From an uncultured Allomuricauda sp. (GTDB taxonomy: Bacteria > Bacteroidota > Bacteroidia > Flavobacteriales > Flavobacteriaceae): a stretch of 64,000 nt of DNA. The stretch covers positions 1,789,807 to 1,853,806 of the forward strand of contig OZ220751.1 of NCBI GenBank assembly GCA_965117065.1. The letters run 5' to 3'. Numbering within the stretch: the stretch's first letter is position 1; each line of letters starts with the position of its first letter. Positions 1-64,000 of this stretch are shown here, piece by piece. The notes beneath the pieces were generated by a model. It made no database searches and was not told where the DNA came from. It saw only the letters and a list, made by a program, of their open reading frames with translations. The position numbers and the translations under genes were made by a program.

Positions 1-529
1 AAACTCCCTATGGAGGAAGCTATTCTGCCGTATGCTTCTTCTGAAAAAGCATCGGTCAACAAATTTAAACTAGCTCCAAAAGCAGCAGCTCCATTAGTTG
101 AAGTTCCTACACCGCGTTGTAACTGGAGACTTTCCGTAGAAGATGCAAAATCGGGCATATTTACCCAAAACGTACCTTGCGACTCTGCATCGTTATAGGG
201 AATCCCATTAATGGTCACATTGACCCGGGTAGCATCACTTCCCCTAACCCGAATTCCAGTGTAACCTACTCCTGCTCCAGCATCGGAAGTAGTAACCACC
301 GCTGGTAAATAATTCAATAAAATAGGAATGTCTTGACCTAAATTACGAGGAGCAATAGTTTCCTTGTCCAAATTTGAAAAAGTAATCGGAAACTCTTTGG
401 TAACCCTGATTGCTTGTACCAATACCTCATCCAGTACAATTTTCTTGCCTTCGAGGGAATCCGTAGGATTTTGTTGTGCACTTATTGAAAGTGCAAGCCC
501 AAAAAGGGCTACAGTTGTGAATAAAGATG
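1..529 (-). CDS. TonB-dependent outer-membrane receptor, N-terminal part (gene runs off the left edge of the window); candidate thiamin-related outer-membrane transporter
   Basis: Missing from ORF track because its stop lies beyond position 1. Minus-strand translation from ATG at 529 gives MKTSLFTTVALFGLALSISAQQNPTDSLEGKKIVLDEVLVQAIRVTKEFPITFSNLDKETIAPRNLGQDIPILLNYLPAVVTTSDAGAGVGYTGIRVRGSDATRVNVTINGIPYNDAESQG..., i.e. signal peptide plus TonB-receptor plug domain. A TPP riboswitch lies directly upstream. Confidence 0.7.
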
Positions 530-629
530 TTTTCATTCGTAAAAAATGTTACGAATAAAAGGGGTTATTATTCTGGTTAAAAATTGATTTGTGTTTCTAA
601 GGAAACATAGAAATTCCAAGATGCGCTTA

Positions 630-710
630 GCGCAATCCCTTGGCAGCATTACCCGCCCAGGTTCATTGGGTATAATCTCAGCCTTTAAAAAGCACCCCTT
701 TGAGATGGGA
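630..710 (-). promoter_or_regulatory. TPP (thiamin pyrophosphate) riboswitch aptamer (THI-box) in the 5' leader of the TonB-dependent receptor gene
   Basis: Minus-strand RNA reads CAUCUCAAAGGGGUGCUUUUUAAAGGCUGAGAUUAUACCCAAUGAACCUGGGCGGGUAAUGCUGCCAAGGGAUUGCGC. It aligns block by block with the E. coli thiM aptamer (GGGGUGC, GGCUGAGA, UACCC, ACCUG, GGUAAUGC..GC.AAGGGA). Boundaries are approximate. Confidence 0.8.
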
Positions 711-810
711 CAAATGTAATGCGACAAAGTTATTTATCACAACAAAAAGTTGATGAAATAACATTTACCAATAGAAATAATTCAAATTCAACAAAAACTC
801 CGCGCTAAAT

Positions 811-840
811 GGAAAAAGGCTGCCGAAGCAGCCTTTTAAA
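811..840. terminator. Bidirectional rho-independent terminator-like hairpin
   Basis: GGCTGC-cgaa-GCAGCC perfect 6-bp stem with GAAA-type loop at 818-833. T-runs follow on both strands (TTTT on plus, TTTTT on minus). Confidence 0.4.
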
Positions 841-929
841 TTGCCAATAATCAATCAAATTATGGAGAAATAGGATTGCAGCTACAATTGGCAATCATGG
901 ATAATGCATGGTTAGTGTTTGCATAGCAT

Positions 930-1046
930 CATCCTTTTTTCTTTTGTTTATTATCTCGATATTCTTGTCTTAAAAAGGGCACCACCAGTACGATTGCAAC
1001 AATAAATGATAGAATACTCACAGCCAGAATTATGGTAAATAGCATT
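930..1046 (-). CDS. Possible small hydrophobic membrane peptide (38 aa), hypothetical
   Basis: ATG at 1046 to TGA at 930. Translation MLFTIILAVSILSFIVAIVLVVPFLRQEYRDNKQKKKG is one TM helix plus a basic tail. It is bracketed by terminator hairpins on both sides. Below the ORF-track size cut-off. Confidence 0.25.
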
Positions 1047-1091
1047 TTAAGTGTTTCTTTTTTTAGGACACTTATTTTTAAAATAAGTCAC

Positions 1092-1118
1092 AAAAAAAGG
1101 TCGTACTAAGTACGACCT
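1092..1118 (-). terminator. Rho-independent terminator of the DUF4301 operon
   Basis: Minus strand: AAGGTCGTACT-t-AGTACGACCTT palindrome followed by TTTTTTT, about 200 nt downstream of the DUF4301 stop. Confidence 0.55.
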
Positions 1119-1322
1119 TCTAACCAAATCAACCAACCAAAAAACTAAGCGTCCAAGCTTAGAGGTGTTTTATTATTTCCTACCGATAGTCTATTTTTTC
1201 TTGCAAGCATTTTTGTGTTGCCACTTATTTATGGGACACTGAATTTTTGACTTAGTCACATGGACCAAAAAAAAGCTCCCAAATCTATGGGAGCCTCAAC
1301 TGTTATAAAGATTACTTTGTTA

Positions 1323-2861
1323 TTATGCCTGATGGCTAGGCTTAAACAAGTCGTTCACCGTTTTTACCGGATTAAAGGTAACCAACGGCACTTCAACAAA
1401 AAGAGTGTTCCAAAAAGCCATGGCACCATTCCACAGTCCTGGGAGCTCTAATGCCTTAAGTTCTTTTCCTTCCTTGGTCTTTCCCGTGATAAAGCCTTGT
1501 TTCTCATCTACAAAATCCAAAAGATTGTACTTTTCACCTTCGTGGTTTTTAACCCCACAAATTAAATCTACTGGATTAAAATGGGTTGAATTTTTAAGGA
1601 TTCCAGCCTGTTCTTTATTGGTTAAATCGATTTGGGCCGATTCAATAATTTGAAGCGAAATATTGCCTTGATCATCACTTATCCAAAAAGGCCCTCCTCC
1701 GGGTTCCCCTTCGTTTTTTACCATCCCACAAACACGAATCGGCCTATTAATTTTATTCCTTAATACGGCAAGCTGCCCATGATCATCCAAACTAGCATAG
1801 TTCTCTGAAAACCGAACATTGAGTTCTTTTTCCAAAAAGGACTTGATCTTGCTTTTAAGTGTTTCAGAAACATCACCCTCTCCGAGAACAGTTGCATATT
1901 CAAATGCTTGGTCTTGTACCTTTTTTAAAACTCCTGCCAACATTTTTTTACTGTTGGCCACTGCTTCCAAATTTTGGTCAATGACCACATTGTCAATATT
2001 CTTGATAAAAATGATATCGGCATCTTGGTCATTGAGGTTCTCAATCAATGCACCATGTCCACCAGGTCTAAACAAAATAGAGCCATCTCCATTTTTAAAA
2101 GGCTTGTTTTCCATATCCACGGCTATGGTATCTGTGGATGATTTTTGGTTGGAGTAAGAAATGCTGAATTCTGTGTTCGTAGCTTGGGAAACCTTTGGCC
2201 CTGTCGAAGCATGCTCCGCTCTGAACATGGCATTATGCTGTTCGGAAATAGTAAAGTGAAGATTGGCCTTACCTGCTGTTTTGGCATAAAGGGCAGCTTC
2301 CTTTAAATGTTCCTCAAAAGGTGTGGCAGTCGAGTTTTCATATTTATGAAATGGTAGTAAACCTTTAGGAAAGAAACCATAGTTTAAGCCTTCAGCCACT
2401 AACATTTCCTTTACGAAAAGATAGACTTTCTCGTCCTTGTTCTCTGTTTTTCCAGCTATCCTTTCCATGATTATCCTATAGAATGGAAAGTTCTCCATTT
2501 CTTCAACGAATTTTTCTATCTCGGAATCAGCGGTCCTGTCTAAATAAGTGGCAAGTGTTTCTTTGGTGGGATTGTAGGTTTCCAAGAAGTTGAAAGCAGC
2601 TTTGAACATCCTTGATGCTGCCCCCGAGGCTGGGACAAACTTTAATAACTGAAGCGTTCCGCGGGTATCCTCAAAATACTGAATCAGATCGTTTTGCTCC
2701 TTCTCAGAAAACCGTAGAATTCCATCACCCACCACAGCCGCCTTGTTTAGGCCAACAAATGGGATTCCCGCTTTGAAGGTGGCGATTTGATTTATTACTT
2801 TTTCTTGGGAAATACCTTTTTTCCCAAGTTGTTCGAGGTCTTTTTGACTTAGGTCAATCAT
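1323..2861 (-). CDS. DUF4301-family protein (~512 aa), with motifs resembling UDP-sugar pyrophosphorylase-type nucleotidyltransferases
   Basis: ORF 1323..2891. The internal ATG at 2861 gives an ATGATTGA start/stop overlap with the upstream kinase gene (translational coupling). Motifs PASGAASRMF, RPGGHGAL and IKNIDNV resemble the G-rich loop, PDGHGD and SNIDNL motifs of UGPase/UAP-type enzymes. The gene is last in the pnuC operon. Confidence 0.55.
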   Translation of the reverse strand: MIDLSQKDLEQLGKKGISQEKVINQIATFKAGIPFVGLNKAAVVGDGILRFSEKEQNDLIQYFEDTRGTLQLLKFVPASGAASRMFKAAFNFLETYNPTKETLATYLDRTADSEIEKFVEEMENFPFYRIIMERIAGKTENKDEKVYLFVKEMLVAEGLNYGFFPKGLLPFHKYENSTATPFEEHLKEAALYAKTAGKANLHFTISEQHNAMFRAEHASTGPKVSQATNTEFSISYSNQKSSTDTIAVDMENKPFKNGDGSILFRPGGHGALIENLNDQDADIIFIKNIDNVVIDQNLEAVANSKKMLAGVLKKVQDQAFEYATVLGEGDVSETLKSKIKSFLEKELNVRFSENYASLDDHGQLAVLRNKINRPIRVCGMVKNEGEPGGGPFWISDDQGNISLQIIESAQIDLTNKEQAGILKNSTHFNPVDLICGVKNHEGEKYNLLDFVDEKQGFITGKTKEGKELKALELPGLWNGAMAFWNTLFVEVPLVTFNPVKTVNDLFKPSHQA

Positions 2862-3423
2862 GTTTATGGAGAAGTTTATCGATGTGTTCAACTGCGGTTT
2901 TGAGCCTTGCTTTTTTATCTCCTTTCAAGATAACGAAATTCCGATTATAATTTTTCAAGGTATTATGGAAATATGCAAACATCCGTTCTCTTTCATTGGG
3001 TTTATCCCTTAAATCATCGGCTTCCCAAGGCGTGTCTATATAAGTCAGAAAATATAGGTCATAGGTGTTCTCCAAGGCATATTTTTCCAGTAATGGGTCA
3101 CAATAGCCCAAGTAATAGGCTTCGGAATAAACTTTGGTTTCCAATAAATCCGTGTCACAAATAAGCACATCGGTTGCTTTCTGGGTCAGATTGTTCTCCA
3201 ATCCAATCTGTCCCTCTGCAATGGGCAACAAATCCTTGGGTTCACAGGTTTTGCGCTCGTTGTTCCATTTGTTCTGTAAATATTCACGCGCATACTCCGG
3301 TACCCATACCGTATTGTATTGTCTCGCTAGTTGCTGTGAAAGCGTGGTCTTTCCAGTAGATTCTGGTCCAAAAAGAACTACTTTAATAAGGTCTGAGGGC
3401 TCTTGCCCAAGTTTTTCTTCCAT
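2854..3423 (-). CDS. NadR-type ribosylnicotinamide kinase-like P-loop ATPase (stand-alone kinase domain, no NMNAT domain)
   Basis: 189 aa with Walker A GPESTGKTT near the N-terminus. It sits immediately downstream of pnuC. The annotated start overlaps pnuC by 46 nt, so the true start is probably a downstream non-ATG codon. Confidence 0.6.
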   Translation of the reverse strand: MEEKLGQEPSDLIKVVLFGPESTGKTTLSQQLARQYNTVWVPEYAREYLQNKWNNERKTCEPKDLLPIAEGQIGLENNLTQKATDVLICDTDLLETKVYSEAYYLGYCDPLLEKYALENTYDLYFLTYIDTPWEADDLRDKPNERERMFAYFHNTLKNYNRNFVILKGDKKARLKTAVEHIDKLLHKHD

Positions 3424-4016
3424 GCCTTATAGCCATAAATGGCAATTATGGTTAGTAAAAAATAGAGCAAAGAGCTAAAAATAAGTCCTTTGTACCAATA
3501 CAAAGGTACTGTGATAATATCACCCACAATCCAATAGACCCAGTTTTCCAACTTCTTTTTTGCCATTAACCACATCCCAACAAAAAAGATAGCCGTTGTT
3601 ATCGTATCAACGTAAGCTGTCCAAACATTGAATCGGTCTGCAAGAAAATATACAACAGAAACGAAAATGATAGTGCCCACAAATAATAGTATGGACCATT
3701 TTTTCTCATTTTTAGTGGTTCTTGTAATTGGCACAAAGTGGGTTTCGTCTACTTTGCGAGTCCACAGATACCACCCAACAATACTCATAACAAAGTAGTA
3801 AGTATTGATAAGCATATCTCCCAGTAGCCCCCAGAAAAGCAAAATGTAGGCAGCTATCCCTGTCCCGATTATTCCGGTTGGATATACCAATATATTCTCC
3901 CGCATGGAATACCAAACACTTAGCAAGGCGAAGACAACGCTAATGAGTTCCAGCACCACGATATGTGTTGGAATACCCTCGTATTGCGAAAAAATCCAAT
4001 CAAAAATGTGGCTCAT
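3378..4016 (-). CDS. pnuC: PnuC-family nicotinamide riboside (Pnu-type vitamin) transporter
   Basis: 212 aa multi-TM protein with the PnuC-like pattern ...LSVWYSMRENILVYPTGIIGTGIAAYILLFWGLLGDMLINTYYFVMSIVGWYLW... Adjacent to the NadR-like kinase. Confidence 0.75.
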   Translation of the reverse strand: MSHIFDWIFSQYEGIPTHIVVLELISVVFALLSVWYSMRENILVYPTGIIGTGIAAYILLFWGLLGDMLINTYYFVMSIVGWYLWTRKVDETHFVPITRTTKNEKKWSILLFVGTIIFVSVVYFLADRFNVWTAYVDTITTAIFFVGMWLMAKKKLENWVYWIVGDIITVPLYWYKGLIFSSLLYFLLTIIAIYGYKAWKKNLGKSPQTLLK

Positions 4017-4260
4017 ACCCGCTTCGATCAGATTTCACAATCTTCATCCCCAATACAACATGTTCCAAGGATCCAAAAGCCTCCTTTATTTCTGTCTGAA
4101 GTAACTCCATCACCTCGTCATAATCCCCGTACACTTGGGTACTTAATGGGTTTTCCAAAACCTTAAGACCTGAGGCTCTTAGCTTTTTAATAAACTCGAT
4201 GATTGGAGGCTCAAAATTATCCTGAAGAGGAGTCAAGGTCAATTCAACGGATATTCTCAT
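4000..4260 (-). CDS. MTH1187/YkoF-family small ligand-binding protein (UPF0045, thiamin-binding protein family)
   Basis: 86 aa: MRISVELTLTPLQ...SGLKVLENPLSTQVYGDYDEVMELL... matches the MTH1187/YkoF family pattern. It is the first gene of the operon and overlaps the pnuC start by 17 nt. Confidence 0.5.
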   Translation of the reverse strand: MRISVELTLTPLQDNFEPPIIEFIKKLRASGLKVLENPLSTQVYGDYDEVMELLQTEIKEAFGSLEHVVLGMKIVKSDRSGYEPHF

Positions 4261-4306
4261 GGGTTAAGATTCATTTTTAAGCAGCAAAGCTAGTAAAAAG
4301 ACCTTA

Positions 4307-4948
4307 TCAGTTCCCCATCATTTTAAAGGCAAAAACGCAGGTAAATCCTTCAAATTCTATAAATTCTATCTCGTAATGGGATTTTTTTCCTTTATATATA
4401 ATCTTGGCCACGGTTCGTTTGTCGTCAAAGGCAAAGTCCATAACGTCAATATGTCTTAAAAAGCTAAGACCTTGCTCTGCGTATATTTTATATAGGGATT
4501 CCTTGGCGCCCCAAACTATGGTTAGCTTTCTTATTATGGCATCAGTATTGGCCAATGTGCGATATTCTTCCAAGGGAGTAAATTTATTGGCAATGCGCAA
4601 AATCTTTTCCCGCTGCATTTCAATATCAATCCCAACCTCATCGGTCTTACTCACAATAATGCCTGTAAAATTGTGTGAATGCGTAATGGATATATGGTTC
4701 CCATCTTGCAGGTGCGGCTTCCCAAAACTATCATAATAAAGGTCCTGGTCCACATAGCCAGCTTCAGCCATAAGATGCCTTATACTTAAAAAAGCGCGTC
4801 GATGAAATTCTGATTTCATCCCATCCATCCTATTTTGACAATGCGGCGTAAGTTCAATGCCCTTGGAAAGTTCATCTTCAGGTTCAGTGACCTTCCAGAC
4901 ATATAGGCTGGTTGTAGGGGAGACCGTAATGGTTTTGTATAAGGGCAC
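4307..4948 (-). CDS. 4'-phosphopantetheinyl transferase (Sfp-type)
   Basis: 213 aa with GIDIE and WGAKESLYK motifs characteristic of the PPTase superfamily. Confidence 0.7.
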   Translation of the reverse strand: MPLYKTITVSPTTSLYVWKVTEPEDELSKGIELTPHCQNRMDGMKSEFHRRAFLSIRHLMAEAGYVDQDLYYDSFGKPHLQDGNHISITHSHNFTGIIVSKTDEVGIDIEMQREKILRIANKFTPLEEYRTLANTDAIIRKLTIVWGAKESLYKIYAEQGLSFLRHIDVMDFAFDDKRTVAKIIYKGKKSHYEIEFIEFEGFTCVFAFKMMGN

Positions 4949-4970
4949 GTCTAAATGTTAAGTGATTTCG

Positions 4971-4978
4971 TATCTTTG
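4971..4978 (+). promoter_or_regulatory. Bacteroidetes-type -7 promoter element (TAnnTTTG) upstream of ahcY
   Basis: TATCTTTG lies 44 nt upstream of the ahcY ATG. A TTTG is also present upstream, but at non-ideal spacing. Confidence 0.3.
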
Positions 4979-5022
4979 CTGACTGGTATAGCTAAGCTAC
5001 ATAAAGTTAATTAAAATAAGAT

Positions 5023-6339
5023 ATGAGCACAAAGACAATTCCTTATGTACCGTATAAGGTAAAAGATATTTCCCTTGCGGATTGGGGCCGAAAAGAGATT
5101 GAATTGGCTGAGGCTGAGATGCCCGGTTTAATGGCGTTGCGGGAAGAGTATAAGGATGAGCAACCTTTAAAGGGTTCGCGAATTGCCGGATGCTTGCATA
5201 TGACCATCCAAACTGCAGTTTTAATCGAAACTTTAATTGAATTAGGTGCTGATGTTACCTGGAGTTCCTGCAATATTTTCTCAACCCAAGACCACGCCGC
5301 CGCCGCAATAGCTGCAGCTGGAATCCCTGTATATGCTTGGAAGGGAATGACTGAGGAAGAGTTTGATTGGTGTATTGAGCAAACTTTGTTCTTTGGAGAA
5401 GACAGACAGCCTTTGAATATGATTTTGGACGACGGTGGGGATTTAACCAATATGGTATTGGATCAGTTTCCTGAATTGGCCGCTGGAGTGAAAGGATTAT
5501 CTGAAGAGACCACAACTGGGGTGCATCGTTTATATGATCGAGTGAAAAATGGGACCCTTCCTATGCCAGCCATCAACGTGAACGATTCTGTAACGAAGTC
5601 CAAATTTGATAATAAATACGGCTGCCGTGAGAGTGCTGTGGATGCGATAAGACGGGCCACAGATACTATGTTGGCCGGGAAACGTGTAGTTGTTGCCGGT
5701 TATGGCGATGTTGGAAAAGGTACCGCAGCTTCCTTTAGAGGAGCGGGAGCTATCGTTACAGTTACCGAAATAGACCCAATCTGTGCACTTCAGGCTTGTA
5801 TGGATGGTTATGAAGTAAAGAAATTGGAAACTGTTGTGGGTAATGCCGATGTAGTAATTACTACTACCGGAAACAAAGACATTATTCGCGAGGAGCACTT
5901 CAGGGCGTTAAAGGATAAAGCCATTGTTTGTAACATTGGTCACTTTGACAACGAGATTGATATGGCCTGGTTAAACGGAACCTATGGCAGTACCAAAGAC
6001 GAGATTAAACCTCAAGTTGACAAATATACCATTGATGGCAAGGATGTTATTATTTTGGCCGAGGGTAGATTGGTGAATTTGGGCTGTGCCACCGGTCACC
6101 CAAGTTTTGTGATGAGTAATTCCTTTACTAACCAAACATTGGCACAAATTGAGCTTTGGAACAATAGTGACAAGTATGAAAACGAGGTATATATGCTGCC
6201 CAAACATTTGGATGAAAAGGTGGCCAAATTGCACTTATCGCGATTAGGGGCTGAGTTAACCGAACTCAGGAAAGATCAAGCGGAGTATATTGGCGTTACC
6301 GTTCAAGGCCCTTTTAAGCCAGAGTACTACAGATACTAG
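5023..6339 (+). CDS. ahcY: Adenosylhomocysteinase
   Basis: 438 aa with full-length AhcY-like sequence including the NAD-binding [10 protein letters not shown] segment. Confidence 0.95.
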
Positions 6340-6380
6340 AAATAGAAACTAGATGCTTCGCTCTTAGAAGTAAGAAAATA

Positions 6381-6410
6381 GACCCTTGCAGTTATGTGAG
6401 GGTTTTTGTT
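6381..6410. terminator. Weak terminator-like hairpin between convergent ahcY and the response regulator gene
   Basis: ACCCT...(12-nt loop)...AGGGT followed by TTTTTGTTT. Confidence 0.3.
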
Positions 6411-7165
6411 TACATATCCAGCCACTTTTTAAAATTGGTGGTGCGTTCCCTAGATACAATAATCTGTTCCTCTTCCTTTGGAAGTATCTTGAGCAACAAA
6501 CGACTGTTAAAGTAACTATGGATTTCCACAACTGCTTTTACAGAGACCATAAATTTGCGATTGATTCGAAAAAAATGGATGGGATTCAAAATGTTCTCTA
6601 ATTGATCAATAGTGTACTCAATGGGATAGGATTGCCCAGCATGGGTAAACAAGCAAATCATTCCTTCGTGTGACTTAAAAAAGGCAATGTCTTCTACATT
6701 AAAGGATCTAAACTGATTGCCAACCTTCACCATAAACCGATGCTTATACTCCTTATGGAATAGCTGTTTTAAGTGCTCCAAATCTTCTGTAGCGCCGCGC
6801 CCATTGCGAGTCACATTTTTTTTGAATTTTTCCAGCGCAGTCTTCAAATCTGTTTTGACGATAGGTTTGAGTAAATAATCCACTCCATTGTATTTAAATC
6901 CACGAATGGCAAACTCATTATAAGCTGTAGTAAATATTACAGGAGGATGTTCTTCCATTCCATCCAGAATATCAAATCCATAACCATCGTTGAGTTGGAT
7001 ATCCAAAAAAACGAGGTCTGGAAGGGCATTCGTCTTAAACCATTGTGTTCCGTTCTCTACCGAATTGATACTTGCCACAATATCAATTTCCGGCGCAAGC
7101 TCCCCCACCAACTGAGTTAACCTCTTGGAAGCAAATTCCTCATCCTCAACAATTACTGCTTTCAT
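6410..7165 (-). CDS. LytTR-family two-component response regulator
   Basis: 251 aa with an N-terminal receiver domain (VIVEDEE...DLVFLDIQL) and a C-terminal LytTR DNA-binding domain. Confidence 0.85.
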   Translation of the reverse strand: MKAVIVEDEEFASKRLTQLVGELAPEIDIVASINSVENGTQWFKTNALPDLVFLDIQLNDGYGFDILDGMEEHPPVIFTTAYNEFAIRGFKYNGVDYLLKPIVKTDLKTALEKFKKNVTRNGRGATEDLEHLKQLFHKEYKHRFMVKVGNQFRSFNVEDIAFFKSHEGMICLFTHAGQSYPIEYTIDQLENILNPIHFFRINRKFMVSVKAVVEIHSYFNSRLLLKILPKEEEQIIVSRERTTNFKKWLDM

Positions 7166-7167
7166 AT

Positions 7168-8316
7168 TTAAGATATGGCTATCAAATTCATGTCTGTTAT
7201 TTCCTTATCCAGAAGGGGAATAATCACTTCAAAAAAATTATCCTCTTCTCGTACCAAAACCTGCTTGTTGGTATAATAGGAATATCGCTTTTTTATATTT
7301 TTTAACCCTAATCGGGTAGTTTCCTCATTCAACTGCCTTTTTCGAAGATTGTTTTTTACCACTAAGGCCTCATCGCCAATTGTTGAAATCTGAACTTCCA
7401 AAGGCTTTTCTTTACTATAATAGTTGTGCTTGAGTGCATTTTCCACCAGCATTTGAACGGATAGGGTTGGAATTAGAAAATATTCTGTTGACACTTGGAT
7501 GTCCGATTTAATCACCACAGCATCCTTATGCCGTACATTCATCATAAACACAAAAGAATCCAAAAACCCCAGTTCTTTTTTTAGCGTTACCAAGTCTTGC
7601 TCGCGATGGTCTAAAATGTAACGGTAACTTGATGCCAATCTGGTCACAAAATCTGAGGCCAAATCGCGATCCTCGTACATCAAAGACGTTAGGGTGTTTA
7701 GACTGTTAAACAAAAAATGAGGGCTTATCTGATTCTTTAATGAAGCATATTTAGAGGCCAGCATTTCCCGTTTCAAATCCTCCATTTGCTTGGTCAATTC
7801 ATCCCTTTGGTTCATGGAAAAGTGGAACATATTAAAAAAAATGACGGTCAACCCAAGCAAAATGGCTCTGAAAAAATCGATTGTAAATTCTATAAGAGGT
7901 GGGTCATCACAAATAATACCCCAACTTTCCCTAAAAACAAACAGTCCCAAATAATACACCAAAGCAGTTGTTGGGGCCAAAATGGCAATATTCTTTCCTA
8001 TAATCACAATGCTACTCTTAAAATAGAGACCTCCTTTTGGCCGTTGTTTTTTCAACAACCAATCATTGGTTTCCCAAGTAAGCATAAACAAAAAAAATGC
8101 GCTGACATAGTAGAATACGCTTGTCGCATTAAAAATGCCTTCAACCATATCATCATCCTGTTCCATTGTAATCTTGACCAGAAAAAAGACCACATTGATG
8201 ACCAGTAATCTGAACAATACTTTATAAATCCCTTTCTTCTTCAACATAAAATCTGCTTGGCGTAAAGATACACATCGACAAGTTTCTCTTTTGTCATAGT
8301 CTACTTCAACTGTCAA
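7168..8316 (-). CDS. Sensor histidine kinase (LytS/YehU-type, multi-TM N-terminus)
   Basis: 382 aa with an N-terminal hydrophobic region and the His_kinase motif SPHFLFNSLNTL. Its stop is 3 nt from the response regulator start. Confidence 0.8.
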   Translation of the reverse strand: MTVEVDYDKRETCRCVSLRQADFMLKKKGIYKVLFRLLVINVVFFLVKITMEQDDDMVEGIFNATSVFYYVSAFFLFMLTWETNDWLLKKQRPKGGLYFKSSIVIIGKNIAILAPTTALVYYLGLFVFRESWGIICDDPPLIEFTIDFFRAILLGLTVIFFNMFHFSMNQRDELTKQMEDLKREMLASKYASLKNQISPHFLFNSLNTLTSLMYEDRDLASDFVTRLASSYRYILDHREQDLVTLKKELGFLDSFVFMMNVRHKDAVVIKSDIQVSTEYFLIPTLSVQMLVENALKHNYYSKEKPLEVQISTIGDEALVVKNNLRKRQLNEETTRLGLKNIKKRYSYYTNKQVLVREEDNFFEVIIPLLDKEITDMNLIAIS

Positions 8317-8492
8317 TATATGATTTGAGTTGTCACTTATGGACTTTGTTCGGATTTAAGCTGCAAATGTGTAAAAGTAGTGCCCTAAATGATGGTGCAT
8401 CAGTTCAATAGACAAAAAAGCAATTCAGCTATTTCATAGCCTAACAAATTCATTATTTCCAAGATTTTCGGGGAAACAAAATATAAACCATT

Positions 8493-10874
8493 ATGAAAAA
8501 TACCTTTTTGGCCATTGTGCTTTTAATCTCTTCCATGGGATTTTCCCAAACGGGAATCATTAAAGGAATTGTTCTGGACAAACAATCGGAAAGTCCATTG
8601 GAGGGCGCCACCATAGAGCTTTTGAACATGGAAATTGCCACTGGTGTAATCACAGATTTTGACGGTCAATTTACCTTAAAGAATGTTCCAATTGGCAGGC
8701 AAAGTATCCGGATAAGCTATATAGGGTTCGAGGATACATTTGTTCCCAATATTGAGGTTACCACTGGAAAAGATGTGGTGCTCAACATTACTTTAAGGGA
8801 AAGTTTCAACGCGCTAAAGGAAGTCGTGGTTACTTCAAATTCCAATTTGGACAAACCGAGAAACAAAATGGCAACGGTTTCTGCACGGCAATTTGGGATA
8901 GAGGAAGTGGGCAGGTTTTCTGGAGGTCGGGGAGACATTGGAAGATTGGCTGCTAATTTTGCCGGCGTTTCAGCTCCTGATGACAGTAGAAACGATATCA
9001 TTATTCGTGGAAATTCACCAACGGGCCTACTCTGGAGAATAGAAGGAATACCTGTACCCAATCCCAATCACTATTCCTCCGCAGGCACAACTGGTGGCCC
9101 TGTATCTGCCTTGAATCCAAACATGCTCAAAAATTCGGATTTCATTACCTCAGCATTTCCAGCCGAATATGGCAATGCCATAGGTGGAGTTTTCGATATT
9201 GGTTTGCGAAATGGAAATACAGATGACTACGAATTTGCAGCCCAAGTTGGTGCATTTTCAGGTGTGGAGGCCACAGGAGAAGGTCCTTTGGGCAGTAAAG
9301 GTTCTTTTTTGGTTGCTGGAAGGTATTCACTCGTGGGTTTAATTGGGTCTGCCGGGGCGGGAACCTCTGCTAACCCAAATTATGGAGACTTCTCTTTTAA
9401 TCTCAACTTTGGTAAGGGAAAACTTGGCAGCCTATCCCTTTTTGGAATCGGTGGCACCTCCGATATTGACTTCTTGGGGGATAGCATCGAGGCGGATGAT
9501 CTATTTGCTGCAGAAGATGAAGATGCTTATGTAGAATCTGGCTTTGGGGTTATCGGGGTTAAACATACACTTCCGTTTGGAAAAAAATCTTATTTGAGAA
9601 CAGTGGTAGGTTATTCTACTTCATCCAGTAAGTATACCGCAGACCGCTATTTTGAAAAGGATACGCCGCAGGAAACCATTTTGTTATATACCAAGGATGA
9701 TGAAACGGAAAATCGCCTTACATTCTCTACCTTGTTCAATACTAAAATCAACAACAAAATAACATTTAGGACAGGGTTACAGTACGAAAACTTGTCCTTG
9801 GATTATAGCAATCAAGATCGAGAAGAACAAGCTGATTTAGATGGTGACGGATTCTCAGACCTTGTCACCCTAATAGATATGGACGAAAGTCTAGCTCTTC
9901 TTCAACCCTTTGCCCAGGGCCAATTTAGACTATCTAAGAAACTCACACTAAATACGGGCGTACATGGATTGTATAGTAACTTAAACAAGCAATTTGTATT
10001 TGAACCACGAGCCGGACTCAGTTTTGAAGCCAATGACAACCATAGGTTCAGCTTGGGGTATGGCATTCACTCCCAAAATATTCCAACTCCCATTCTATTT
10101 CTAAACGAGGATATTAATGGCAATCCTGTGCAAACCAACAGGGATTTGGAGTTTGTTAAAAGCGCACATTACGTTTTTGGATATGATGTAAAACTGGGAG
10201 ACAAGTGGCGGGCAAAACTAGAAGCTTATTACCAAGATATAGACAATGTCCCTGTTGATTCGTTTTCCTCAAGCTATTCAACCTTGACCGAAGGAGCCGA
10301 TTTCGGATTTAGTACGGATGCAGTATCCTTGGTCAATCAGGGTACAGCATACAATCAAGGAGTTGAGCTAACTTTAGAGAAATTCTTTAGTCAAGATTAT
10401 TACTTGTTGCTCACCTCCTCTTTTTATCAAAGTAAGTACACGGGTAGTGATACTATTGAACGGAACTCGCCATTTAACAATGGCCAAGTAATCAATCTAC
10501 TTGCAGGTAAGGAATTTGCTATAGGAAAATCTAGGAAAAACAAGTTTTTTGTAGATACACGGGCCACCTATTCAGGCGGGAGATACTATACGCCAATAGA
10601 TCTGGAAACTTCAAGGAATATGGGGTATGAAGTATTGTTTGATAATCTAGCCTATAGCCAACAATACGATAGCTATTTCAGGTGGGATGTGAAGTTAGGT
10701 CTTAAAATAAACAGTAAGGGTAAAAAACAATCGCATCAATTTTACGTGGACATGCAGAACCTAACTAATAAAAACAACATCTTTTCCAGAAGGTATAATA
10801 GACTAACCAACAACATTGATCGCGAAGACCAGATTGGTTTCTTTCCGGATTTTGGTTACCGATTTCAATTCTAG
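8493..10874 (+). CDS. TonB-dependent outer-membrane receptor with N-terminal carboxypeptidase-regulatory-like domain
   Basis: 793 aa: signal peptide, then CarbopepD_reg-like region (GIIKGIVLD...GATIELLN), plug and barrel, with a terminal aromatic residue (…YRFQF). Confidence 0.85.
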   Translation: MKNTFLAIVLLISSMGFSQTGIIKGIVLDKQSESPLEGATIELLNMEIATGVITDFDGQFTLKNVPIGRQSIRISYIGFEDTFVPNIEVTTGKDVVLNITLRESFNALKEVVVTSNSNLDKPRNKMATVSARQFGIEEVGRFSGGRGDIGRLAANFAGVSAPDDSRNDIIIRGNSPTGLLWRIEGIPVPNPNHYSSAGTTGGPVSALNPNMLKNSDFITSAFPAEYGNAIGGVFDIGLRNGNTDDYEFAAQVGAFSGVEATGEGPLGSKGSFLVAGRYSLVGLIGSAGAGTSANPNYGDFSFNLNFGKGKLGSLSLFGIGGTSDIDFLGDSIEADDLFAAEDEDAYVESGFGVIGVKHTLPFGKKSYLRTVVGYSTSSSKYTADRYFEKDTPQETILLYTKDDETENRLTFSTLFNTKINNKITFRTGLQYENLSLDYSNQDREEQADLDGDGFSDLVTLIDMDESLALLQPFAQGQFRLSKKLTLNTGVHGLYSNLNKQFVFEPRAGLSFEANDNHRFSLGYGIHSQNIPTPILFLNEDINGNPVQTNRDLEFVKSAHYVFGYDVKLGDKWRAKLEAYYQDIDNVPVDSFSSSYSTLTEGADFGFSTDAVSLVNQGTAYNQGVELTLEKFFSQDYYLLLTSSFYQSKYTGSDTIERNSPFNNGQVINLLAGKEFAIGKSRKNKFFVDTRATYSGGRYYTPIDLETSRNMGYEVLFDNLAYSQQYDSYFRWDVKLGLKINSKGKKQSHQFYVDMQNLTNKNNIFSRRYNRLTNNIDREDQIGFFPDFGYRFQF

Positions 10875-10895
10875 ACAAGAATCAGCCCATTTTGC

Positions 10896-11441
10896 ATGAA
10901 AAAAATAAGTCTTATTTTACTAGCTTTAGTTATTGTTATAATTACTGTTGTTCTAGTGCGAAATACAGAATCAGGCCCAAATTTTTTAGATGCTCAATTT
11001 TCGGAAATTGTGGATTACATCCCCCAACGTGGTCACAAAAACCAAAAAATTTCGAAAGGGGATGTGGCTTGGCACATAGATCATAGCCTTAAGGCTATAA
11101 ATAGAATCTGCGAATCTCTGGAGCGCTCTGATCCCAATAAATTTAGCTCGAGTTTTAGTTTATCAAGAATTTTTGTGTTTACCTCGGGGATTATTCCCCG
11201 AGGTGTTGCACAATCCCCCAAATCCATAAGGCCGCCCAAGGATATAAATACGGACAGTCTGTACTTGCAGCTTGAAGAAGCCAGGAAAAACCTTAAAAAA
11301 ATAGAAAGCTTGGATGCCAATGCACATTTTAGACATCCCTATTTTAAATTGATCAACAAAGAGCAAACCAAACGATTTTTAAAAATCCATACGGAGCATC
11401 ATTTAAAAATCATAAGGGATATTCTAAAAAACTCAAGTTGA
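10896..11441 (+). CDS. Hypothetical membrane-anchored protein, possibly DinB/YfiT-like (DUF1569-type) metal-binding helical bundle
   Basis: 181 aa with an N-terminal TM helix and His motifs WHIDHSL and HTEHHLK. Confidence 0.3.
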   Translation: MKKISLILLALVIVIITVVLVRNTESGPNFLDAQFSEIVDYIPQRGHKNQKISKGDVAWHIDHSLKAINRICESLERSDPNKFSSSFSLSRIFVFTSGIIPRGVAQSPKSIRPPKDINTDSLYLQLEEARKNLKKIESLDANAHFRHPYFKLINKEQTKRFLKIHTEHHLKIIRDILKNSS

Positions 11442-11509
11442 TTCAAAAATTGAATAACCCCCTTGACATTGTTCCACAAATCCCTACATTGTTTTCAAAT
11501 TAATACTAT

Positions 11510-12622
11510 ATGACTGGAATGTGGTATCAAATAAAAAACATTGAGACAGTTGACTCACCTTCTGTGGTTGTTTATAAGGAACATCTTCAATTTAATATTC
11601 GCGAAATGCTATCCAAAGTTGGGGGCAATTCCCAAAGACTGATGCCTCATGTAAAGACCAATAAAATGCCTAGGGTAATGCAATTGCTATTGGATGCCAG
11701 TATTACCAAATTTAAATCCTCCACCATTTCTGAAGCAGAAATTGCGGCAGAAGCTGGTGCAAAATCCGTTCTCATTGCGCATCAGCTGGTCGGCCCCAAG
11801 GTGGATCGCTTCCTTTCGTTGATTTCTCATTTTCCAAACACTTCCTTCTCCACAATTGTGGACTGCATGGACACTGCGGACTTTTTGAATGAAAAAGCGA
11901 GTTCCCTTGGCATGCAACTGAAAATTTACCTCGACATCAACAATGGCATGAATCGTTCCGGCATTTGTGTTGGAAACGACCTAAGCGAACTTGTAAAATT
12001 TGTCATCGATGCTAAAGCTTTGAATTTTAGTGGATTTCATGTGTACGATGGACATTTGCGCGATACAGATTTCTCCATAAGAAATGAAAAAATAGAAAAT
12101 GGATTTCTTGAGGTATCCCAGCTTTTCGAAACCTTAAAAGAAGTGCATCCCAAAATCGAGATGATTTGTGGTGGCACCCCGTCATTCACCTCCCATTTAC
12201 TGAAGAAGAGCAGAATTACCAGTCCGGGCACTTGTGTGTTCTGGGATTGGGGATATTCCGAAAAACTCCAGGAACAAAACTTCAAATATGCTGCCGTTTT
12301 GGTAACCCGAATTATCTCCAAACCAACTGAAGGAATAGTGACCGTAGACTTAGGACATAAATCCGTAGCGCCGGAAAATCCAATCGACAAAAGAGTAAGA
12401 TTTCTCAATTTGGACAACTACGAACTGCTTTCCCAAAGCGAGGAACACGGCGTCATTAAAGTGGAAAACTGGAAAGAGTTAAAGGTAGGGGACATTCTAT
12501 ATGGCATTCCCTATCATATTTGTCCAACCATAAACCTTCACGATGAAGTCTCTGTTATTGAAAATGGGCAAAAAGTGGATGTCTGGGAAATCACTGCCAG
12601 AAAACGCAGGATTCAGTTCTAA
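11510..12622 (+). CDS. PLP-dependent D-TA/DSD1-family enzyme (alanine-racemase-N-domain fold; D-threonine aldolase/D-serine dehydratase-like)
   Basis: 370 aa with the PHVKTNKMP lysine motif and overall DSD1-family layout. Confidence 0.6.
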   Translation: MTGMWYQIKNIETVDSPSVVVYKEHLQFNIREMLSKVGGNSQRLMPHVKTNKMPRVMQLLLDASITKFKSSTISEAEIAAEAGAKSVLIAHQLVGPKVDRFLSLISHFPNTSFSTIVDCMDTADFLNEKASSLGMQLKIYLDINNGMNRSGICVGNDLSELVKFVIDAKALNFSGFHVYDGHLRDTDFSIRNEKIENGFLEVSQLFETLKEVHPKIEMICGGTPSFTSHLLKKSRITSPGTCVFWDWGYSEKLQEQNFKYAAVLVTRIISKPTEGIVTVDLGHKSVAPENPIDKRVRFLNLDNYELLSQSEEHGVIKVENWKELKVGDILYGIPYHICPTINLHDEVSVIENGQKVDVWEITARKRRIQF

Positions 12623-12702
12623 CTCCGTTGGAGGTTACCCATAAACCCTTTCAGATATAGGAATCAAAAAATCATGAGTTGACAATTAGGAAAAGTCCCT
12701 AA

Positions 12703-12737
12703 TAAAAAAGCCCCACTAAAAAGTGGGGCTTTTTTAT
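12703..12737. terminator. Bidirectional rho-independent terminator
   Basis: AGCCCCAC-taaaaa-GTGGGGCT followed by TTTTTT (plus strand) and preceded by AAAAAA (T-run on minus). It sits between convergent 11510..12622 and rpmA. Confidence 0.8.
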
Positions 12738-12753
12738 TTATAGCAATATTTTT

Positions 12754-13014
12754 TTATGCTTCGAAAGGATCAATGGAGACAAATGATTTCCCTCCAGCCT
12801 TCTTTTGAAACTTTACAATACCATCTATTTTGGCATGTAATGTATGGTCTTTACCGGCATAAACATTTTCGCCAGGATTGTGCTTGGTACCACGTTGTCT
12901 AACAATAATGTTACCAGCAACAGCAGCCTGTCCCCCGAATATCTTAACGCCAAGACGTTTCGATTCCGATTCTCTACCGTTTTTTGAACTACCTACACCT
13001 TTCTTATGTGCCAT
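12754..13014 (-). CDS. rpmA: 50S ribosomal protein L27
   Basis: 86 aa [24 protein letters not shown]... is the canonical L27 sequence. Confidence 0.95.
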
Positions 13015-13037
13015 GATATATAAATTTTAGTTCTTTC

Positions 13038-13592
13038 CTATTTGTTTAGCGCTTCTATTAGATCTGCTTTCTTCATTGAAGAAATCCCAGCAATTCCTTT
13101 TGCCTTTGCCATTTCTTTCAGCTCAGCTACCGTTTTGGCACTTAAATCCTCTGTTGCCTTCTTAGCAGTCTCCTTCTTTGGAGCAGCTTTCTTAGGAGCT
13201 TCTACTTTTGCTGCCGCCTTTTTAGGGGCTGTAGCGGGCTTTTCAGCTTTTGCTTTCGCGGGGGCTGCTTTTTTAGCACCTTTGGCTACAATACCTTCAA
13301 CAATAATTTCGGTCAAAGACTGTCTGTGTCCGTTTTTAACACGGTATCCTTTACGTCTTTTCTTTTTAAAGACTATTACTTTATCTCCTTTTAAGTGCTT
13401 TACTACTTTGGCCTCAACAGCCGCACCTTCTATGACTGGGGCGCCGATAGTTACGTTACCTCCGTCATCCAAAAGAAGTACTTTATCAAAAGTGACTTTT
13501 TTCCCTTCTTCTGTCTGTAAACGGTGAACGTACACTTTCTGGTCTTTTGCAACTTTAAATTGCTGCCCTGCCATCTCTACAATTGCGTACAT
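13038..13592 (-). CDS. rplU: 50S ribosomal protein L21 with Ala/Lys/Pro-rich C-terminal extension and terminal Rho_N/SAP-like motif
   Basis: The N-terminal ~105 aa is canonical L21 (MYAIVEMAGQQFKV...). A low-complexity AKKAAPAKAKAEKPATAPKKAAAK stretch follows, and the protein ends in TVAELKEMAKAKGIAGISSMKKADLIEALNK. Confidence 0.9.
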   Translation of the reverse strand: MYAIVEMAGQQFKVAKDQKVYVHRLQTEEGKKVTFDKVLLLDDGGNVTIGAPVIEGAAVEAKVVKHLKGDKVIVFKKKRRKGYRVKNGHRQSLTEIIVEGIVAKGAKKAAPAKAKAEKPATAPKKAAAKVEAPKKAAPKKETAKKATEDLSAKTVAELKEMAKAKGIAGISSMKKADLIEALNK

Positions 13593-13693
13593 AATGCGTT
13601 AATTTGATTTATTACTTGTGCTTTACTAAAATTAGCGGGTGCAAATATACTGCTAAATCCTTAATGTACAAGTATTATATGGGCTTTTGAAGA

Positions 13694-14149
13694 TTATTTT
13701 TTTGGATTATTTGAAGTTTTAAAGAGCTGCATAAAAGACAGGGTCAAAACCAAGGTAGTTGCAAACCCCATAATAGCTACGGTAAAAAACACAATCCCTT
13801 CAAAATTACTATAATCCTTGGCCCAAACATCGGAAAGTTCATTCAAAAAAGAGCTGCTCAACTCTGTAGCATACAAAGCAAAAAAGGCCGTGAACAGCAG
13901 GGTAGCTATAAACCCAGTGGTAACTCCAGCTGTAAATCCCTTTCCATAACTAAATCCCTTTCCTTCACGCAATTTGGTGTATTTAATGGTTTCATATATC
14001 CCAAAACCAGTTATCACCCCATTAAAGAGACTATAGAAAACATTGGTATGTTTACCCATAAGGGACAAAATCAGAAAATAGGCCATCAAACAGGCACTGG
14101 TAACAATTCCAAATCGGATAGGGAGTGTGAGATTTTTCATTTTTGCCAA
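13694..14149 (-). CDS. DUF4199-family membrane protein
   Basis: 151 aa with four predicted TM helices, matching the Bacteroidetes DUF4199 pattern. Confidence 0.4.
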   Translation of the reverse strand: MAKMKNLTLPIRFGIVTSACLMAYFLILSLMGKHTNVFYSLFNGVITGFGIYETIKYTKLREGKGFSYGKGFTAGVTTGFIATLLFTAFFALYATELSSSFLNELSDVWAKDYSNFEGIVFFTVAIMGFATTLVLTLSFMQLFKTSNNPKK

Positions 14150-14321
14150 ATTTTTGAGTGGATCCTTAATTTACTGAATGTTGGTGAATTATACCACAAT
14201 TTCTTGTAAAAGACTTCAGCCTTTTCACTTATCTCTTTTAAATTTTATCCTATATTTAGTGTAACATCAAACCTAAACTCCTCACTAATCCTTTTTATAT
14301 ATTTAAACAAATTCCTTTACT

Positions 14322-15644
14322 ATGAAGCGATTTCTACTATCTGGACTTTTCATGCTTATTGCGGGTAATTTTCTTGCGGCACAGGAGGTTTCCTTTGAAG
14401 AGTATGATCTGGACAATGGCCTGCACGTAATTTTGCATCAGGACAATAGCGCTCCCGTGGTAACCACAGCGGTTATGTACCATGTGGGCTCCAAAGATGA
14501 GGACCCTCAAAAAACGGGTTTTGCCCATTTTTTTGAACATTTGTTGTTTGAAGGCACCAAAAACATTGACCGTGGTGAATGGGGTAAAATAGTCTCCTCG
14601 AATGGTGGAAGCGGAAATGCAAACACTTTTTTGGACCGAACATATTACTACGAAACCTTCCCATCCAACAGTTTGGAAACAGGATTATGGTTAGAATCGG
14701 AACGCTTGATGCATCCCATCATTGGACAAGTAGGTGTAGACACCCAAAAAGAGGTGGTACAAGAAGAACGGAGATTACGGGTGGACAATTCACCATATGG
14801 TGCATTTTTTGAGGTGCTCCTAAAAAATCTGTATACTGAACATCCCTACAAATGGGCTGTAATTGGGTCTTTGGACCATTTGGCCAGCGCAACCTTGGAT
14901 GATTTCAAAAATTTCAACCAAACCTATTATGTGCCCAACAATGCGGTTTTGGTGGTAGCAGGGGATATTGAGCCTCAAAAGACCAAAAAAATGATATCTG
15001 ATTATTTTGGCCCCATTCCCAAGGGTGCGGAAATCCAACGAAGAACCGTGGTGGAAAGTCCTATTATAAATACTCGAAAAGCCACTTACCACGACCCAAA
15101 TATTCAGATTCCGGCCATTTTGCTGGCCTATAGAACTCCGGGTCAGGCTGAGAGGGATGCCTATGTAATTGATATGATTTCCACTTACCTCAGTGATGGA
15201 GCAAGCTCTAAACTCTATAAAAAGTTGGTGGACGAGAAAAAGATGGCCCTTCAAATTTTTTCAGTGCCGATAAGTGCAGAAGATTATAGCTCTTATGTGG
15301 TAGGCGGGTTGCCTGTTGGTGAGAATTCAATCCAGGATATCAAAAATGAAATTGATGGCGAGATTCTTAAAATACAATCTGAGTTGATCTCCGAGAAAGA
15401 CTACCAAAAGCTTCAAAACAAGTTTGAAAACAATTTTGTAAACGCCAATAGCGGAGTACAAGGGATTGCCAGTTCCCTTGCGACCAATTATATGTTGAAG
15501 GACAACACCAACTTGATTAACACGGAGATTGACATTTATCGCTCTATAACCCGGGAAGAAATCATGGAAGTGGCCAAAAAGTACTTAAAGGTGAACCAAC
15601 GGGTTGAGTTGGAGTATTTACCAGAACAAAAAGAAGCCAATTAA
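14322..15644 (+). CDS. M16-family zinc peptidase (pitrilysin-like, active subunit)
   Basis: 440 aa with signal peptide and the inverted zinc motif HFFEHLLFEGT (HxxEH). Confidence 0.85.
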   Translation: MKRFLLSGLFMLIAGNFLAAQEVSFEEYDLDNGLHVILHQDNSAPVVTTAVMYHVGSKDEDPQKTGFAHFFEHLLFEGTKNIDRGEWGKIVSSNGGSGNANTFLDRTYYYETFPSNSLETGLWLESERLMHPIIGQVGVDTQKEVVQEERRLRVDNSPYGAFFEVLLKNLYTEHPYKWAVIGSLDHLASATLDDFKNFNQTYYVPNNAVLVVAGDIEPQKTKKMISDYFGPIPKGAEIQRRTVVESPIINTRKATYHDPNIQIPAILLAYRTPGQAERDAYVIDMISTYLSDGASSKLYKKLVDEKKMALQIFSVPISAEDYSSYVVGGLPVGENSIQDIKNEIDGEILKIQSELISEKDYQKLQNKFENNFVNANSGVQGIASSLATNYMLKDNTNLINTEIDIYRSITREEIMEVAKKYLKVNQRVELEYLPEQKEAN

Positions 15645-15645
15645 G

Positions 15646-17718
15646 ATGAAAAAGTATATCATTATTTCTGTACTATCCCTTTTTGTTGCAGTATCACATG
15701 CCCAAATTGATCGTAGTAAACAACCCAAACCCGGACCCGCTCCGGAAATTAATTTAAAGGAACCTGCCCGCTTTGAACTTAAGAACGGGCTTAAGGTCAT
15801 GGTGGTGGAAAACCACAAGTTACCTAGAGTTTCAATGCAGCTAATGATTGACAACCCTCCTATTTTACAGGGGAATAAAGCCGGGGTTTCAGATTTAACT
15901 TCCAGCCTATTGGGAAAAGGGTCCAAAAATATGGCCAAGGAAGATTTTTATGAAGAAGTAGATTTTTTGGGGGCTTCCATTAATATTGGAGATCAAGGTG
16001 CATCAGCAAGCTGCTTGTCCAAATACTTCCCCAGAATCCTGGAGTTGATGGCAGATGCCGCCCTAAACCCCAACTTTACCCAAGAAGAGTTTGACAAGGA
16101 AAAAGATCGCATTCTAACGGGTATAAAATCTGAGGAAAAGGACGTCTCCGCCATTGCAACACGTGTACAACTGGCTTTGGCCTACGGTAAAAGCCACCCT
16201 TATGGTGAAATTACTTCCGAAACAACGGTAAACAATGTCACCTTGGCTGATGTAGAACAGCACTACCGCTCCTATTTTGTGCCGGCCAACGCTTATTTGG
16301 TCGTCATTGGCGACGTTGAGTTTGACAAAGTACAGGAATTGGTTACTACTCAATTTACACCGTGGTCCAAGGCCACTCCACCCTCCTATAGTTATTCCAC
16401 CCCAACGGATGTGCAGTACAATCAGATAAATTTTGTCGACGTTCCCAACGCTGTACAGTCAGAAATTGCGGTGCAAAACATCACTAACCTAAAAATGAAG
16501 GATGGGGATTACTTGCCTGCTCTTCTGGCCAATAGAATTTTAGGCGGTGGTTCACAAGCAAGGCTATACATGAATCTCCGTGAAGACAAGGGGTACACCT
16601 ATGGTTCTTATTCCGGAATACGGGCAAATAAGTATAGCCCTATGCGTTTTAATGCTTATGCCCAAGTAAGAAATATGGTCACAGACAGTTCGGTGGTCCA
16701 AATTCTAAAAGAGATTGATGGCATTGTGAACGAAGCTGTTACCGAAGAGGAATTAACCAATGCTAAAGCCAAGTATGCGGGTAGTTTTGTAATGGCATTG
16801 GAAAATCCAGAAACCGTGGCCAATTATGCCTTAAATATAGAAACTGAGGGTTTACCCAAGGACTTTTATAAAGCCTATTTAGAACGTATAGATGCTGTTA
16901 CCATTGCAGACGTACAACAAGCGGCACAAAAGTACTTTTCAACCTCCAATGCCCGGGTGGTAGTTACGGGAAAAGGAAGCGAAGTCCTCGAAAACCTTGA
17001 AAAGGTGACTTTTAAGGATAGAAAAATCCCTGTTTTGTATTATGACAAACATGCTAGTAAAACAGAAAAACCAGATTACTCCGCACCAATCCCTGAAGGC
17101 GTTACTGTTCAATCCATTTTGGAGAACTATATGAGTGCCATAGGAGGAAAGGAAAAATTAGAAGGTGTGCTGTCTTATGCCATGACCGCTGAAGCAGAAA
17201 TGCAGGGTATGAAGTTGGAGCTGGAAATGAAGAAAACAACCAAACACCAATTCATGCAAGACATTAAAGTGATGGGAAACTCTGTTCAAAAACAAGTATT
17301 GGATGGAGAAAAAGGCTATGCCACAGCCCAAGGTCAGCGTAAAGACCTTACTCCAGAAGAAATAGAACGAATAAAAGAGGAATCAGCGGCATTTCCAGAG
17401 CTAAACTATCTCCTAGCTGGTAATTTAGTCCTTGAAGGCATAGAAGCAATTGGAGACAAAAAAGCATACAAGCTCAAGGTTACCGAAAAAAAATCTTGTT
17501 TTTATGATGTTGAATCTGGGCTTAAACTCCAGGTTGTTAATATTGAAGATGTGCAGGGCCAACAAATGATCAACACCCTTGCCTTTGATGATTATCAGGA
17601 AGTATCCGGAATCAAATTTCCATTTAAAATGACCCAGACTATGGGGCCACAAAACTTTGAGTTTGTGGTAAAGGAAGTTAAAGTGAACGAAGGGGTTACA
17701 GCATCCGATTTTGAATGA
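15646..17718 (+). CDS. M16-family peptidase (long, likely non-catalytic partner subunit)
   Basis: The ORF begins at 15604, but the signal-peptide Met (MKKYIIISVLSLFVAVSHAQ) is at 15646, immediately after the upstream stop. Peptidase_M16 and M16_C domains without an intact HxxEH. Confidence 0.8.
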   Translation: MKKYIIISVLSLFVAVSHAQIDRSKQPKPGPAPEINLKEPARFELKNGLKVMVVENHKLPRVSMQLMIDNPPILQGNKAGVSDLTSSLLGKGSKNMAKEDFYEEVDFLGASINIGDQGASASCLSKYFPRILELMADAALNPNFTQEEFDKEKDRILTGIKSEEKDVSAIATRVQLALAYGKSHPYGEITSETTVNNVTLADVEQHYRSYFVPANAYLVVIGDVEFDKVQELVTTQFTPWSKATPPSYSYSTPTDVQYNQINFVDVPNAVQSEIAVQNITNLKMKDGDYLPALLANRILGGGSQARLYMNLREDKGYTYGSYSGIRANKYSPMRFNAYAQVRNMVTDSSVVQILKEIDGIVNEAVTEEELTNAKAKYAGSFVMALENPETVANYALNIETEGLPKDFYKAYLERIDAVTIADVQQAAQKYFSTSNARVVVTGKGSEVLENLEKVTFKDRKIPVLYYDKHASKTEKPDYSAPIPEGVTVQSILENYMSAIGGKEKLEGVLSYAMTAEAEMQGMKLELEMKKTTKHQFMQDIKVMGNSVQKQVLDGEKGYATAQGQRKDLTPEEIERIKEESAAFPELNYLLAGNLVLEGIEAIGDKKAYKLKVTEKKSCFYDVESGLKLQVVNIEDVQGQQMINTLAFDDYQEVSGIKFPFKMTQTMGPQNFEFVVKEVKVNEGVTASDFE

Positions 17719-17742
17719 AACTTATCAAACCAATTAATTGAT

Positions 17743-17780
17743 AAAGGCGCTTCTTTTAAGGAGCGTCTTTTTTATTTTGA
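17743..17780 (+). terminator. Rho-independent terminator after the M16 peptidase operon
   Basis: AAAGGCGCTTC-ttttaa-GGAGCGTCTTT (11-bp stem with two G-U pairs) followed by TTTTTTATTTT. Confidence 0.6.
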
Positions 17781-17821
17781 TTTGCATTATCCTTAATTTT
17801 GCAACGCAAATCAACCAACAC

Positions 17822-18196
17822 GTGAAACGGTTCGCCGCGCACATTTTTGTTCTCCTCTACCTCCTGGCAATGGTTAGGCCTGTTATCCCTTTGGCAGAGT
17901 ACATTATCTATGAAGATTACATTGCGGAGTTTCTCTGTATCAACAAAGACAAAACAGAATTGCAGTGTAACGGAAAATGTTATTTAATGCAGCGTCTTTC
18001 CGAGCAAAATGAGGAGAAGAAGCAAAATCTTCCGAAAATTGCTTTAGAGGAGTACCCAATAGGTTTTGTGGAACTTGCATTCTTTTCTTCGGATACAATT
18101 GAACATCTTCCGTTTCAAAACGATTTTGACTATCACAACCATTACACTTATTTATTCTGCACTTACAATTTTCATCCACCCAGTAACCTTTCTTAG
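17822..18196 (+). CDS. Hypothetical membrane-anchored Cys/His-rich protein (start uncertain: TTG 17738, GTG 17822 or ATG 17870)
   Basis: The ORF-track TTG start at 17738 overlaps the upstream terminator. The downstream part has an N-terminal TM helix plus CINKDKTELQCNGKCY and HLPFQNDFDYHNHYTYLFCTYNFHP. Confidence 0.35.
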   Translation: MKRFAAHIFVLLYLLAMVRPVIPLAEYIIYEDYIAEFLCINKDKTELQCNGKCYLMQRLSEQNEEKKQNLPKIALEEYPIGFVELAFFSSDTIEHLPFQNDFDYHNHYTYLFCTYNFHPPSNLS

Positions 18197-18264
18197 TTTT
18201 TACTGTTCTCAAATTTTTTTAAGGCGAAACTCATAAAATCGCCCAAACTTCAATTTAAAACCGG

Positions 18265-19284
18265 ATGAAAAAATATATCCCGGCCCTATTTCTAGTGGCC
18301 ACAATAGCATTTCATGCACAAGAAAATAATAATCAATCTCAAAAATGGTCTGCAGGAAGACCCGATGGTCATGCACCAATTTCTGTAATGGGAGACCACA
18401 TGCACGGTAAAGGGGAATGGATGTTCTCTTACCGCTACATGTATATGAACATGGATGAACTTAAAATGGGAAGCAATAATGCAACCACGGCTGACGCTTT
18501 GGCCAACTATATGGTAACTCCCACTAGCATGCCCATGAACATGCATATGTTGGGTACCATGTTCGCCCCAAGTGATAAGATAACCCTAATGGTTATGCTC
18601 AACCATTTGAGTATGGAAATGGACCATCTCACTCGGATGAGTGGTACATTCACTACAAAAACTAGCGGTTTTGGAGATGTACAATTAGCACTTATGTACA
18701 AATTCTTCAATAAAAACCAACAGAGCTTACATGGTCAGATTGGGTTTTCAATTCCAACTGGAAGCATTACCCAAAGTGATGTTACACCGGCATCTGCTCC
18801 CAACGAAACGGAATTACCTTATCCAATGCAGCTGGGCAGCGGAACCTTTGACCCCAACATTGCCCTAACCTACCTAGGGCAAACAACCTCCATTTCTTGG
18901 GGAAGTCAGATAAAAGGCGTTTTTCGTCTAGGCGAAAATGATAGGGATTTCCGTTACGGAAACCGGTATAGTCTAAATAACTGGTTAGCCCTAAAAGCAG
19001 CCAAATGGATAAGCTTTTCGGCTCGACTGGAAGGTTTGATCATTGGAGAACTCGAGGGGGCCGACCCTAATTTGAACCCTATGATGGTCATAACTGCAGA
19101 TACTGCTAACTCTGGTGGGACTTATATGAATGGCGGTCTGGGTTTCAACATTTATGTACCCAATGGGGCTTTGAAAAACCTTAGGTTGGGATTTGAGTTT
19201 GCCGCCCCCTTACATCAAGATCTTGATGGGGTTCAGCTCAAAACTAAGGAAACCCTGACTCTGGGAGCACAGTATTCATTCTAA
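18265..19284 (+). CDS. Small outer-membrane beta-barrel protein (transporter / MetA-pathway-like family) with Met/His-rich N-terminal region
   Basis: 339 aa with signal peptide, alternating beta-strand pattern and a terminal ...LGAQYSF. Met/His clusters: HMHGKGEWM, MPMNMHMLGTM, MVMLNHLSMEMDHLTRM. Confidence 0.55.
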   Translation: MKKYIPALFLVATIAFHAQENNNQSQKWSAGRPDGHAPISVMGDHMHGKGEWMFSYRYMYMNMDELKMGSNNATTADALANYMVTPTSMPMNMHMLGTMFAPSDKITLMVMLNHLSMEMDHLTRMSGTFTTKTSGFGDVQLALMYKFFNKNQQSLHGQIGFSIPTGSITQSDVTPASAPNETELPYPMQLGSGTFDPNIALTYLGQTTSISWGSQIKGVFRLGENDRDFRYGNRYSLNNWLALKAAKWISFSARLEGLIIGELEGADPNLNPMMVITADTANSGGTYMNGGLGFNIYVPNGALKNLRLGFEFAAPLHQDLDGVQLKTKETLTLGAQYSF

Positions 19285-19327
19285 CATAACCCCCAGGGAG
19301 TTCTTCTCCCTGGGTAAATTTCTTCTT

Positions 19328-20062
19328 ATGACCAAAAGACAATGGATTCAACGCAATAGAAAATGGCATCGTTATTTAGGGATCATTTTGGGTGTTCAGT
19401 TCTTTTTGTGGACCCTTGGGGGTCTATATTTTAGCTGGACCAGTATTGATGAAATTCGAGGAGATCACATCAAACAAAAGGACCCTCTACTTTCAGCAAA
19501 GCTTTCACTGGCCCCCCCGTCCATCTTTTTAAGTAAACTACATGGCCAGGACAGTATTGTTTCGCTGAAACTGTGTTCTATCTTGGGCAAGCCAACATAC
19601 AGACTAGTTGTTCAGAATAACGGAAGTACTTCTGTAATGCTATTCAATGCAGAAAATGGGTCATTCAGACCTCCTCTGGGCAAGAAAGAGAGTATTGCAG
19701 TAGCTAAAGCAAAACTTGTTGGGTCAGCTCCCGTTACCGAAGCAGAATATTTAACAGAAACTGGAGAGCACCATGAATATAGGGGCAGACCCTTACCTGC
19801 CTACGCCATAACATTTAGTGAGCCCGTTAACACAACTGCATATGTATCCGTTGAACACGGCAACATACAAACCGTTAGAAGCAACCAATGGCGTGCGTTC
19901 GATTTTTTATGGATGCTGCACACTATGGATTACAAGGGCAGGGACAATTTTAATAATCTAGTCCTAAGAGCATTTGCACTTTTTGGACTGTTTACCATAC
20001 TTTCGGGTTTTAGTTTGTATATTTTTACCTCTAAATTGTTTAGCAAAAAAGCATCAAAATGA
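19328..20062 (+). CDS. PepSY-associated TM-helix protein (FoxB-like family)
   Basis: 244 aa: WHRYLGIILGVQFFLWTLGGLYFSW, then a periplasmic region and a C-terminal TM helix. Confidence 0.7.
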   Translation: MTKRQWIQRNRKWHRYLGIILGVQFFLWTLGGLYFSWTSIDEIRGDHIKQKDPLLSAKLSLAPPSIFLSKLHGQDSIVSLKLCSILGKPTYRLVVQNNGSTSVMLFNAENGSFRPPLGKKESIAVAKAKLVGSAPVTEAEYLTETGEHHEYRGRPLPAYAITFSEPVNTTAYVSVEHGNIQTVRSNQWRAFDFLWMLHTMDYKGRDNFNNLVLRAFALFGLFTILSGFSLYIFTSKLFSKKASK

Positions 20063-20481
20063 GAAAAATTTTGTCTGTGTTATTCTTGGTATTGATTACC
20101 ATCAGTTCTTGCAAGGAAAAAGAGAAAAAAGAGGAGGGGCCTACGCAAATGGAAACAGTTATGGAGATTCATGACGAAGTGATGCCCAAAATGGGTACTT
20201 TAGGCAAACTGGTAGGTGAACTCAAAAGTAAGGTGGACACCACAGAAATGGGGAAAAAATACGAAGCTTCCATGAAGGATTTGCAAGCGGCCAACAAATC
20301 CATGATGGATTGGATGATGAACTTTGGCAATCGCTTTGATTCTGACGAAATATTGGATGGCAAAGCCCTAAGTGAGGAGAAGCAAAAATGGCTGGATGAG
20401 GAAGAAATAAAGGTGAAGGATCTCAGGAATCAAATCAATTCCAGTATTGAAAAGGCAGAAGCCCTACTAGCCAAAGAATAG
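20059..20481 (+). CDS. Met-rich lipoprotein, hypothetical
   Basis: 140 aa with lipobox LITISSC. Met-rich (METVMEIHDEVMPKM, SMMDWMMNF). An ATGA start/stop overlap with the PepSY gene suggests translational coupling. Confidence 0.45.
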   Translation: MRKILSVLFLVLITISSCKEKEKKEEGPTQMETVMEIHDEVMPKMGTLGKLVGELKSKVDTTEMGKKYEASMKDLQAANKSMMDWMMNFGNRFDSDEILDGKALSEEKQKWLDEEEIKVKDLRNQINSSIEKAEALLAKE

Positions 20482-20483
20482 GG

Positions 20484-21038
20484 CTATTTTTTCCAGCGAA
20501 GTGTTTCCATAATCCTTCTAACGTCTGTTTGGAGATAGACCGCGGCAGGAAGAATGGAATCGTAATTGGGTTTGGCATAAAAATAGAGAGACCCGGTAAC
20601 AAAGTGGTTTAAGCTATCGGTAACATAAAACTGGGATTGTGACGCTGCATTCCCACTTACCTCATAAAACATTCCATAAACACCATCTTTTGCATTGACA
20701 AAGGGTTGCTCCACAATATTATCCGCTTTGACCACATGCTCATAGGACAGCTTTTGGGCATCCGACAAAAGGGTGTTCAAATCATTATCTACCTGTTTGT
20801 ATGTTAAGTAAATGGAAGCATTCATTTCTGGGTAGTCCAACGTCAAGGCATTTGCATTCTCCAATTTGGTTTTTGCCGTTTCGTTTATCTCAAATGCATA
20901 ATTTTTTGTGCTTAATTTACCATAAGTTGATTTCGGATAATCTAACCGCAATTGAGCGTTGGGCTTGGGCAACACCTCATCCTTACATCCAAATAACAAA
21001 CCAACTAATGCGATATATACCAAGCTTTTATGCTTCAT
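20484..21038 (-). CDS. gldD: Gliding motility protein GldD
   Basis: 184-aa lipoprotein (LLFGC lipobox) immediately downstream of gldE, in the mutY-ssb-gldE-gldD order described for Flavobacterium johnsoniae. I did not verify the assignment by sequence similarity. Confidence 0.6.
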   Translation of the reverse strand: MKHKSLVYIALVGLLFGCKDEVLPKPNAQLRLDYPKSTYGKLSTKNYAFEINETAKTKLENANALTLDYPEMNASIYLTYKQVDNDLNTLLSDAQKLSYEHVVKADNIVEQPFVNAKDGVYGMFYEVSGNAASQSQFYVTDSLNHFVTGSLYFYAKPNYDSILPAAVYLQTDVRRIMETLRWKK

Positions 21039-22356
21039 GGGGCAATGTAATCTTTATTCGTTTTAGTCTTTTCTTATCCAAACTTTCCACTACAAACTGA
21101 TAGTTCTTGAAGAGGACTTTTTCGCCCCTTTTTGGAAAACTCCCTGAAATTTCCAACACAAAGCCGGCAATGGTTTCCGACTCTCCTTTTTGACCCTCAA
21201 AATCCTCTTCATCCTCAATCTTAACCACTCTATAAAAATCCTTCAACGTGGTTTTTCCATCAAAAACATAATTGAAATCGTCCAATTTGGAGAAAACAAG
21301 GTCCTCATCGTCAAACTCATCACTAATATCCCCAACAATCTCCTCAATAATGTCCTCCAAGGTCACTATTCCCGATGTTCCACCGTATTCATCTACCACT
21401 ACTGCCAAGTGATTCTTTTTTTCTTGAAATTCCAGTAAAAGATCATCCAGTTTTTTGTTTTCAGGGACAAAATAGGGTTCCCTGATCAAAGGCATCCAAT
21501 TGAAACTCTTCCGGTCGATATAAGGCAACAGATCTTTCACATAAAGAACGCCAAGGACATTATCCATATTTTCTGAAAACACTGGAATCCTTGAATAACC
21601 ATTTTTTTTAATCTCCTCCAACACTTCCAGAAATTTCATGTCCTCGTTTAGGGCAAAAATATCGATGCGTGGCCGCATGACCTGTTTGGTGTCTGTGTTC
21701 CCAAAAGTGACAATTCCCTCAAGGATTTTTTGCTCTTCCCTGGTGGTATCCCCTTCCGAAGCAAGCTCCAAAGCTTGAGATAGGTGGTCTACACTAAGAT
21801 TGGATTTCTGTTTGCCTAACCTTTCATGCAAAAAGCCAGAAGCTGAACTCATAGGAGAACTCAAAGGGGTAAACATGGTGTTTAAAATCCGTATGGGAAC
21901 AGACATAAACTGAGAAAACTGAACCCTGTTCCTATTAGCATATATTTTAGGCAGTATTTCACCAAACATTAATATCAAAAAAGTGGCCACAACTACCTCG
22001 AGTAAAAATCGCACGGAAACAACTCCAAATAGAACTTGATTAATCTCAGAGAATATTACATTGCCAATAGAACTGAACAAAAGTACTATGCCTATGTTAA
22101 TGGTGTTATTAGCAATTAATATGGTTGCTAGGAGTTTTTTAGGCTTGTTCAAAAGCTGAACGATTAGTTTTCCTCTAGAGGTGTTTTCTTCCTCCATTTC
22201 ATTCAAATCTGTTTGGGAAAGACCAAAAAGAGCTACTTCTGCTCCAGATATTAATGCTGAACAAACCAAAAGTAGCAGTAGCACAATGACTTTTGCGGTA
22301 AACCAACCGCTACTCGCAGTTAAAAAAAGTACCAAACTATGGGGTTCGGGATCCAA
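21028..22356 (-). CDS. gldE: Gliding motility protein GldE (DUF21-CBS-CorC/HlyC transporter-associated family)
   Basis: 442 aa with N-terminal DUF21 TM region, CBS pair and CorC_HlyC C-terminal domain. It lies between ssb and gldD. Confidence 0.7.
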   Translation of the reverse strand: MDPEPHSLVLFLTASSGWFTAKVIVLLLLLVCSALISGAEVALFGLSQTDLNEMEEENTSRGKLIVQLLNKPKKLLATILIANNTINIGIVLLFSSIGNVIFSEINQVLFGVVSVRFLLEVVVATFLILMFGEILPKIYANRNRVQFSQFMSVPIRILNTMFTPLSSPMSSASGFLHERLGKQKSNLSVDHLSQALELASEGDTTREEQKILEGIVTFGNTDTKQVMRPRIDIFALNEDMKFLEVLEEIKKNGYSRIPVFSENMDNVLGVLYVKDLLPYIDRKSFNWMPLIREPYFVPENKKLDDLLLEFQEKKNHLAVVVDEYGGTSGIVTLEDIIEEIVGDISDEFDDEDLVFSKLDDFNYVFDGKTTLKDFYRVVKIEDEEDFEGQKGESETIAGFVLEISGSFPKRGEKVLFKNYQFVVESLDKKRLKRIKITLPHEA

Positions 22357-22378
22357 TTTCTAGTGGTTATTTCTTGGT

Positions 22379-22840
22379 TTAGAATGGCAGGTCATCATCC
22401 TGTTCTGACTCATCCACAGTTGCGGGATCCACAGATTTTGCCTGCCCGCTTTGCGGTAATGTCTCGGCAGTTTGAGGAGCATTGGCATTGGCCATGCTCT
22501 CATTTTTAGTGGACAAAAAGGTAAAATCTTGTACATGTACCTCGGTGGTATATCGTGTGTTGCCATCTTCTCCTTGCCATTGTCTATTTTTTAACCGCCC
22601 CTCCAAATACACTTTATCTCCCTTACTAAGGTATTTTTCGCAGATTTCTGCAGCCTTGTTGCGTACTACAATGTTATGCCAATCCGTATTGGTAACCTTC
22701 TCCCCTGTTTGTTTACTGGTGTAGGTTTCGTTAGTGGCAATTGGGAACCGGGCAATGCATCCTCCACCCTCAAAATAGTGGATTTTAACCTCATCTCCCA
22801 AATGCCCGATCAGCATCACTTTATTTAATGTTCCGCTCAT
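22379..22840 (-). CDS. ssb: Single-stranded DNA-binding protein
   Basis: 153 aa with an OB-fold N-terminus and the acidic tail DDDLPF. Confidence 0.95.
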   Translation of the reverse strand: MSGTLNKVMLIGHLGDEVKIHYFEGGGCIARFPIATNETYTSKQTGEKVTNTDWHNIVVRNKAAEICEKYLSKGDKVYLEGRLKNRQWQGEDGNTRYTTEVHVQDFTFLSTKNESMANANAPQTAETLPQSGQAKSVDPATVDESEQDDDLPF

Positions 22841-22863
22841 AATTCTTCAATTGGTCAAAAGTA

Positions 22864-23901
22864 CTAAATTTTAAATGTCTTTATGAAATTGGCAACCAAA
22901 ACAGGAACAGGAAACGTATGGATATTATTCCACGGGATTCCCCCTTCAGATACTTCATCCCCCTCCAAAATCCAGAACCTTGTATGCAACTGTTGGTGTG
23001 AGAGTTTGTGAACAACCGGTTCCTTATTATACAAGGTTATTGCTTTTATAGAATTAAACTTGACTTTACCATTCAAAGCTTGGGTCAGCTCTTCTGTTTC
23101 CAACAGCTTATCCGACTCTAATAAGGGAAATTGGTACAAGTTTTGCCAAATACCTTTGCCTTTTCGCTGCTCTAGGATAGTTTTTCCATTTGAATCCAAA
23201 ACAACCAGGTAATTAAAATAGCGAGCCCTTACTTTGACTTTGTTTTGTTTAATAGGAAAACGCTCCACTTTATCTTCTTTTAAGGCTACACAACCAGTGC
23301 TTAACGGACAGGCTGGGCAGTTTGGACTTCTGGGTGAGCACTGAATAGCGCCAAATTCCATAATCCCCTGATTGTAATCCCTGATGTTCTCGATATCCAT
23401 AACTTCACGGGCCAATTCTTTAAAATATTTGACCCCTTCGGTACTATTTATGGCTAGGTCCGCTCCAAAATATCTGGATAGCACCCGATATACATTACCA
23501 TCCACCACAGGTTCTGGCAAATCAAAACATATGGAAGCGATAGCGCTGGCCGTATAATCCCCAATTCCTTTTAGTGCTTTCAAACCTTTATACGTATTGG
23601 GAAACTCTCCCCCATAATCATTCACCACTATTTTTGCTGTTGCATGAAGGTTTCTTGCCCGAGAATAGTAGCCTAGTCCTTGCCATAGCTTCAAGATTTT
23701 TTCCTCTTCTGCCTTAGCTAGATCGAACACCGTAGGAAATGCTTCCAAAAACTTGTGATAATAAGGCATTCCTTGAGCCACTCTGGTTTGTTGCAACATA
23801 ATCTCGGAAAGCCAAATTTTGTACGGATCTTTGGTGGCTCTCCAGGGCAAATCCCTTTTGTGCAGACCGTACCACTTTAGAATTTTCAGGGAAAAAGACA
23901 T
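22864..23901 (-). CDS. mutY: A/G-specific adenine DNA glycosylase
   Basis: 345 aa with HhH-GPD, an Fe-S cluster motif (CxxxxxxCxxCxxxxxC) and a C-terminal NUDIX-like domain. Confidence 0.9.
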   Translation of the reverse strand: MSFSLKILKWYGLHKRDLPWRATKDPYKIWLSEIMLQQTRVAQGMPYYHKFLEAFPTVFDLAKAEEEKILKLWQGLGYYSRARNLHATAKIVVNDYGGEFPNTYKGLKALKGIGDYTASAIASICFDLPEPVVDGNVYRVLSRYFGADLAINSTEGVKYFKELAREVMDIENIRDYNQGIMEFGAIQCSPRSPNCPACPLSTGCVALKEDKVERFPIKQNKVKVRARYFNYLVVLDSNGKTILEQRKGKGIWQNLYQFPLLESDKLLETEELTQALNGKVKFNSIKAITLYNKEPVVHKLSHQQLHTRFWILEGDEVSEGGIPWNNIHTFPVPVLVANFIKTFKI

Positions 23902-23982
23902 CTAAGAAATTAATAAGAGTTAAATGTAGCAGTTTATATACTTAAAATTAAAGGCTTTAAACGAAAGATTAATTTTAATTTT

Positions 23983-23990
23983 TATATTTG
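23983..23990 (+). promoter_or_regulatory. Bacteroidetes-type -7 promoter element (TAnnTTTG) upstream of the HU gene
   Basis: TATATTTG lies 33 nt upstream of the HU ATG, in an AT-rich spacer. Confidence 0.35.
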
Positions 23991-24023
23991 CAAGCCTAAA
24001 AATTTAGAAAATAATAATACGAA

Positions 24024-24314
24024 ATGACGAAAGCAGATATTGTAACTAGAATCTCAGAAAAACTAGGTATAGAAAAAGGAGACGTACAAGCAACGGTTGA
24101 ATCTTTTATGGAAGAGGTAAAATCGTCCTTGGAAAATGGTGATAATGTTTATTTAAGAGGTTTCGGAAGCTTTATCATAAAGACGAGAGCGGAGAAAACA
24201 GGTAGAAACATTTCAAAGAATACAACAATTAAAATTCCTGCACATAATATTCCTGCATTTAAGCCGGCCAAAGTATTTGTGGAAGGAGTAAAAAGTAACG
24301 TACAAGTAAAATAA
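24024..24314 (+). CDS. HU-family DNA-binding protein
   Basis: 96 aa with the canonical HU/IHF fold motifs (GFGSF...R...G.N). Confidence 0.9.
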   Translation: MTKADIVTRISEKLGIEKGDVQATVESFMEEVKSSLENGDNVYLRGFGSFIIKTRAEKTGRNISKNTTIKIPAHNIPAFKPAKVFVEGVKSNVQVK

Positions 24315-24341
24315 GATAACTAACACTAAAGGAATAGCCAT

Positions 24342-24431
24342 ATGCCGAGTGGTAAAAAAAGAAAAAGACATAAGGTAGCAACCCATAAGCGTAAAAAGCG
24401 CAGAAGAGCTAACCGACACAAGAAAAAGTAG
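24342..24431 (+). CDS. 29-aa highly basic peptide, candidate ribosomal protein bS22 (AURKAIP1/COX24-like)
   Basis: Not in ORF track (<60 aa). MPSGKKRKRHKVATHKRKKRRRANRHKKK. It is followed immediately by a terminator hairpin. Confidence 0.5.
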   Translation: MPSGKKRKRHKVATHKRKKRRRANRHKKK

Positions 24432-24449
24432 TTGTTGCAACTACTTTTT
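24428..24449 (+). terminator. Rho-independent terminator after HU / small basic peptide genes
   Basis: GTAGTTG-ttg-CAACTAC followed by TTTTT. The stem overlaps the stop codon of the 29-aa ORF. Confidence 0.6.
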
Positions 24450-24578
24450 CATTTTACACCTATACGTTCTTTGACATAGAGATTCAAAAGAGAATTTCAA
24501 TCGGTAATAAACCGATTCTACATATTGTTTAATCATTTATCCCTATAAACAAATTGGGATAAATTAAAATCGATTCAG

Positions 24579-26126
24579 GTGAATAGAGAATTAATCGTTA
24601 GATCTAGTCCTGATGCAGTCGATTTTGCCTTACTAAAGGATGGAAAACTTATAGAATTACACAAAGACGAGGATGACAACAAATTTTCCGTAGGGGATAT
24701 CTTCCTAGCCAAGATAAGAAAACCCGTTACCGGCCTAAATGCGGCTTTCGTAAATGTAGGTTATGAAAAAGATGCATTCCTGCACTATCATGACCTAGGT
24801 CCGCAACTGTCCTCCATGTTGAAATTCATTAAAAAAGTTAGAACGGGAAAGCTAAAAGACTTTTCCCTCAAGGATTTTCCATTTGAAAAAGATATAGACA
24901 AGAATGGCACTATTAACGAAGTTATTAAGGCCAATCAGTCATTATTGGTACAGATTGTAAAAGAACCCATTTCCACCAAAGGGCCAAGGATAAGCTCCGA
25001 GCTTTCCTTTGCGGGCCGATATTTGGTCATGGTTCCATTTTCTGATCGCGTTTCCGTTTCACAAAAAATAGGGAGCAAGGAAGAAAAGGATAGGCTAATA
25101 CGACTTGTAAAAAGTATTAAGCCCAAAGGATTTGGGGTAATTATCCGTACCGTTGCAGAAGGCAAAAAAGTTGCAGAACTTGACAAGGATCTTCAAAACC
25201 TGTTGTCCAAATGGACAACAATGAGCAAGAAATTGCAAAGAGCGCCCCATCCATCAAAGGTGTTGGTAGAGCTTAATAGAGCTTCGTCCATACTCAGGGA
25301 TGTGTTCAACGATTCCTTTACAGGAATCCATGTTGATGATGAAACGCTTTATAATCAAATCAAGGATTATTTGCATGAAATCGCACCTCAAAAGGAATCC
25401 ATTGTAAAACACTACTCCGGATCCGCCCCAATTTTCGAAAAATTTGGGATTGAGCGTCAAATCAAAACCTCGTTTGGCCGTACCGCCTCCATGAGTAAAG
25501 GGGCCTATCTTGTTATAGAACATACCGAAGCACTTCATGTAATTGATGTGAACAGTGGTAACCGTTCCAACAAGGCCAAAAATCAAGAGGACACCGCTTT
25601 AGAGGTAAACCTATTGGCTGCTAGTGAAATTGCCAGACAATTAAGGTTGCGCGATATGGGAGGAATTATTGTGGTCGACTTCATTGACATGACCAAAGGT
25701 GATCACAGACGAAAACTGTTTGACCACCTAAGAGAAGAAATGAAAGACGACCGTGCAAAGCACAAAATTCTTCCTCCAAGTAAATTTGGATTGGTCCAGA
25801 TTACACGCCAAAGAGTTCGCCCAGAAGTGAACATCAAGACCAGCGAGGTAAACCCGAATGGTTCTGGTGCAGAAGTTGAAGCACCTATCGTTTTGGTCGA
25901 CAAGATTAATGTTGATCTTGAGCGAATCATGAAAGGCAACCACAAGGACAATGGCATTATTCTGAACATTCATCCTTTTATTGCGGCCTACCTTAACCAA
26001 GGATTTCCATCACCACGTTTTAAGTGGTTTTTGGAACATAAAAAATGGGTCAAGATTCAACCTAGGGATGCTTATACATACCTTGAATACCGTTTTAAAA
26101 ACAAGGACGGTAAAACAATTAGATAA
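24579..26126 (+). CDS. rng: Ribonuclease E/G family endoribonuclease (Rng-like)
   Basis: 515 aa with GTG start, an S1 domain (FSVGDIFLAKI) and the RNase E/G catalytic core (VIDVNSG, DFIDM). Confidence 0.9.
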   Translation: MNRELIVRSSPDAVDFALLKDGKLIELHKDEDDNKFSVGDIFLAKIRKPVTGLNAAFVNVGYEKDAFLHYHDLGPQLSSMLKFIKKVRTGKLKDFSLKDFPFEKDIDKNGTINEVIKANQSLLVQIVKEPISTKGPRISSELSFAGRYLVMVPFSDRVSVSQKIGSKEEKDRLIRLVKSIKPKGFGVIIRTVAEGKKVAELDKDLQNLLSKWTTMSKKLQRAPHPSKVLVELNRASSILRDVFNDSFTGIHVDDETLYNQIKDYLHEIAPQKESIVKHYSGSAPIFEKFGIERQIKTSFGRTASMSKGAYLVIEHTEALHVIDVNSGNRSNKAKNQEDTALEVNLLAASEIARQLRLRDMGGIIVVDFIDMTKGDHRRKLFDHLREEMKDDRAKHKILPPSKFGLVQITRQRVRPEVNIKTSEVNPNGSGAEVEAPIVLVDKINVDLERIMKGNHKDNGIILNIHPFIAAYLNQGFPSPRFKWFLEHKKWVKIQPRDAYTYLEYRFKNKDGKTIR

Positions 26127-26130
26127 TACA

Positions 26131-26164
26131 AAGCGACTTCAGCAATGGGGTCGCTTTTTTTGTT
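26131..26164 (+). terminator. Rho-independent terminator after rng
   Basis: AGCGAC-ttcagcaatgggg-GTCGCT followed by TTTTTTTTGTTTTATTT. Confidence 0.55.
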
Positions 26165-26220
26165 TTATTTATTTTAAGACAAAATGGTACTTTTAACCAA
26201 ATACTTACTCCATCATAGCC

Positions 26221-28593
26221 ATGAAGCCCATCAACACTCTTTTCATCGGACTTTTGTTTGTTGCATGCACCACCCAATCACCTCATGCTATTTCCGAAAT
26301 ATTGGAGGACTCTCCTAATATCCAAGGAAAACAAGATTATTTGGATTCGCCTTATGTTACCGCAGGAAATAGAGTGTATATGGTAGGGCATCAAAATGGG
26401 AGCTTTCCTTCCCTCGGCTGGCATATAAAAGGCGAAATGGGAGGTATTTGGAACCACCCCATCAAACTAATGGATGGGTTTGAAGGAGAACTTATTGTGG
26501 AGAATGACACATTTAGCCTGGACAAGGCAACCGAATTCACCAATTACCCCTTTGCTAACAAACACGCCTTTAACTGGACAACCAAGAACATTGATGTGGA
26601 ACGTTGGCAGTTTGTTCCTGATGATTTGCAGGGTATTTTGATCCAATATGTTATCAAAAACAAAGGAAATAGTCCAAAGAAATCCACCTTTGGGTTTGTG
26701 GGGCATACGGATTTAAGACCGACATGGTTGGGAGAACGCACTCAAATGTTCGATGCCCAAGATAAGGACCAATATCAAAACGGAATATGGGTGGTGAAGG
26801 ATGAGTCCAATTCTTGGTTTTCCATTTTTGGTTCAGACCAAAACCCCGTTGAATATCAATCGCTCCCCAAAAAGGTCAATAAAAATGGACAATCCAACAA
26901 GCTTACTTATAATTTTACTTTGGCATCCAATTCAGAATATGTCCTGAGCTTTGTCATAGCGGGATCCTATACTTCAAAAGGAGATGCTCTGGAAACCTTT
27001 AATACCATAAAAAAAGGGCACTTCGGTTTGGCAAAAGAAAAAAAGGAGCGCCTTATCGCTTTGGCTTCCCAGTCCAAATTAACCATTCCCAACAAAGAGC
27101 TGGAAAAAACATTTGAATGGCTCAAATACAATGCCGATTGGTTAAAACGTACAGTTCCCGAAATAGGAACAGGCATTGGAGCTGGTATCCCAGATTATCC
27201 CTGGTGGTTTGGCGTAGATAGTGAATATGCCTTAAAGGGTTACATGGCGGTAGGTCAGGACAAGATTGTGGAACAAACCATAAAGTTGCTGGACAGTGTT
27301 TCCATGGCTGTCAATTCAAATGGTAAAATCCTGCATGAAATGTCTACAAATGGGACTGTATTCAATGATGGAAACATCAATGAAACACCCCAGTTTGCCT
27401 CATTAATCTGGGAAATCTATAAATGGAATGGAGACAAAGAGTTTTTAGAAAAATACTTTCCTACCATACAATTAGGACTAGCATGGCTTTTACGGGAAAA
27501 CGACAGTAACAAAAACCTGTTCCCAGATGGATTTGGAATGATGGAAATTCACGGTCTTGATAGTGAAATGATAGATGTTGCCGCATACACCCAAAGGGCA
27601 TTCTCAGATGCTGCTAAAATGGCTGCCGAGTTGGACATGCTCGAGTTGGCAGAAGTTTATGACAAAAACGCAACCCATTTGAAACAAAAGATTAATGCTG
27701 AGCTTTGGTCTGAAGATTTTGGTTCCTACGCAGATTTTTTGGGGACCGATCAACAGGCCATCCATTTGATCGAGGACGCGATGGTAAGGGCAGACACCTT
27801 GAACAAACCTTGGGCTATTGAAGAATTGGAAGCGACAAAGCAACAAATCCTCAAAAACCCTTCCAGCACACTAAAACCATTTGTTCTGCACCACAATTGG
27901 GTAGTCAATACTCCCATGGAAATGGGAATTGCAGATTCTAGTAAAGCCATAAGGGCTTTGGATACCGCCAAAAAATTCACCAATCCATTCGGAGTTTTTG
28001 TAACCGGTATAGACCGGGACGATTCGGCCGGTAAAGATTTTGGTTCCTTTGAAGGTAGTAAGGTCTTTTCCTATACCGGGGCCGTTATGACCCTCCCAAC
28101 CGGAGTGCAGGCCATTGCAGAAAACAACTACGGTAGACCTAACGAGGCCTTGGACTACCTAGAACGTATGACCCGAACCTTCAGCTATGCCTTTCCAGGA
28201 AGTATGTATGAAGTTTCGCCAGATTATGGGATGATGACCCAGGCTTGGAACATATATGCCTACGCCATTCCTATTGTGCAACAATTTTTTGGGATTCAAC
28301 CCATGGCACACCGCAAAACAGTTATAATTAGGCCCCAAATGCCTAGCAACTGGGAGAAAGGAGCTTCTCTGGAAAATGTGAAGATTGCAGACAATTCGGT
28401 TTCCATTTTTTATGCCAAAGATGCCAATGGCCTACACATTGAAGTGCAACAAACAAATCCTGATTGGATTATCCACTTGGAACTCCCTCAAAACAAATAC
28501 CATGTAATAGAAGGTAACACAACATCCTCTCCAAACCCAAATCGGTCGGTTTTCATTACGTCGGATAAAGTCCTTAGAATACAAGAAGAGTAA
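26221..28593 (+). CDS. Lipoprotein with (alpha/alpha)6-barrel glycoside hydrolase-like domain (glycogen-debranching / GH63-GH15-like)
   Basis: 790 aa with lipobox LFVAC and a six-hairpin glycosidase-like C-terminal half. The family assignment is tentative. Confidence 0.45.
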   Translation: MKPINTLFIGLLFVACTTQSPHAISEILEDSPNIQGKQDYLDSPYVTAGNRVYMVGHQNGSFPSLGWHIKGEMGGIWNHPIKLMDGFEGELIVENDTFSLDKATEFTNYPFANKHAFNWTTKNIDVERWQFVPDDLQGILIQYVIKNKGNSPKKSTFGFVGHTDLRPTWLGERTQMFDAQDKDQYQNGIWVVKDESNSWFSIFGSDQNPVEYQSLPKKVNKNGQSNKLTYNFTLASNSEYVLSFVIAGSYTSKGDALETFNTIKKGHFGLAKEKKERLIALASQSKLTIPNKELEKTFEWLKYNADWLKRTVPEIGTGIGAGIPDYPWWFGVDSEYALKGYMAVGQDKIVEQTIKLLDSVSMAVNSNGKILHEMSTNGTVFNDGNINETPQFASLIWEIYKWNGDKEFLEKYFPTIQLGLAWLLRENDSNKNLFPDGFGMMEIHGLDSEMIDVAAYTQRAFSDAAKMAAELDMLELAEVYDKNATHLKQKINAELWSEDFGSYADFLGTDQQAIHLIEDAMVRADTLNKPWAIEELEATKQQILKNPSSTLKPFVLHHNWVVNTPMEMGIADSSKAIRALDTAKKFTNPFGVFVTGIDRDDSAGKDFGSFEGSKVFSYTGAVMTLPTGVQAIAENNYGRPNEALDYLERMTRTFSYAFPGSMYEVSPDYGMMTQAWNIYAYAIPIVQQFFGIQPMAHRKTVIIRPQMPSNWEKGASLENVKIADNSVSIFYAKDANGLHIEVQQTNPDWIIHLELPQNKYHVIEGNTTSSPNPNRSVFITSDKVLRIQEE

Positions 28594-28598
28594 ACTAT

Positions 28599-29087
28599 AT
28601 GTCCAACCCATATCCTACCCATAAACATATTTCTGTTCAGGAGGCTAAGAAAAAACTGGAGCATTATTGTGCCTATCAAGATCGTTGTCATAAGGAAGTA
28701 GTGGTAAAGCTGAAAGAAATGCGAATGATTCCCCAAGCAATCGATTCCATTGTAACTCATCTTATCCAAGAGAATTACCTAAATGAAGAACGTTTTGCCA
28801 AAAGTTTTGCCCGTGGGAAATTCAACATCAAAAAATGGGGGAGAAACAGAATTGTAAATGAGCTAAAACAACGACAAATTTCAAGATTCAACATTAAAAC
28901 TGCCCTTGAAGAAATTAATGATGATGATTACTACGATACCTTAAATGAACTAGCCATCAAGCGATGGGAGCAGTTGCAGGAATCCAACCTCCAAAAGAAA
29001 AAGAAAAAAACTGCAGATTTTCTGCTGTACCGTGGTTGGGAGAGTGATTTGGTTTATCAAAAACTAAAGGAACTAAGTAGCCAATAG
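28599..29087 (+). CDS. recX: RecX-family regulatory protein
   Basis: 162 aa of helical-repeat protein; the LEHYCAYQDRCHKEVVVKL start is typical of RecX. Confidence 0.6.
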   Translation: MSNPYPTHKHISVQEAKKKLEHYCAYQDRCHKEVVVKLKEMRMIPQAIDSIVTHLIQENYLNEERFAKSFARGKFNIKKWGRNRIVNELKQRQISRFNIKTALEEINDDDYYDTLNELAIKRWEQLQESNLQKKKKKTADFLLYRGWESDLVYQKLKELSSQ

Positions 29088-29119
29088 CTATAAAGTGATT
29101 TCCATCTTTTAGGCCATGG

Positions 29120-29998
29120 TCAATTACCTGTATTTTGAATCAAAAGATTGTGGGTCTTGACAATTGCTCTTTCATTTTTCCAGTCAATCCATTTTTGCCC
29201 CTTCAACCTGCGCATTACATTATCAAAATGACGCATAAAAAGAATGTTGTAGACTGCTTTGCTAAAATTCTTAGGTCTACGTGCAATGGCCCGCAAACTC
29301 ATGGAAAATCCAGGGGTAATGTATTTCATATGGTGCCAGTACCCTTCCGGGATGTAGAGCACATTGCCATGTTCCAATTGGGCCACAAAGCCTTTGGCAT
29401 TCCGTAAAGCTGGCCATTTATCCAAATCGGGGTTGGCAAAATCAATATCTTCCCTAGTAATCAAGGAATGCGGAATCTTGTACAGAAATTTGGTCTCTGA
29501 TTGGGGAAACAGAATACACTGCTTCTTTCCTTCAAAATGAAAGTGGAAGATATTGGCCAAATCTATATCATAATGCATAAAGGTGTGGGAGTTACTACCC
29601 CCAAAAAATAACATGGGAAGCCCTTTCATCAGTCGCAATCCAAAATCCGGGTATTTATAATCTTCCTGAAGCTGTGGTACTTCCTTCAGCACATTCCACA
29701 AGAAAATTCGGTATTTGGTGGGTTCACTTTTTAGAAGGTCAATATAATCCCGCATTTTCATTTGGGCATGGGGTTCATTAAACCCCTCATCGTGCTTTAC
29801 CGGTCGATCATCATATAGAGGAACTGTAATATCTCCGGCAATTTCCTTGATGTAATCCAAATTCCATTTGGAATGGGCAGGCCAGTCCTCAATAAAATGC
29901 TCAATAACCACAGGTTTTTGTGGTTTGAAGTATTTTTGGATAAACTCCCTTTTGGAAAGGGTTTTTTCCCGTGGAATTTGATCAAGGTTAAGCTCCAA
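29120..29998 (-). CDS. Cupin-like / JmjC-domain protein (putative 2-oxoglutarate/Fe hydroxylase fold)
   Basis: 292 aa with HYD (HxD) ... distal H (YWHHMKY), consistent with a cupin_8/JmjC facial triad. Confidence 0.55.
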   Translation of the reverse strand: MELNLDQIPREKTLSKREFIQKYFKPQKPVVIEHFIEDWPAHSKWNLDYIKEIAGDITVPLYDDRPVKHDEGFNEPHAQMKMRDYIDLLKSEPTKYRIFLWNVLKEVPQLQEDYKYPDFGLRLMKGLPMLFFGGSNSHTFMHYDIDLANIFHFHFEGKKQCILFPQSETKFLYKIPHSLITREDIDFANPDLDKWPALRNAKGFVAQLEHGNVLYIPEGYWHHMKYITPGFSMSLRAIARRPKNFSKAVYNILFMRHFDNVMRRLKGQKWIDWKNERAIVKTHNLLIQNTGN

Positions 29999-30059
29999 AA
30001 TTTTGGTTATTTTGAAACAACTAAATTAATAAAAGGTTTTTAAACGGTATTTTGTAGCC

Positions 30060-31160
30060 TTATTCCTTAGTAATCAGCTTCCCTTTGTGCTTGGCCTCCT
30101 CATTACGATCAATGGTGTGGCTTGGTCTGGACCATTTTGGTTTTTCGCCTTGGGCTTCTAATTGGGAATCTGAAGCTTCAACCGTTTTTGGTTGTGATAT
30201 TTTGGTAAAGGGCTTTTGTGGATTCAATCCCAAGAGTTCGAACATTTCCATGTCCTCGTTCACATCCGGGTTTGGAGTGGTCAATAATTTATCCCCTGCA
30301 AAAATAGAGTTGGCCCCTACAAAAAAGCACATAGCCTGTCCTTCCCTACTCATCTCGGTTCTCCCAGCGGACAGTCTTACTTGTGTCTCTGGCATAACAA
30401 TTCGTGTTGTGGCTACCATGCGCACCATATCCCAGATGGAAATGGGTTCAATATCTTCCATGGGAGTGCCTTCAACCGCCACCAACGCATTAATTGGGAC
30501 CGATTCCGGTTGTGGGTTCAAAGAGGCCAAAGCAACCAACATGCCCGCTCTATCCTCCAGCTTTTCGCCCATGCCAATAATTCCACCGCTACAAACAGTA
30601 ACGTTGCTTTTACGTACATTGTCTATGGTATCCAAACGATCCTGAAAGGCCCGGGTGGAGATTACATCTTTATAATAATCCTCTGAAGTATCCAGATTAT
30701 GGTTGTAAGCATATAAGCCCGCTTCTGCCAGTCGATTGGCTTGGTTTTCGGTAAGCATACCTAAAGTACAGCACACCTCCATATCCAATTTGTTGATGGT
30801 ACGTACCATTTCCAATACTTGATCAAACTCTGGGCCATCCTTCACATTTCTCCACGCCGCACCCATGCAGACACGAGAACTACCAGAAGCTTTGGCCCTA
30901 AGGGCCTGTGCTTTCACTTGCTGAACGGACATTAAATCATTCCCCTCAATATCCGTATGATATCTAGCAGCCTGTGGACAATAGCCACAATCCTCTGGAC
31001 AACCACCGGTTTTGATGGATAGCAAGGTGGAAACCTGTACCGTATTGGGGTCATGATGTTGCCTATGCACGGAAGCGGCGTCATATAACAATTCCATTAA
31101 AGGTTTGTTGTAGATTTCCAGAATCTCTTCCTTGGTCCAGTTGTGTCTTGGTGCAATCAT
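30060..31160 (-). CDS. bioB: Biotin synthase with ~45-aa hydrophilic C-terminal extension
   Basis: 366 aa with the radical-SAM CPEDCGYC motif and full BioB core. Confidence 0.95.
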   Translation of the reverse strand: MIAPRHNWTKEEILEIYNKPLMELLYDAASVHRQHHDPNTVQVSTLLSIKTGGCPEDCGYCPQAARYHTDIEGNDLMSVQQVKAQALRAKASGSSRVCMGAAWRNVKDGPEFDQVLEMVRTINKLDMEVCCTLGMLTENQANRLAEAGLYAYNHNLDTSEDYYKDVISTRAFQDRLDTIDNVRKSNVTVCSGGIIGMGEKLEDRAGMLVALASLNPQPESVPINALVAVEGTPMEDIEPISIWDMVRMVATTRIVMPETQVRLSAGRTEMSREGQAMCFFVGANSIFAGDKLLTTPNPDVNEDMEMFELLGLNPQKPFTKISQPKTVEASDSQLEAQGEKPKWSRPSHTIDRNEEAKHKGKLITKE

Positions 31161-31225
31161 AGGTTGAATCTAAATCAAGGTCAAAAATAGTCCTTATTCC
31201 GAAAACACTGCAATGATATGCCGTT

Positions 31226-31258
31226 AAAAAGAAAAAGGCCAGGACATATGTCCTAGCC
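31226..31258 (-). terminator. Rho-independent terminator after the flotillin gene
   Basis: Minus strand: GGCTAGGACAT/ATGTCCTGGCC hairpin (one mismatch) followed by TTTTTCTTTTT. Confidence 0.5.
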
Positions 31259-31283
31259 TTTGCTTTATGCAAAATAGCTATGA

Positions 31284-32717
31284 TTATTCTGCTTTTTTAT
31301 CTGATTTCGGCTTACTATCTCCTGTTTTTTGTTCGGAACCATCAGACACATCCTTTCCTTTTAGATATTCTGGCAGTTGCATTCCTGCCATATTGAACAT
31401 CTCTTGTAATGGGGGTACGGATTTATACATTCCAGAGATAAAATTGGCCGTAGAATTTTTACCATCTTCAGATTTAGCTCCAGAATCCCAAACAGTGATC
31501 TTATCAATCTTAATGTTTTTGATGGCCTCGGCTTGCTTCTCTACTAATTCTGGCAGTTTGTCTGCAATCAATAATAACACCGCATCTTTGGGGTTATCTC
31601 CAGCAGCTTTTACAATCCGATCCAATCCTTCAGCTTGTTTGGTCAATACCTCAAAGATTCCTTTTGCCTCAGCTTCTGCCTTGAATAAAATTGCATCGGC
31701 CTCCCCTTTTGCTTTCCTACGAATCATTTCAGCCTCGGCTTCTGCATCAATCTCTACTTTTTTCTTATCTATTTCCGCTGGCACAACAATATCCGCCATT
31801 TGAGAACTTCTTTCCCGTTCCGCCCTTGCAATTTCAGCATCTTTCTCTGCGGCATAAGATTCCTCCAAAGCTTTTGCTGTTTGTACTTTTTCCGCTGCAA
31901 TTGCAGTTCGCTCAGCTTCAGCTTCACGCTGTCTTCGTAAGGAATCTGAGTTTGCCACATCAATCTTCGCAACATTTTCCCCTTCTACAGCTTTTGCATT
32001 GGCAGCGGCAACCTGTGTCCTCTCATCTTGGACCGCGTTCGCCTCTCCAATGGAACCATCTCTGTTTTTTTCAGCAACAGATTTACGCGCGGCATTAATG
32101 GCGTGCGCAGCAGCCTCCTTACCTAAAGCCTCTATATAACCTGACTCGTCTACAATATCCGTGATGTTTACGTTGATGAGTTTGAGACCCACTTTTTTCA
32201 ACTCGGATTCTACACTTTGGGAAATATTGGACAGAAATTTATCCCTGTCCGAATTGATTTCTTCAATATCCATGGAAGCAACAACCAGACGTAGCTGACC
32301 GAAAATAATTTCCTTGGCCAAATCCTGCACCTCCTGCATTCCCAAACCTAAAAGTCGTTCTGCAGCGTTTTGCATAATTCCAGGTTCGGTAGAAATACCA
32401 ATGGTAAATCTTGAAGGCACGTTCACCCGAATATTCTGCCTACTTAGTGCATTGGTTAAGTCTACCTCTATGGAAATAGGGGTCAAATCCAGAAACTCAT
32501 AGTCTTGGATTACCGGCCAAATAAAAGCCGCCCCGCCATGAATACATTTAGCAGAATTACCAGAACCAACTTTTCCATAAACCACCAGAATTCGGTCTGA
32601 AGGACATCTTTTGTATCTCCTAATAAAGGAAATGATAATGATAAAGGCAAAAAGAATGGCAAAGCCAATAGTTAAGAGCGAAGCTCCTCCGCCCAGTTGT
32701 AAGGGTATTAATAGCAT
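31284..32717 (-). CDS. Flotillin-family SPFH/band-7 protein (YqiK/FloT-like)
   Basis: 477 aa with an N-terminal TM, SPFH domain and a long Ala/Glu-rich coiled coil. Confidence 0.85.
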   Translation of the reverse strand: MLLIPLQLGGGASLLTIGFAILFAFIIIISFIRRYKRCPSDRILVVYGKVGSGNSAKCIHGGAAFIWPVIQDYEFLDLTPISIEVDLTNALSRQNIRVNVPSRFTIGISTEPGIMQNAAERLLGLGMQEVQDLAKEIIFGQLRLVVASMDIEEINSDRDKFLSNISQSVESELKKVGLKLINVNITDIVDESGYIEALGKEAAAHAINAARKSVAEKNRDGSIGEANAVQDERTQVAAANAKAVEGENVAKIDVANSDSLRRQREAEAERTAIAAEKVQTAKALEESYAAEKDAEIARAERERSSQMADIVVPAEIDKKKVEIDAEAEAEMIRRKAKGEADAILFKAEAEAKGIFEVLTKQAEGLDRIVKAAGDNPKDAVLLLIADKLPELVEKQAEAIKNIKIDKITVWDSGAKSEDGKNSTANFISGMYKSVPPLQEMFNMAGMQLPEYLKGKDVSDGSEQKTGDSKPKSDKKAE

Positions 32718-32721
32718 ATGG

Positions 32722-33300
32722 TTATTTATTTAGGAGTTTAACAATCAATATTCCGTTATCGGTAACTTCTTTTACTTGGATCACGTTACCTTGTTTAAGG
32801 TCCACATTCTCATCCGTCAAAGCCTCTAATTCGCGTAGGGTACCTTGCACCTTAATGCTCACTTTTCCAATACTAGATCTATTGGCTCCAATTGTGAGGT
32901 ATACCTCCCCAATCTGATCGAGGGCATTTTTAAGTTTTAAAGTACCACTGCTTTGCATTTTGCTTAGGTAGTAAAACAGAGATGCCATGAGCAACATCAT
33001 AAGTAATCCACAGACCACGGAGATAAGAATGGTCATACCATTGGATAGACCGTTTTCCATGCATGAAATACCTGACCACCCAAAAATTGTAAAAAAGCCC
33101 ATTAAATTCTTAAAGGAAAGAAATTGAAATCCTATTCCGCCATCTCCTTCAACGTCTGCATCTATATCTCCGCTTACATCTTCGATATCTCCCCCAACAA
33201 AGGTCAAAACCATCAAAACAACAAGCACAATCGAGCCTGCGATTGCCGTAATCCAATAAACTTTTTCAAACAGCGTAAGTGTGGTATACCATTCTTCCAT
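32722..33300 (-). CDS. NfeD/YqiJ-like membrane protein (flotillin partner)
   Basis: 192 aa with TM helices plus a C-terminal OB-fold-like region. It lies immediately upstream of and co-oriented with flotillin. Confidence 0.6.
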   Translation of the reverse strand: MEEWYTTLTLFEKVYWITAIAGSIVLVVLMVLTFVGGDIEDVSGDIDADVEGDGGIGFQFLSFKNLMGFFTIFGWSGISCMENGLSNGMTILISVVCGLLMMLLMASLFYYLSKMQSSGTLKLKNALDQIGEVYLTIGANRSSIGKVSIKVQGTLRELEALTDENVDLKQGNVIQVKEVTDNGILIVKLLNK

Positions 33301-33366
33301 AATCCGTAGTATTTAGGTTGTTATTTTGATGAAAAAAGATAAGACTTTAAATGAAATATCTGTGTC

Positions 33367-34524
33367 TTATTTGGAAAGTAAAATGGAAACTGCATTCCCG
33401 CCAAAACCTACTGCGTTGACCATAATCTTTTGAATGGGTTTGGCTCCCATATCTTGCCTTAAAAAAGGAGTAGTAATGTAGGTTTGATGCTGTAACATAA
33501 GCAAGGCCATTTCAACACTTAATAGTCCCGAGGCACCAAAGGTGTGGCCTACTTTCCATTTATTGGTTGTTAAAAAGGGTTTTTTGTTACAAAAGATTTT
33601 TTCAATAGCATTAAATTCCGACAAATCTCCCTTAACCGTACCTGGTGAGTGCAGAACAATAGCATCTACCTGCGAAGGGTCTAAATCGCCCAGAGCCATC
33701 TTCATAGAAGCTTGGAAGCACCGGGCATCAGTTGAAATGGAAACATTGTGTTCCAAAGGTTCGGTGGCATATCCAATTCCCACAATAAAAGCCAAAGCAT
33801 TTGCCTTTTCTCCTTTTTCCAAACATGCCATAGCGGCACCTTCCCCCAAGACCATTGAATTTTGCTTTTTGGTCAAGTCCAATGCTCGACAAGGAAATTC
33901 ATTGACTTCTTTTGCATATATTTTCAATGCATGCATCTGCGCAATGGTAAAAGGGGTTAAGGGTGCTTCGCTCCCTCCTACCAAGAATTTATCGGTTAAT
34001 CCGCTTTGAATCCAAGCCACCGCATTCAGCACCGCATGTAGGGCCGTGGAACAGGTGATTGAATGGGAAATTTCTGGTCCCTTCGATTTTAAATCATGGG
34101 CTACCCAGGAAGAGATATTGCCTAAAGTGGTTGTCGGTGAAGACAGGGTTGAAGATTTTCCTTCCTTTAGAAATTCCCCGTGATATTTTTCAAAAAGAGC
34201 CGTAGCTCCACGAGAAGACCCAATGTTGATTCCAAAATTGGCATCGCCCGTCCACTTTGCGCATTCAATAACCTTTCTGGCCGTACATAATGCGAAAAGC
34301 ACAGAATCATCCAAATGATGGTATTTTGAGTCTGATTGCCTTAACGTATTAACTTGCAACTTTGTTGATGCCGGAAGATTAGAAGCCCATACCTCTTGAT
34401 TCCCAATCTGGGTTTGGACTAAGTTATGCCCCTCCTTTTGATAGGATTCCCATACATCCTCAGGGGCACTCCCCAAGGCGGAAATAGACGATAAACTGGT
34501 AATGGAAACGGGTTCTTTCAGCAT
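33367..34524 (-). CDS. Beta-ketoacyl-ACP synthase I/II-like condensing enzyme, short form, embedded in the biotin operon
   Basis: 385 aa with active-site Cys in ITCSTALHA, and His in HSPGTVKGD and VGHTFGASG (Cys-His-His triad of FabB/FabF). The start is 11 nt after the bioA stop. A terminator hairpin follows. Confidence 0.7.
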   Translation of the reverse strand: MLKEPVSITSLSSISALGSAPEDVWESYQKEGHNLVQTQIGNQEVWASNLPASTKLQVNTLRQSDSKYHHLDDSVLFALCTARKVIECAKWTGDANFGINIGSSRGATALFEKYHGEFLKEGKSSTLSSPTTTLGNISSWVAHDLKSKGPEISHSITCSTALHAVLNAVAWIQSGLTDKFLVGGSEAPLTPFTIAQMHALKIYAKEVNEFPCRALDLTKKQNSMVLGEGAAMACLEKGEKANALAFIVGIGYATEPLEHNVSISTDARCFQASMKMALGDLDPSQVDAIVLHSPGTVKGDLSEFNAIEKIFCNKKPFLTTNKWKVGHTFGASGLLSVEMALLMLQHQTYITTPFLRQDMGAKPIQKIMVNAVGFGGNAVSILLSK

Positions 34525-34535
34525 TTCTATATCAT

Positions 34536-35822
34536 CTAAACAATTTCCAGTGCTGATTTTATAGCATTATAAATCTCCTTCATCTGCTCTTTGCTTGTAA
34601 TGAATGGAGCCAATATATAAATGGTATTCCCCAATGGCCTAAGAAAGATTCCTTGGTCCATAAAATGCCTAAAAAGTTTATCTCTTAGGTTTCCATAGCG
34701 CTCCATTTGCACCTTTAAATCCAAAGCATAAATAACGCCCAATTGTCTTGTTGCACCTACTCTAGGGTGGTTTTTAATTTCTGCATCAAATTCTTGGTGC
34801 CATTGTATAATGTTTTGTATGTTTTTTTGAATCCCTTCTGTTTGCAAGAGTTCCAAAGCTGCCAAAGCGGCGGTGCAGGCCAGTGGATTTGCTGTATACG
34901 TGTGTCCATGAAACAGACCTTTTGCGATATCATCACTATAAAAAGCTTGATAAACATTCTGAGTGCAGGAGGTAAGGCCCATCGGAACAAGTCCAGCTGT
35001 CAAGGCCTTGGAAAGACATATGATATCCGGTTTTGTTTCCATATGATCAGAAGCAAAATACTTTCCTGTCTTGCCAAATCCTGTCATCACCTCATCTGCT
35101 ATTGTTAGGACATGATGTTTTTTCAATAGCGACAGAATTTGATTAAGTCCATCCGCATCATGCATTTTCATCGCAGCGGCTCCTTGAACCAAAGGTTCAT
35201 ATATAAATCCGGCAACGTTTGCCTTTTGCAATCTAACTTCCAACTGATTCAACAGAATTGGCAAATTTTCCCGAGTTGGAACAGGAATACGTTCTACTTG
35301 AATAAAAAACTCCTCAAAGGGGCCATTGTAAACAGAAAGACCAGAAACAGACATCGCACCAAAAGTGTCTCCATGAAATCCCTCTTCAAAGGCCAATAGC
35401 ACGTTGCGCTTTTCCCCTCGGTTAAAATGGTATTGCAAAGCCATTTTAATCCCAATTTCCGTTGCTGTGGAACCATTATCTGAAAAGAATAGCTTCTCCT
35501 GATTCTCAGGTAAAACTTTGACTAGTTCCTCTGAGAGTTTTACGGCTGGCTCATGGGTAAACCCACTAAAAACTACCTGATCCAGTTGTTGCATCTGTTC
35601 CCCTACTTTTTCCAAAATGTAAGGATGGCAATGTCCATACACACAAGTATACCAAGAGGATATGCCGTCAATATATTCTTTGCCATTTTCATCAAACAGC
35701 ATAGCTCCTTTTGCCTTGGAAATGGCCAACATTTCAGGATGGGTCTTATGCTGGGTTAAGGGGTGCCAAAGGTGCTTTTTGTCCCTGTCCGATAAATTTT
35801 CCAATGTATGGGGATTAGCCAA
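34536..35822 (-). CDS. bioA: Adenosylmethionine-8-amino-7-oxononanoate aminotransferase
   Basis: 428 aa class-III aminotransferase with the characteristic BioA N-terminus (W.P.TQ...). Confidence 0.9.
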   Translation of the reverse strand: MANPHTLENLSDRDKKHLWHPLTQHKTHPEMLAISKAKGAMLFDENGKEYIDGISSWYTCVYGHCHPYILEKVGEQMQQLDQVVFSGFTHEPAVKLSEELVKVLPENQEKLFFSDNGSTATEIGIKMALQYHFNRGEKRNVLLAFEEGFHGDTFGAMSVSGLSVYNGPFEEFFIQVERIPVPTRENLPILLNQLEVRLQKANVAGFIYEPLVQGAAAMKMHDADGLNQILSLLKKHHVLTIADEVMTGFGKTGKYFASDHMETKPDIICLSKALTAGLVPMGLTSCTQNVYQAFYSDDIAKGLFHGHTYTANPLACTAALAALELLQTEGIQKNIQNIIQWHQEFDAEIKNHPRVGATRQLGVIYALDLKVQMERYGNLRDKLFRHFMDQGIFLRPLGNTIYILAPFITSKEQMKEIYNAIKSALEIV

Positions 35823-35873
35823 ATGTTACATTTTATCTATCTTGCAAAGATGGTGATTTAAACCTAAAAATAC

Positions 35874-35896
35874 TCAACCTCAACCTCAACCTCAAA
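35874..35896. repeat. Hexanucleotide tandem repeat (TCAACC)x3.5 in the bioA / GT39 divergent intergenic region
   Basis: Read directly from the sequence: tcaacctcaacctcaacctcaaag, abutting the GTG start of the GT39 gene. Confidence 0.8.
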
Positions 35897-37381
35897 GTGC
35901 TTCTAAAAGCAAAAGGATTAGATTATTTTCGCAAGCTTCAGCTTCACTGGAAAACGGTATTTCTGGTTCTGCTTCTGCTAGCGCTCTTCATCCGATTCCC
36001 ATTTTTCTTTAGGGATTATGTGGATCGGGACGAAAGTACTTTTATCATCATGGCCCAATCCTGGGTTGATGGCCATTTGCCATATACTCAATTGTGGGAT
36101 CTAAAACCGCCTATTACCTTTTTCTGTTTTGCTGTGGTCATTTCCATTTTTGGTAAAAGTTTTATTGCCATCCGGTTGCTTGGGACTCTAATGGTTGCCC
36201 TTACTTCCCTTTTTACCTATGGAATTGCAATACGGACAACTTCCAAAAAAGTGGGGTTTTGGTGCGCCCTTTTTTGCGTTTTTTTTCAAAGTTTATTTGG
36301 CAGTCTGCAGGGGGTGATGTCTGAGCATATTTGCACCTTATTTTTTGTCATCGCAGTATATTTCCTGCTTTCTAAGCAAAATAGTTGGTGGCATTTAATT
36401 GCAGGCCTTCTCTTTGGACTCTCTGTAATGTCCAAGTTGAATATGGCCTATCCATTACTTTCCTTGGGAATTTATCTAATCTGGAGGGCGCTTAAGGACA
36501 ACGATTTATGGAAAGAACTTCAAAAATTAGTCGGCCTTGGGGCTGGGTTTGTTTTGATGCTAATACTGACAGCGATTCCCTACTACCTTCAAGGGGAATT
36601 AGGCAACTGGTGGCAATCCATTTTTGAAGCCCCATTGGCCTATTCTCAGTCCAAATTCCATTCTGTGGGTAAAGCACTGCCCGTTGTCTTGGGCACACTA
36701 CTCTTATTATCACTTGGAATTGCAACAAAGCTGATCAGCACAAAAACCAAGGAGGTGCAAATTTTACTAGTGGTTATAGTAGGAATACTCATTTCCTTTA
36801 TGCAAACAGGAAAGGTAAATGGACATTATTTGATTCAGTTGTATCCTTTTTTCCTAATTCTGGTAGCTATGGCCGTAAGCAAGTTGCCCTCCCCAAAAAG
36901 GGCATTTCAAATCGTCATGGGGATTTTGATAGCACTAATCCCAATGGAAGCCTATCTTGAATATGCCAACATCTTTTCCAATAAAATGGAAAAGGGCTCT
37001 TTTTATAACGGGGAAGGTATTGATGTCCCTAACTACATTAAAGAGAACAAGCTTGAGACTGACAATATTTTCTTTACTGAATATCATATTGGTTATTGGT
37101 TACTAAGCGAAACCCCTCCCACTAAGGCTGCTACCCACCCTAGCAATATTACGCGCGACCAACTTTTTCCCTATATGAACAATCCTAGAAGAACGGGAAT
37201 GGATGAGCTTCGTTTTATAATGGAGGTGGTGAAACCCAAGACTGTAGTGGCTAGAAATAAGAAAGCCATATTCGATAAAAAATTATTGGAGTTTAACTGG
37301 TATATAGATACCTATCTAGCTCAACATTATTTTTTAGAAGCCACAATAGATAGAGCCCTGATTTATCAACGTTTAGAATAA
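35897..37381 (+). CDS. Glycosyltransferase family 39/83-like integral membrane protein (ArnT/PMT-like)
   Basis: 494 aa with more than 10 TM helices and an N-terminal DxD/E-containing loop (FRDYVDRDEST) typical of GT-C mannosyl/arabinosyl transferases. GTG start. Confidence 0.6.
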   Translation: MLLKAKGLDYFRKLQLHWKTVFLVLLLLALFIRFPFFFRDYVDRDESTFIIMAQSWVDGHLPYTQLWDLKPPITFFCFAVVISIFGKSFIAIRLLGTLMVALTSLFTYGIAIRTTSKKVGFWCALFCVFFQSLFGSLQGVMSEHICTLFFVIAVYFLLSKQNSWWHLIAGLLFGLSVMSKLNMAYPLLSLGIYLIWRALKDNDLWKELQKLVGLGAGFVLMLILTAIPYYLQGELGNWWQSIFEAPLAYSQSKFHSVGKALPVVLGTLLLLSLGIATKLISTKTKEVQILLVVIVGILISFMQTGKVNGHYLIQLYPFFLILVAMAVSKLPSPKRAFQIVMGILIALIPMEAYLEYANIFSNKMEKGSFYNGEGIDVPNYIKENKLETDNIFFTEYHIGYWLLSETPPTKAATHPSNITRDQLFPYMNNPRRTGMDELRFIMEVVKPKTVVARNKKAIFDKKLLEFNWYIDTYLAQHYFLEATIDRALIYQRLE

Positions 37382-37987
37382 TTCCAAAGCTCCCCTAAAC
37401 TCTTCCGCGTACTTTTTTACCGTTACTTTATCAAAATTTTGCTCCTCATTGATTCTGCCAAGAAAAGAGACTTCTGTTTTCCTTAAAATGATACTTTCAG
37501 TGGTCGGATGTTCATTGCCACTAAATATAATTCCAACTTTTAGATTCTTTTCCTGAAGCTTTTCAATGGTAAGCAATGAATGGTTGATACTCCCCAAATA
37601 ATGCCTTGAAACCACAATAACCTTGTCGCTAGGTTTAATTAGGTCGAACACTGTATCCTTATCGTTTAAAGGAACAAGTAACCCTCCCGCTCCCTCAATG
37701 ATTAACTTGTTATCCGTTTTTGGAGGAACAATTTTATCCAACGCTATACTAATTCCGTCAATTTCCGCCGCGGCATGGGGGCTCATAGGTGTATTAAGGG
37801 CATAGCTGTTTTTGTGGATTTGGGTTCGTGGGTTGGAAATCAATGCTGCAATCGTATGACTATCGGAATGGGACAGGTCACCAGCTTGGACCGGTTTCCA
37901 ATAATCTGCTTCCAAGGCCTCAACTACAATAGCCGAAGCTATGGTTTTTCCTACGTCAGTGGATATTCCAGTAACAAATACATTCAT
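37373..37987 (-). CDS. bioD: Dethiobiotin synthetase
   Basis: 204 aa with the P-loop GISTDVGKT and the BioD fold. Confidence 0.9.
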   Translation of the reverse strand: MNVFVTGISTDVGKTIASAIVVEALEADYWKPVQAGDLSHSDSHTIAALISNPRTQIHKNSYALNTPMSPHAAAEIDGISIALDKIVPPKTDNKLIIEGAGGLLVPLNDKDTVFDLIKPSDKVIVVSRHYLGSINHSLLTIEKLQEKNLKVGIIFSGNEHPTTESIILRKTEVSFLGRINEEQNFDKVTVKKYAEEFRGALELF

Positions 37988-38370
37988 GATTGCGGTTTGG
38001 TAATAAAATTACAACGGGTACAACGGTATTTTTTTGGTTCAAAAAATGGAAACAATTTGTAAAAAACCCCCTTTCTGGAATAATATATTTCTGATCTGGT
38101 TGCCTTACAGTTGGGACAGACAATGGGGCTCCCATCCATGTCTGTAGCGTAGTTTCTAACCTCATCATAGATTTGCTTCGCCTTTTCCTTGTCCGTAGTG
38201 TATACCTGTAGTTTTACCCCGCCTATTGCACTACTAATAAGGGGGTCAGAATTAATGGTGTTCTCATCCCTTAAAAAAACTTGTATTCCTTCAGATTCAA
38301 GCTTTCCTTTTATGATTTGAACATCGGCCGGGAATTCAAAGCTACCCAATGTGTAAAATTCCTGTGTCAT
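37984..38370 (-). CDS. Hypothetical protein: DUF2007-like (PII-like) N-terminal domain plus C-terminal CxxC...CxxC zinc ribbon, translationally coupled between bioF and bioD
   Basis: 128 aa. Its ATG overlaps the bioF stop (TAATG) and its stop overlaps the bioD start (ATGA). Cys motifs CPNC...CTRC. Confidence 0.5.
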   Translation of the reverse strand: MTQEFYTLGSFEFPADVQIIKGKLESEGIQVFLRDENTINSDPLISSAIGGVKLQVYTTDKEKAKQIYDEVRNYATDMDGSPIVCPNCKATRSEIYYSRKGVFYKLFPFFEPKKYRCTRCNFITKPQS

Positions 38371-39521
38371 TACTTCATTCCATTCTTTATCAAGTGCAAA
38401 ACTCGGGAAAATTCTTCTTTGGTATTAAATGCATGTAAGCAAAACCTCAGTCTTTCTTCCCCTGTCTTAATTGTTGGCGAAAGAATTGGCTTTACATCAA
38501 ACCCTTCTTGGTACAATTCTTTGGAAAGCTTCTTTGCCTCTTGGTTGCCAGGAACCATCAAACAGTGTATGGCAGAATCGCTAGCCCTAAACCTCCTGTT
38601 CAGTCCTAAATGTTCAACTTCAGCTTTAAAATGTGAAATGTTTTGTTGAAGTGCCAATCTGTTATTCCTGCCGTGTTCCTGCAAATACTTATAAGCTACT
38701 ATGATCGTGGCAACTGCATGCGGGGCAAGTGCGGTAGTGTAAATAAAGCTTCTTGCAAAATTGATGAGGTATGACTTCAAGGGTTCGCTTCCTAAAATTG
38801 CTGCCCCATGACACCCCATAGCTTTCCCAAAAGTTAGGATTCTGGCAAAGACCTTGTCTTGTAGTCCCAATTCAAAAATTAAATCCTTGCCATCACCAAA
38901 AATTCCGGTGGCATGAGCTTCATCCACCACTAAATTATATCCTTTTTCACTGCAAGATTTCGCTAAGGCTTTTAAATCAGGGGAGTCCCCATCCATTGAG
39001 AAAACCGACTCCGTTACCACATACACCTCAGCGTCTTGGCCAATGTCTAAGCTACGCTCGATAAGACCTAGTAAGTCATTTATGTTATTGTGTTTGAATT
39101 TATAGCTCCTAGCATTCCCCATTTTAATCCCATCCCGAATACTGGCATGAATCAACTCGTCATAAAAAACCAAATCCCCTCTTTGGGGAACAGCGGAGAA
39201 AAATCCAACATTGGCATCGTAGCCAGAATTGAAAACAAGTGCCGCATCGGCTTTATGGTAATCAGCCAACAAAGATTCCAATTGAGGGTATAGTTCATGG
39301 TTTCCGGTTAGTAAACGAGACCCTGTTGCACCATTGAGGTAAATCTGCTTTTCCTTCAGAAGTTTCAACACTCCATCCTGAATGCTTTTTGTTCTCGAAA
39401 ATCCCAAATAGTCATTGGAAGAGAAATCAACCAAATTATTGGTGGTCGGGAAGTAGCGCATTGAATTATTGGCTGACCTTTCCGTCAATTTGGATTGCAG
39501 TTTTGGCGGTAATCTCTCCAT
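38370..39521 (-). CDS. bioF: 8-amino-7-oxononanoate synthase
   Basis: 383 aa alpha-oxoamine synthase with the PLP lysine in TFGKAMG. Confidence 0.9.
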   Translation of the reverse strand: MERLPPKLQSKLTERSANNSMRYFPTTNNLVDFSSNDYLGFSRTKSIQDGVLKLLKEKQIYLNGATGSRLLTGNHELYPQLESLLADYHKADAALVFNSGYDANVGFFSAVPQRGDLVFYDELIHASIRDGIKMGNARSYKFKHNNINDLLGLIERSLDIGQDAEVYVVTESVFSMDGDSPDLKALAKSCSEKGYNLVVDEAHATGIFGDGKDLIFELGLQDKVFARILTFGKAMGCHGAAILGSEPLKSYLINFARSFIYTTALAPHAVATIIVAYKYLQEHGRNNRLALQQNISHFKAEVEHLGLNRRFRASDSAIHCLMVPGNQEAKKLSKELYQEGFDVKPILSPTIKTGEERLRFCLHAFNTKEEFSRVLHLIKNGMK

Positions 39522-39584
39522 TCCTCAAATTTAGTGTTTACTGTTCTTAAATGTTTAAATTAGTTGCATTCAAACATCAATCAA

Positions 39585-41375
39585 ATGAAGATAATTTTTT
39601 CCCCTTTTGCCCTGTTGCTTTGCTTTATAATGACTGGGCAGACCAATACCTATGAAATAGCCTTCAAAGATGCAGTTCACCATGAGGCTACAGTTTCCGC
39701 CACCTTTACCAATTTGAAGACCGATGTGGTTTCCTTACGGATGAGCAGAACATCTCCCGGGCGTTATGCCCTGCATGAATTTGCTAAAAACGTTTATGAC
39801 TTTAAAGCCATGGACAGCAAAGGAAATGAATTGAAGGTCTTTAGGCCAGATCCATATGTTTGGCAAGTCGCCGGACATGATGGCACTGTACGGATACGTT
39901 ACACCCTTTTTGCAAATCGGGGTGATGGTACCTATTCGCAAATAGATGAAACCCATGCCCATTTGAACATTCCCGCAACCTTTATGTATGTTCCAGCATT
40001 GGCAGACCGCAATATTGAAGTGACTTTTAAGGTAAGGCAAGATCTTGGATGGAAAGTGGCTACTCAGTTACCATTGGTATCCGGCACAACCTATTCAGCT
40101 CCAAATCTGTATTATTTTATGGATAGTCCAACCGAGATCAGCAATTTTACGCTTAGGTCCTTTGAATTAGATGGGCAAACCATACAATTGGCATTGCACC
40201 ACAACGGAACCGAAGCGGAAGCAGATACATATTTTGAAAGAGTTAAAAAGACCGTATTGGCTGAAAAAGAGGTGTATGGGGAACTTCCCAAATTTGATTT
40301 TGACACTTATACTTTTTTAGCCTGTTATATCCCAAATGCATCCGGTGATGGAATGGAGCACAGAAATTCCACCATTCTGACCAGCACACGAAGTTTGGCA
40401 AATGGGGGAATGGAACGAAATATTGGCACTGTCTCACATGAATTCTTTCATGCTTGGAATGTAGAACGCATTAGACCCAAATCTTTAGAGCCTTTTAGTT
40501 TTGAAACTACCAACATGAGCGGTGAATTATGGTTTGCGGAAGGCTTTACCAGTTATTACACCAATTTGATCTTGTGCAGAGCTGGCTTAATTTCACCCAA
40601 AGATTATGTGGAGGGTCTATCTGGTACTTTCAACTACGTTTGGAATTCTCCAGCTCGGCAATTTTTTAATCCAATTGAAATGAGTTACCAGGCGCCTTTT
40701 GTAGATGCCGCCAGATCTGTAGACCCTGTAAATAGGGAAAATACATTTATTTCCTATTATTCCTACGGAAGTGTTTTGGGGCTGGCCTTGGACCTTTCTT
40801 TACGTCAGGAAAGGCTTAACCTAGATGATTTTATGAAAAAGGTGTGGCAGAAATATGGTAAAAAGGAAGTTCCTTACACTGTTAAGGATTTACATGAAGC
40901 ACTAAAAGAATATGCAGGAAACAAGTTTGGAGACACCTTCTTCCATACTTATATCTACCAAAGTGGAATGCCAGATTATAGTGCTCTCTTTGAATCTGTG
41001 GGAGTGAGTCTACAACAAAATGCAGACCAAGCTTATTTTGGTTCATTTGTTTCCATGGATGAAAACGGTGGAACCATTGCAAGAAATCCAGCTATTGGTA
41101 GCCCCGCACATGCATCCCATCTTGCCAAAGGGGATTTGATATTGGGCATCGATGAACTTCCATTTGTTGATGGACAGAATTTTGTTGAATATCTAGGGCA
41201 ATTTAGCATAGGAGATACATTGAATATTAATTATTCCAGATATGGCAAAGACCAGCGCACCACTCTGATTTTGAAGCCTAGCCCTTCCTATTCCATTAAT
41301 CTGCTGGAAGATGTTGACAAAGCACCTTCTGAGACGATGCTGGCTTTACGAAAATCCTGGCTCAAAATTGATTAA
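39585..41375 (+). CDS. M61-family glycyl aminopeptidase with C-terminal PDZ domain
   Basis: The HEFFHAWN (HExxH) zinc motif matches the M61 architecture. The ORF track starts at TTG 39564; the signal-peptide Met (MKIIFSPFALLLCF) is at 39585. Confidence 0.8.
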   Translation: MKIIFSPFALLLCFIMTGQTNTYEIAFKDAVHHEATVSATFTNLKTDVVSLRMSRTSPGRYALHEFAKNVYDFKAMDSKGNELKVFRPDPYVWQVAGHDGTVRIRYTLFANRGDGTYSQIDETHAHLNIPATFMYVPALADRNIEVTFKVRQDLGWKVATQLPLVSGTTYSAPNLYYFMDSPTEISNFTLRSFELDGQTIQLALHHNGTEAEADTYFERVKKTVLAEKEVYGELPKFDFDTYTFLACYIPNASGDGMEHRNSTILTSTRSLANGGMERNIGTVSHEFFHAWNVERIRPKSLEPFSFETTNMSGELWFAEGFTSYYTNLILCRAGLISPKDYVEGLSGTFNYVWNSPARQFFNPIEMSYQAPFVDAARSVDPVNRENTFISYYSYGSVLGLALDLSLRQERLNLDDFMKKVWQKYGKKEVPYTVKDLHEALKEYAGNKFGDTFFHTYIYQSGMPDYSALFESVGVSLQQNADQAYFGSFVSMDENGGTIARNPAIGSPAHASHLAKGDLILGIDELPFVDGQNFVEYLGQFSIGDTLNINYSRYGKDQRTTLILKPSPSYSINLLEDVDKAPSETMLALRKSWLKID

Positions 41376-41906
41376 ATGATTCAATACGGGCAAGCTTGCA
41401 CATTAGATCAACTTCAGCAAATCCTGTTATTGCAACAACGGAACTTACCTAAAAATTTATCAACCAAAGAAATAGAAAGGGAAGGATTTTTAACTGTGGA
41501 ACATTCTTTGGCGGTTTTAAAGGAGATGAATGACGAATGTGGTCATATCATTGCGCAGGAAAATGGTAAAGTTATTGCATACGCAATCTGTATGCACCCC
41601 AAGTTTGCCGATAGCATTGCTGTTCTTAGGCCTATGTTCCGTGAAATCAATAAGGTCGTAAAGCGAAAGTTAGATTATATGGTTATGGGTCAAATATGTG
41701 TTGCCAAAAGCCATAGGGGTAGGGGTGTTTTTAGACGGCTCTATAAAACAATGGGAGAAAGTCTACCTATAGGTTTTAACTCCATTATTACGGAAGTGGA
41801 TGCCAAAAACCTACGTTCCCTTGATGCCCATAAGGCCATTGGTTTTACAGAACTTAAAAGGTATACTGCAGATGGCAAAGAATGGGTCTTGATTACCCTC
41901 AAATAA
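41376..41906 (+). CDS. GNAT-family N-acetyltransferase
   Basis: 176 aa with acetyl-CoA binding motif A, Q/RxxGxG/A, in HRGRGVFRRL. Its ATG directly abuts the M61 stop. Confidence 0.7.
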   Translation: MIQYGQACTLDQLQQILLLQQRNLPKNLSTKEIEREGFLTVEHSLAVLKEMNDECGHIIAQENGKVIAYAICMHPKFADSIAVLRPMFREINKVVKRKLDYMVMGQICVAKSHRGRGVFRRLYKTMGESLPIGFNSIITEVDAKNLRSLDAHKAIGFTELKRYTADGKEWVLITLK

Positions 41907-41932
41907 AAAGTCGCTCCTGGGAGCGACTTTTG
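41906..41932. terminator. Bidirectional rho-independent terminator between convergent GNAT and atpC genes
   Basis: AAAAA-GTCGCTCC-tg-GGAGCGAC-TTTT. Confidence 0.75.
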
Positions 41933-41958
41933 AACATTTATTTGTTTCTTATATGATG

Positions 41959-42237
41959 CTAATCAGCCAAAACAATTACCTTATTCTCCTTCATTTCAAT
42001 GGTGCCACTGGTAATAGACAAAACCGTCTCGCCATTGGCTCCTTTTGAAAATTTGGTTTGAAACTCTTCCTCAATGGTAATATCTCCTTGAACCTTAACA
42101 TCGCCTTCCTGCAAAAGGGAAACTATAGGTGCATGGTTCTGCAGCATTTGAAATTCACCGTTGATTCCAGGAACAGTAACCGAGGATACCTCGCCTGCAA
42201 AAAGTGTAGCTTCTGGGGATACTATTTCTAAGTACAT
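41959..42237 (-). CDS. atpC: F0F1 ATP synthase subunit epsilon
   Basis: 92 aa with the canonical epsilon N-terminal beta-sandwich sequence. Confidence 0.9.
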   Translation of the reverse strand: MYLEIVSPEATLFAGEVSSVTVPGINGEFQMLQNHAPIVSLLQEGDVKVQGDITIEEEFQTKFSKGANGETVLSITSGTIEMKENKVIVLAD

Positions 42238-42255
42238 GTTTATACGTATTGAGAA

Positions 42256-43839
<1,584 letters not shown>

Positions 43840-43874
43840 TTAAAGAAAAACTTAAAAACCCCTTTTTTTGGCAA

Positions 43875-43903
43875 CAAAAAAGGCACTGATTTTATCAGTG
43901 CCC
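43875..43903 (-). terminator. Rho-independent terminator after the 920-aa TonB-dependent receptor gene
   Basis: Minus strand: GGCACTGAT-aaa-ATCAGTGCC followed by TTTTTTGTTGCC. Confidence 0.7.
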
Positions 43904-43927
43904 TTGATTGTGATTTTCAATCCCTGT

Positions 43928-46690
43928 TTAAGGGTTTATGGTCCATGAAATATAATAAATGGAACCTATATTACCTGTACCAACTGCCTGAAAATATTCA
44001 TCCCCCAGTAAGTTGGAGCCACCAGCCTTGAAAACAGATTTGATACTTGGAACGGAATAATTAATTTGTGCATCCAGTACGGTGTATGCTGGTACATCAC
44101 CATCAGCAAAGGAGGCCTCCCAGAAGAAGGTATCGCTCCACCTATAGTTTACATTGAAACCAAAGTTTTCAAAAAGCGCAGTATTCCCAAAAGAAGCTTT
44201 AACCTTATGTTTTGGGGTGTTAAAATTGGTTCTAAAATCAGGGAATCTAGCCTTGTTGAAATCCAATTCCGAATACGTATAGTTAACCCCTAGATCAAAG
44301 TTTCCAAAAATCTTGGTGTCCACACCAACGGTTCCTCCGTATGAATTGATATCCACAGTGGAATTGGTATATGTCTGATAAGCTTGCCTGTCCCCATTTT
44401 GAAGCGCAAGCAATGAAAGTCCACCATCTCCAGCGGTACCGTAAAATGGAACCAATACGGTTACGTTGGCAATAAAGTCTTTATATCTATTGTAATAACC
44501 ACTCAAGTCTACTGTAAACTTGCCAATTTGCCCTCTATATCCAGCTTCAAAAGCTGTGATTTCCTCAGGTTTGATAACAGCTGTATTTACCGCTTCCGGT
44601 GCTCCACTTAACACAGAGCTTAGGGAATACGCATTTTCATAGGCCGCTCGTCCCACAATGTTAACCGTTGACTGTCCAATTAAGTTCTGACCACTTGCGC
44701 TGACATCAAAAGTCCTGATATCCCGATCTAAATTGGATGGTGCAGAACCAACCAAAATGGCAGCCCCGGCATTTAATCCAATAAACAAATCTTGGGTAGT
44801 TGGGTTTCTAAAACCTTGCTGGGCAGAAACCCGGATATTGTGATTCCTATTTTCTCCTGCGGTATATGCCAAAGAAAGTCTTGGAGAAACAAAGCCATCG
44901 AAGAACTCATTTTTATCGTATCTGGCTGAGCCAGTAAACTTAAACCGGTCGTCAAACAATTTCTTTTGTAATTGGACATAGGCTCCATACTCATTGTATT
45001 CTATGGGACCATCCAAATCCGTAAATATGGTACCTCCTGAATTCAGTTCATATTCACGGTATGATCCTCCAACTTGGATATCGGCCCAATCATCAATTAA
45101 ATGCGCCAAATTGTAATTCCCATTCGCATGCCTAAACTTGGTGTTATCAATAAATTTTGCCCCAGTTGTTAGGTCTCCATCATTAATAACGGTATTAAAA
45201 GCACTTTGAAATCCAGGAGTTCCAGGGACAAGTCTCCCAGTATCCGCTGCCTGTCTTGCTGCAGCATGTGCGGCAACGGAGGATTGCTCAGGTGTAAGAC
45301 CTCCTTGCTGGATACCACCTAGGTAGGCAGGAATGTATGTTCCTGCATATTCGGTAAACCATTCGGTATCCCCTTTCCAACTTCTGTTAATATTGATTGC
45401 AGCAAAACGGGTGTCATATGAATCTCCCGAACTCTCCGTAGTGATATAACCCCTAAGGAAAAAGTTCTTATTTCTAAATTCTATTTTGTGCTGTTGTAGC
45501 ACAAAGTTCTTTACTGAATAGCGGTTGGCCCCTTGATAAATGGTATTACCCCTACCTACTCTTCCGTTATAGATAATTTCAAAGTCATTGGCAAAGGGTC
45601 TATAGAAAACAGAAAAATCGGTTTTCACACTTTCAGCATTATAGTTTGCCAAATCCCTTTCGTCATAACCCGTTCTTGAAATTTGCGCAGAACCAACAGT
45701 GCCAGTTGGGAGGCCAGCAGCGGCATCAAAATTCAACAAGGTAGACACCTCATCACCATAAACATTTAGACCATTGTAGTTGGGGTTTGATCTATCTGCT
45801 CCTGGATTACCAAAATCCATGGTATTGTTCGCATGCCAGTCTTCACCACTTAAATAGGAAAGATTGGCTTTAATTGCCACTTTGTCGCTAAAGGCATGGG
45901 CGACTCTTATTCCAAAATCATAATAGTTATTATCCCCGGCAGCGTCTTGGGATGTAATACCGGTTTTGCCGTATGCGCTTATGCCTTGAAAATCGAAAGG
46001 ACTTTTACTGTTCATGAATAAAATACCGTTAAAGGCACCAGCACCGTAAAGAGCAGATGATGCTCCTGGCAGAATCTCAACACTTTGCACTTCCAATTCC
46101 GACATCCCCACCAAGTTCCCCAAAACGAAGTTTAGTCCGGGAGCAGAGTTATCCATCCCATCCACCAACTGCAAAAATCGATTGTTGGCAAAAGTGGCAA
46201 AACCCCTTGTATTAATGGATTGAAAGGTTAAACTGTTGGTATTGATATCCACCCCTTTTAAATTTTGTAACCCTCCATAAAAGGATTCGGCAGTGGTATT
46301 TTTTATTTCCTTTAGACCGAAACGTTCCACAGAAACAGGAGATTCAAAAATACGCTCAGGGGTTCTGGACGCAGATATCACTATTTCATCCAAAAGAGTG
46401 GATGCTTCTGTTAAGGTTATGGAGAGCGTTTGGTTGTTTGAGCTAATTTCTGCAATAAAATCTGCAAATCCTATAGCTGTAAATCGAAGTGTAAAAGGAG
46501 GTTGTTCGGAGGTGTTAAATGTAAAGTTTCCGTCAAAATCGGTAGTAGTACCTTCCGCTTTTCCAACCAAGACCACATTGGCCCCTGGTATCGGCTCATT
46601 TTTTTCATCAACTACTTTCCCCTGAACTGTTGTTTGAGCATAAGATATGGTACTCAATAACAGGAGGGAAAGAACTATAAGTCTTTTCAT
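43928..46690 (-). CDS. TonB-dependent outer-membrane receptor with N-terminal carboxypeptidase-regulatory-like domain
   Basis: 920 aa with signal peptide, CarbopepD_reg (VQGKVVDEKNEPIPGANVVL), plug (ISASRTPE...SPVSVERF) and barrel. Confidence 0.85.
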   Translation of the reverse strand: MKRLIVLSLLLLSTISYAQTTVQGKVVDEKNEPIPGANVVLVGKAEGTTTDFDGNFTFNTSEQPPFTLRFTAIGFADFIAEISSNNQTLSITLTEASTLLDEIVISASRTPERIFESPVSVERFGLKEIKNTTAESFYGGLQNLKGVDINTNSLTFQSINTRGFATFANNRFLQLVDGMDNSAPGLNFVLGNLVGMSELEVQSVEILPGASSALYGAGAFNGILFMNSKSPFDFQGISAYGKTGITSQDAAGDNNYYDFGIRVAHAFSDKVAIKANLSYLSGEDWHANNTMDFGNPGADRSNPNYNGLNVYGDEVSTLLNFDAAAGLPTGTVGSAQISRTGYDERDLANYNAESVKTDFSVFYRPFANDFEIIYNGRVGRGNTIYQGANRYSVKNFVLQQHKIEFRNKNFFLRGYITTESSGDSYDTRFAAININRSWKGDTEWFTEYAGTYIPAYLGGIQQGGLTPEQSSVAAHAAARQAADTGRLVPGTPGFQSAFNTVINDGDLTTGAKFIDNTKFRHANGNYNLAHLIDDWADIQVGGSYREYELNSGGTIFTDLDGPIEYNEYGAYVQLQKKLFDDRFKFTGSARYDKNEFFDGFVSPRLSLAYTAGENRNHNIRVSAQQGFRNPTTQDLFIGLNAGAAILVGSAPSNLDRDIRTFDVSASGQNLIGQSTVNIVGRAAYENAYSLSSVLSGAPEAVNTAVIKPEEITAFEAGYRGQIGKFTVDLSGYYNRYKDFIANVTVLVPFYGTAGDGGLSLLALQNGDRQAYQTYTNSTVDINSYGGTVGVDTKIFGNFDLGVNYTYSELDFNKARFPDFRTNFNTPKHKVKASFGNTALFENFGFNVNYRWSDTFFWEASFADGDVPAYTVLDAQINYSVPSIKSVFKAGGSNLLGDEYFQAVGTGNIGSIYYISWTINP

Positions 46691-46787
46691 CGGCTTTCAA
46701 TTTGAGTTAAATTAGTTTAAAAATGCGTAAAGCATTGAAGGCGGAAGATACATTTTTTTTCATTTGATTTCGACAAAATCAAAAAAA

Positions 46788-46803
46788 ATTATGCATGCAT
46801 AAT
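46788..46803. promoter_or_regulatory. Perfect 16-bp palindrome ATTATGCATGCATAAT, about 100 bp upstream of the TonB-dependent receptor gene (candidate operator)
   Basis: Read directly from the sequence. It lies in the glmS / receptor intergenic region. Confidence 0.35.
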
Positions 46804-46897
46804 ACTTTTTTGCTAAAAAATGGATCTTTTATCTGCCATTTTAACAAAAAAGATGCTAAAATTGAATGCTTTTTAAAGTATTCTTGATTTAGTTAGG

Positions 46898-48745
46898 TCA
46901 CTCCACGGTAACCGATTTGGCCAAGTTTCTTGGTTGATCCACATTACATCCCCGCATAACGGCAATGTGATACGACAATAGCTGAAGTGGTATTGTAGTC
47001 AACAATGGGGTTAGGCTTTCCGAAGCTTCCGGAACCTCTACCACATGATCGGCCAATTCTTTTACTTGTTTATCACCTTCGGTGACAACAGCTATGATTC
47101 TTCCATTTCTGGATTTAATTTCTTGGATGTTGCTCACTACTTTTTCGTAGTGTCCCTTTTTGGTGGCAATGACCACAACGGGCATTTGCTCGTCGATTAA
47201 GGCGATGGGGCCATGTTTCATTTCCGCTGCGGGATATCCCTCGGCATGAATGTAACTGATCTCCTTTAACTTCAATGCCCCTTCCAAAGCCACTGGAAAA
47301 TTGTAACCGCGACCTAAGTACAAGCAATTAGAAGAATCCTTATAGATATCCGAAATTTGTTCAACAAGGGCATTGGATTCCAATGTCTTTTCCACTTTGC
47401 CGGGAATACTTTCCAACTCCGCTAAAATCTCATGGTACCGTGATTCAGAAAAGACTCCTTTTTCATGGGCAAGTTTCAGCGCAATTAAGGTTAAAACGGT
47501 AATCTGTGTGGTAAATGCTTTGGTGGAAGCAACGCCAATTTCAGGTCCTGCATGGGTGTAGGCCCCTGCATGTGTTTCCCTGGCAATGGACGACCCAACC
47601 ACATTACATACTCCAAAGACAAAAGCTCCTTTTTCTTTAGCCAATTTGATAGCCGCCAAAGTATCTGCAGTTTCCCCCGATTGCGAAATTGCAATCAAGA
47701 CATCATTCTCGGTGATAACAGGGTTTCTATAACGGAACTCCGAAGCATATTCTACTTCTACTGGAATTCGTGCCAAATCCTCAAAAATGTATTCGGCCAC
47801 CAACCCTGCGTGCCAAGAGGTTCCACAGGCCACAATAATAATCCTGTTCGCATTGAGGAATCTTTCCAGATTCTGGTCAATCCCAGACATTTTAATGATT
47901 CCTTGATCAGCTAACAAACGCCCCCTATACGTATCCAAAATGGCCCTAGGTTGCTCATAAATCTCCTTTAGCATAAAATGATCATACCCTCCCTTTTCTA
48001 TTTCTTCAAGGTTGAGCTGAAGTTCTAAAATGTTGGGATAAGCTATGGCGTCATCCTTGATTCTACGCAATTTGATTTCCTTACCAATACGAATAATTGC
48101 CATTTCCTCATCTTCAAGGTATACAGCATTATTGGTGAACTCTATAAATGGCGATGCGTCGGAAGCGATAAAATATTCGTTTTCTCCCACACCAATTGCC
48201 AAGGGACTTCCTAACTTGGCTACCACAATCTCATCGGGTTTATTTTTATCAAAAACAGCAATGGCATAAGCTCCAACAACCTGATTTAAAGCAATTTGAA
48301 CTGCTTGACCAAGTTTGACTCCTTCCTGTTTCTTGACTTCTTCAATAAGGTTAACCAAAACCTCTGTATCGGTATCTGACTCAAAGGAATAGCCCCTTTC
48401 TATAAGCGCTTTTTTAATGGACTCGTAATTTTCGATGATTCCATTATGAATAATAACCAAGTCCCCGGAATTTGAATAATGCGGATGGGAATTTGTGTCA
48501 TTCGGGACTCCATGTGTTGCCCATCGGGTATGTCCCAAACCAAGTTTACCCTCAAGAGCTATGGTAGCCTTACTTTTTTGCTTAAGGTCCTCAACCTTTC
48601 CTTTTGTTTTGGATAGTTGGGTGTCTTCTCCATTGAACAATACTATTCCGGCACTGTCGTACCCTCTGTATTCCAAACGTTGTAGGCCCTTAATAATAAT
48701 GGGATAAGCATCCCTATGACCAATATATCCTACAATTCCGCACAT
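46898..48745 (-). CDS. glmS: Glutamine--fructose-6-phosphate aminotransferase (isomerizing)
   Basis: 615 aa with N-terminal MCGIVGY (Ntn Cys) and two SIS domains. Confidence 0.97.
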   Translation of the reverse strand: MCGIVGYIGHRDAYPIIIKGLQRLEYRGYDSAGIVLFNGEDTQLSKTKGKVEDLKQKSKATIALEGKLGLGHTRWATHGVPNDTNSHPHYSNSGDLVIIHNGIIENYESIKKALIERGYSFESDTDTEVLVNLIEEVKKQEGVKLGQAVQIALNQVVGAYAIAVFDKNKPDEIVVAKLGSPLAIGVGENEYFIASDASPFIEFTNNAVYLEDEEMAIIRIGKEIKLRRIKDDAIAYPNILELQLNLEEIEKGGYDHFMLKEIYEQPRAILDTYRGRLLADQGIIKMSGIDQNLERFLNANRIIIVACGTSWHAGLVAEYIFEDLARIPVEVEYASEFRYRNPVITENDVLIAISQSGETADTLAAIKLAKEKGAFVFGVCNVVGSSIARETHAGAYTHAGPEIGVASTKAFTTQITVLTLIALKLAHEKGVFSESRYHEILAELESIPGKVEKTLESNALVEQISDIYKDSSNCLYLGRGYNFPVALEGALKLKEISYIHAEGYPAAEMKHGPIALIDEQMPVVVIATKKGHYEKVVSNIQEIKSRNGRIIAVVTEGDKQVKELADHVVEVPEASESLTPLLTTIPLQLLSYHIAVMRGCNVDQPRNLAKSVTVE

Positions 48746-48861
48746 AAGACCGGTTTTAAAGTTATTTACTGAATGGTTTTGGTTACAAATTTAGTCCCAA
48801 TTCTAGGAAAACTCGAAATCCTATACGCTATACAACGAAAAAAGTCTATGAATGGTATCCT

Positions 48862-50685
48862 TTAGTTAGCCTCAGTATAGTAAATCTCAAGTTTGAGCTT
48901 CTTATCAATATCAGAGGCATCAACATTACTGCCAAAAAGAACTGTCCCCAGGGGGTTAATGGTGGACATTAAAGGCATATCGATGATTTCCCCGTCATCA
49001 CCCATTGATTCTGCAACATTAGGAACACCAATATTTGATGTTAGGGTCAATGCCAATCTAGCATTTGTAGAATCCCTAACAATAATATTATTTATGTAAT
49101 CGGTAATCCTAAATTTATATTTGACCCCTGCTCCATTGTCTTTTTCCAAAATACCTCCATAATCCAAGAAAAGACCAAGGGGTTCATTGGTATCGCTAGT
49201 CTCTCTGGCGGTATTGTATATGGGCTGGTTGGTTTCGGCATTGTACAGGTATAATCTTGGTGGCTCTTCCACTCCTCCTGCTAAATCCAGGGAATTTCTA
49301 TCAACATAAAATATCACATTGGCCTCATTGATAATCCAATTGTTTTGTTTTATTCCATTGATGATATCCGCACCCCCGTTTTCAGCCTCATCAAATAGTC
49401 TGATTTCGGTAAAGGTCCCTGGTCCTCCTTTTGAATAGATTCTTGCTGTATTTTCACCATTATCCAAAATATTGGCAATTTCTGCAGGATAATCCGCATC
49501 CTCCAAGATGTTGACAGCATTTCCTAAAATGATACCGTTGCTATTGATCAACAGATTCAATACAAAATCCCGTTCTACCGTTTCCACAGCTTCATCTGTG
49601 GTATTGTAGTCCTGAAATTCATAGGTGATGGTAATATTTGCTTGAGTTAAATCGAACAAAAACATGAGTTCTTCCATATCAGTTCCACCTTCCAAATGTA
49701 TTCCTCGTACAAAATCTGCAAAGTTGTTTTGACTGATTAACTCCGATTGTCCTTCTTTATCCAAAATGTTTTGTTGAAAGTAGGTGTTGTCCAAGGGCAC
49801 CCATATCCCAGGATTCAATCTTGTCTCTACTTGAAGTGATTCGTCTATATCAGCGGTTTCCGGGTCATCATCAAGAAAAAACAACATTTCCTCATTGACT
49901 ATGGAAACTTCACCACTAAACAATTCCTGTCCAACAAACGCAGAAAAATCTTGATTGGAAAAATATTCCTGTGCTTCCTCAAAATTGGTGTTGGGATCCA
50001 AATCCCTCAAAAAGTATGTAGAGGTAGAGACTTTTAGATTAAAGGTTTGGGTCCTGTCTCCAAAAATACTATCCAAATCCAATCTTCTTGGGAATGTATT
50101 GGCCACAAAATCATCTCCGGTACCATCTTCGTTGGGATCAAATGGATTGGAGCCAATCACCCGCTCCGCATTGTCCGATACGCCATCGCCGTCTTCATCG
50201 GAATTTGGGTCACTGGAGTCGTTATCAAATTCATCTTCCACCCCATCACCATCGCTGTCCCTTAGTGAGCTCGGCGGCAATTGAAAGGGTATATACAAGT
50301 ACACTTCCTTTACAGTTTCCTCTTCCGGAATGGTAATATCTGAATCGTCAGTGTCTGCATTATCTTCTGTTTCCTGCGAAGAATCGCCAAAAATCGGATT
50401 CCCTTGTCGTCCAGGTAAAGAAAGTTGGGACACAATACTGGCATTTCTTTGGCCATAAATTGGATCGTTGAAAGTCCCAAGCTGGTATAGGGGAAGGCGG
50501 TTAGTTTGAACCGTTTCTATTCCTTTGTTGAAGGCAAAAACATCAAATTCTGCTTTTCCAGTGGTAAAAGGTTCACCAGCAACAACTCCCTCTCCAATAG
50601 TTCCCAATTCCTCCTCGCAAGCGAGGGTGATTAAAAACAAAGTTCCAACCAAGGCTGAAACCTTTATAATCCTAAAAAATTTCAT
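48862..50685 (-). CDS. DUF4270-family lipoprotein with thrombospondin type-3-like Asp-rich calcium-binding repeats
   Basis: 607 aa with lipobox ITLAC and repeats [30 protein letters not shown]. It occupies the conserved glgA-DUF4270-glmS position seen in Flavobacteriia. Confidence 0.55.
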
Positions 50686-50690
50686 GCAAT

Positions 50691-51500
50691 TTATTTTAAA
50701 ACTTCTGTCTTATAGAAATTTGTGTACGCATCCTCCGCTTCTTGTAACGAAACGTAGGGCAGTACTGGTTTGGAAAGATTTGCAATGTGGTTTCTTAAGT
50801 CCTCTGACACTTCTTCCGAGGCTAAAATAATGGCATCGGAATAATCTACTGCAACTTTTAACAAATTATTATAGTCGGGAGCCGAAAGGGATGAAACACT
50901 CTCTGTATCAATCCCGTCAAATGCTATTTTGTTGATCATTTCACCATCCAGTTCCCCATCATATCCTTTTCCATAAACCGAAGTAACAATCTTGCTATCT
51001 GCAAACAAAGGCTCATCAGCATAGTACTTTCTTAGATATAACGGTAGTAATGAGGCCATCCAACCTTGAACATGGATAATATCAGGAGACCAGTTCAGCT
51101 TCTTCACGGTTTCTACCACCCCTTTAGCAAAGAAAATGGCACGCTCATCGTTATCTGGAAACAAATTACCATCGGCATCTGTAAAGGTTGCCTTTCTTTT
51201 AAAATATTCTTCATTATCAATAAAGTATACTTGTATCCTTTCTCTTGGAATGGAGGCAACTTTAATGATAAGGGGCATATCCATATCATTGATCACCAAA
51301 TTCATCCCCGATAAACGAATTACCTCGTGCAATTGATGCCTTCTTTCATTTATATTTCCATACCTTGGCATAAATATGCGAATTTGGCCTCCATTGCTGT
51401 TGACCATTCGCGGCGCTTCGTATGACATTAAGGAAACTTGATTCTCTGGGAGGTAGGGTACTAATTCAGAAGATACAAACAATATCTTTTTACCATTCAT
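50691..51500 (-). CDS. Short-form glycogen/starch synthase-like protein (GlgA N-terminal domain only, Bacteroidetes type)
   Basis: ORF 50691..51539. The likely start is the Met at 51500 ([16 protein letters not shown], the canonical GlgA N-terminal glycine-rich start). Confidence 0.6.
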
Positions 51501-51575
51501 AAACACTTTATTTTGCTTATCCGAAAAACGTAGCTGCAAAAGTACAAAAATTATGCTGATTAGCAGTATTTATAG

Positions 51576-51583
51576 TATTTTTG
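51576..51583 (+). promoter_or_regulatory. Bacteroidetes-type -7 promoter element (TATTTTTG) for panC
   Basis: Located 20 nt upstream of ATG 51603. Confidence 0.35.
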
Positions 51584-51602
51584 CACGCTTTTGGGCTTTG
51601 CT

Positions 51603-52451
51603 ATGCACATATTTGACCACAAAAAGGAACTCATCTCCTATCTGCAAAAAGAAAGGAGCAAAAATCGTACCGTTGGTTTAGTACCTACCATGGGCGCTTT
51701 ACATCAAGGACATCTATCGTTGGTAAAGATGGCTGCAGCCGAAAATGATGTGGTAGTGGTCAGTGTTTTTGTGAATCCCACGCAGTTCGACAAGCAACAT
51801 GATTTGGAAAAATATCCACGAAACTTGGAGAACGATATAAATCTCTTACGAAGTGTTTCAAATGCAGTTGTGGTGTTCACCCCTACCGTTGATGAAATTT
51901 ATGGAGAAGATGTAAGGTCCCAATCCTATGAATTTGATGGATTGGACAAGGTTATGGAGGGTGCATTTAGGGCAGGACATTTTGACGGTGTTGGCACTAT
52001 TGTGGAACTGTTCCTCAAAACCGTAGCCCCTGACCGCGCCTATTTTGGTGAGAAAGATTACCAACAGCTTCAGATTATTAGGAAGATGGTGGATTTCAAG
52101 AAACTACCTTACCTAATTGTGGGTTGCCCCATAGAGAGGGAGCAGCATGGTTTAGCTATGAGTTCACGTAATGAACGACTGTCAAAAACGACAAGAAATG
52201 AAGCTGGTTTTATCTATAAAACCCTGCAGACTGCCAAAACCAAATTTGGCACGGAAAGTGCTAATAGAATAAAGAACTGGGTGCAATCCCAATTCGCTCA
52301 AAATGAGGTGTTGGAATTGGAGTATTTTGAGATTTCAGATGAAAATACGTTGACCCCAATGCTAAAAAAACAGGCAAATAAAAAATATAGGGCGTTTATA
52401 GCCGTTTACGCTGATAACGTTCGTTTAATAGACAATCTAAGACTGAATTAG
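51603..52451 (+). CDS. panC: Pantoate--beta-alanine ligase
   Basis: The ORF track starts at TTG 51591. The first ATG (51603) gives MHIFDHKKEL... with the HIGH-like PTMGALHQGH motif. Confidence 0.9.
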   Translation: MHIFDHKKELISYLQKERSKNRTVGLVPTMGALHQGHLSLVKMAAAENDVVVVSVFVNPTQFDKQHDLEKYPRNLENDINLLRSVSNAVVVFTPTVDEIYGEDVRSQSYEFDGLDKVMEGAFRAGHFDGVGTIVELFLKTVAPDRAYFGEKDYQQLQIIRKMVDFKKLPYLIVGCPIEREQHGLAMSSRNERLSKTTRNEAGFIYKTLQTAKTKFGTESANRIKNWVQSQFAQNEVLELEYFEISDENTLTPMLKKQANKKYRAFIAVYADNVRLIDNLRLN

Positions 52452-52464
52452 TTAATTTTGCACC

Positions 52465-52815
52465 ATGCAAGTTGAAGTAGTAAAATCTAAAATCCATAGA
52501 GTTAAAGTCACAGGCGCTGACCTTAATTACATAGGAAGCATCACCATTGATGAAGACCTAATGGATGCTGCAAACATTATCAGGGGTGAAAAGGTCCAAA
52601 TTGTGAACAACAACAATGGGGAGCGATTAGAGACTTATGCCATTCCTGGTCCCAGAGGAACCGGAGAACTTACCCTGAACGGAGCTGCAGCCCGCAAAGT
52701 GGCGGTAGGCGATGTACTTATTTTGATCACCTATGCTTGGATGGATATAGAGGAAGCCAAATCCTTTAATCCCGCATTGGTCTTTCCCAATGAGGAAACC
52801 AATATGTTAAACTAG
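52465..52815 (+). CDS. panD: Aspartate 1-decarboxylase
   Basis: 116 aa with the pyruvoyl-forming GS^ITID processing site. Confidence 0.95.
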
Positions 52816-52817
52816 TT

Positions 52818-53783
52818 TTGAACGCTTCCCTTAAAAAGTTTCTCAAAATAGCCATTCCGATACTCATTGGAGCAGGCCTTGTCTTTTACTCTTTTTCCTC
52901 CACAACACCTGAAGATCGAAAAAAGATTTTGGAATCTATCCAGAATGCAAATTTGTTCTGGGTTTTTATGTCTATTGCAATAGGTATCCTAAGTCATATC
53001 TCAAGGGCAATCCGATGGAACTATCTATTAGCTCCTATGGGTTACAAGCCAAGGCTTGTTAACAATGTACTCATCATTCTTATAAGTTATTTTGCCAACA
53101 CTTTGGTGCTTAGATCTGGAGAAGTATTGCGGGCAACTGCTTTAAACACCTACGAAAAGGTGCCTTTTGAAAAAGGATTTGGTACCATTGTTACCGAAAG
53201 AATTGTTGATGTCATAATGCTTTTGTTGGTCATAACAACCGCCCTTTTATTTCAAACCGATGTAATCTTGGGAATTCTTCAAGAAAATGGCATTGGACTT
53301 GCAGGTTCACTGGCCCTTTTACTGGTGGGCATACTGGGGTTGATTATCGCCATACGTTTGATTAAAAAGTCCTCTTCCAAATTTGCCTTAAAAATCAAAA
53401 TATTCCTTAGCGGTCTGCTGGATGGTGTTCTCAGTATTTTTAAAATGAAACGCAAGGGGGCCTTTATCTTCCACACCTTTTTTATCTGGTTCTGCTACAT
53501 TGCCATGTTCTGGGTCATCAAATTCACAGTACCGGAAACAACAGATCTCCCTATGGGAGCTTTTCTTGTAGCCTTTGTGGCCGGGGCATTTGCCATGGCG
53601 GCCACTAATGGAGGTCTGGGTCTTTTCCCAATAGTTGTTACAGCCGCTCTATCTGTTTATGGTGTGAGCAAAACTTCGGGAGATGCCTACGGTTGGATCA
53701 TGTGGACAGCCCAAACCCTTATGGTCGTTGTTTTTGGAACAATATCCTTTATTGTGTTACCGTTATTGAATAGAAATCGGTAA
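52818..53783 (+). CDS. Lysylphosphatidylglycerol-synthase-TM-region-like (UPF0104 flippase-like) membrane protein
   Basis: 321 aa with 8 TM helices and the family-typical N-terminal KxxLKIAIxLxIG. Confidence 0.55.
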   Translation: MNASLKKFLKIAIPILIGAGLVFYSFSSTTPEDRKKILESIQNANLFWVFMSIAIGILSHISRAIRWNYLLAPMGYKPRLVNNVLIILISYFANTLVLRSGEVLRATALNTYEKVPFEKGFGTIVTERIVDVIMLLLVITTALLFQTDVILGILQENGIGLAGSLALLLVGILGLIIAIRLIKKSSSKFALKIKIFLSGLLDGVLSIFKMKRKGAFIFHTFFIWFCYIAMFWVIKFTVPETTDLPMGAFLVAFVAGAFAMAATNGGLGLFPIVVTAALSVYGVSKTSGDAYGWIMWTAQTLMVVVFGTISFIVLPLLNRNR

Positions 53784-53809
53784 TCCCCTACCAACAAAAT
53801 TTTAATCTA

Positions 53810-54952
53810 ATGAAAAATTGGCTGTTTCTGTTAATAGGCCTGCTGTGCTTTACTATGGGAGCACAGGTGAAAAAAGAAATCTTCGAATCCTTCAAACTTC
53901 AGGAACGGAGAGGGGTATCCTACTATTTTCCAGAGGACTATTCTGAGGAGAAAAAGTATCCGCTTATTGTGGTTCTCGATGCAGAATACTTGTTCGACCT
54001 GGTTGTGGCCAATGCTAAATTTTATAGCGAACACCAAAGAATGCCAGAATCCATAATTGTTGCGGTGGATCAGGCAGAAAATGACTTGCGTTGGGAAGAC
54101 TGCGATTTTGAGCAGACCACGGGTCTACCCACGGAAAAAGGAGCAAAGTTCTATGAGTTTTTAGGTACAGAATTGATTCCTTACTTGGAGACAAGCTACA
54201 ACATTGCACCCTTTAAAATGTTTGTGGGGTATGACATTACGGCCAACTTTGGCAACTACTTTTTGTTTAAGGATCGATCTCTTTTTAATTCCTATTTGTC
54301 AATTTCTCCAGTATTGGCTACTGAAATGGAAAGTCGGGTTCCCTCACGCTTATCCGATTTAAATCAAGAGATTTTCTATAATGTTGTTCTGGAAAAAGAA
54401 AAAACAGAGGATAGACAGCGCATGCTTCAGATGAGCAACTCCATCAAATCCATTGACAAGGAAAATCTTCACTACTTTTTTGATGAATATGACAATGCTG
54501 ACCATGTATCCATAGCCGCTTATGGCATCAGTAAAGCATTTGACAACGTGTTCAAAATATTTAGACCAATCAGTCCCAAAGAATACAAAACTGAAATTCT
54601 TACCTCTGAGGAACCAGTCTTTAAATATCTTAAGGACCGATATGATATGATTGAAAAACTCCTTGGTTTTAGAAAACCTGTGGAGCTCAATGATATCATG
54701 GCCATCTATGCTGCATGTCTAAAAAAGGAGGATTTTGAATCCTTAAAACCCCTTTCGGAAATCTGTAAAAAACAGTACCCAGAAACCATGATGGGCTTTT
54801 ATTTTGAAGGAGAATACTACGAAGAACTCGGGGAGCCCAAAAAAGCATTTAAAACCTTTGAGAAAGCCTTCCAAATGGAAGAAATAGATTTCTTGACCAA
54901 AGATATGGCGCTGGATAAAATTGATGCCCTCAAAGCAGATTTTGGCTATTAG
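53810..54952 (+). CDS. Esterase-like alpha/beta-hydrolase-fold protein with C-terminal TPR-like helical region; nucleophile serine apparently absent
   Basis: 380 aa with signal peptide. The putative-esterase-like core (YPLIVVLDAEY...) has VGYDITANFG at the position where GxSxG is expected. Confidence 0.35.
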   Translation: MKNWLFLLIGLLCFTMGAQVKKEIFESFKLQERRGVSYYFPEDYSEEKKYPLIVVLDAEYLFDLVVANAKFYSEHQRMPESIIVAVDQAENDLRWEDCDFEQTTGLPTEKGAKFYEFLGTELIPYLETSYNIAPFKMFVGYDITANFGNYFLFKDRSLFNSYLSISPVLATEMESRVPSRLSDLNQEIFYNVVLEKEKTEDRQRMLQMSNSIKSIDKENLHYFFDEYDNADHVSIAAYGISKAFDNVFKIFRPISPKEYKTEILTSEEPVFKYLKDRYDMIEKLLGFRKPVELNDIMAIYAACLKKEDFESLKPLSEICKKQYPETMMGFYFEGEYYEELGEPKKAFKTFEKAFQMEEIDFLTKDMALDKIDALKADFGY

Positions 54953-55055
54953 ATGGTCAGAAAGTTTGAGAACTAACTCTCATGCATCAAAAATCCTGCA
55001 ATCGAATAATCCAATAATCTAATTCGATATCTTTGGCAAAATCCTATTCAGGTTC

Positions 55056-56414
55056 ATGCCCAAGACCAAAACTACTTTCTTTTGCCAAAACTGTGGTACA
55101 CAATACCCTAAATGGATTGGACAATGCTCCTCTTGCAAACAATGGAACACCATTGTGGAAGAAGTAGTCCAAAAGGAAGAAAAAAGAAGTTGGAAAAATG
55201 ATGCTGGCCCATCCAAAAAGGCATCCCGTTCCTTAAAACTAACCGAAATCTCCAATGAGAAAGAACTGCGCTTAGATTCCAAGGACCAGGAATTCAACCG
55301 TGTATTGGGCGGAGGTATAGTTCCAGGATCCCTAATTTTATTGGGAGGCGAGCCAGGGATTGGGAAAAGTACTCTTTTACTTCAAATTGCGCTCAAACTC
55401 AACTATAAAACCCTCTATGTTTCTGGAGAGGAAAGCCAAAAACAGATAAAAATGCGTGCAGATCGCATTCATCCCAATAGTGCAAACTGTTATATCCTTA
55501 CCGAAACCAAAACGCAAAACATCTTTCAACAGATCAGTTTATTGCAACCAGATTTACTGGTCATTGATTCCATTCAAACCCTGCATACCGATTATATTGA
55601 ATCCGCAGCCGGAAGTATTTCCCAAATTAGGGAATGTACCGCTGAGCTTATCAAATTTGCCAAGGAAAGTAACACCCCGGTTATCTTGGTAGGACATATT
55701 ACCAAAGATGGCACAATTGCGGGGCCAAAAATTTTGGAGCATATGGTAGATACCGTACTCCAATTTGAAGGGGATCGCAACTACGTTTACCGCATTCTTC
55801 GCTCCTTAAAAAACAGGTTTGGCTCCACGGCCGAATTGGGCATTTATGAAATGCAAGGTAGCGGGCTTCGCGAGGTTAATAATCCTTCCGAAGTTTTGAT
55901 TTCCAAAAATGAAGAAGACTTGAGTGGCACAGCAATAGCTGCAACGGTTGAAGGTATGCGACCCTTACTTATAGAAATCCAAGCCTTGGTGAGTACCGCG
56001 GTCTATGGTACTCCGCAACGTTCTGCTACCGGGTTCAATGCCAAACGCCTAAACATGCTCTTGGCTGTCCTTGAAAAAAGAGCCGGTTTTAAACTGGGCG
56101 CCAAAGATGTTTTTCTGAACATCACTGGGGGTATTTCCATAGATGACCCTGCTATTGACTTGGCAGTAATGGCGGCCATTTTATCTAGCAATGCAGACAT
56201 TCCCATTGAAAAAGGTGTGTGTTTTGCCGCTGAAGTGGGATTGGCGGGAGAAATCCGACCCGTACAAAGGATTGATCAACGTATCCTTGAAGCTGAAAAA
56301 TTGGGTTTCAATACAATCTACGTTTCCAAGAACAACAAAATTGGATTGAAAATAACTTCCATTCAGGTTAAACTGGTTTCAAAAATTGAAGATGTTGTGT
56401 CTTCACTATTTTAA
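55056..56414 (+). CDS. radA: DNA repair protein RadA
   Basis: 452 aa with an N-terminal C4 zinc finger (CQNCG...CSSC), RecA-like ATPase with GEPGIGKST, and a Lon-like C-terminal domain. Confidence 0.95.
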   Translation: MPKTKTTFFCQNCGTQYPKWIGQCSSCKQWNTIVEEVVQKEEKRSWKNDAGPSKKASRSLKLTEISNEKELRLDSKDQEFNRVLGGGIVPGSLILLGGEPGIGKSTLLLQIALKLNYKTLYVSGEESQKQIKMRADRIHPNSANCYILTETKTQNIFQQISLLQPDLLVIDSIQTLHTDYIESAAGSISQIRECTAELIKFAKESNTPVILVGHITKDGTIAGPKILEHMVDTVLQFEGDRNYVYRILRSLKNRFGSTAELGIYEMQGSGLREVNNPSEVLISKNEEDLSGTAIAATVEGMRPLLIEIQALVSTAVYGTPQRSATGFNAKRLNMLLAVLEKRAGFKLGAKDVFLNITGGISIDDPAIDLAVMAAILSSNADIPIEKGVCFAAEVGLAGEIRPVQRIDQRILEAEKLGFNTIYVSKNNKIGLKITSIQVKLVSKIEDVVSSLF

Positions 56415-56476
56415 AACTCAAAGTTGCCCAAAGAACAGGTTAGTTTCTAAATTTTTATATTTAGAAAAACCACATC

Positions 56477-58642
56477 GTGAAAGTCTTCAAACATCCGGTT
56501 CTTCTAATTTTTATTGTTTTCCTTTCATGCAATAAATCAAATACCGAATCATCCTCGGAAAATTATCATACAACTTGGCAGCATTATTTAGGTGACCCAG
56601 AAAGAACCCATTACTCCACACTTGATCAAATTGACAGTTCTAATGTGAAAAACCTTAAGGTTGCTTGGGTCTATAAAAGTGGGGGTTTAGAGGAAGGCAG
56701 GACCACACAGATTCAGACAAATCCTTTAATCATTGACACTGTCCTGTATGGGGTAAATGCGGCTATCGAACTCTTTGCCCTGAGTGCGAAAACAGGTGAG
56801 GAAATTTGGAAGTTTAATCCAACTTCCAAAGACAATTCTGGACTTGGTCTAAATCGTGGTTTAAGTTTCTGGAAATCCAATTCAGAGGAGAAAAGCCGGC
56901 TTTTCTTCTCTTCAGGGTCAAAACTCTACGCGGTAAATGTGGAGAATGGAAAAGTAATTTCATCCTTTGGCGAAAAAGGACATGTGGATTTAAGGGATGG
57001 TCTTGGAAGAAATCCTGAAAAATTATCAGTTGTGGCCAATACTCCCGGAGCTATATATAAGAACCTATTGATTATGGGGACTCGAGTTGGTGAAGGCCCA
57101 GGTTCTTCCCCTGGTCATATAAGAGCTTATAACGTTTTAACAGGTGCAATTGAATGGATTTTTCACACCATCCCGCAGCCCAATGAATTTGGGTACGACA
57201 CTTGGCCCAAAGAAGCCTACCAAACTGTTGGCGGCGCAAATAGCTGGGCTGGAATTGCAATGGATAAAGAAAGGGGTATCGTGTATATTCCGACCGGATC
57301 TGCCGCTTTTGATTGGTATGGCGGTGACCGTACGGGAGAGAATTTATTTGCCAATTCCTTGTTGGCCTTGGATGCCAAGACTGGAAATCGCATATGGCAT
57401 TTTCAAATGGTCCATCATGATATATGGGACAGGGACTTACCTGCACCCCCAAATCTTTTCGATTTTAATCAGAATGGACAAAAAATTCCGGCGGTGGCCC
57501 AAGTAACCAAAAGCGGACATATTTTTATTTTCAATCGACTTACGGGAGAACCTATTTTTCCTATTGAAGAAAGAACATATCCGGTTTCAAAACTTAAGGG
57601 AGAGCACGCCAACACCACTCAGCCGCTTCCCACAAAGCCCGCCCCTTTTGCCCGTCAAATATTGAGAAAGGAAGATTTGTATGATCCCTCCCGACCAGCA
57701 TTTGTAGATGATTTTGTGGATAAGAATCAAAATATAGATCCTCCGACGGTGCTGCAAAAGTTTGAACAAATAACTTCGGAAGGGCAGTTTGTCCCTATTG
57801 ATACGACTGGAGTTATTCTTTATCCCGGTGCAGATGGGGGTGCGGAATGGGGTGGTGCCGCCTTAGACCCAAACAATGGGATAATGTATGTGAATTCCAA
57901 TGAAATGGCATGGATTGTACGAATGACCAATGTCAAAGCGAAAGATGGACAAAATGCAAATCGAAGTGCTTTGGCCACCAAAATCCATTGTGCCAGATGC
58001 CATGGTGGAGACTTACAAGGGCTAGGGGCTATCCCAAATTTGCAACATCTTGAAGATAAATTTTCGGTTGATTCCATATTCAGTATTATTAAAAATGGCA
58101 AGGGCGCCATGCCAGGAATGCCCAATCTCTCAGATCAAGAAATCAATGGAATTGCCAACTTTTTATCCGGAATAGAAGAAGAAATCGACCATAGAGCAGA
58201 ACAAACGGATTTGGACGTTCCCTATGCAGTTGGTGGTTTTGGTCGATTTAAAGACAATAGGGGCTATCCCGTAGTAAAACCTCCCTGGGGAACGTTAAAT
58301 GCTATTGACCTCAATACGGGCAATTATCTATGGAAAATTCCACTAGGGAATGAGGAGGAATTAAACGATCCCGATTATCCTATTTCTGGATTGGAGAATT
58401 ATGGCGGCCCTGTTATCACCGCAGGAGGACTATTGTTTATAGCCGCAACCAAAGATGAAAAAATTCGGGCGTTCAGTATGAAAACAGGCAAAATACTTTG
58501 GGAAGATGACCTGCCAGCAGGTGGCTACGCAACACCTGCCACCTATGAGATTGAAGGCAAGCAATTTTTGGTCATTGCCTGTGGTGGTGGGAAAATGGGT
58601 ACCCCATCTGGTGATGAATACAGAGCTTATGGCCTAGAATAA
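56477..58642 (+). CDS. PQQ-dependent quinoprotein dehydrogenase lipoprotein (glucose/aldose dehydrogenase-like propeller) with an internally inserted cytochrome c domain
   Basis: 721 aa with lipobox FLSC. PQQ-propeller W-motifs occur both before and after a CxxCH heme motif (CARCHGG...MPGMP) at about residue 500. Confidence 0.7.
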   Translation: MKVFKHPVLLIFIVFLSCNKSNTESSSENYHTTWQHYLGDPERTHYSTLDQIDSSNVKNLKVAWVYKSGGLEEGRTTQIQTNPLIIDTVLYGVNAAIELFALSAKTGEEIWKFNPTSKDNSGLGLNRGLSFWKSNSEEKSRLFFSSGSKLYAVNVENGKVISSFGEKGHVDLRDGLGRNPEKLSVVANTPGAIYKNLLIMGTRVGEGPGSSPGHIRAYNVLTGAIEWIFHTIPQPNEFGYDTWPKEAYQTVGGANSWAGIAMDKERGIVYIPTGSAAFDWYGGDRTGENLFANSLLALDAKTGNRIWHFQMVHHDIWDRDLPAPPNLFDFNQNGQKIPAVAQVTKSGHIFIFNRLTGEPIFPIEERTYPVSKLKGEHANTTQPLPTKPAPFARQILRKEDLYDPSRPAFVDDFVDKNQNIDPPTVLQKFEQITSEGQFVPIDTTGVILYPGADGGAEWGGAALDPNNGIMYVNSNEMAWIVRMTNVKAKDGQNANRSALATKIHCARCHGGDLQGLGAIPNLQHLEDKFSVDSIFSIIKNGKGAMPGMPNLSDQEINGIANFLSGIEEEIDHRAEQTDLDVPYAVGGFGRFKDNRGYPVVKPPWGTLNAIDLNTGNYLWKIPLGNEEELNDPDYPISGLENYGGPVITAGGLLFIAATKDEKIRAFSMKTGKILWEDDLPAGGYATPATYEIEGKQFLVIACGGGKMGTPSGDEYRAYGLE

Positions 58643-58647
58643 GATTG

Positions 58648-59691
58648 TTAGGGAGCAGGATTTGGAATGGTATTATGAATGTCCTCAATACCCTCCAAAA
58701 TCTCATCGGAAAGGTCCACATCGATGCTTTCAATATTTTCTTTTAGCTGTTCCATGGTAGTAGCCCCAATGATATTACTGGTCACAAAAGGTCTTGTATT
58801 TACAAAGGCAAGTGCCATCTGTGTTAAGCTTAAACCATGATCTTTAGCCAGTTGCTGGTACTGTTCCGTAGCTGCTGTTGCTGTTTCCCCACTGTACCTA
58901 TTGTAATTGGGAAAAAGGGTGACCCTTGCTTTTCGAGGTGGAATCTCCGTCAAATACTTCCCACTCAACACACCAAACCCTAGCGGAGAATACGCCAACA
59001 ACCCAATATTTTCACGCATAGAAACTTCCGAAAGGCCTACTTCAAAAAGTCGGTTTAGTAAATTATACGGGTTTTGAATGGTTAACATACGAGGCAGGCT
59101 TTGATGCACCTTGCTCTCCTCCAAAAAGCGCATGGCTCCCCAGGGACTCTCATTGGATAACCCCACATGTCTAATCTTTCCTTCCGAAACCAAATCCCGA
59201 AGTGTTTCCAAAACCTGATGAATGTTGTCTTCCCACGGGTCAACGGAATGGGCGTTAAACCCACGTTGCCCAAAATAGTTGGTATTCCTTTCCGGCCAGT
59301 GAAGTTGGTACAAATCAATATAATCTGTCTGTAAACGTTGAAGACTGTCTTCTACAGCTTTAACCAATGAATCTTTACTAAATCCCGTACTTCGAATATG
59401 CTTGGTAAAGTCAGCCCTACCTGCAATCTTAGTAGCCAGCACCACCTTGTCGCGATTTCCTGTTTTCTTGAACCAGCTACCAATGAACTCTTCAGTAACT
59501 GCATAAAGTTCCTTCTTTGCGGGAACGGGATATAGCTCTGCGGTATCAAAAAAATTAATCCCATGATCTAGGGCATAATCCATTTGTTCATGACCTTCAT
59601 CTTCGGTATTTTGTCTTCCCCAAGTCATGGTTCCCAAACAAATTTTACTTACTCTGATATTGGTATGCGGAAGTCTGGTATATTTCATCAA
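58648..59691 (-). CDS. NADP(H)-dependent aldo-keto reductase (Tas/YghZ-like)
   Basis: 347 aa with AKR catalytic tetrad context (DTAELY, K in LATK, HWPE). Confidence 0.85.
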   Translation of the reverse strand: MMKYTRLPHTNIRVSKICLGTMTWGRQNTEDEGHEQMDYALDHGINFFDTAELYPVPAKKELYAVTEEFIGSWFKKTGNRDKVVLATKIAGRADFTKHIRSTGFSKDSLVKAVEDSLQRLQTDYIDLYQLHWPERNTNYFGQRGFNAHSVDPWEDNIHQVLETLRDLVSEGKIRHVGLSNESPWGAMRFLEESKVHQSLPRMLTIQNPYNLLNRLFEVGLSEVSMRENIGLLAYSPLGFGVLSGKYLTEIPPRKARVTLFPNYNRYSGETATAATEQYQQLAKDHGLSLTQMALAFVNTRPFVTSNIIGATTMEQLKENIESIDVDLSDEILEGIEDIHNTIPNPAP

Positions 59692-59748
59692 GCTAATTTA
59701 TGAGAAAGCAAAAATAGGTAATCCTTAGTGCTGGATTTGTGGGTAGGG

Positions 59749-60513
59749 TTATTTTTCTACTTCAATAAGAATGGGACAATGATCGCTATGCTTTGCATCT
59801 GATAGAATCACGCACCGTTTTAACCTATCCTTTAATGATTCGTTCACCATGCCATAATCCAATCGCCACCCCTTATTATTGGCCCTGGCATTGGCCCGGT
59901 AGCTCCACCAAGTATAATTGTGTGGTTCTTTGTTGAAATGCCTAAAACTGTCAATAAACCCACTTTTCATAAAGTTGCCGATCCATTCCCGTTCTACCGG
60001 TAAAAATCCAGAGACATTCTTGTTGCGTACAGGATCATGGATGTCAATGGCTTCATGACAAATATTATAATCTCCGCATACAATAAGGTTAGGGCGTTCT
60101 TTTCGAAGTTGATCTGCATATTTTTGGAAATCTGCCATATACGTAAGCTTAAATTCCAAGCGATCCATGTTCGTGCCAGATGGAAGGTACATGCTCATCA
60201 CGGAAATGTCTCCGAAATCAGCCCGTATATTACGTCCCTCAAAATCCATATAGTCAATTCCGGTACCATATTCCACATGGTCTGGTTCTTCCTTACACAA
60301 CAAGGCAACACCGCTATATCCTTTTTTTTGGGCACTGAACCAATAATTATATTTATATCCAGCAGCCTCGAATAAGGAAACATCCACTTGTTCCTTCATG
60401 GCTTTGGTTTCCTGAAGGCAAATCACATCTGGTCCCACTGCTTGGAGCCAATCAACAAAGCCTTTGTTTAAAGCGGCTCTAATGCCATTCACGTTATAGG
60501 AAGCTATTTTCAT
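59749..60513 (-). CDS. xth: Exodeoxyribonuclease III
   Basis: 254 aa: MKIASYNVNGIRA...QETK...SDHCP, EEP-family AP endonuclease. Confidence 0.9.
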   Translation of the reverse strand: MKIASYNVNGIRAALNKGFVDWLQAVGPDVICLQETKAMKEQVDVSLFEAAGYKYNYWFSAQKKGYSGVALLCKEEPDHVEYGTGIDYMDFEGRNIRADFGDISVMSMYLPSGTNMDRLEFKLTYMADFQKYADQLRKERPNLIVCGDYNICHEAIDIHDPVRNKNVSGFLPVEREWIGNFMKSGFIDSFRHFNKEPHNYTWWSYRANARANNKGWRLDYGMVNESLKDRLKRCVILSDAKHSDHCPILIEVEK

Positions 60514-60583
60514 TGGTATATTTTTGCTTAAAAATAACCAATGTCAACCGCCAAAAAAAAGAATGTCCAAAATTCCTTAAACA

Positions 60584-62542
60584 CTAATAGGACAAGCCAT
60601 GACCGAAAGGGTACAATGGATTTTCTGAGTCGTAGGGTACATCTTCCAATTGCTTTTCAACCGCCTCTTGGGAAGAGGGTAGCTCAAATGGTAATTTTGC
60701 CTTCGGATTTACCTCCCCAGAAAGGAGGCCTACCAATGCTTCGTCGCTGGTGCCAAAATCAACGAGCAAAGCATTGGCCTCCGCACTGACCTCTGTTAAT
60801 ATGGCTGGTCGTTCAAGAGTAGCTATTACTATTGAAGGTTTTTCGTTGATCAAATCCAGAATTTCTTTTTTCTCCTCATCAGAATAATACAACCTCCCTT
60901 GGTGAAAAAAGGATTCCAGAAAATAGTCTGTGCGCTCATCAAATGGGGTTTTAATTCTGGCAATTACCACATCGGCCTTATTTGGGTTGCTGACCAATTC
61001 GCCCAGGCTTTCATATGCCGATTTATCCTCAGCTCCATGAACATATAGTTTCACCGTTTTCTTTAATGGCAATAAATCTTCATTTTTAAGTAAAACCGTT
61101 GACTTTTGTTGAGCCAATAATCCCTTTTTTCTAAAATCCATATTTCCTGTGATCACAGTAGCAGCTTCTACATCCACATACGGATTGTCAAATAGACCCA
61201 ACTTAAACTTATCGCGCAGAACGCGCCTTACCGAATTATCGATGCGCTCCTCGGATAGTTGCCCTTCGCTGACCAATTCGGTAATTACCTCAGGGATACT
61301 CTCACCTCCAAACTGATCACATCCAGCATCCAACACTTTTTTCACCCTTTGTTTAATAGTCAAATGTTCAACTCCCCAGGCGCGACCCTCACCCATTTTG
61401 GTGTCGGTAATTATATTCCAATCTGTACAGACCACCCCTTTAAAATTCAAAGAGTCCCTTAGCAATCCCGTAATAATATCCTTATTGAACCCAAAGGCTA
61501 CATCCTCGCTGGTCTGGCCAACTGGAATTCCGTAATAAGGCATTATTTGGGCTGTGTTCGCCTCAAAAGCCCCTTTAATGAATGGTTTTACATGGTAATC
61601 AAAGTTATTACCAGGGTAAGCCTGATCTTTTCCATAAGGAAAATGGGGGTCCTCCCCATCTTTTTGCGGGCCGCCTCCAGAAAAATGCTTAGTCATGCAA
61701 GCAATGCTGTTTGTGCTTAACGAATCTCCTTGAAAACCTAAAACATAGGCCTTGGTCATAATGGCAGAAAGGTCTGCATCTTCGCCAAAAGTACCGTTGG
61801 TTCTTCCCCATCTGGGTTCCGTAGCTAAATCTGCCATTGGATGTAACGCCAACCTGATTCCTACAGCTAGATATTCTTGTCTGGCGATGTCAGCAAACTC
61901 CCTAACCATAAGGGTATCCCTTGAAGCCGCTAACCCCAAGGAACTGGGCCATTGTGAAAAGGCTGGGGTAAACAACGAGGCTCCTGGGTTATTGGAAGTT
62001 CCGTGTCTGGGATCGGTAGCAATTGTAATTGGAATGCCCAATCGGGTACGTTCCGCCATTTTTTGGACACTATTGTTATATTTTGCCATCAAATCAGCAT
62101 CCAAAGAAGCTAAAATATTGAAACTGTTCATCTTCTTTTTGGCAATGAGCTCCGAATTGGATGGGAGCACAAAGGACATCATCACATTAATTGGATTTGT
62201 GGACAACAGTGGAGTCTCCATTGGTTCTCCTTTGGGGGTTGTCCCTATCATAGTTACAAACAAGGTTCCTGTCTTTTCCTCCAAAGTCATCTGATCCAGT
62301 AAATCGTTTACACGATCTTCAATGGGGGCATTTTTGTTTTCATAAACATCCAAATGGCCATTTTTGTTTAAATCTCTATAGGTAATTCCCTGTTCAACCA
62401 AAGTTGGAGCTTCCACACCCAGCAGGGCCATGTTGTCATTCGACTTTTTCTTCTTGGTAAAATAGAGTACCGCCCAACCTACTATCAACAAAGTGATTAG
62501 TGTTAGCAGTACGTACTTTAAAATTTTAAGGAATTTTTTCAT
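60584..62542 (-). CDS. Glycoside hydrolase family 3 protein (beta-glucosidase / beta-xylosidase-like) with N-terminal membrane anchor
   Basis: 652 aa with N-terminal TM, GH3 N-domain (KHF.G motifs) and C-domain. It ends ...FGHGLSY. Confidence 0.85.
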   Translation of the reverse strand: MKKFLKILKYVLLTLITLLIVGWAVLYFTKKKKSNDNMALLGVEAPTLVEQGITYRDLNKNGHLDVYENKNAPIEDRVNDLLDQMTLEEKTGTLFVTMIGTTPKGEPMETPLLSTNPINVMMSFVLPSNSELIAKKKMNSFNILASLDADLMAKYNNSVQKMAERTRLGIPITIATDPRHGTSNNPGASLFTPAFSQWPSSLGLAASRDTLMVREFADIARQEYLAVGIRLALHPMADLATEPRWGRTNGTFGEDADLSAIMTKAYVLGFQGDSLSTNSIACMTKHFSGGGPQKDGEDPHFPYGKDQAYPGNNFDYHVKPFIKGAFEANTAQIMPYYGIPVGQTSEDVAFGFNKDIITGLLRDSLNFKGVVCTDWNIITDTKMGEGRAWGVEHLTIKQRVKKVLDAGCDQFGGESIPEVITELVSEGQLSEERIDNSVRRVLRDKFKLGLFDNPYVDVEAATVITGNMDFRKKGLLAQQKSTVLLKNEDLLPLKKTVKLYVHGAEDKSAYESLGELVSNPNKADVVIARIKTPFDERTDYFLESFFHQGRLYYSDEEKKEILDLINEKPSIVIATLERPAILTEVSAEANALLVDFGTSDEALVGLLSGEVNPKAKLPFELPSSQEAVEKQLEDVPYDSENPLYPFGHGLSY

Positions 62543-62558
62543 CTTATTATATCATTTC

Positions 62559-62605
62559 GACACAATAATACGAAATTATTTTTAATGTGTCCTATTGACA
62601 CAATA
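62559..62605. promoter_or_regulatory. Candidate operator: GACACAATA half-site (62559-62567) plus palindrome TGTGTC-N5-GACACA (62586-62602) in the GH3 / NrtR-like regulator divergent intergenic region
   Basis: Read directly from the sequence: tcGACACAATAatacgaaattatttttaaTGTGTCctattGACACAATAgaa. Confidence 0.45.
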
Positions 62606-62628
62606 GAATTTTTGTATTTTTACAAATA

Positions 62629-63423
62629 ATGACAGATATAGCTTTGCAGATTAAGTCCTTAAAGGACCTTATTCCCAAATATCTTCCCGGCCAGTCTGTG
62701 GATTGCGTCATCTTTGGATATGAGGAAAAGCAACTCAAGGTCCTTTTGTTAAAATGGAAGCAAACGGGTTTTTGGGCGCTTCCCGGCGGATTCATTTTTA
62801 AGGAAGAAAACATGGATGATGCTGCCCAAAGAGTTTTGGAAGAACGTACCAGCCTCACTTCCATTTTTCTAAAACAGTTCCACACTTTTGGAAAACTCCA
62901 ACGGTCAGACCGAAGTCAGCAGGAACATCATAATAAAGTGATGGAACTGCTTAAATCCGAAACCAAGGACAGTCATATGGTCGTTGACTGGTTTAACAAT
63001 CGCTTTGTTACCACGGGATATTTTGCACTGACAGATTTAAGCAAAGCCACTCCCAGACCTGATTTTTTGAGCGAAAAGTGCGAATGGAAAAATGTATCGG
63101 AACTTCCCAAATTAATAATTGATCATGCAGAAATTATTGAAAAAGCCATGCATCAACTTAAGATCCAGTTAAATTACCTTCCCCTCGGTATTTCATTGCT
63201 GCCAAAAAAATTTACCATGAACGAGCTGCAAAAATTGTACGAAGCTATTTTGGGAAGACCGCTGGAACGTAGCAACTTTCAACGGAAAATTTTGAAACTC
63301 GATGTGTTGGTTCGACAAGAAAAATTGATGTCCGGTGCTGCTAACAAGGCTCCGTACCTGTATTCGTTTGACCCGGTCAAATACAATAAGTTGCTAAAAG
63401 AAGGTATTGGCTTTAGATATTAA
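62629..63423 (+). CDS. NrtR-family transcriptional regulator (degenerate Nudix domain + C-terminal winged helix)
   Basis: 264 aa with Nudix-box remnant GGFIFKEENMDDAAQRVLEERTSL and a C-terminal NrtR-type wHTH (...ERSNFQRKILKL...). Divergent from the GH3 gene. Confidence 0.6.
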   Translation: MTDIALQIKSLKDLIPKYLPGQSVDCVIFGYEEKQLKVLLLKWKQTGFWALPGGFIFKEENMDDAAQRVLEERTSLTSIFLKQFHTFGKLQRSDRSQQEHHNKVMELLKSETKDSHMVVDWFNNRFVTTGYFALTDLSKATPRPDFLSEKCEWKNVSELPKLIIDHAEIIEKAMHQLKIQLNYLPLGISLLPKKFTMNELQKLYEAILGRPLERSNFQRKILKLDVLVRQEKLMSGAANKAPYLYSFDPVKYNKLLKEGIGFRY

Positions 63424-63486
63424 ACCAAGCCTACCATGTTTTTGGAACACTAATTGATTATTCATGATGGAAATAAAAACTTACTC

Positions 63487-64000
63487 ATGAAAAAGCTACT
63501 GTTTTTAGGCATCTTTCTTTCAGGTTATTTAGCCATGGCCCAAGCCTATCCCAGGTACAATAACAACCATGAATTAAAGTTCAATGCCGGACTTTTCCTA
63601 GCTACAGGATCGGTGGAAGGGTCTTATGAATATTACTTTACCGAAGACACAAGCTTTGGAGGAACTGTTTACTTTAATAATGACGCTACGGACTACAATG
63701 GAAATTTTGGCATTGGCCCCAATCTAAGAGCCTATTTTGGCTACCAACCCAGAACTGGTCTCTTTGTAGAAGCTTTTGGCCTATATTACACCTGGGAAGA
63801 AGAAGATTTGCAGGATACCATAAACTTTAGGAACAATGATTATAGCACCGTGGCTCTTGGTCTAGGCTTAGGTAATAAATGGGTTACTCCTAGCGATAAC
63901 TTTACCTTGGAAATCTATGGCGGTGTCGGTCGAAATGTAAACCCAGAAGATTTCCAGGACACCTTTATGTTCCGTGGGGCACTGTCTATTGGTTTTCGAT
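63487..64000 (+). CDS. Outer-membrane beta-barrel-like protein, partial (runs off the right edge of the window)
   Basis: ATG 63487: MKKLLFLGIFLSGYLAMAQA signal peptide, then Gly/Tyr/Phe-rich alternating beta-strand pattern. No stop within the window. Confidence 0.45.
   Translation, partial: MKKLLFLGIFLSGYLAMAQAYPRYNNNHELKFNAGLFLATGSVEGSYEYYFTEDTSFGGTVYFNNDATDYNGNFGIGPNLRAYFGYQPRTGLFVEAFGLYYTWEEEDLQDTINFRNNDYSTVALGLGLGNKWVTPSDNFTLEIYGGVGRNVNPEDFQDTFMFRGALSIGFR

Follow-up and report, generated by a model that had tools for sequence, protein, structure and literature searches.

The small gene that lies between bioF and bioD in the biotin cluster of Flavobacteriaceae, here called X, is best read as encoding an autonomous small adaptor or regulator, with its gene locked into the biotin operon and its function independent of biotin synthesis, a reading to which we give a probability of about 0.58. 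X is probably not a dedicated partner of the biotin enzymes, because relatives that have deleted the whole pathway keep it intact. The original prediction had taken the tight coupling of X to both neighbours as the mark of a stoichiometric partner of BioF or BioD, and this claim was not supported by comparison with relatives, in which X is intact, with a dN/dS of 0.03, in 17 loci without bio genes and in 2 further loci where those genes are decaying. Membership in a pathway is not established by an operon position that is ancient and invariant, or by start and stop codons that overlap those of the neighbours. The small protein X is real and under strong constraint, and it belongs to a family widespread in Bacteroidota that is already known and annotated and is uncharacterised.

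The X gene and its place in the biotin cluster

X is found in an extended biotin cluster of the window (the whole 64-kb stretch of DNA that was analysed), made up of the following genes.

30060..31160, minus strand: bioB (Radical_SAM + BATS)
31284..32717, minus strand: SPFH/Band_7 gene
32722..33300, minus strand: gene for a 192-aa membrane protein with no Pfam match
33367..34524, minus strand: FabF/FabB-like beta-ketoacyl synthase (KAS), 385 aa, immediately downstream of bioA
34536..35822, minus strand: bioA
35897..37381, plus strand: PMT_2-family membrane glycosyltransferase, between bioD and bioA on the opposite strand
37373..37987, minus strand: bioD (dethiobiotin synthase), downstream of X
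37984..38370, minus strand: X, a DUF2007 plus Cys4 zinc-ribbon coding sequence of 128 aa with an ATG start, coordinates including the stop codon
38370..39521, minus strand: bioF (8-amino-7-oxononanoate synthase-like), a 383-aa alpha-oxoamine synthase, upstream of X

The 128-aa open-reading frame between bioF and bioD, with the TAATG and ATGA junctions first described for it, is borne out by these coordinates. At the TAATG junction, one nucleotide is common to the bioF stop codon TAA (38370-38372) and the X start codon ATG (38368-38370), and at the ATGA junction the X stop codon TGA (37984-37986) and the bioD start codon ATG (37985-37987) lie in a 4-nt overlap of the two genes. The bioD product scored 107.9 bits against TIGR00347, exceeding the cutoff of 83.3, and the top NCBIfam match of the bioF product was TIGR00858 with an E-value of 3.7e-94, yet under the equivalog cutoff. 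Two plus-strand open-reading frames that overlap X (37775..38062 and 38281..38649) were dismissed as shadows, because purifying selection acts on the minus-strand frame. An Rfam scan of the whole window matched no RNA family, so no riboswitch accounts for the region.

The arrangement was compared across 80 loci sampled from contigs representing one genome per species, onto which the genes of the window were mapped. About 12 kb was read per genome, and the status of a locus as bio+ or bio- (with or without the biotin genes) applies to that stretch. In 60 loci the order is GNAT, M61, bioF, X, bioD, (PMT), bioA, KAS, with bioB farther on and with genes outside the bio core, for example M61, missing from some of them. 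The bioF-X-bioD arrangement was present in every one of these bio+ loci (60/60), and X homologues of the long class described below occupy the same place in a bioF-X-bioD-bioA-...-KAS order on two Flavobacterium-like contigs and in Salinimicrobium, indicating that the order is old and invariant wherever the cluster exists. Conservation of the arrangement, proposed as a check on the original prediction, thus held in 63/63 biotin-cluster loci of Flavobacteriaceae, and X was always there in the bio operons of relatives. Unlike X, other insertions in the biotin cluster differ from genus to genus. At the bioF-X junction the genes overlap in 44/60 loci and the gap is never greater than 9 nt; at the X-bioD junction they overlap in 32/60, lie within 15 nt in 25/60 and are 88-172 nt apart in the other 3/60. 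The fixed place of X in the Flavobacteriaceae bio operon was not found in the literature searched, where searches combining DUF2007 with biotin gave nothing relevant and where, in agreement with the original prediction, no described biotin component had the architecture of X.

A search of 5.8 billion proteins returned 946 homologues of X. The best 120 of these 946 have 74-91% identity, come from Flagellimonas/Allomuricauda, Maribacter, Muriicola, Eudoraea and related Flavobacteriaceae, and for the most part are annotated as 'DUF2007 domain-containing protein'. Among 1.84 billion cluster representatives, searched exhaustively, 2351 matched at E<=1e-3, 160 of them at E<=1e-10, and many of the matches are full-length proteins of 120-145 aa. 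In an alignment of 42 diverse homologues, G51, C85, C88, C117 and C120 are invariant. The open-reading frame is full-length in 80/80 related genome loci, and X tops its neighbourhood in conservation, with a median identity to the window copy of 76%, compared to 58% for BioF, 71% for BioD, 75% for BioA and 67% for the ketoacyl synthase. Pairwise dN/dS for X across the related loci was 0.03-0.05, with a value of 0.052 in bio+ loci and of 0.027 in bio- loci (median dN 0.031, dS 1.05); constraint on X is no weaker without the bio genes than with them, and the values are approximate, because a dS near 1 approaches saturation, and the contrast of X with its decayed neighbours does not hinge on them.

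Other members of the cluster vary more in their placement. The 3′ end of the PMT_2 gene overlaps the 3′ end of bioD by 9 nt, and this gene, missing from a minority of bio+ loci, is kept in every bio- locus, as X is. In the window, the Band_7 gene and the gene for the 192-aa protein, which together resemble an NfeD-flotillin pair and may be one, separate bioB from bioA-KAS; in many relatives bioB directly follows KAS.

Retention of X after loss of the biotin genes

In 17 Flagellimonas/Muricauda loci, bioF, bioD, bioA, the FabF-like KAS and bioB are gone or persist as scars and fragments, and in 2 loci from Maribacter MAGs the bio genes are in mid-decay. X and the adjacent PMT glycosyltransferase gene are intact in all 17 bio- loci and in both decaying ones. 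Alignment of the upstream regions of the bio- loci shows that the bioF promoter region and start codon were kept and that the bioF body was removed by differing deletions, the scars of which vary from a 5′ bioF remnant or a 3′ remnant to almost nothing. None of these deletions comes closer than about 35 nt to the X start, and since the body of bioF is deleted and its promoter kept, X now stands first behind what was the bioF promoter. In a tree of the PMT protein, bio- and bio+ loci intermingle. Within Flagellimonas, the losses may reflect a single inactivation followed by separate deletions, and the losses in Maribacter are independent of them. Among the best 120 matches to the window BioF, about 25 belong to named Flagellimonas/Muricauda/Allomuricauda species or strains and none to the named bio- species, which is consistent with real loss and is not proof of it. 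Past work found that ~31% of Flavobacteria genomes are without a complete late biotin pathway (PMC9561691), and a Winogradskyella MAG has been reported with an incomplete one (PMC9024300).

X is also present at sites that carry no bio genes at all, which again speaks against a partner role with BioF or BioD. No bio gene lies in the syntenic interval of Winogradskyella (M61...X...Cupin_8...RecX), where X is of the long class, or in that of Bizionia (atpDC...X...Band_7), which also has X. Six other contexts of homologues showed no bio neighbours, namely those in Pseudopedobacter, Roseivirga, Algoriphagus, a marine Flavobacteriales lineage that is abundant, another Bacteroidota contig and an Ignavibacteria MAG. 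Conversely, Weeksellaceae transcribe bioEFD and bioBA without an X-like gene (PMC12704756). By the measure of co-inheritance, X does not behave as a dedicated component of biotin synthesis, being present with the pathway yet kept after its loss, and this survival was not found in the literature searched.

In Bizionia (L083) and Winogradskyella (L085), two DUF2975 genes and an HTH_26 gene flank X on one side, and on the other side is a convergent regulator of the MocR/GntR type, with an HTH and an aminotransferase-like domain, which is the protein class of BioL, the biotin repressor of Weeksellaceae.

Natural loss of the pathway serves as a cheap computational test, separating X, which is kept, from the FabF-like synthase, which is lost. 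The KAS gene follows bioA directly or one to two genes on in 52/60 bio+ loci, is absent from none of the loci that cover that stretch, and is found in the same cluster in Flavobacterium and Salinimicrobium. Its fate in bio- loci is that of the bio genes, deletion or fragmentation. KAS therefore behaves as a true pathway gene, always with the cluster and present only as fragments without it, and X does not. The KAS product scores far below NCBIfam cutoffs, and the cluster contains none of bioC, bioH, bioG, bioZ, bioW, bioI and bioE; KAS is a candidate for the pimeloyl-ACP step in Flavobacteriaceae. The KAS of Flavobacteriaceae bio clusters is not mentioned in the biotin literature searched, and this gene is perhaps a more promising biotin lead than X.

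The region upstream of bioF, which comes to stand before X in the bio- loci, has the following features.

39522..39585: divergent intergenic region between bioF and M61
39526..39533, minus strand: candidate -7 promoter box of the Bacteroidetes type, TAAATTTG, 4 nt upstream of the bioF ATG

In the upstream alignment, bio+ loci share the TAAATTTG box and bio- loci retain it ahead of X, and it presumably acts as a promoter. Its end lies 4 nt before the bioF ATG, suggesting that the bio mRNA may be leaderless or near-leaderless. X seems, in bio+ genomes, to be transcribed from the bio promoter and so to come under its regulation. A scan for sigma-70 promoters and terminators found fewer promoter-like sites than in shuffled sequence, the model being uninformative for Bacteroidota. 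The divergent M61 peptidase gene starts 42-54 nt away, and a conserved in-frame ATG at 39576 is a likelier start for it than the listed TTG at 39564. Between the putative -33 and -7 boxes there is a palindrome, CTGTTTAAAAACAG, which is clear in a few bio+ loci (L018, L020, L055), is weaker in the window (AACATTTAAGAACAGT) and is altered to CTGTTTAATCACCG in most bio- loci (L023, L024, L026, L032, L042, L056, L059). A bio operator that disappeared after the promoter had come to serve X alone is one possible reading of the palindrome.

Domain anatomy of X and the two spacer classes

The X protein consists of an N-terminal DUF2007 domain and a C-terminal zinc ribbon.

38158..38358, minus strand: DUF2007 alpha/beta domain, residues 5-71, beta-alpha-beta-alpha-alpha-beta-alpha
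38002..38127, minus strand: C-terminal Cys4 zinc ribbon, residues 82-123, four invariant Cys and predicted strands
38107-38118, minus strand: zinc knuckle 1, C85/C88 (CPNC, residues 85-88)
38011-38022, minus strand: zinc knuckle 2, C117/C120 (CTRC, residues 117-120)

Pfam matched DUF2007 (PF09413) over residues 14-70 of X at an E-value of 5.2e-5, with 23.8 bits against a gathering score of 25.7. The same profile was found at E<=1e-3 in 37/42 aligned relatives, with a best value of 7e-12, and a precomputed PF09413 match is on record for homologues 80-91% identical to X. An AlphaFold2 model of X has a mean pLDDT of 83.7, places ribbon strands at residues 93-96 and 114-117, and has a fold like that of the solved DUF2007 member 2hfv. 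As expected of a Cys4 zinc ribbon, the two CxxC knuckles are conserved across the family and each lies at a predicted beta-hairpin, and the site presumably binds zinc. The two-half architecture originally proposed for X, a DUF2007 N-terminus and C-terminal CxxC pairs, stands; a sequence match to PII was absent (E ~0.9), and the fold has three strands. The spacer from CPNC to CTRC, given earlier as 16 residues, in fact counts 28 (89-116), including the aromatic segment VFYKLFPFF and a near-invariant P108. A Foldseek search of the PDB with X gave no match below E 0.01, the C-terminal part gave weak matches to the zinc ribbons of TFIIS, Rpb9 and NrdR at E>0.1, and neither a PDB sequence search with X nor a family-profile search gave anything significant. 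The fold matches of X are to generic small alpha/beta domains and assign no function.

The X family falls into two classes by the spacer between its CxxC knuckles, a long class of 38-39 residues and a short class of 28 to which X belongs. The long class has a hydrophobic stretch of ~18 residues, with a maximum 15-residue Kyte-Doolittle mean of 2.0-2.7; the same measure for the X spacer is 0.13-0.15, and a hydrophobic stretch of ~20 residues between the knuckles was not found in X, only in long-class relatives. Modelling of one long-class protein put a helix (residues 103-114) between the ribbon strands. Weak, sub-threshold matches to PF10601 (zf-LITAF-like) were obtained for 5/30 long-class members, the best at E 0.0038, and the PF10601 profile did not match X. 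In the LITAF domain, a hydrophobic helix interrupts a zinc ribbon, and zinc stabilises the resulting monotopic membrane anchor (PMC5095921). By analogy, the long class plausibly works like the LITAF anchor and would be membrane-associated.

Among proteins P0001-P0388, the short class was confined to the Flagellimonas/Maribacter/Muriicola/Zobellia group and a few others, and the long hydrophobic class is found in Flavobacterium, Salinimicrobium, Winogradskyella, Sphingobacteriia, Cytophagia and Ignavibacteria. Comparison of the two spacers implies that the short class arose by a single 10-residue deletion, one that probably altered membrane association. Since the 10 residues deleted in the Flagellimonas/Maribacter/Zobellia clade belong to the helix, X in that clade, the window copy included, is probably soluble or peripherally membrane-bound. 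This two-class, LITAF-like anatomy was not found in the literature searched; with it the DUF2007-plus-zinc-ribbon family of Bacteroidota gains a defined anatomy, and tractable model organisms exist for it.

Candidate roles of X and comparison with known systems

We infer that X is an adaptor or regulator. In Flavobacteriaceae it would be read from the bioF promoter, between bioF and bioD and translationally coupled to both. Its DUF2007 module, a predicted small three-stranded alpha/beta fold of the PII, ACT and ring-building-motif kind, would most likely provide a partner- or ligand-binding or oligomerising surface, and the zinc ribbon would hold a loop that in most relatives is predicted to be an ~18-residue hydrophobic helix, LITAF-like in form. 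The 0-9 nt between the genes leave no room for a rearrangement breakpoint that spares X, and given the strong selection on X, the gene order would therefore last for as long as the flanking genes are needed. With loss of the pathway, the surrounding bio genes would decay and X would be preserved, still attached to the former bioF promoter. Against an autonomous X, a 63/63 gene order with overlapping codons, maintained throughout the diversification of Flavobacteriaceae, is the usual signature of a functional link, and the bio promoter and regulation that X appears to share in bio+ genomes weigh in the same direction.

Such points would fit a protein that serves biotin status, with X as a PII-like regulator, made from the biotin-responsive promoter, acting on a process that auxotrophs would still require: biotin uptake, biotin protein ligase or the biotin carboxyl carrier protein (BCCP) of acetyl-CoA carboxylase, with the binding of PII to BCCP as the analogy. 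A role of this kind would account for both the ancient operon position, with its coupled junctions in all 63 bio+ loci, and the persistence of X where the synthesis genes have gone; bio- loci also retain the former bioF promoter before X, and a long class that seems tethered to the membrane would be apt for the control of a transporter. We consider this role unlikely, though worth keeping in sight, as bioY, birA and accB are found in none of the 8 non-bio contexts examined, X has no sequence match to PII or SbtB (E ~0.9), its three strands differ from the canonical PII beta-alpha-beta-beta-alpha-beta, and the operator-like palindrome is degenerate in most bio- loci, which points to release from biotin control. 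The fuller proposal, that X is an unrecognised biotin-status factor of Flavobacteriaceae in which a DUF2007 sensor or adaptor tunes a biotin-consuming or biotin-importing step, is a shade more doubtful; if true, it would be a new regulatory layer in the biotin metabolism of a major marine group of biotin producers.

Very improbable is a dedicated stoichiometric accessory of the BioF/BioD step, whether carrier, chaperone or metal-dependent factor. Such a protein would explain why the start and stop codons of X overlap both enzyme genes and why the gene order is conserved, and would not explain an X that is intact, at a dN/dS of 0.03, where bioF, bioD, bioA, KAS and bioB have all disappeared, the presence of X without bio genes in syntenic regions of Winogradskyella and Bizionia, or homologues elsewhere that never adjoin bio genes in the contexts examined. 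E. coli BioF and BioD are not known to need an X-like protein. The BioF and BioD of Weeksellaceae work without such a protein (PMC12704756), and the same paper cites, as a precedent for an accessory, BsaP, a small auxiliary protein for mycobacterial BioB. An auxiliary or electron-donor role of X for BioB was rejected, bioB also being lost where X stays. The more general idea that the cysteines bind iron in a rubredoxin-like manner, making X a small electron carrier, for instance for the radical-SAM enzyme BioB, draws on a weak match to the rubredoxin-like domain of rubrerythrin (RUBY_RBDX, E 0.0055, 16.6 bits versus 26.5), on one source that labels a homologue 'rubredoxin' and on the presence of bioB in the same extended cluster. 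It is the least credible role of all, since X is kept while bioB is lost from every bio- locus, the knuckles CPNCKA and CTRCNF are without the CxxCG/CPxCG glycine pattern, and a spacer of 28-39 residues, hydrophobic in most relatives, is unlike rubredoxin.

The autonomous adaptor or regulator that we favour can be set beside several known systems. Like mycobacterial BsaP, the BioB partner, as far as it is described in the citing paper, X is a small Cys-containing open-reading frame embedded in a bio cluster; unlike BsaP as described there, it lies between bioF and bioD and not beside bioB, and it persists without bioB. PII/GlnB-like and ACT small sensors such as SbtB and CutA are another comparison, and from the PII/GlnB-like proteins X is set apart by having neither a sequence or profile match nor the PII fold with its T-loop. 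LITAF/SIMPLE-like proteins (PF10601) share with the long-class relatives of X the series of CxxC, hydrophobic stretch and CxxC, whereas LITAF itself is eukaryotic and endosomal, has a proline-rich N-terminus in place of DUF2007 and has HxCxxC as its second knuckle, and X differs from it further in that 10 residues of the hydrophobic stretch are gone. There is also DUF2007 itself (PF09413, described as a 'putative prokaryotic signal transducing protein', with 2hfv as its solved member), a family without established function, the definition of which X extends by a Cys4 zinc ribbon and, within Flavobacteriaceae, by its constant place in the biotin operon.

Follow-up and report, generated by a model that had tools for sequence, protein, structure and literature searches.

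A cytochrome c domain nested inside the propeller of a predicted PQQ-type dehydrogenase from Allomuricauda

Quinohaemoproteins are textbook dehydrogenases with an appended cytochrome. Can the cytochrome instead be nested inside the propeller itself, and if so, what type of enzyme carries it and from where would its PQQ come? The question is raised by a single gene in a 64-kb stretch of DNA from an uncultured Allomuricauda sp. (referred to here as the window). One unbroken open reading frame with a GTG start (56477..58642, plus strand) encodes a protein of 721 amino acids. Its sequence predicts a periplasmic sugar/alcohol dehydrogenase of the PQQ type, in which an eight-bladed propeller has a haem c domain spliced into one of its blades. 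The gene is surrounded by housekeeping genes (radA, xth, and an aldo-keto reductase) and is separated from radA by a gap of 62 nt. The octamer TATATTTA (56456..56463, plus strand), 14 nt upstream of the GTG, resembles, as a pattern match, the Bacteroidetes -7 promoter element, TAnnTTTG, so that the dehydrogenase gene may possibly have its own promoter within the gap after radA.

Position of the haem c domain in the propeller

An initial annotation of this DNA had described PQQ-propeller W-motifs on both sides of a single CxxCH segment. We located four such motifs, with ALSAKTGEEIWKF (residues 101-113) and ALDAKTGNRIWHF (297-309) preceding the CARCH sequence at residues 505-509 and AIDLNTGNYLWKI (609-621) and AFSMKTGKILWED (665-677) following it; CARCH is the sole CxxCH among all window open reading frames of at least 100 amino acids. 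Parsing the protein with Pfam gave the same order of domains. The PQQ propeller family PF01011 scored 604.6 bits (cut-off, 26.7); the first 455 of its 595 profile positions aligned with residues 34-494, and further propeller matches were found past the haem at residues 605-710, with PQQ_2 at 605-690.

The boundaries of the insert were revealed by a propeller HMM of 624 positions trained on 23 relatives without the insert. Its match to the query was split in two: HMM positions 9-479 aligned with residues 9-490, and positions 476-622 aligned with residues 575-720. The region after the haem, which would have had to be something other than propeller blades if the cytochrome were strictly C-terminal, thus corresponds to the last ∼147 positions of the HMM (E value, 3.6e-51). 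The insert is ∼85 residues long, and ∼146 propeller residues come after the haem domain. Alignment with relatives lacking the insert and with Escherichia coli Gcd also supported the insertion, which separates strand B from strand C in blade 6 and begins ∼13 residues past the PQQ-contact residue Asn473. An AlphaFold2 model of the query (pTM, 0.82; mean pLDDT, 76) predicted beta-strands to residue 485, helices at residues 496-564, and strands again at residues 583-719, with low confidence in the cytochrome region (pLDDT, 48 to 62).

Taken from the Pfam match, the split HMM match, and the predicted strands, the N-terminal propeller part spans residues 34-490 (56576..57946, plus strand) and contains blades 1 to 5, a long excursion at residues 368-460, strands A and B of blade 6, and a first hairpin arm at residues 479-485. 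The C-terminal part spans residues 575-720 (58199..58636, plus strand), as indicated by the second HMM segment, PQQ_2, and the predicted strands, and contains the second hairpin arm (583-593), strands C and D of blade 6 (606-622), and blade 7 (646-678). Blade 8 consists of three strands within residues 688-719, and the N-terminal strand 61-67 completes it; the blade numbering is our interpretation of the AlphaFold2 strands and the W-motifs. In a Foldseek search, PQQ alcohol and methanol dehydrogenases were the top structural matches (PedH, 6zcw; E value, 1e-33; TM score, 0.77 when normalised to PedH), and in alignments with PDB sequences, query residues 643-710 paired with residues 479-546 of ADH-IIG. 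The cytochrome c is nested inside the eight-bladed propeller and is not a C-terminal add-on.

The insert with its linkers (residues 491-574; 57947..58198, plus strand) was assigned to the class I cytochromes c by several matches; its helical core at residues 496-564 leads into a linker that varies in length and was modelled with low confidence. Cytochrome_CBB3 (PF13442) scored 46.7 bits on residues 502-563 (cut-off, 27; E value, 4e-12), and Cytochrom_C (PF00034) scored 26.8 on residues 500-564 (gathering score, 21.3). The NCBIfam matches were to cytochrome c550/c551 (E values, 7e-15 and 1.6e-14), and those in the PDB were to cytochromes c-553 and c6. The haem c attachment motif C505-A-R-C508-H509 (57989..58003, plus strand) and the M545-P546 pair (58109..58114, plus strand), which lies within MPGMPNLS at residues 545-552, were both invariant among 23 diverse representatives sharing 24 to 47% identity with the query over the insertion region. 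M545 was also invariant among close homologues, and the haem motif was found at the same site in all 80 related loci that we inspected. This occurrence at one site, together with the invariance across the 23 representatives, excludes a chance origin of the CxxCH. The conservation of both motifs at such low identity and in every locus indicates that haem binding is under strong selection, and by analogy with class I cytochrome c families, Met545 is probably the distal (sixth) axial ligand of the haem.

Export, active site, and PQQ supply

Is the protein exported, as a periplasmic dehydrogenase would need to be? Its predicted signal peptide with lipobox, (M/V)KVFKHPVLLIFIVFLS-C18 (56477..56530, plus strand), ends in ...IVFLS-C18, with Phe at position -3 in place of the usual Leu. 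The FLSC motif that had been pointed out in the initial annotation is present at residues 15-18, and Cys18 was invariant in 37 close homologues; the dehydrogenase is predicted to be a lipoprotein. Many Bacteroidota orthologues likewise have a signal ending in (S/A/G)C, and those from Verrucomicrobia have ordinary signal peptides. A lipoprotein signal would also be expected of BamB, the outer membrane assembly factor after which the NCBI names several orthologues ("outer membrane protein assembly factor BamB family protein"), and Foldseek did return BamB structures at E values of ∼1e-15. However, those matches were partial (TMq, 0.36 to 0.40), the query scored only 41.4 against 285.2 for TIGR03300 and 34.4 against 423 for NF008351, and BamB has neither haem nor PQQ catalytic residues, in contrast to the 604.6 bits of the PQQ propeller match. 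The Pfam and equivalog scores effectively refute a BamB identity, to which we assign a negligible probability.

To which type of PQQ propeller does the protein belong? The best NCBIfam match was TIGR03074, the glucose/quinate/shikimate family, with 473.9 bits (residues 22-501 on profile positions 145-627), which is below the curated family cut-off of 832.65. The methanol/ethanol family TIGR03075 scored 231.7 bits (cut-off, 480.05). The only cysteines in the query are residues 18, 505, 508, and 702; none are adjacent, and the vicinal Cys-Cys pair of methanol and alcohol dehydrogenases is therefore absent. By these profile comparisons, the propeller appears to be of the membrane glucose/quinate dehydrogenase type and most like that of E. 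coli Gcd.

The alternative is an alcohol or aldehyde dehydrogenase that functions like the type II quinohaemoprotein alcohol dehydrogenases (ADH-IIB and ADH-IIG of Pseudomonas putida HK5 and qhEDH of Comamonas testosteroni; PDB entries 1kv9, 1yiq, and 1kb0) and differs from them in the position of the cytochrome alone. Like the query, these enzymes join an eight-bladed PQQ propeller and a single CxxCH haem domain in one chain and, presumably, pass electrons from PQQ through haem c to an external acceptor. They are its closest solved structures by both sequence and fold. ADH-IIG, ADH-IIB, and PedH headed the solved-structure matches, a comparison biased by the fact that no Gcd-type enzyme was among those structures. 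In contrast to the query, the type II enzymes are soluble and carry the vicinal Cys-Cys pair; their clade is that of the alcohol dehydrogenases (TIGR03075), for which the query scored less than half of what it scored for the glucose/quinate family. Their cytochrome follows a complete propeller, whereas that of the query is nested in blade 6, so that query haem region 503-553 pairs with residues 604-652 of 1yiq, out of propeller order. The contrast with the C-terminal cytochrome of the classical quinohaemoproteins, which had been drawn from the sequence at the outset, therefore holds, with the amendment that the propeller is of the Gcd type and not of their alcohol dehydrogenase type.

Alignment with Gcd placed query residues W257, D318, D320, K345, N473, and D660 at the positions of Gcd W404, D466, D468, K493, N607, and D730, and all six were invariant or nearly so within the family. 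The roles of the Gcd residues in catalysis and PQQ contact are those that we take to follow from the mutagenesis literature. On the plus strand, D318-R-D320 is encoded at 57428..57436; D318, which was invariant, corresponds to the catalytic base Asp466 of Gcd, and D320 falls at the second Asp of the "lanthanide signature." The other active-site equivalents are encoded at 57245-57247 (W257), 57509-57511 (K345), 57893-57895 (N473, the PQQ contact located where strand B of blade 6 ends), 58454-58456 (D660), and 57092-57094 (E206, a probable metal ligand). The active-site residues other than Asn473 likewise lie in D-A and B-C loops. Because of this and because the insertion comes just past Asn473, we infer that the haem domain emerges from the active-site face of the propeller.

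The N-terminal parts of the two proteins differ. Gcd has five N-terminal transmembrane helices, delivers its electrons to ubiquinone, and contains no haem. Profile positions 1-144 of TIGR03074, which represent the N-terminal multihelix membrane domain, had no match in the query, where the predicted 18-residue lipoprotein signal replaces ∼140 to 150 residues of Gcd. At the insertion site, the haem c domain of the query stands opposite a Gcd loop of ∼30 residues. Several Gcd residues are also changed in the query (H262 to L123, N355 to G207, T424 to A277, and H775 to G705), including both histidines, and the substrate and the metal may for this reason differ from those of Gcd. A 2026 preprint counts the D-x-D motif of every PQQ-8-blade GDH gene as Ln-binding. 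We dropped the motif as a discriminator of lanthanide dependence, since E. coli Gcd itself has D466-M-D468.

We then consider the cofactor. A scan of all PqqB-, PqqC-, and PqqE-sized open reading frames detected no pqq genes in the window, in agreement with the initial annotation; the sole radical-SAM open reading frame of the window is BioB-like. We also did not find the PQQ importer PqqU in the window, where the TonB-dependent receptors encoded at 8493-10874 and 43928-46690 belong to the SusC/CarboxypepD_reg types and 26221-28593 had no match. PqqU has been reported in 206 Bacteroidota, 0 of which have PQQ biosynthesis genes, and the listed carriers include Muricauda/Allomuricauda pacifica; Gcd, too, runs on imported PQQ (PMC12124388). 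The initial annotation had left a choice between scavenged PQQ and an alternative cofactor. The first is already established (PMC12124388), and the second is disfavoured by the conserved PQQ-site residues. Since import through PqqU is documented in Bacteroidota, including Muricauda, scavenged PQQ should, by analogy, suffice, with no need for an alternative cofactor.

The lack of pqq genes in the window and of PQQ biosynthesis in the published PqqU-encoding Bacteroidota could also be expected of an "empty" propeller, akin to the acido-empty-quinoproteins, in which haem c would be the sole redox centre and the protein would serve as a membrane-anchored cytochrome c, a haem sensor, or a scaffold. 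A partial match to TIGR04528 (acido-empty-quinoprotein group A; 225.8 bits) and the altered Gcd ligand positions would fit such a protein as well. The TIGR04528 score, however, is far under the cut-off of 650, the invariance or near invariance of D318, W257, K345, N473, and D660 would be unexpected for an unused pocket, and PQQ import by PqqU has been documented within this genus complex. We consider an empty propeller improbable and favour a PQQ-binding enzyme.

Distribution and genomic context of the family

A genome scan that used the closer insertion-region alignment as its query found the nested-cytochrome family in at least 599 species genomes from six or more phyla. Matches in a profile search with the insertion region were mostly short metagenomic fragments and were used for taxon names. 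Among the 150 closest representatives of 50%-identity clusters, about half carried the insert. These data bear on whether the insertion could be an artefact of misassembly, a frameshift, or gene fusion in the source genome, a reading that had nothing but the unusual topology in its favour. The uninterrupted open reading frame, the same architecture in all of these genomes and representatives, and the haem motif at its site in 80 of 80 loci are at odds with it, and the genome spread and the 80 loci refute it, leaving it next to no probability. The topology recognised in the initial annotation stands, but as the property of a large multiphylum family and not as a curiosity of one genome. Many carriers of the family are polysaccharide degraders unable to make PQQ. 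Among open-access papers and bioRxiv preprints, we came across none that describes or characterises a cytochrome nested in a PQQ propeller, and we regard the layout, which recurs in hundreds of bacterial species, as apparently undescribed. Database names of the members are generic or wrong ("quinoprotein glucose dehydrogenase," "BamB family protein," and "c-type cytochrome").

Relatives without the insert may have terminal haem domains instead: P0174 and P0177 have five C-terminal CxxCH motifs each; P0218, P0241, and P0258 have one each; and P0163 and P0197 have an N-terminal CxxCH. These relatives combine a Gcd-like soluble propeller (35 to 47% identity to the query) with c-type haem, as the query does, and differ from it in the terminal position of the haem domains and in a loop of only 5 to 25 residues at the insertion site. 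Their domain arrangements suggest that c-type haem has been coupled repeatedly to the Gcd-like propeller in this clade. For the origin of the insert itself, we built a neighbour-joining tree from propeller-only columns. The 52 insert-bearing representatives fell under a node of 63 tips, 11 of them without the insert, and Fitch parsimony required 11 changes (10 to 15 over 30 bootstrap resamples). The tree is compatible with one gain followed by losses of the insert, a history that so crude a method is not sufficient to claim.

Does the genomic context point to a substrate? The nested-cytochrome module occurs fused to 3-keto-disaccharide hydrolase, CBM_4_9, ThuA, xylose-isomerase-like TIM barrel, and sulfatase domains. 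Recurrent gene neighbours encode TAT GFO/IDH/MocA oxidoreductases, sulfatases, 3-keto-disaccharide hydrolases, and monohaem cytochrome c, and in Rhodothermales, a gluconolactonase gene lies directly upstream of the dehydrogenase gene. Lactonase neighbours were present in 2 of the 80 loci and monohaem cytochromes in 4. Clustering of the neighbours over the 80 loci yielded no conserved operon partner, none being kept in more than 12, and the neighbourhood may hint at a function. Given this and the housekeeping surroundings of the query, it is the fusions and a minority of contexts that point to carbohydrate oxidation as the likely role. The same carbohydrate-related fusions and neighbours weigh against the alcohol or aldehyde dehydrogenase introduced above, for which the context in the window is uninformative; we consider that function unlikely and retain the Gcd-type assignment.

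Proposed electron route and its meaning

We propose, with a probability of roughly 70%, that the protein is a lipid-anchored periplasmic quinohaemoprotein dehydrogenase that combines a Gcd-type PQQ propeller with a nested haem c relay and uses imported PQQ. The propeller would oxidise its substrate, probably a sugar or glycoside, at a hydroxyl or hemiacetal group; Asp318 would serve as the base, and Glu206, Asp318, and Asp320 would bind a metal ion. The resulting PQQH2 would give its two electrons singly to the His/Met-ligated haem c of the nested ∼85-residue domain, which interrupts the B-C connection in blade 6 and would lie on the active-site face. From this haem they would reach either a terminal oxidase or the respiratory pool of cytochrome c. 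The nested haem would thus stand in for the N-terminal transmembrane ubiquinone-reducing domain of Gcd, and PQQ would be imported rather than synthesised. A functional analogy is offered by CcPDH (CAZy AA12; PMC4332668), which also unites a PQQ sugar dehydrogenase and a cytochrome in one chain and has a CBM fusion. It is a secreted fungal enzyme with a six-bladed propeller and an N-terminally appended b-type cytochrome and has no sequence relationship to the eight-bladed family.

A more far-reaching possibility is that an ancient single splice of cytochrome c into blade 6 gave rise to a distinct, undescribed class of quinohaemoproteins. In Bacteroidota, Verrucomicrobiota, Acidobacteriota, and allies, this class would supply the principal dehydrogenase of the Gcd type. 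The splice would have replaced the ubiquinone-reducing membrane domain and rewired periplasmic sugar/glycoside oxidation to the cytochrome c/terminal oxidase branch, and the enzymes would use solely scavenged PQQ, possibly with a lanthanide (D318-x-D320). We hold this reading tentatively, at slightly less than even odds. If it is true, such genes would be miscounted as "gcd" in environmental surveys of phosphate solubilisation. Because the database names are inconsistent, metagenomic gcd counts may in any case include an enzyme with different wiring.

A cytochrome nested in a propeller blade is a structural solution different from the appended one, with the haem probably fixed beside the active-site face. 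Groups working on biosensors pursue catalysts capable of direct electron transfer by artificial fusion (PMC8348568), and a Gcd-like enzyme in which haem c is built in by nature would be the type of catalyst that they aim for. With its spread over so many species genomes and phyla, the family probably represents a substantial uncharacterised route by which periplasmic substrate oxidation feeds electrons to respiration, with PQQ as a shared community resource.

A cytochrome c domain inside the PQQ propeller

The nested quinohaemoprotein, a 721-aa protein with a GTG start, is encoded where the initial annotation had placed it (56477..58642, + strand), and a homologue search recovered P0001, a protein 100% identical to the product of 56477-58639. 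The only haem c attachment motif of the protein is CARCH at residues 505-509, MPGMPNLS occupies residues 545-552, and the remaining cysteines are Cys18 and Cys702. No other ORF of 100 aa or more in the 64-kb window contains a CxxCH. The putative signal peptide ends in a predicted lipobox (FLS-C18) whose cysteine is unchanged across 37 close homologues. Pfam matched the PQQ propeller (PF01011, 604.6 bits; best stretch residues 34-494, profile positions 1-455 of 595), Cytochrome_CBB3 (residues 502-563; E 4e-12, exceeding the gathering score), Cytochrom_C (residues 500-564), and additional propeller segments past the haem (residues 605-710). Independently of Pfam, NCBIfam returned cytochrome c550/c551-like matches at residues 491-564 (E ~1e-14). 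The haem is flanked by W-motifs before and after; the claim of a single CxxCH with propeller motifs on both sides was thus borne out by motif positions and domain parsing.

Can the propeller be complete without the cytochrome? An HMM of 624 positions was derived from 23 close relatives that lack a haem motif and have a short loop at the site. The query protein matched this model in two pieces: residues 9-490 to positions 9-479 (E 1e-182), and residues 575-720 to positions 476-622 (E 4e-51), which identifies the post-haem region as propeller, a point the initial annotation had singled out for checking. Because the two pieces are contiguous in the model, ~85 residues are spliced into an otherwise complete propeller. 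In the multiple alignment, "...MAWIVRM..." joins directly to "...PY..GF.RF.D" in insert-less relatives, and Escherichia coli Gcd (the membrane glucose dehydrogenase) has a loop of ~30 residues at the site. An AlphaFold2 model (37-sequence alignment; pTM 0.82, mean pLDDT 76) predicted β-strands as far as residue 485, then five helices (496-564), then β-strands once more (583-719). The cytochrome domain lies inside the propeller, as the split HMM match directly reveals; with the alignment and predicted strands in agreement, the earlier view of a nested rather than appended cytochrome holds.

We place the insertion in blade 6, a numbering that is interpretive and read from strands and W-motifs. 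Strands A (residues 461-464) and B (residues 469-474) would precede the insertion, and strands C and D (residues 606-622), which carry the W-motif AIDLNTGNYLWKI, would follow it. The hairpin 479-485/583-593 would bear the cytochrome at its tip, and blades 7 and 8 would come after the insertion, with the N-terminal strand 61-67 closing blade 8.

Active site, PQQ supply and metal

The best curated NCBIfam family was TIGR03074 (membrane-bound glucose/quinate/shikimate dehydrogenases; 473.9 bits); TIGR03075 (methanol/ethanol) scored 231.7, and both are under their cut-offs. The TIGR03074 match begins at profile position 145, and therefore the N-terminal membrane domain is absent; the putative signal peptide with its lipobox stands in its place. 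With no membrane domain and a score below the cut-off, the query is not a member of TIGR03074.

Alignment with the E. coli gcd sequence mapped the residues studied by mutagenesis of Gcd. Six of these, Trp404, Asp466, Asp468, Lys493, Asn607 and Asp730, correspond to W257, D318, D320, K345, N473 and D660 of the query, six positions that vary little or not at all in the nested family. We take their roles in Gcd to be PQQ stacking (Trp404), catalytic base (Asp466), second aspartate of the D-x-D pair (Asp468), PQQ contact (Asn607) and active site (Lys493 and Asp730). At four further Gcd positions the residue differs (His262 is L123 in the query, Asn355 is G207, Thr424 is A277 and His775 is G705); therefore the query does not share Gcd's substrate pocket or its path to quinone. 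A check of all cysteines found no vicinal Cys-Cys pair of methanol/alcohol dehydrogenases. The closest solved structures were PQQ alcohol/methanol dehydrogenases (Foldseek E ~1e-33; TM 0.77 to PedH), with no Gcd-type structure among the matches from sequence search or Foldseek. Judged by its sequence, the propeller is of the Gcd type, which amends the initial annotation.

A scan of all window ORFs of suitable size found no pqq genes, as previously claimed, and the sole radical-SAM protein is BioB-like; no PqqU-like receptor was found in the window either. The initial annotation had proposed scavenged PQQ or an alternative cofactor. Scavenging was already documented: PqqU, a widespread TonB-dependent importer, occurs in 206 Bacteroidota, of which 0/206 have PQQ biosynthesis genes, with Muricauda/Allomuricauda pacifica among the many Flavobacteriaceae named in the supplement (PMC12124388). 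Scavenged PQQ is thus an established and sufficient explanation, and conservation in the PQQ pocket speaks against a different cofactor.

A 2026 preprint reports a "lanthanide signature" in every eight-bladed GDH-type gene of its survey, and D318-x-D320 fits it. This pair does not settle the metal, because E. coli Gcd (locus L001, NC_000913.3 138835-141225) has the same two-aspartate pattern, D466-M-D468. Gcd is reconstituted with Ca2+ or Mg2+, and therefore the signature may not predict the metal in the glucose dehydrogenase clade.

Distribution and naming of the nested family

When 1.84 billion cluster representatives were searched exhaustively, 2510 proteins matched at E <= 1e-30. In about half of the best 150, an insert of 90-150 residues with one CxxCH occupies exactly the query's site, and about half have a loop of merely 5-40 residues there; a few of the insert-less ones have haem at a terminus instead, as an N-terminal motif, a monohaem domain at the C terminus, or five motifs at the C terminus. 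No variation occurs in the CxxCH, two glycines or an M-P pair among 23 diverse insert regions whose identity to the query is 24-47%. Full-length relatives are encoded in at least 599 species in a scan of species-representative genomes. Each of the best 80 loci (80/80) has exactly one CxxCH, placed as in the query. These loci belong to Bacteroidota (Flavobacteriales, Cytophagales, Chitinophagales, Sphingobacteriales, Rhodothermales, Balneolales) and to Verrucomicrobiota, Acidobacteriota, Haliangiales, Nitrospirales and Marinisomatota; Flagellimonas/Allomuricauda proteins are ~80% identical to the window's. The nested family is widespread, a second amendment to the initial annotation.

In a neighbour-joining tree of propeller-only columns, 52 insert-bearing representatives fell under one 63-tip node and 55 insert-less ones outside it. 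This crude tree would fit one main gain with some losses and is not decisive. Several relatives depart from the usual form. P0127 (794 aa) has two CxxCH in its insert at the query's site (CSSCH at 497, CVECH at 577), which looks like a tandem duplication giving a dihaem insert. Inserts of 79-128 residues without CxxCH, again at the query's site (P0183, P0185, P0237, P0254, P0262, P0267), may represent haem domains that have degenerated or another kind of module. P0174 and P0177 are Gcd-like propellers that lack the insert and bear five CxxCH at the C terminus (cytochrome c7/c3-like), a multihaem version of propeller-haem coupling.

No NCBIfam model matched by the query is specific for the nested family, and its members bear generic or inconsistent labels in the source records ("PQQ-binding-like beta-propeller repeat protein", "pyrroloquinoline quinone-dependent dehydrogenase", "quinoprotein glucose dehydrogenase", "BamB family protein", "c-type cytochrome"). 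NCBI calls some orthologues (e.g., P0005, P0008, P0093) "outer membrane protein assembly factor BamB family protein". We rejected a BamB identity for the query (41 bits versus a cut-off of 285) and likewise an "empty" quinoprotein identity (226 versus 650); with BamB models so far below their cut-offs, the naming is likely a systematic misannotation. JGI names orthologues "quinoprotein glucose dehydrogenase", and therefore gcd-based environmental surveys probably count them.

Genomic context and proposed mechanism

The gene stands alone: it follows radA after 62 nt and converges on an aldo-keto reductase gene, with housekeeping genes around it and a GH3 glycosidase 2 kb off. That glycosidase (-) and a Nudix/NrtR-type regulator (+), which has an AraR-like winged-helix domain, occupy 60584-63423 in divergent orientation; the two may form a small sugar-responsive unit, with no link to the quinohaemoprotein gene established. 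Elsewhere in the window, a 790-aa ORF (26221-28593, +) had no NCBIfam match at E <= 1e-10 and no solved-structure match at E <= 1e-5, and a 603-aa ORF (39564-41375, +) had no NCBIfam match at E <= 1e-10.

Neighbour clustering of the best 80 loci revealed no neighbour conserved in more than 12. The recurrent ones were TAT-signal GFO/IDH/MocA oxidoreductases (10/80), sulfatases (6/80), 3-keto-disaccharide hydrolases (6/80) and a small monohaem cytochrome c (4/80). In longer relatives the nested module is fused to a 3-keto-disaccharide hydrolase, CBM_4_9, ThuA or sulfatase, or to a xylose-isomerase-like TIM barrel with Laminin_G_3. Together, neighbours and fusions point to sugar or glycoside oxidation; a carbohydrate substrate is a tentative assignment, at slightly below even odds.

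Two arrangements are of note. A Rhodothermales MAG (L012:4725-12133) has an operon-like run of co-directional genes that opens with the gene for a 1163-aa protein (domains: 3-keto-disaccharide hydrolase, ThuA, six-bladed PQQ glucose/sorbosone dehydrogenase, PKD), continues with a 167-aa monohaem cytochrome c and an SMP-30/gluconolactonase, and has the nested quinohaemoprotein directly after; locus L014 is arranged alike. In an uncultured Eudoraea sp. (Flavobacteriaceae; L007:6891-12169), two quinohaemoproteins of differing topology lie nearly adjacent on one strand: a classical one with C-terminal Cytochrome_CBB3 (6891-9029, 712 aa) and a nested one (9986-12169, 727 aa), separated by a DUF5996 gene and surrounded by galactokinase, SASA carbohydrate esterase, GH127 and sulfatase genes.

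The insertion begins ~13 residues past the PQQ-contact Asn473. Because the insertion, like other active-site residues, is in a B-C or D-A loop, the haem domain is expected on the active-site face of the modelled propeller; the C-terminal cytochrome of type II alcohol dehydrogenases also sits on that face. The insert's C-terminal linker has low model confidence and variable length, which is consistent with a tether. In the proposed mechanism, substrate would reduce PQQ with Asp318 as base, the electrons of PQQH2 would pass singly to the His509/Met545 haem, and the haem would then reduce a respiratory-chain cytochrome c or terminal oxidase. We put at about 0.7 the probability that the query works as a PQQ/haem c dehydrogenase and transfers electrons intramolecularly.

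The query would resemble type II quinohaemoprotein dehydrogenases in its working, yet it is not one of them: its cytochrome is internal, its propeller is Gcd-like, and it has no Cys-Cys pair. In searches of the open-access literature and of bioRxiv, no account turned up of a PQQ propeller with a cytochrome nested in it; the bacterial PQQ-cytochrome fusions in papers mentioning them are six-bladed enzymes. The components and logic are familiar, and what those searched sources leave undescribed is the nested topology and the large uncharacterised family that has it, of which the Allomuricauda gene is an ordinary member.

What the first reader, a model, noticed from the sequence alone, without database searches (positions are those of the whole stretch)
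60584..63423. NrtR-like Nudix/wHTH regulator divergent from a GH3 glycosidase, with GACACA palindromic operator candidates
The 264-aa protein has a degenerate Nudix box plus a C-terminal NrtR-type winged helix. In Bacteroidetes this family includes sugar-utilization regulators such as AraR. The 86-bp divergent spacer contains GACACAATA twice in direct orientation and a TGTGTC-N5-GACACA palindrome. This is a plausible sugar-derived effector-sensing switch for the membrane-anchored GH3 enzyme.
Basis: partly seen in the sequence, partly recalled or inferred. Interest (0 to 1): 0.5.

Follow-up and report, generated by a model that had tools for sequence, protein, structure and literature searches.

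The report
Sugar-sensing repressor switch for a glycosidase
A marine flavobacterium carries a small self-contained switch: a Nudix-type DNA-binding protein that most likely represses itself and the neighbouring membrane-anchored sugar-cleaving enzyme through two conserved DNA sites. It is a well-supported new member of a known regulator family, not a new kind of system.

Summary
The 264-aa protein (62629-63423, +) has a degenerate Nudix domain and an NrtR/AraR winged helix. The divergent 652-aa gene (60584-62542, -) is a GH3 glycosidase with an N-terminal signal anchor. The 86-bp spacer holds the reported repeats.

The real operator is larger than reported. It is two 23-bp semipalindromes, consensus TAWTGTGTY-N5-RACACAWTA, at 62545-62567 and 62583-62605. 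Their GTGT-N7-ACAC core matches the proven operator of Bacteroides AraR.

The GH3/regulator divergon and both sites recur in about 45 genomes of Flavobacteriaceae, Saprospiraceae and Cytophagia. In 40 loci not used to build the matrix, 34 matrix hits fall just upstream of the regulator gene (0.03 expected), against 1 hit in 471 kb elsewhere.

The protein is not an AraR orthologue. Arabinose-binding Arg34 is Trp, DNA-intercalating Arg180 is Ser, and a two-helix insertion is present.

Most likely it is a local sugar-released repressor of its own gene and of the GH3. The effector is unknown; glucose and GlcNAc are candidates. In some genomes the regulated unit is a GH20-GH3 operon.

Verdict: new member of a known kind, moderate interest.

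The parts
62629..63423 (+). Regulator gene (264 aa). It has an N-terminal catalytically degenerate Nudix domain carrying a two-helix insertion (residues about 94-123), and a C-terminal NrtR/AraR-type winged helix.
   Evidence: Pfam NUDIX, NrtR_WHD and AraR_C. The closest solved structure by sequence is BtAraR 5BS6, E 3.8e-41. The AF2 model has pLDDT 86.3, and its top fold hits are BtAraR (TM 0.83 on the target) and then Shewanella NrtR.
60584..62542 (-). GH3 exo-glycosidase (652 aa). It has an N-terminal signal anchor (residues about 11-29) and an extracytoplasmic catalytic domain. The nucleophile is D374 and the Asp-His dyad motif is KHFSGGGPQKDGEDPH (K285, H286, D298, H300).
   Evidence: Pfam PF00933 and PF01915. 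The best PDB matches are 9UL7, a Clavibacter beta-glucosidase (E 2e-169), and SN243, a beta-glucuronidase (E 2e-96). The dyad motif definition comes from the SN243 preprint. The signal anchor is conserved in orthologues, and distant orthologues carry lipoprotein signals instead.
62545..62567 (.). Operator site 1, TATTATATCATTTCGACACAATA. It is the GH3-proximal semipalindrome, and its outer half ends 2 nt from the GH3 ATG.
   Evidence: 24.7 bits. It is conserved by position in orthologous spacers. In most spacers it lies 0-9 nt from the GH3 start.
62583..62605 (.). Operator site 2, TAATGTGTCCTATTGACACAATA. It is the regulator-proximal semipalindrome and contains the perfect TGTGTC-N5-GACACA.
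   Evidence: 28.7 bits, the best hit in the window. It is the only GTGT-N7-ACAC in 64 kb. It shares its core with the BtAraR operators tested by EMSA and crystallography (PMC4666351).
62615..62622 (+). Inferred Bacteroidetes -7 promoter box of the regulator gene. It reads TATTTTTA here, and TATTTTTG (that is, TAnnTTTG) in the nearest relatives. It sits 9 nt after site 2 and 6 nt before the ATG.
   Evidence: An exact TAnnTTTG occupies the same place (5-9 nt after site 2, 3-6 nt before the ATG) in about 20 of 38 distinct spacers. The function is inferred, not shown.
62563..62570 (-). Weak candidate -7 box of the GH3 promoter. It reads TATTATTG on the minus strand and overlaps the inner half of site 1.
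   Evidence: The flank GACACAATAnTA is conserved. An exact TAnnTTTG occupies this position in L009, L010 and L013. This is inference only.

Best explanation
This is a self-contained divergon controlled by a sugar-responsive repressor of the AraR/XylR branch of the NrtR family.

Proposed mechanism (inferred): without effector, dimers of the 264-aa protein occupy two 23-bp semipalindromic operators in the 86-bp spacer. Site 2 covers the -33 region, just upstream of the -7 box of the regulator's own near-leaderless promoter. This gives autorepression. Site 1 covers the promoter-proximal and leader region that abuts the GH3 start codon. This represses the GH3.

The GH3 is a signal-anchored, extracytoplasmic exo-glycosidase of the Asp-His-dyad subgroup. 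A monosaccharide released by it is taken up and binds the catalytically dead Nudix domain. Glucose or GlcNAc are the best guesses. Binding releases the repressor from DNA, as L-arabinose does for Bacteroides AraR.

Shown here: domain architecture and fold, operator anatomy, conservation and specificity of the operator, conserved gene pairing, and export signals. Inferred: repression rather than activation, promoter positions, release by an effector, and the identity of the effector.
For: Architecture and fold:
- Domain hits.
- BtAraR is the best sequence match and the best structural match.
- The Nudix box lacks two catalytic glutamates.

Operator:
- Two 23-bp sites lie 38 bp apart.
- They are the only strong matrix hits in the 64 kb window.
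- Their GTGT-N7-ACAC core is identical to the BtAraR sites bound in EMSA and in the crystal. AraR also uses tandem semipalindromic sites.

Gene linkage:
- GH3 and the regulator are divergent neighbours in about 45 of 80 loci, across several families of Bacteroidota.
- Both sites are conserved there.

Specificity of the operator:
- In 919 kb of loci, every hit of at least 14 bits except one lies just upstream of the regulator gene.
- In loci not used for training there are 34 hits against 0.03 expected.
- The half-site variant tracks the regulator clade. GACAC goes with E/D213, and GATAC with V/L/R213.

Promoter geometry: an exact -7 box lies 5-9 nt after site 2 in about 20 of 38 spacers.

Ligand site:
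- Arg86 and His131 of AraR are kept as R92 and H166.
- The specificity residue Arg34 is an invariant Trp43 in the GH3-linked clade, and differs in clades linked to other sugar enzymes.

Loss pattern: where GH3 is absent, the operator or the regulator looks degraded in L032 and L036.
Against: No experiment exists for this subfamily. Repression, promoters and effector are all inferred.

- Several AraR DNA contacts are not conserved (Arg180 to Ser215, Lys204 to Asn239). Operator assignment therefore rests on co-occurrence and on the shared core, not on conserved contacts.
- The GH3-side promoter has no good TAnnTTTG box in most spacers.
- The two sites are 37-40 bp apart, about 3.5-3.8 helical turns. 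They are not in phase, so cooperative binding cannot be assumed.
- The genome-wide regulon could not be scanned. Only 64 kb of this genome was available.
- GH3 specificity is uncertain. The nearest structures are labelled beta-glucosidase and beta-glucuronidase, while the catalytic dyad is NagZ-like.
Confidence: 0.75

Rival explanations
1. It is a classical NrtR: an ADP-ribose-responsive regulator tied to NAD metabolism. On this view the GH3 adjacency reflects something other than sugar sensing.
For: The family Pfam domain NrtR_WHD is the strongest hit. The best NCBIfam hit is the ADPR-responsive repressor model. R92 and H166 are residues also used by Shewanella NrtR to hold the ribose.
Against: - The NCBIfam NrtR equivalog scores 110 bits against a cut-off of 400.
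- AraR is much closer than Shewanella NrtR (E 4e-41 against 8e-19).
- No NAD gene lies in the 64 kb window near the locus or next to any of the 80 homologues examined.
- The phosphate-contacting Arg (Arg41 in SoNrtR, Arg34 in AraR) is Trp here.
- All partner genes found across the clade are sugar enzymes.
Confidence: 0.08
2. The conserved palindromes are bound by a different factor, such as a Crp-like or global regulator, or are promoter elements. The TTGACA in each right half resembles a -35 box. On this view the Nudix protein is not their ligand.
For: The right halves (TTGACACAATA) are much better conserved than the left halves. They embed TTTG, the Bacteroidetes -33 motif. Key AraR DNA contacts are changed.
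Against: - The motif is found almost only next to genes of this regulator family in 919 kb. A global regulator's sites or a generic promoter element would occur elsewhere too.
- The core equals the proven AraR operator.
- The motif variant co-varies with the regulator clade.
- A consensus sigma-70 scan finds nothing above shuffles.
Confidence: 0.07
3. The protein is an activator, or a dual regulator, that recruits RNA polymerase to the GH3 promoter when the sugar is bound.
For: The effect of binding has not been measured. The GH3 promoter lacks a good -7 box, which is typical of activator-dependent promoters. Site 2 would lie around -35 to -60 of a GH3 promoter.
Against: - Site 1 abuts the GH3 ATG, and site 2 abuts the -7 box of the regulator gene. 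These are repressor-type positions.
- Both characterised relatives, AraR and NrtR, are repressors released by their ligand (PMC4666351, PMC2330246).
Confidence: 0.1

Closest known systems
Bacteroides thetaiotaomicron AraR (BT0354; PDB 5BS6, 5DD4, 5DDG, 5DEQ), the L-arabinose-responsive NrtR-family repressor
   Same: - Same two-domain architecture and fold: 31-32% identity, TM 0.80-0.83 on the target.
- Dead Nudix box.
- Operator with a GTGT-N7-ACAC core.
- Two tandem semipalindromic sites.
- Sugar-holding Arg86 and His131 are conserved as R92 and H166.
- Controls glycoside hydrolase genes.
   Different: - Arg34 (arabinose O4 contact) is Trp43, and the beta2-beta3 loop is 3 residues shorter.
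- Intercalating Arg180 is Ser215. Wing residues Lys204/Arg205 are Asn239/Lys240.
- A 24-32-aa two-helix insertion follows R92.
- Operator flanks are TATT/TAAT instead of AAA.
- The target is a single GH3 (sometimes GH20-GH3), not ara catabolic genes and PULs.
- No distant regulon members were seen.
Bacteroides XylR (BT0791) and the flavobacterial NrtR-type xylose and arabinose regulators predicted by Rodionov et al. 2008
   Same: Same Bacteroidetes-specific sugar branch of the NrtR family. The arrangement with the regulated sugar genes is divergent, and sites lie in the spacer.
   Different: No xylAB or ara genes lie next to this regulator or next to any of the 80 homologues. No XylR sequence was available for a direct comparison.
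Shewanella oneidensis NrtR (PDB 3GZ5, 3GZ6), the ADP-ribose-responsive repressor of NAD genes
   Same: Same fold, and a palindromic 21-23-bp operator with a GT-N7-AC core. Ligand binding in the Nudix domain releases DNA.
   Different: Only 25-26% identity. There is no NAD gene context here. The nucleotide-contacting Arg is replaced. The NCBIfam NrtR equivalog cut-off is missed by a wide margin.
GH3 Asp-His-dyad enzymes: SN243 beta-glucuronidase (7QE1), Clavibacter beta-glucosidase (9UL7) and NagZ
   Same: The window GH3 carries the motif KHF-S-GGG-X6-DPH and the nucleophile Asp in TDW. It aligns over nearly its whole length with 9UL7.
   Different: It has an N-terminal signal anchor. It lacks an equivalent of SN243 Arg136, which reads the glucuronate carboxylate. 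It is much longer than cytoplasmic NagZ. Its substrate is untested.

Membership tests
NrtR family (Nudix-related transcriptional regulators) | N-terminal Nudix domain fused to a C-terminal NrtR-type winged helix | tested here: met
   PF00293 1.2e-7 and PF21906 4.4e-20, both above their gathering scores. The fold matches NrtR and AraR.
NrtR family (Nudix-related transcriptional regulators) | Impaired Nudix signature GX5EX7REUXEEXGU (a non-catalytic ligand sensor) | tested here: met
   R68-V69-L70-E71-E72-R73: the first and third glutamates are replaced. R73 is nearly invariant in the clade.
NrtR family (Nudix-related transcriptional regulators) | Palindromic operator of about 21 bp with a GT-N7-AC core near the regulated genes | tested here: met
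   Two 23-bp sites with a GTGT-N7-ACAC (or ATAT-N7-ACAC) core. They are conserved and specific.
NrtR family (Nudix-related transcriptional regulators) | ADP-ribose effector and control of NAD metabolism (NrtR in the strict sense; NCBIfam NF050029) | tested here: not met
   NF050029 scores 110 bits against a cut-off of 400. No NAD genes are in the context. Effector binding itself cannot be tested with these tools.
AraR (Bacteroides L-arabinose repressor) orthologue | Arabinose-binding triad Arg34/Arg86/His131, fully conserved in AraR orthologues | tested here: not met
   Arg34 aligns with Trp43. Arg86 and His131 are kept as R92 and H166.
AraR (Bacteroides L-arabinose repressor) orthologue | DNA-contacting residues Lys179, Arg180, Asn181, Lys184, Lys204 and Arg205, absolutely conserved in AraR orthologues | tested here: not met
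   The aligned residues are R214, S215, N216, R219, N239 and K240. Only Asn181 is identical and three are conservative changes. The intercalating Arg180 is lost.
AraR (Bacteroides L-arabinose repressor) orthologue | Clustering with araMPRDAB and arabinan-degrading genes | tested here: not met
   The neighbours are GH3, xth, an aldo-keto reductase and a small outer-membrane-like protein.
XylR (BT0791-type) orthologue | Clustering with xylA, xylB and a xylose transporter | tested here: not met
   No xyl genes were found in the window or next to the homologues that were examined. Sequence identity to BT0791 was not tested because no sequence was available.
Glycoside hydrolase family 3, Asp-His-dyad (NagZ/SN243-like) subgroup | GH3 N- and C-terminal domains, a nucleophile Asp, and the motif KH(F/I)PG(H/L/G)G-X6-D(S/T/P)H | tested here: met
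   PF00933 3.5e-39 and PF01915 2.9e-16. D374 aligns with SN243 Asp415. KHFSGGGPQKDGEDPH aligns with KHFPGGGPQELGLDPH, with Ser in place of Pro.
Glycoside hydrolase family 3, Asp-His-dyad (NagZ/SN243-like) subgroup | Defined substrate (beta-glucuronide, beta-GlcNAc or beta-glucoside) | not testable with these tools
   No NCBIfam equivalog cut-off is reached. SN243 Arg136 is not conserved. 9UL7 is labelled beta-glucosidase by its depositors. Co-transcription with GH20 in L004 and L016 hints at GlcNAc-containing substrates.

The most novel reading that the evidence does not exclude
The module may be one representative of a large, uncharted radiation of Nudix-domain sugar sensors in Bacteroidota. 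About 7,400 relatives had E <= 1e-10. On this reading, each sensor is wired through a variant of the same operator to a single exported sugar enzyme lying outside PULs. The partners seen were GH3, GH20, GH3+Fn3, PQQ/GSDH-ThuA dehydrogenases, GMC oxidoreductases with SusC, and GH63-like genes. This particular member, with its invariant Trp43 and helical insertion, would sense a hexose or N-acetylhexosamine released by inner-membrane-anchored GH3 and GH20 enzymes. It would then be a periplasmic salvage circuit for chito-oligosaccharides or cell-wall-derived sugars, rather than a polysaccharide-foraging one.
Probability: 0.25. Interest if true: 0.5.

Novelty: new member of a known kind. Interest (0 to 1): 0.35.

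Why it matters
Sugar regulation in marine Bacteroidota is mostly discussed in terms of PUL-linked hybrid two-component systems, SusR-type and GntR-type regulators. Nudix-type sugar sensors have been characterised for only one case, Bacteroides AraR.

This locus gives a clean and widely conserved second example, with a different pocket residue, a different target enzyme class and a sharply defined operator. That makes effector identification, and rules for Nudix-domain sugar specificity, directly testable.

It also gives a compact repressor/operator pair that could serve as a genetic part in Flavobacteriia. Finally, it flags a GH3 Asp-His-dyad subfamily whose substrate is still unknown.

Tried and rejected
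1. Metagenome scan for the perfect palindrome TATTGTGT-N7-ACACAATA. None of the 120 contigs encodes the regulator or the GH3. It therefore says nothing about the regulon. Only L093 and L152 looked like genuine relatives of the operator.
2. A genome-wide regulon scan in the source genome was impossible.
3. The sigma-70 promoter and terminator scan gave nothing above shuffles, and it does not model Bacteroidetes promoters. It was replaced by a TAnnTTTG search.
4. Rfam found no RNA family in the window or in the repeat loci.
5. Literature searches for this GH3-linked subfamily and for the 9UL7 enzyme found no description.
6. AraR orthology was considered and rejected on ligand residues, DNA-contact residues and gene context.
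7. An active Nudix hydrolase was rejected on the degenerate Nudix box.
8. A beta-glucuronidase assignment for the GH3 was rejected as unsupported, because the SN243 carboxylate-binding Arg is absent.
Full report
**1. What is in the sequence**

The region holds two divergent genes separated by 86 bp (62543-62628).

The + strand ORF 62629-63423 encodes 264 aa. It hits NUDIX (PF00293, 1.2e-7), NrtR_WHD (PF21906, 4.4e-20) and AraR_C (PF19368, 1.5e-11). Its Nudix box reads G54-x5-E60-x7-R68-V-L-E-E72-R73. The first and third glutamates of REUxEE are therefore missing, and this holds throughout the clade.

The - strand ORF 60584-62542 encodes a 652-aa GH3 enzyme (PF00933 and PF01915). No NCBIfam equivalog cut-off is reached for either protein. 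The ADP-ribose repressor model NF050029 scores 110 bits against a cut-off of 400.

GACACAATA lies at 62559-62567 and 62597-62605, and TGTGTC-N5-GACACA lies at 62586-62602.

**2. The operator is larger and is real**

The repeat finder shows two 23-24-nt units 38 bp apart, each an imperfect palindrome:
- Site 1: TATTATATCATTTCGACACAATA, 62545-62567.
- Site 2: TAATGTGTCCTATTGACACAATA, 62583-62605.

The short motif alone is not significant. GTGT-N7-ACAC occurs once in 64 kb, and 33 of 100 shuffles give at least one match. I therefore tested conservation.

A scan of species-representative genomes with an alignment of homologues returned 80 loci. In about 45 of them an orthologous GH3 (49-90% identity) lies divergently upstream of the regulator. 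These loci come from Flagellimonas, Croceivirga, Muriicola, Maribacter, Ulvibacterium, Eudoraea, Tamlana, Lutibacter, Saprospiraceae, Cyclobacteriaceae and Reichenbachiella.

Nearly all of these spacers carry two sites at the same positions. Start-to-start spacing is 37-40 bp in 29 of 38 distinct spacers. Site 1 starts 0-9 nt from the GH3 ATG in most of them.

A matrix built from 78 sites gives the consensus TATTGTGTnAnnTTGACACAATA. It scores the two window sites at 24.7 and 28.7 bits, and the next best hit in the window scores 13.3. In 919 kb of loci, every hit of at least 14 bits except one lies just upstream of the regulator gene.

The test restricted to 40 loci not used for the matrix is free of circularity. 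It gives 34 hits in 8 kb of upstream windows against 0.03 expected, and 1 hit in 471 kb elsewhere.

**3. Who binds the operator**

The closest solved protein is Bacteroides thetaiotaomicron AraR, both by sequence (E 3.8e-41) and by fold. The AlphaFold model has pLDDT 86.3 and pTM 0.84. Foldseek places AraR first (TM 0.80-0.83 on the target, 31-32% identity), followed by Shewanella NrtR.

The AraR paper gives the oligonucleotides bound in EMSA and crystallised: AGTGTATTTGATACAC, AGTGTTACTTTTACAC and AGTGTAAAAAAGACAC. All share the core GTGT-N7-ACAC. The paper states that the contacts "define the GTGT motif" and that the ara operon carries two tandem semipalindromic sites (PMC4666351). The sites here have the same core and the same tandem architecture, with different flanks.

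Related regulator clades (48-55% identity) carry a single site of the variant TATTGTATC-N5-GATACAATA in the same upstream position. The variant tracks residue 213, next to the recognition helix. E/D goes with GACAC, and V/L/R with GATAC. This co-variation is suggestive only.

Together these results make the Nudix protein by far the most likely ligand of the palindromes.

**4. It is not an AraR orthologue**

I mapped the published AraR residues through the alignment. PDB chain numbering is offset by 3.

| AraR residue | Role | Residue here |
|---|---|---|
| Arg34 | arabinose O4 contact | Trp43 (invariant Trp-Lys in the signal-anchored-GH3 clade) |
| Arg86 | sugar binding | R92 (kept) |
| His131 | sugar binding | H166 (kept) |
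| Phe129 | pocket | variable Ile164 |

The loop between beta2 and beta3 is 3 residues shorter.

An insertion of 24-32 aa follows R92. It is predicted as two helices, 95-109 and 115-123, with lower confidence.

Of the six DNA contacts that are absolutely conserved in AraR orthologues, Asn181 is identical (N216). Lys179, Lys184 and Arg205 are conservatively replaced by R214, R219 and K240. The intercalating Arg180 is Ser215, and Lys204 is Asn239.

No ara, xyl or NAD genes are nearby.

The residue at position 43 changes with the partner gene:

| Partner gene(s) | Example taxa or loci | Residue at position 43 |
|---|---|---|
| GSDH/ThuA/cytochrome c/CBM6 | Emticicia, Arcicella, Runella | Tyr, Phe, Leu or Met |
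| SusC and GMC oxidoreductase | a Flagellimonas paralogue | Tyr |
| GH20 alone | L052, L062 | Phe or Ser, together with R92K and H166Q |

This is what a specificity determinant would look like, but it remains inference.

**5. The target enzyme**

The N-terminus, MKKFLKILKYVLLTLITLLIVGWAVLYFTKKKK, is a signal anchor. The same feature is conserved in all orthologues of at least 54% identity, with more positive charge on the N-side. The 49-52% orthologues carry lipoprotein signals instead. The catalytic domain is therefore extracytoplasmic.

The best PDB relatives are 9UL7 (labelled beta-glucosidase, from Clavibacter michiganensis; E 2e-169) and SN243 (E 2e-96). SN243 is the GH3 beta-glucuronidase that uses a NagZ-like Asp-His dyad within the motif KH(F/I)PG(H/L/G)G-X6-D(S/T/P)H (bioRxiv 10.1101/2022.04.25.489410).

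The window enzyme has KHFSGGGPQKDGEDPH (K285, H286, D298, H300) and the nucleophile D374. It has no equivalent of SN243 Arg136, which reads the glucuronate carboxylate.

In L004 and L016 the operator-controlled unit is a GH20 (beta-hexosaminidase, also signal-anchored) followed directly by the GH3. In L022 a GH20 follows the regulator. In L052 and L062 a related regulator faces a GH20 alone.

The substrate may therefore be a beta-glucoside or a GlcNAc-containing oligosaccharide. It cannot be decided here.

The surroundings in the window are mostly housekeeping genes: radA-like, panC, glmS, a glycogen synthase-like gene and ATP synthase beta. A lone TonB-dependent receptor lies about 14 kb away. 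The locus is not part of a PUL.

**6. Mechanism**

An exact Bacteroidetes -7 box (TAnnTTTG) lies 5-9 nt after site 2, ending 3-6 nt before the regulator's ATG, in about 20 of 38 distinct spacers. In the window the box reads TATTTTTA at 62615-62622, and the nearest relatives have TATTTTTG.

Site 2 therefore covers roughly -14 to -36 of a near-leaderless promoter of the regulator gene. That is the position of an autorepressor.

Site 1 ends 2 nt from the GH3 ATG. Its inner half overlaps a weak -7-like box (TAnTATTG, which is an exact TAnnTTTG in L009, L010 and L013). It would therefore block initiation or early elongation of the GH3 transcript.

By analogy with AraR and NrtR, ligand binding to the Nudix domain should release the DNA. 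The spacing of 37-40 bp is not an integral number of helical turns, so I do not assume cooperativity.

Where the GH3 is missing, the picture fits a functional coupling:
- L024 keeps one site.
- L031 keeps weak sites.
- L032 and L036 have no sites. L032 also has a truncated ORF.

**7. Rivals**

A classical ADP-ribose NrtR, binding by another factor, and an activator role are all less likely. The evidence and the refuting experiments are listed in the structured fields.

**8. Novelty and score**

Nudix-type sugar regulators of Bacteroidetes have been predicted since 2008 and proven for AraR in 2015. Full-text searches found no description of a GH3- or GH20-linked subfamily. Database names for the homologues are generic, such as "NUDIX hydrolase".

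This is a new, well-defined member of a known kind. It has a distinct pocket residue, an insertion, and a local regulon as far as could be scanned. A specialist would find it useful rather than surprising, so I score interest at 0.35.

**9. Limits**

There is no experimental evidence for this subfamily. Only 64 kb of the genome could be scanned. The metagenome motif scan was uninformative. XylR could not be compared directly. Promoter assignments rest on consensus matches and conservation.

Noticed in passing
L081-L200 (metagenome contigs Ga0209780, Ga0209363, Ga0049094, Ga0066187), e.g. L082:860-925: A repeated element of the form ...GCGGACCGCTTCGGGCGAATACTG-TATTGTGTTCATTCAACACAATA-CAGCCATCTAGTT... 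occurs on dozens of contigs in both orientations. It contains the perfect hairpin CTGTATTGTGTT/AACACAATACAG. It is unrelated to the regulator and has no Rfam match in six loci tested. It could be a mobile-element end or an undescribed structured RNA.
   Followed up: partly
L004:3505-5910(-), L016:3480-5972(-), L022:3665-3829(+), L052:3483-5891(-), L062: A signal-anchored GH20 beta-hexosaminidase is co-transcribed with the orthologous GH3 under the same two operators in L004 and L016. In L022 a GH20 follows the regulator. In L052 and L062 a GH20 is the sole divergent partner of a related regulator.
   Followed up: partly
L049, L064, L065, L075 (about 6 kb around the regulator); L093:2561 and L152:1083: Sister clades of the regulator sit next to PQQ/GSDH-ThuA-cytochrome c-CBM6 fusion proteins, TAT-signal xylose-isomerase-like TIM barrels, or SusC plus GMC oxidoreductase. 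They carry a single TATTGTATC-N5-GATACAATA site. The same operator type occurs between a GH63-like gene and the 309-aa TIM-barrel gene on two metagenome contigs that lack a nearby regulator. This hints at an oxidative (keto-sugar) glycoside pathway under Nudix-type control.
   Followed up: partly
window 56477-58642 (+): A 721-aa PQQ-dependent dehydrogenase beta-propeller has a c-type cytochrome domain inserted at residues about 500-565 (PF01011 3e-181, PF13442 4e-12). It lies 2 kb from the GH3 and next to an aldo-keto reductase at 58648-59691. No operator site lies upstream of it.
   Followed up: no
window 58648-60513 (-): The order aldo-keto reductase, exodeoxyribonuclease III, GH3, regulator is conserved in many Flavobacteriaceae (L001-L003, L006, L008-L010, L013, L015, L019, L021, L027). 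In L024 the GH3 alone is missing and the regulator keeps one operator site next to xth. The module therefore sits in a stable core-genome neighbourhood rather than an island.
   Followed up: partly
window 63487-64000 (+): This is a small signal-peptide protein rich in Gly, Tyr and Phe, which looks like an outer-membrane beta-barrel. It runs off the window end and is about 176 aa in L024. It follows the regulator only in close relatives (Flagellimonas, Muriicola, L015, L019, L021) and has no operator site.
   Followed up: partly
L032:6256-6768 and L036:3159-3986: In Cerina and Sediminicola, the regulator homologues without an adjacent GH3 have no operator hits and carry R68Q. The L032 ORF is truncated to 170 aa. 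This is consistent with decay of the switch after loss of its target.
   Followed up: no
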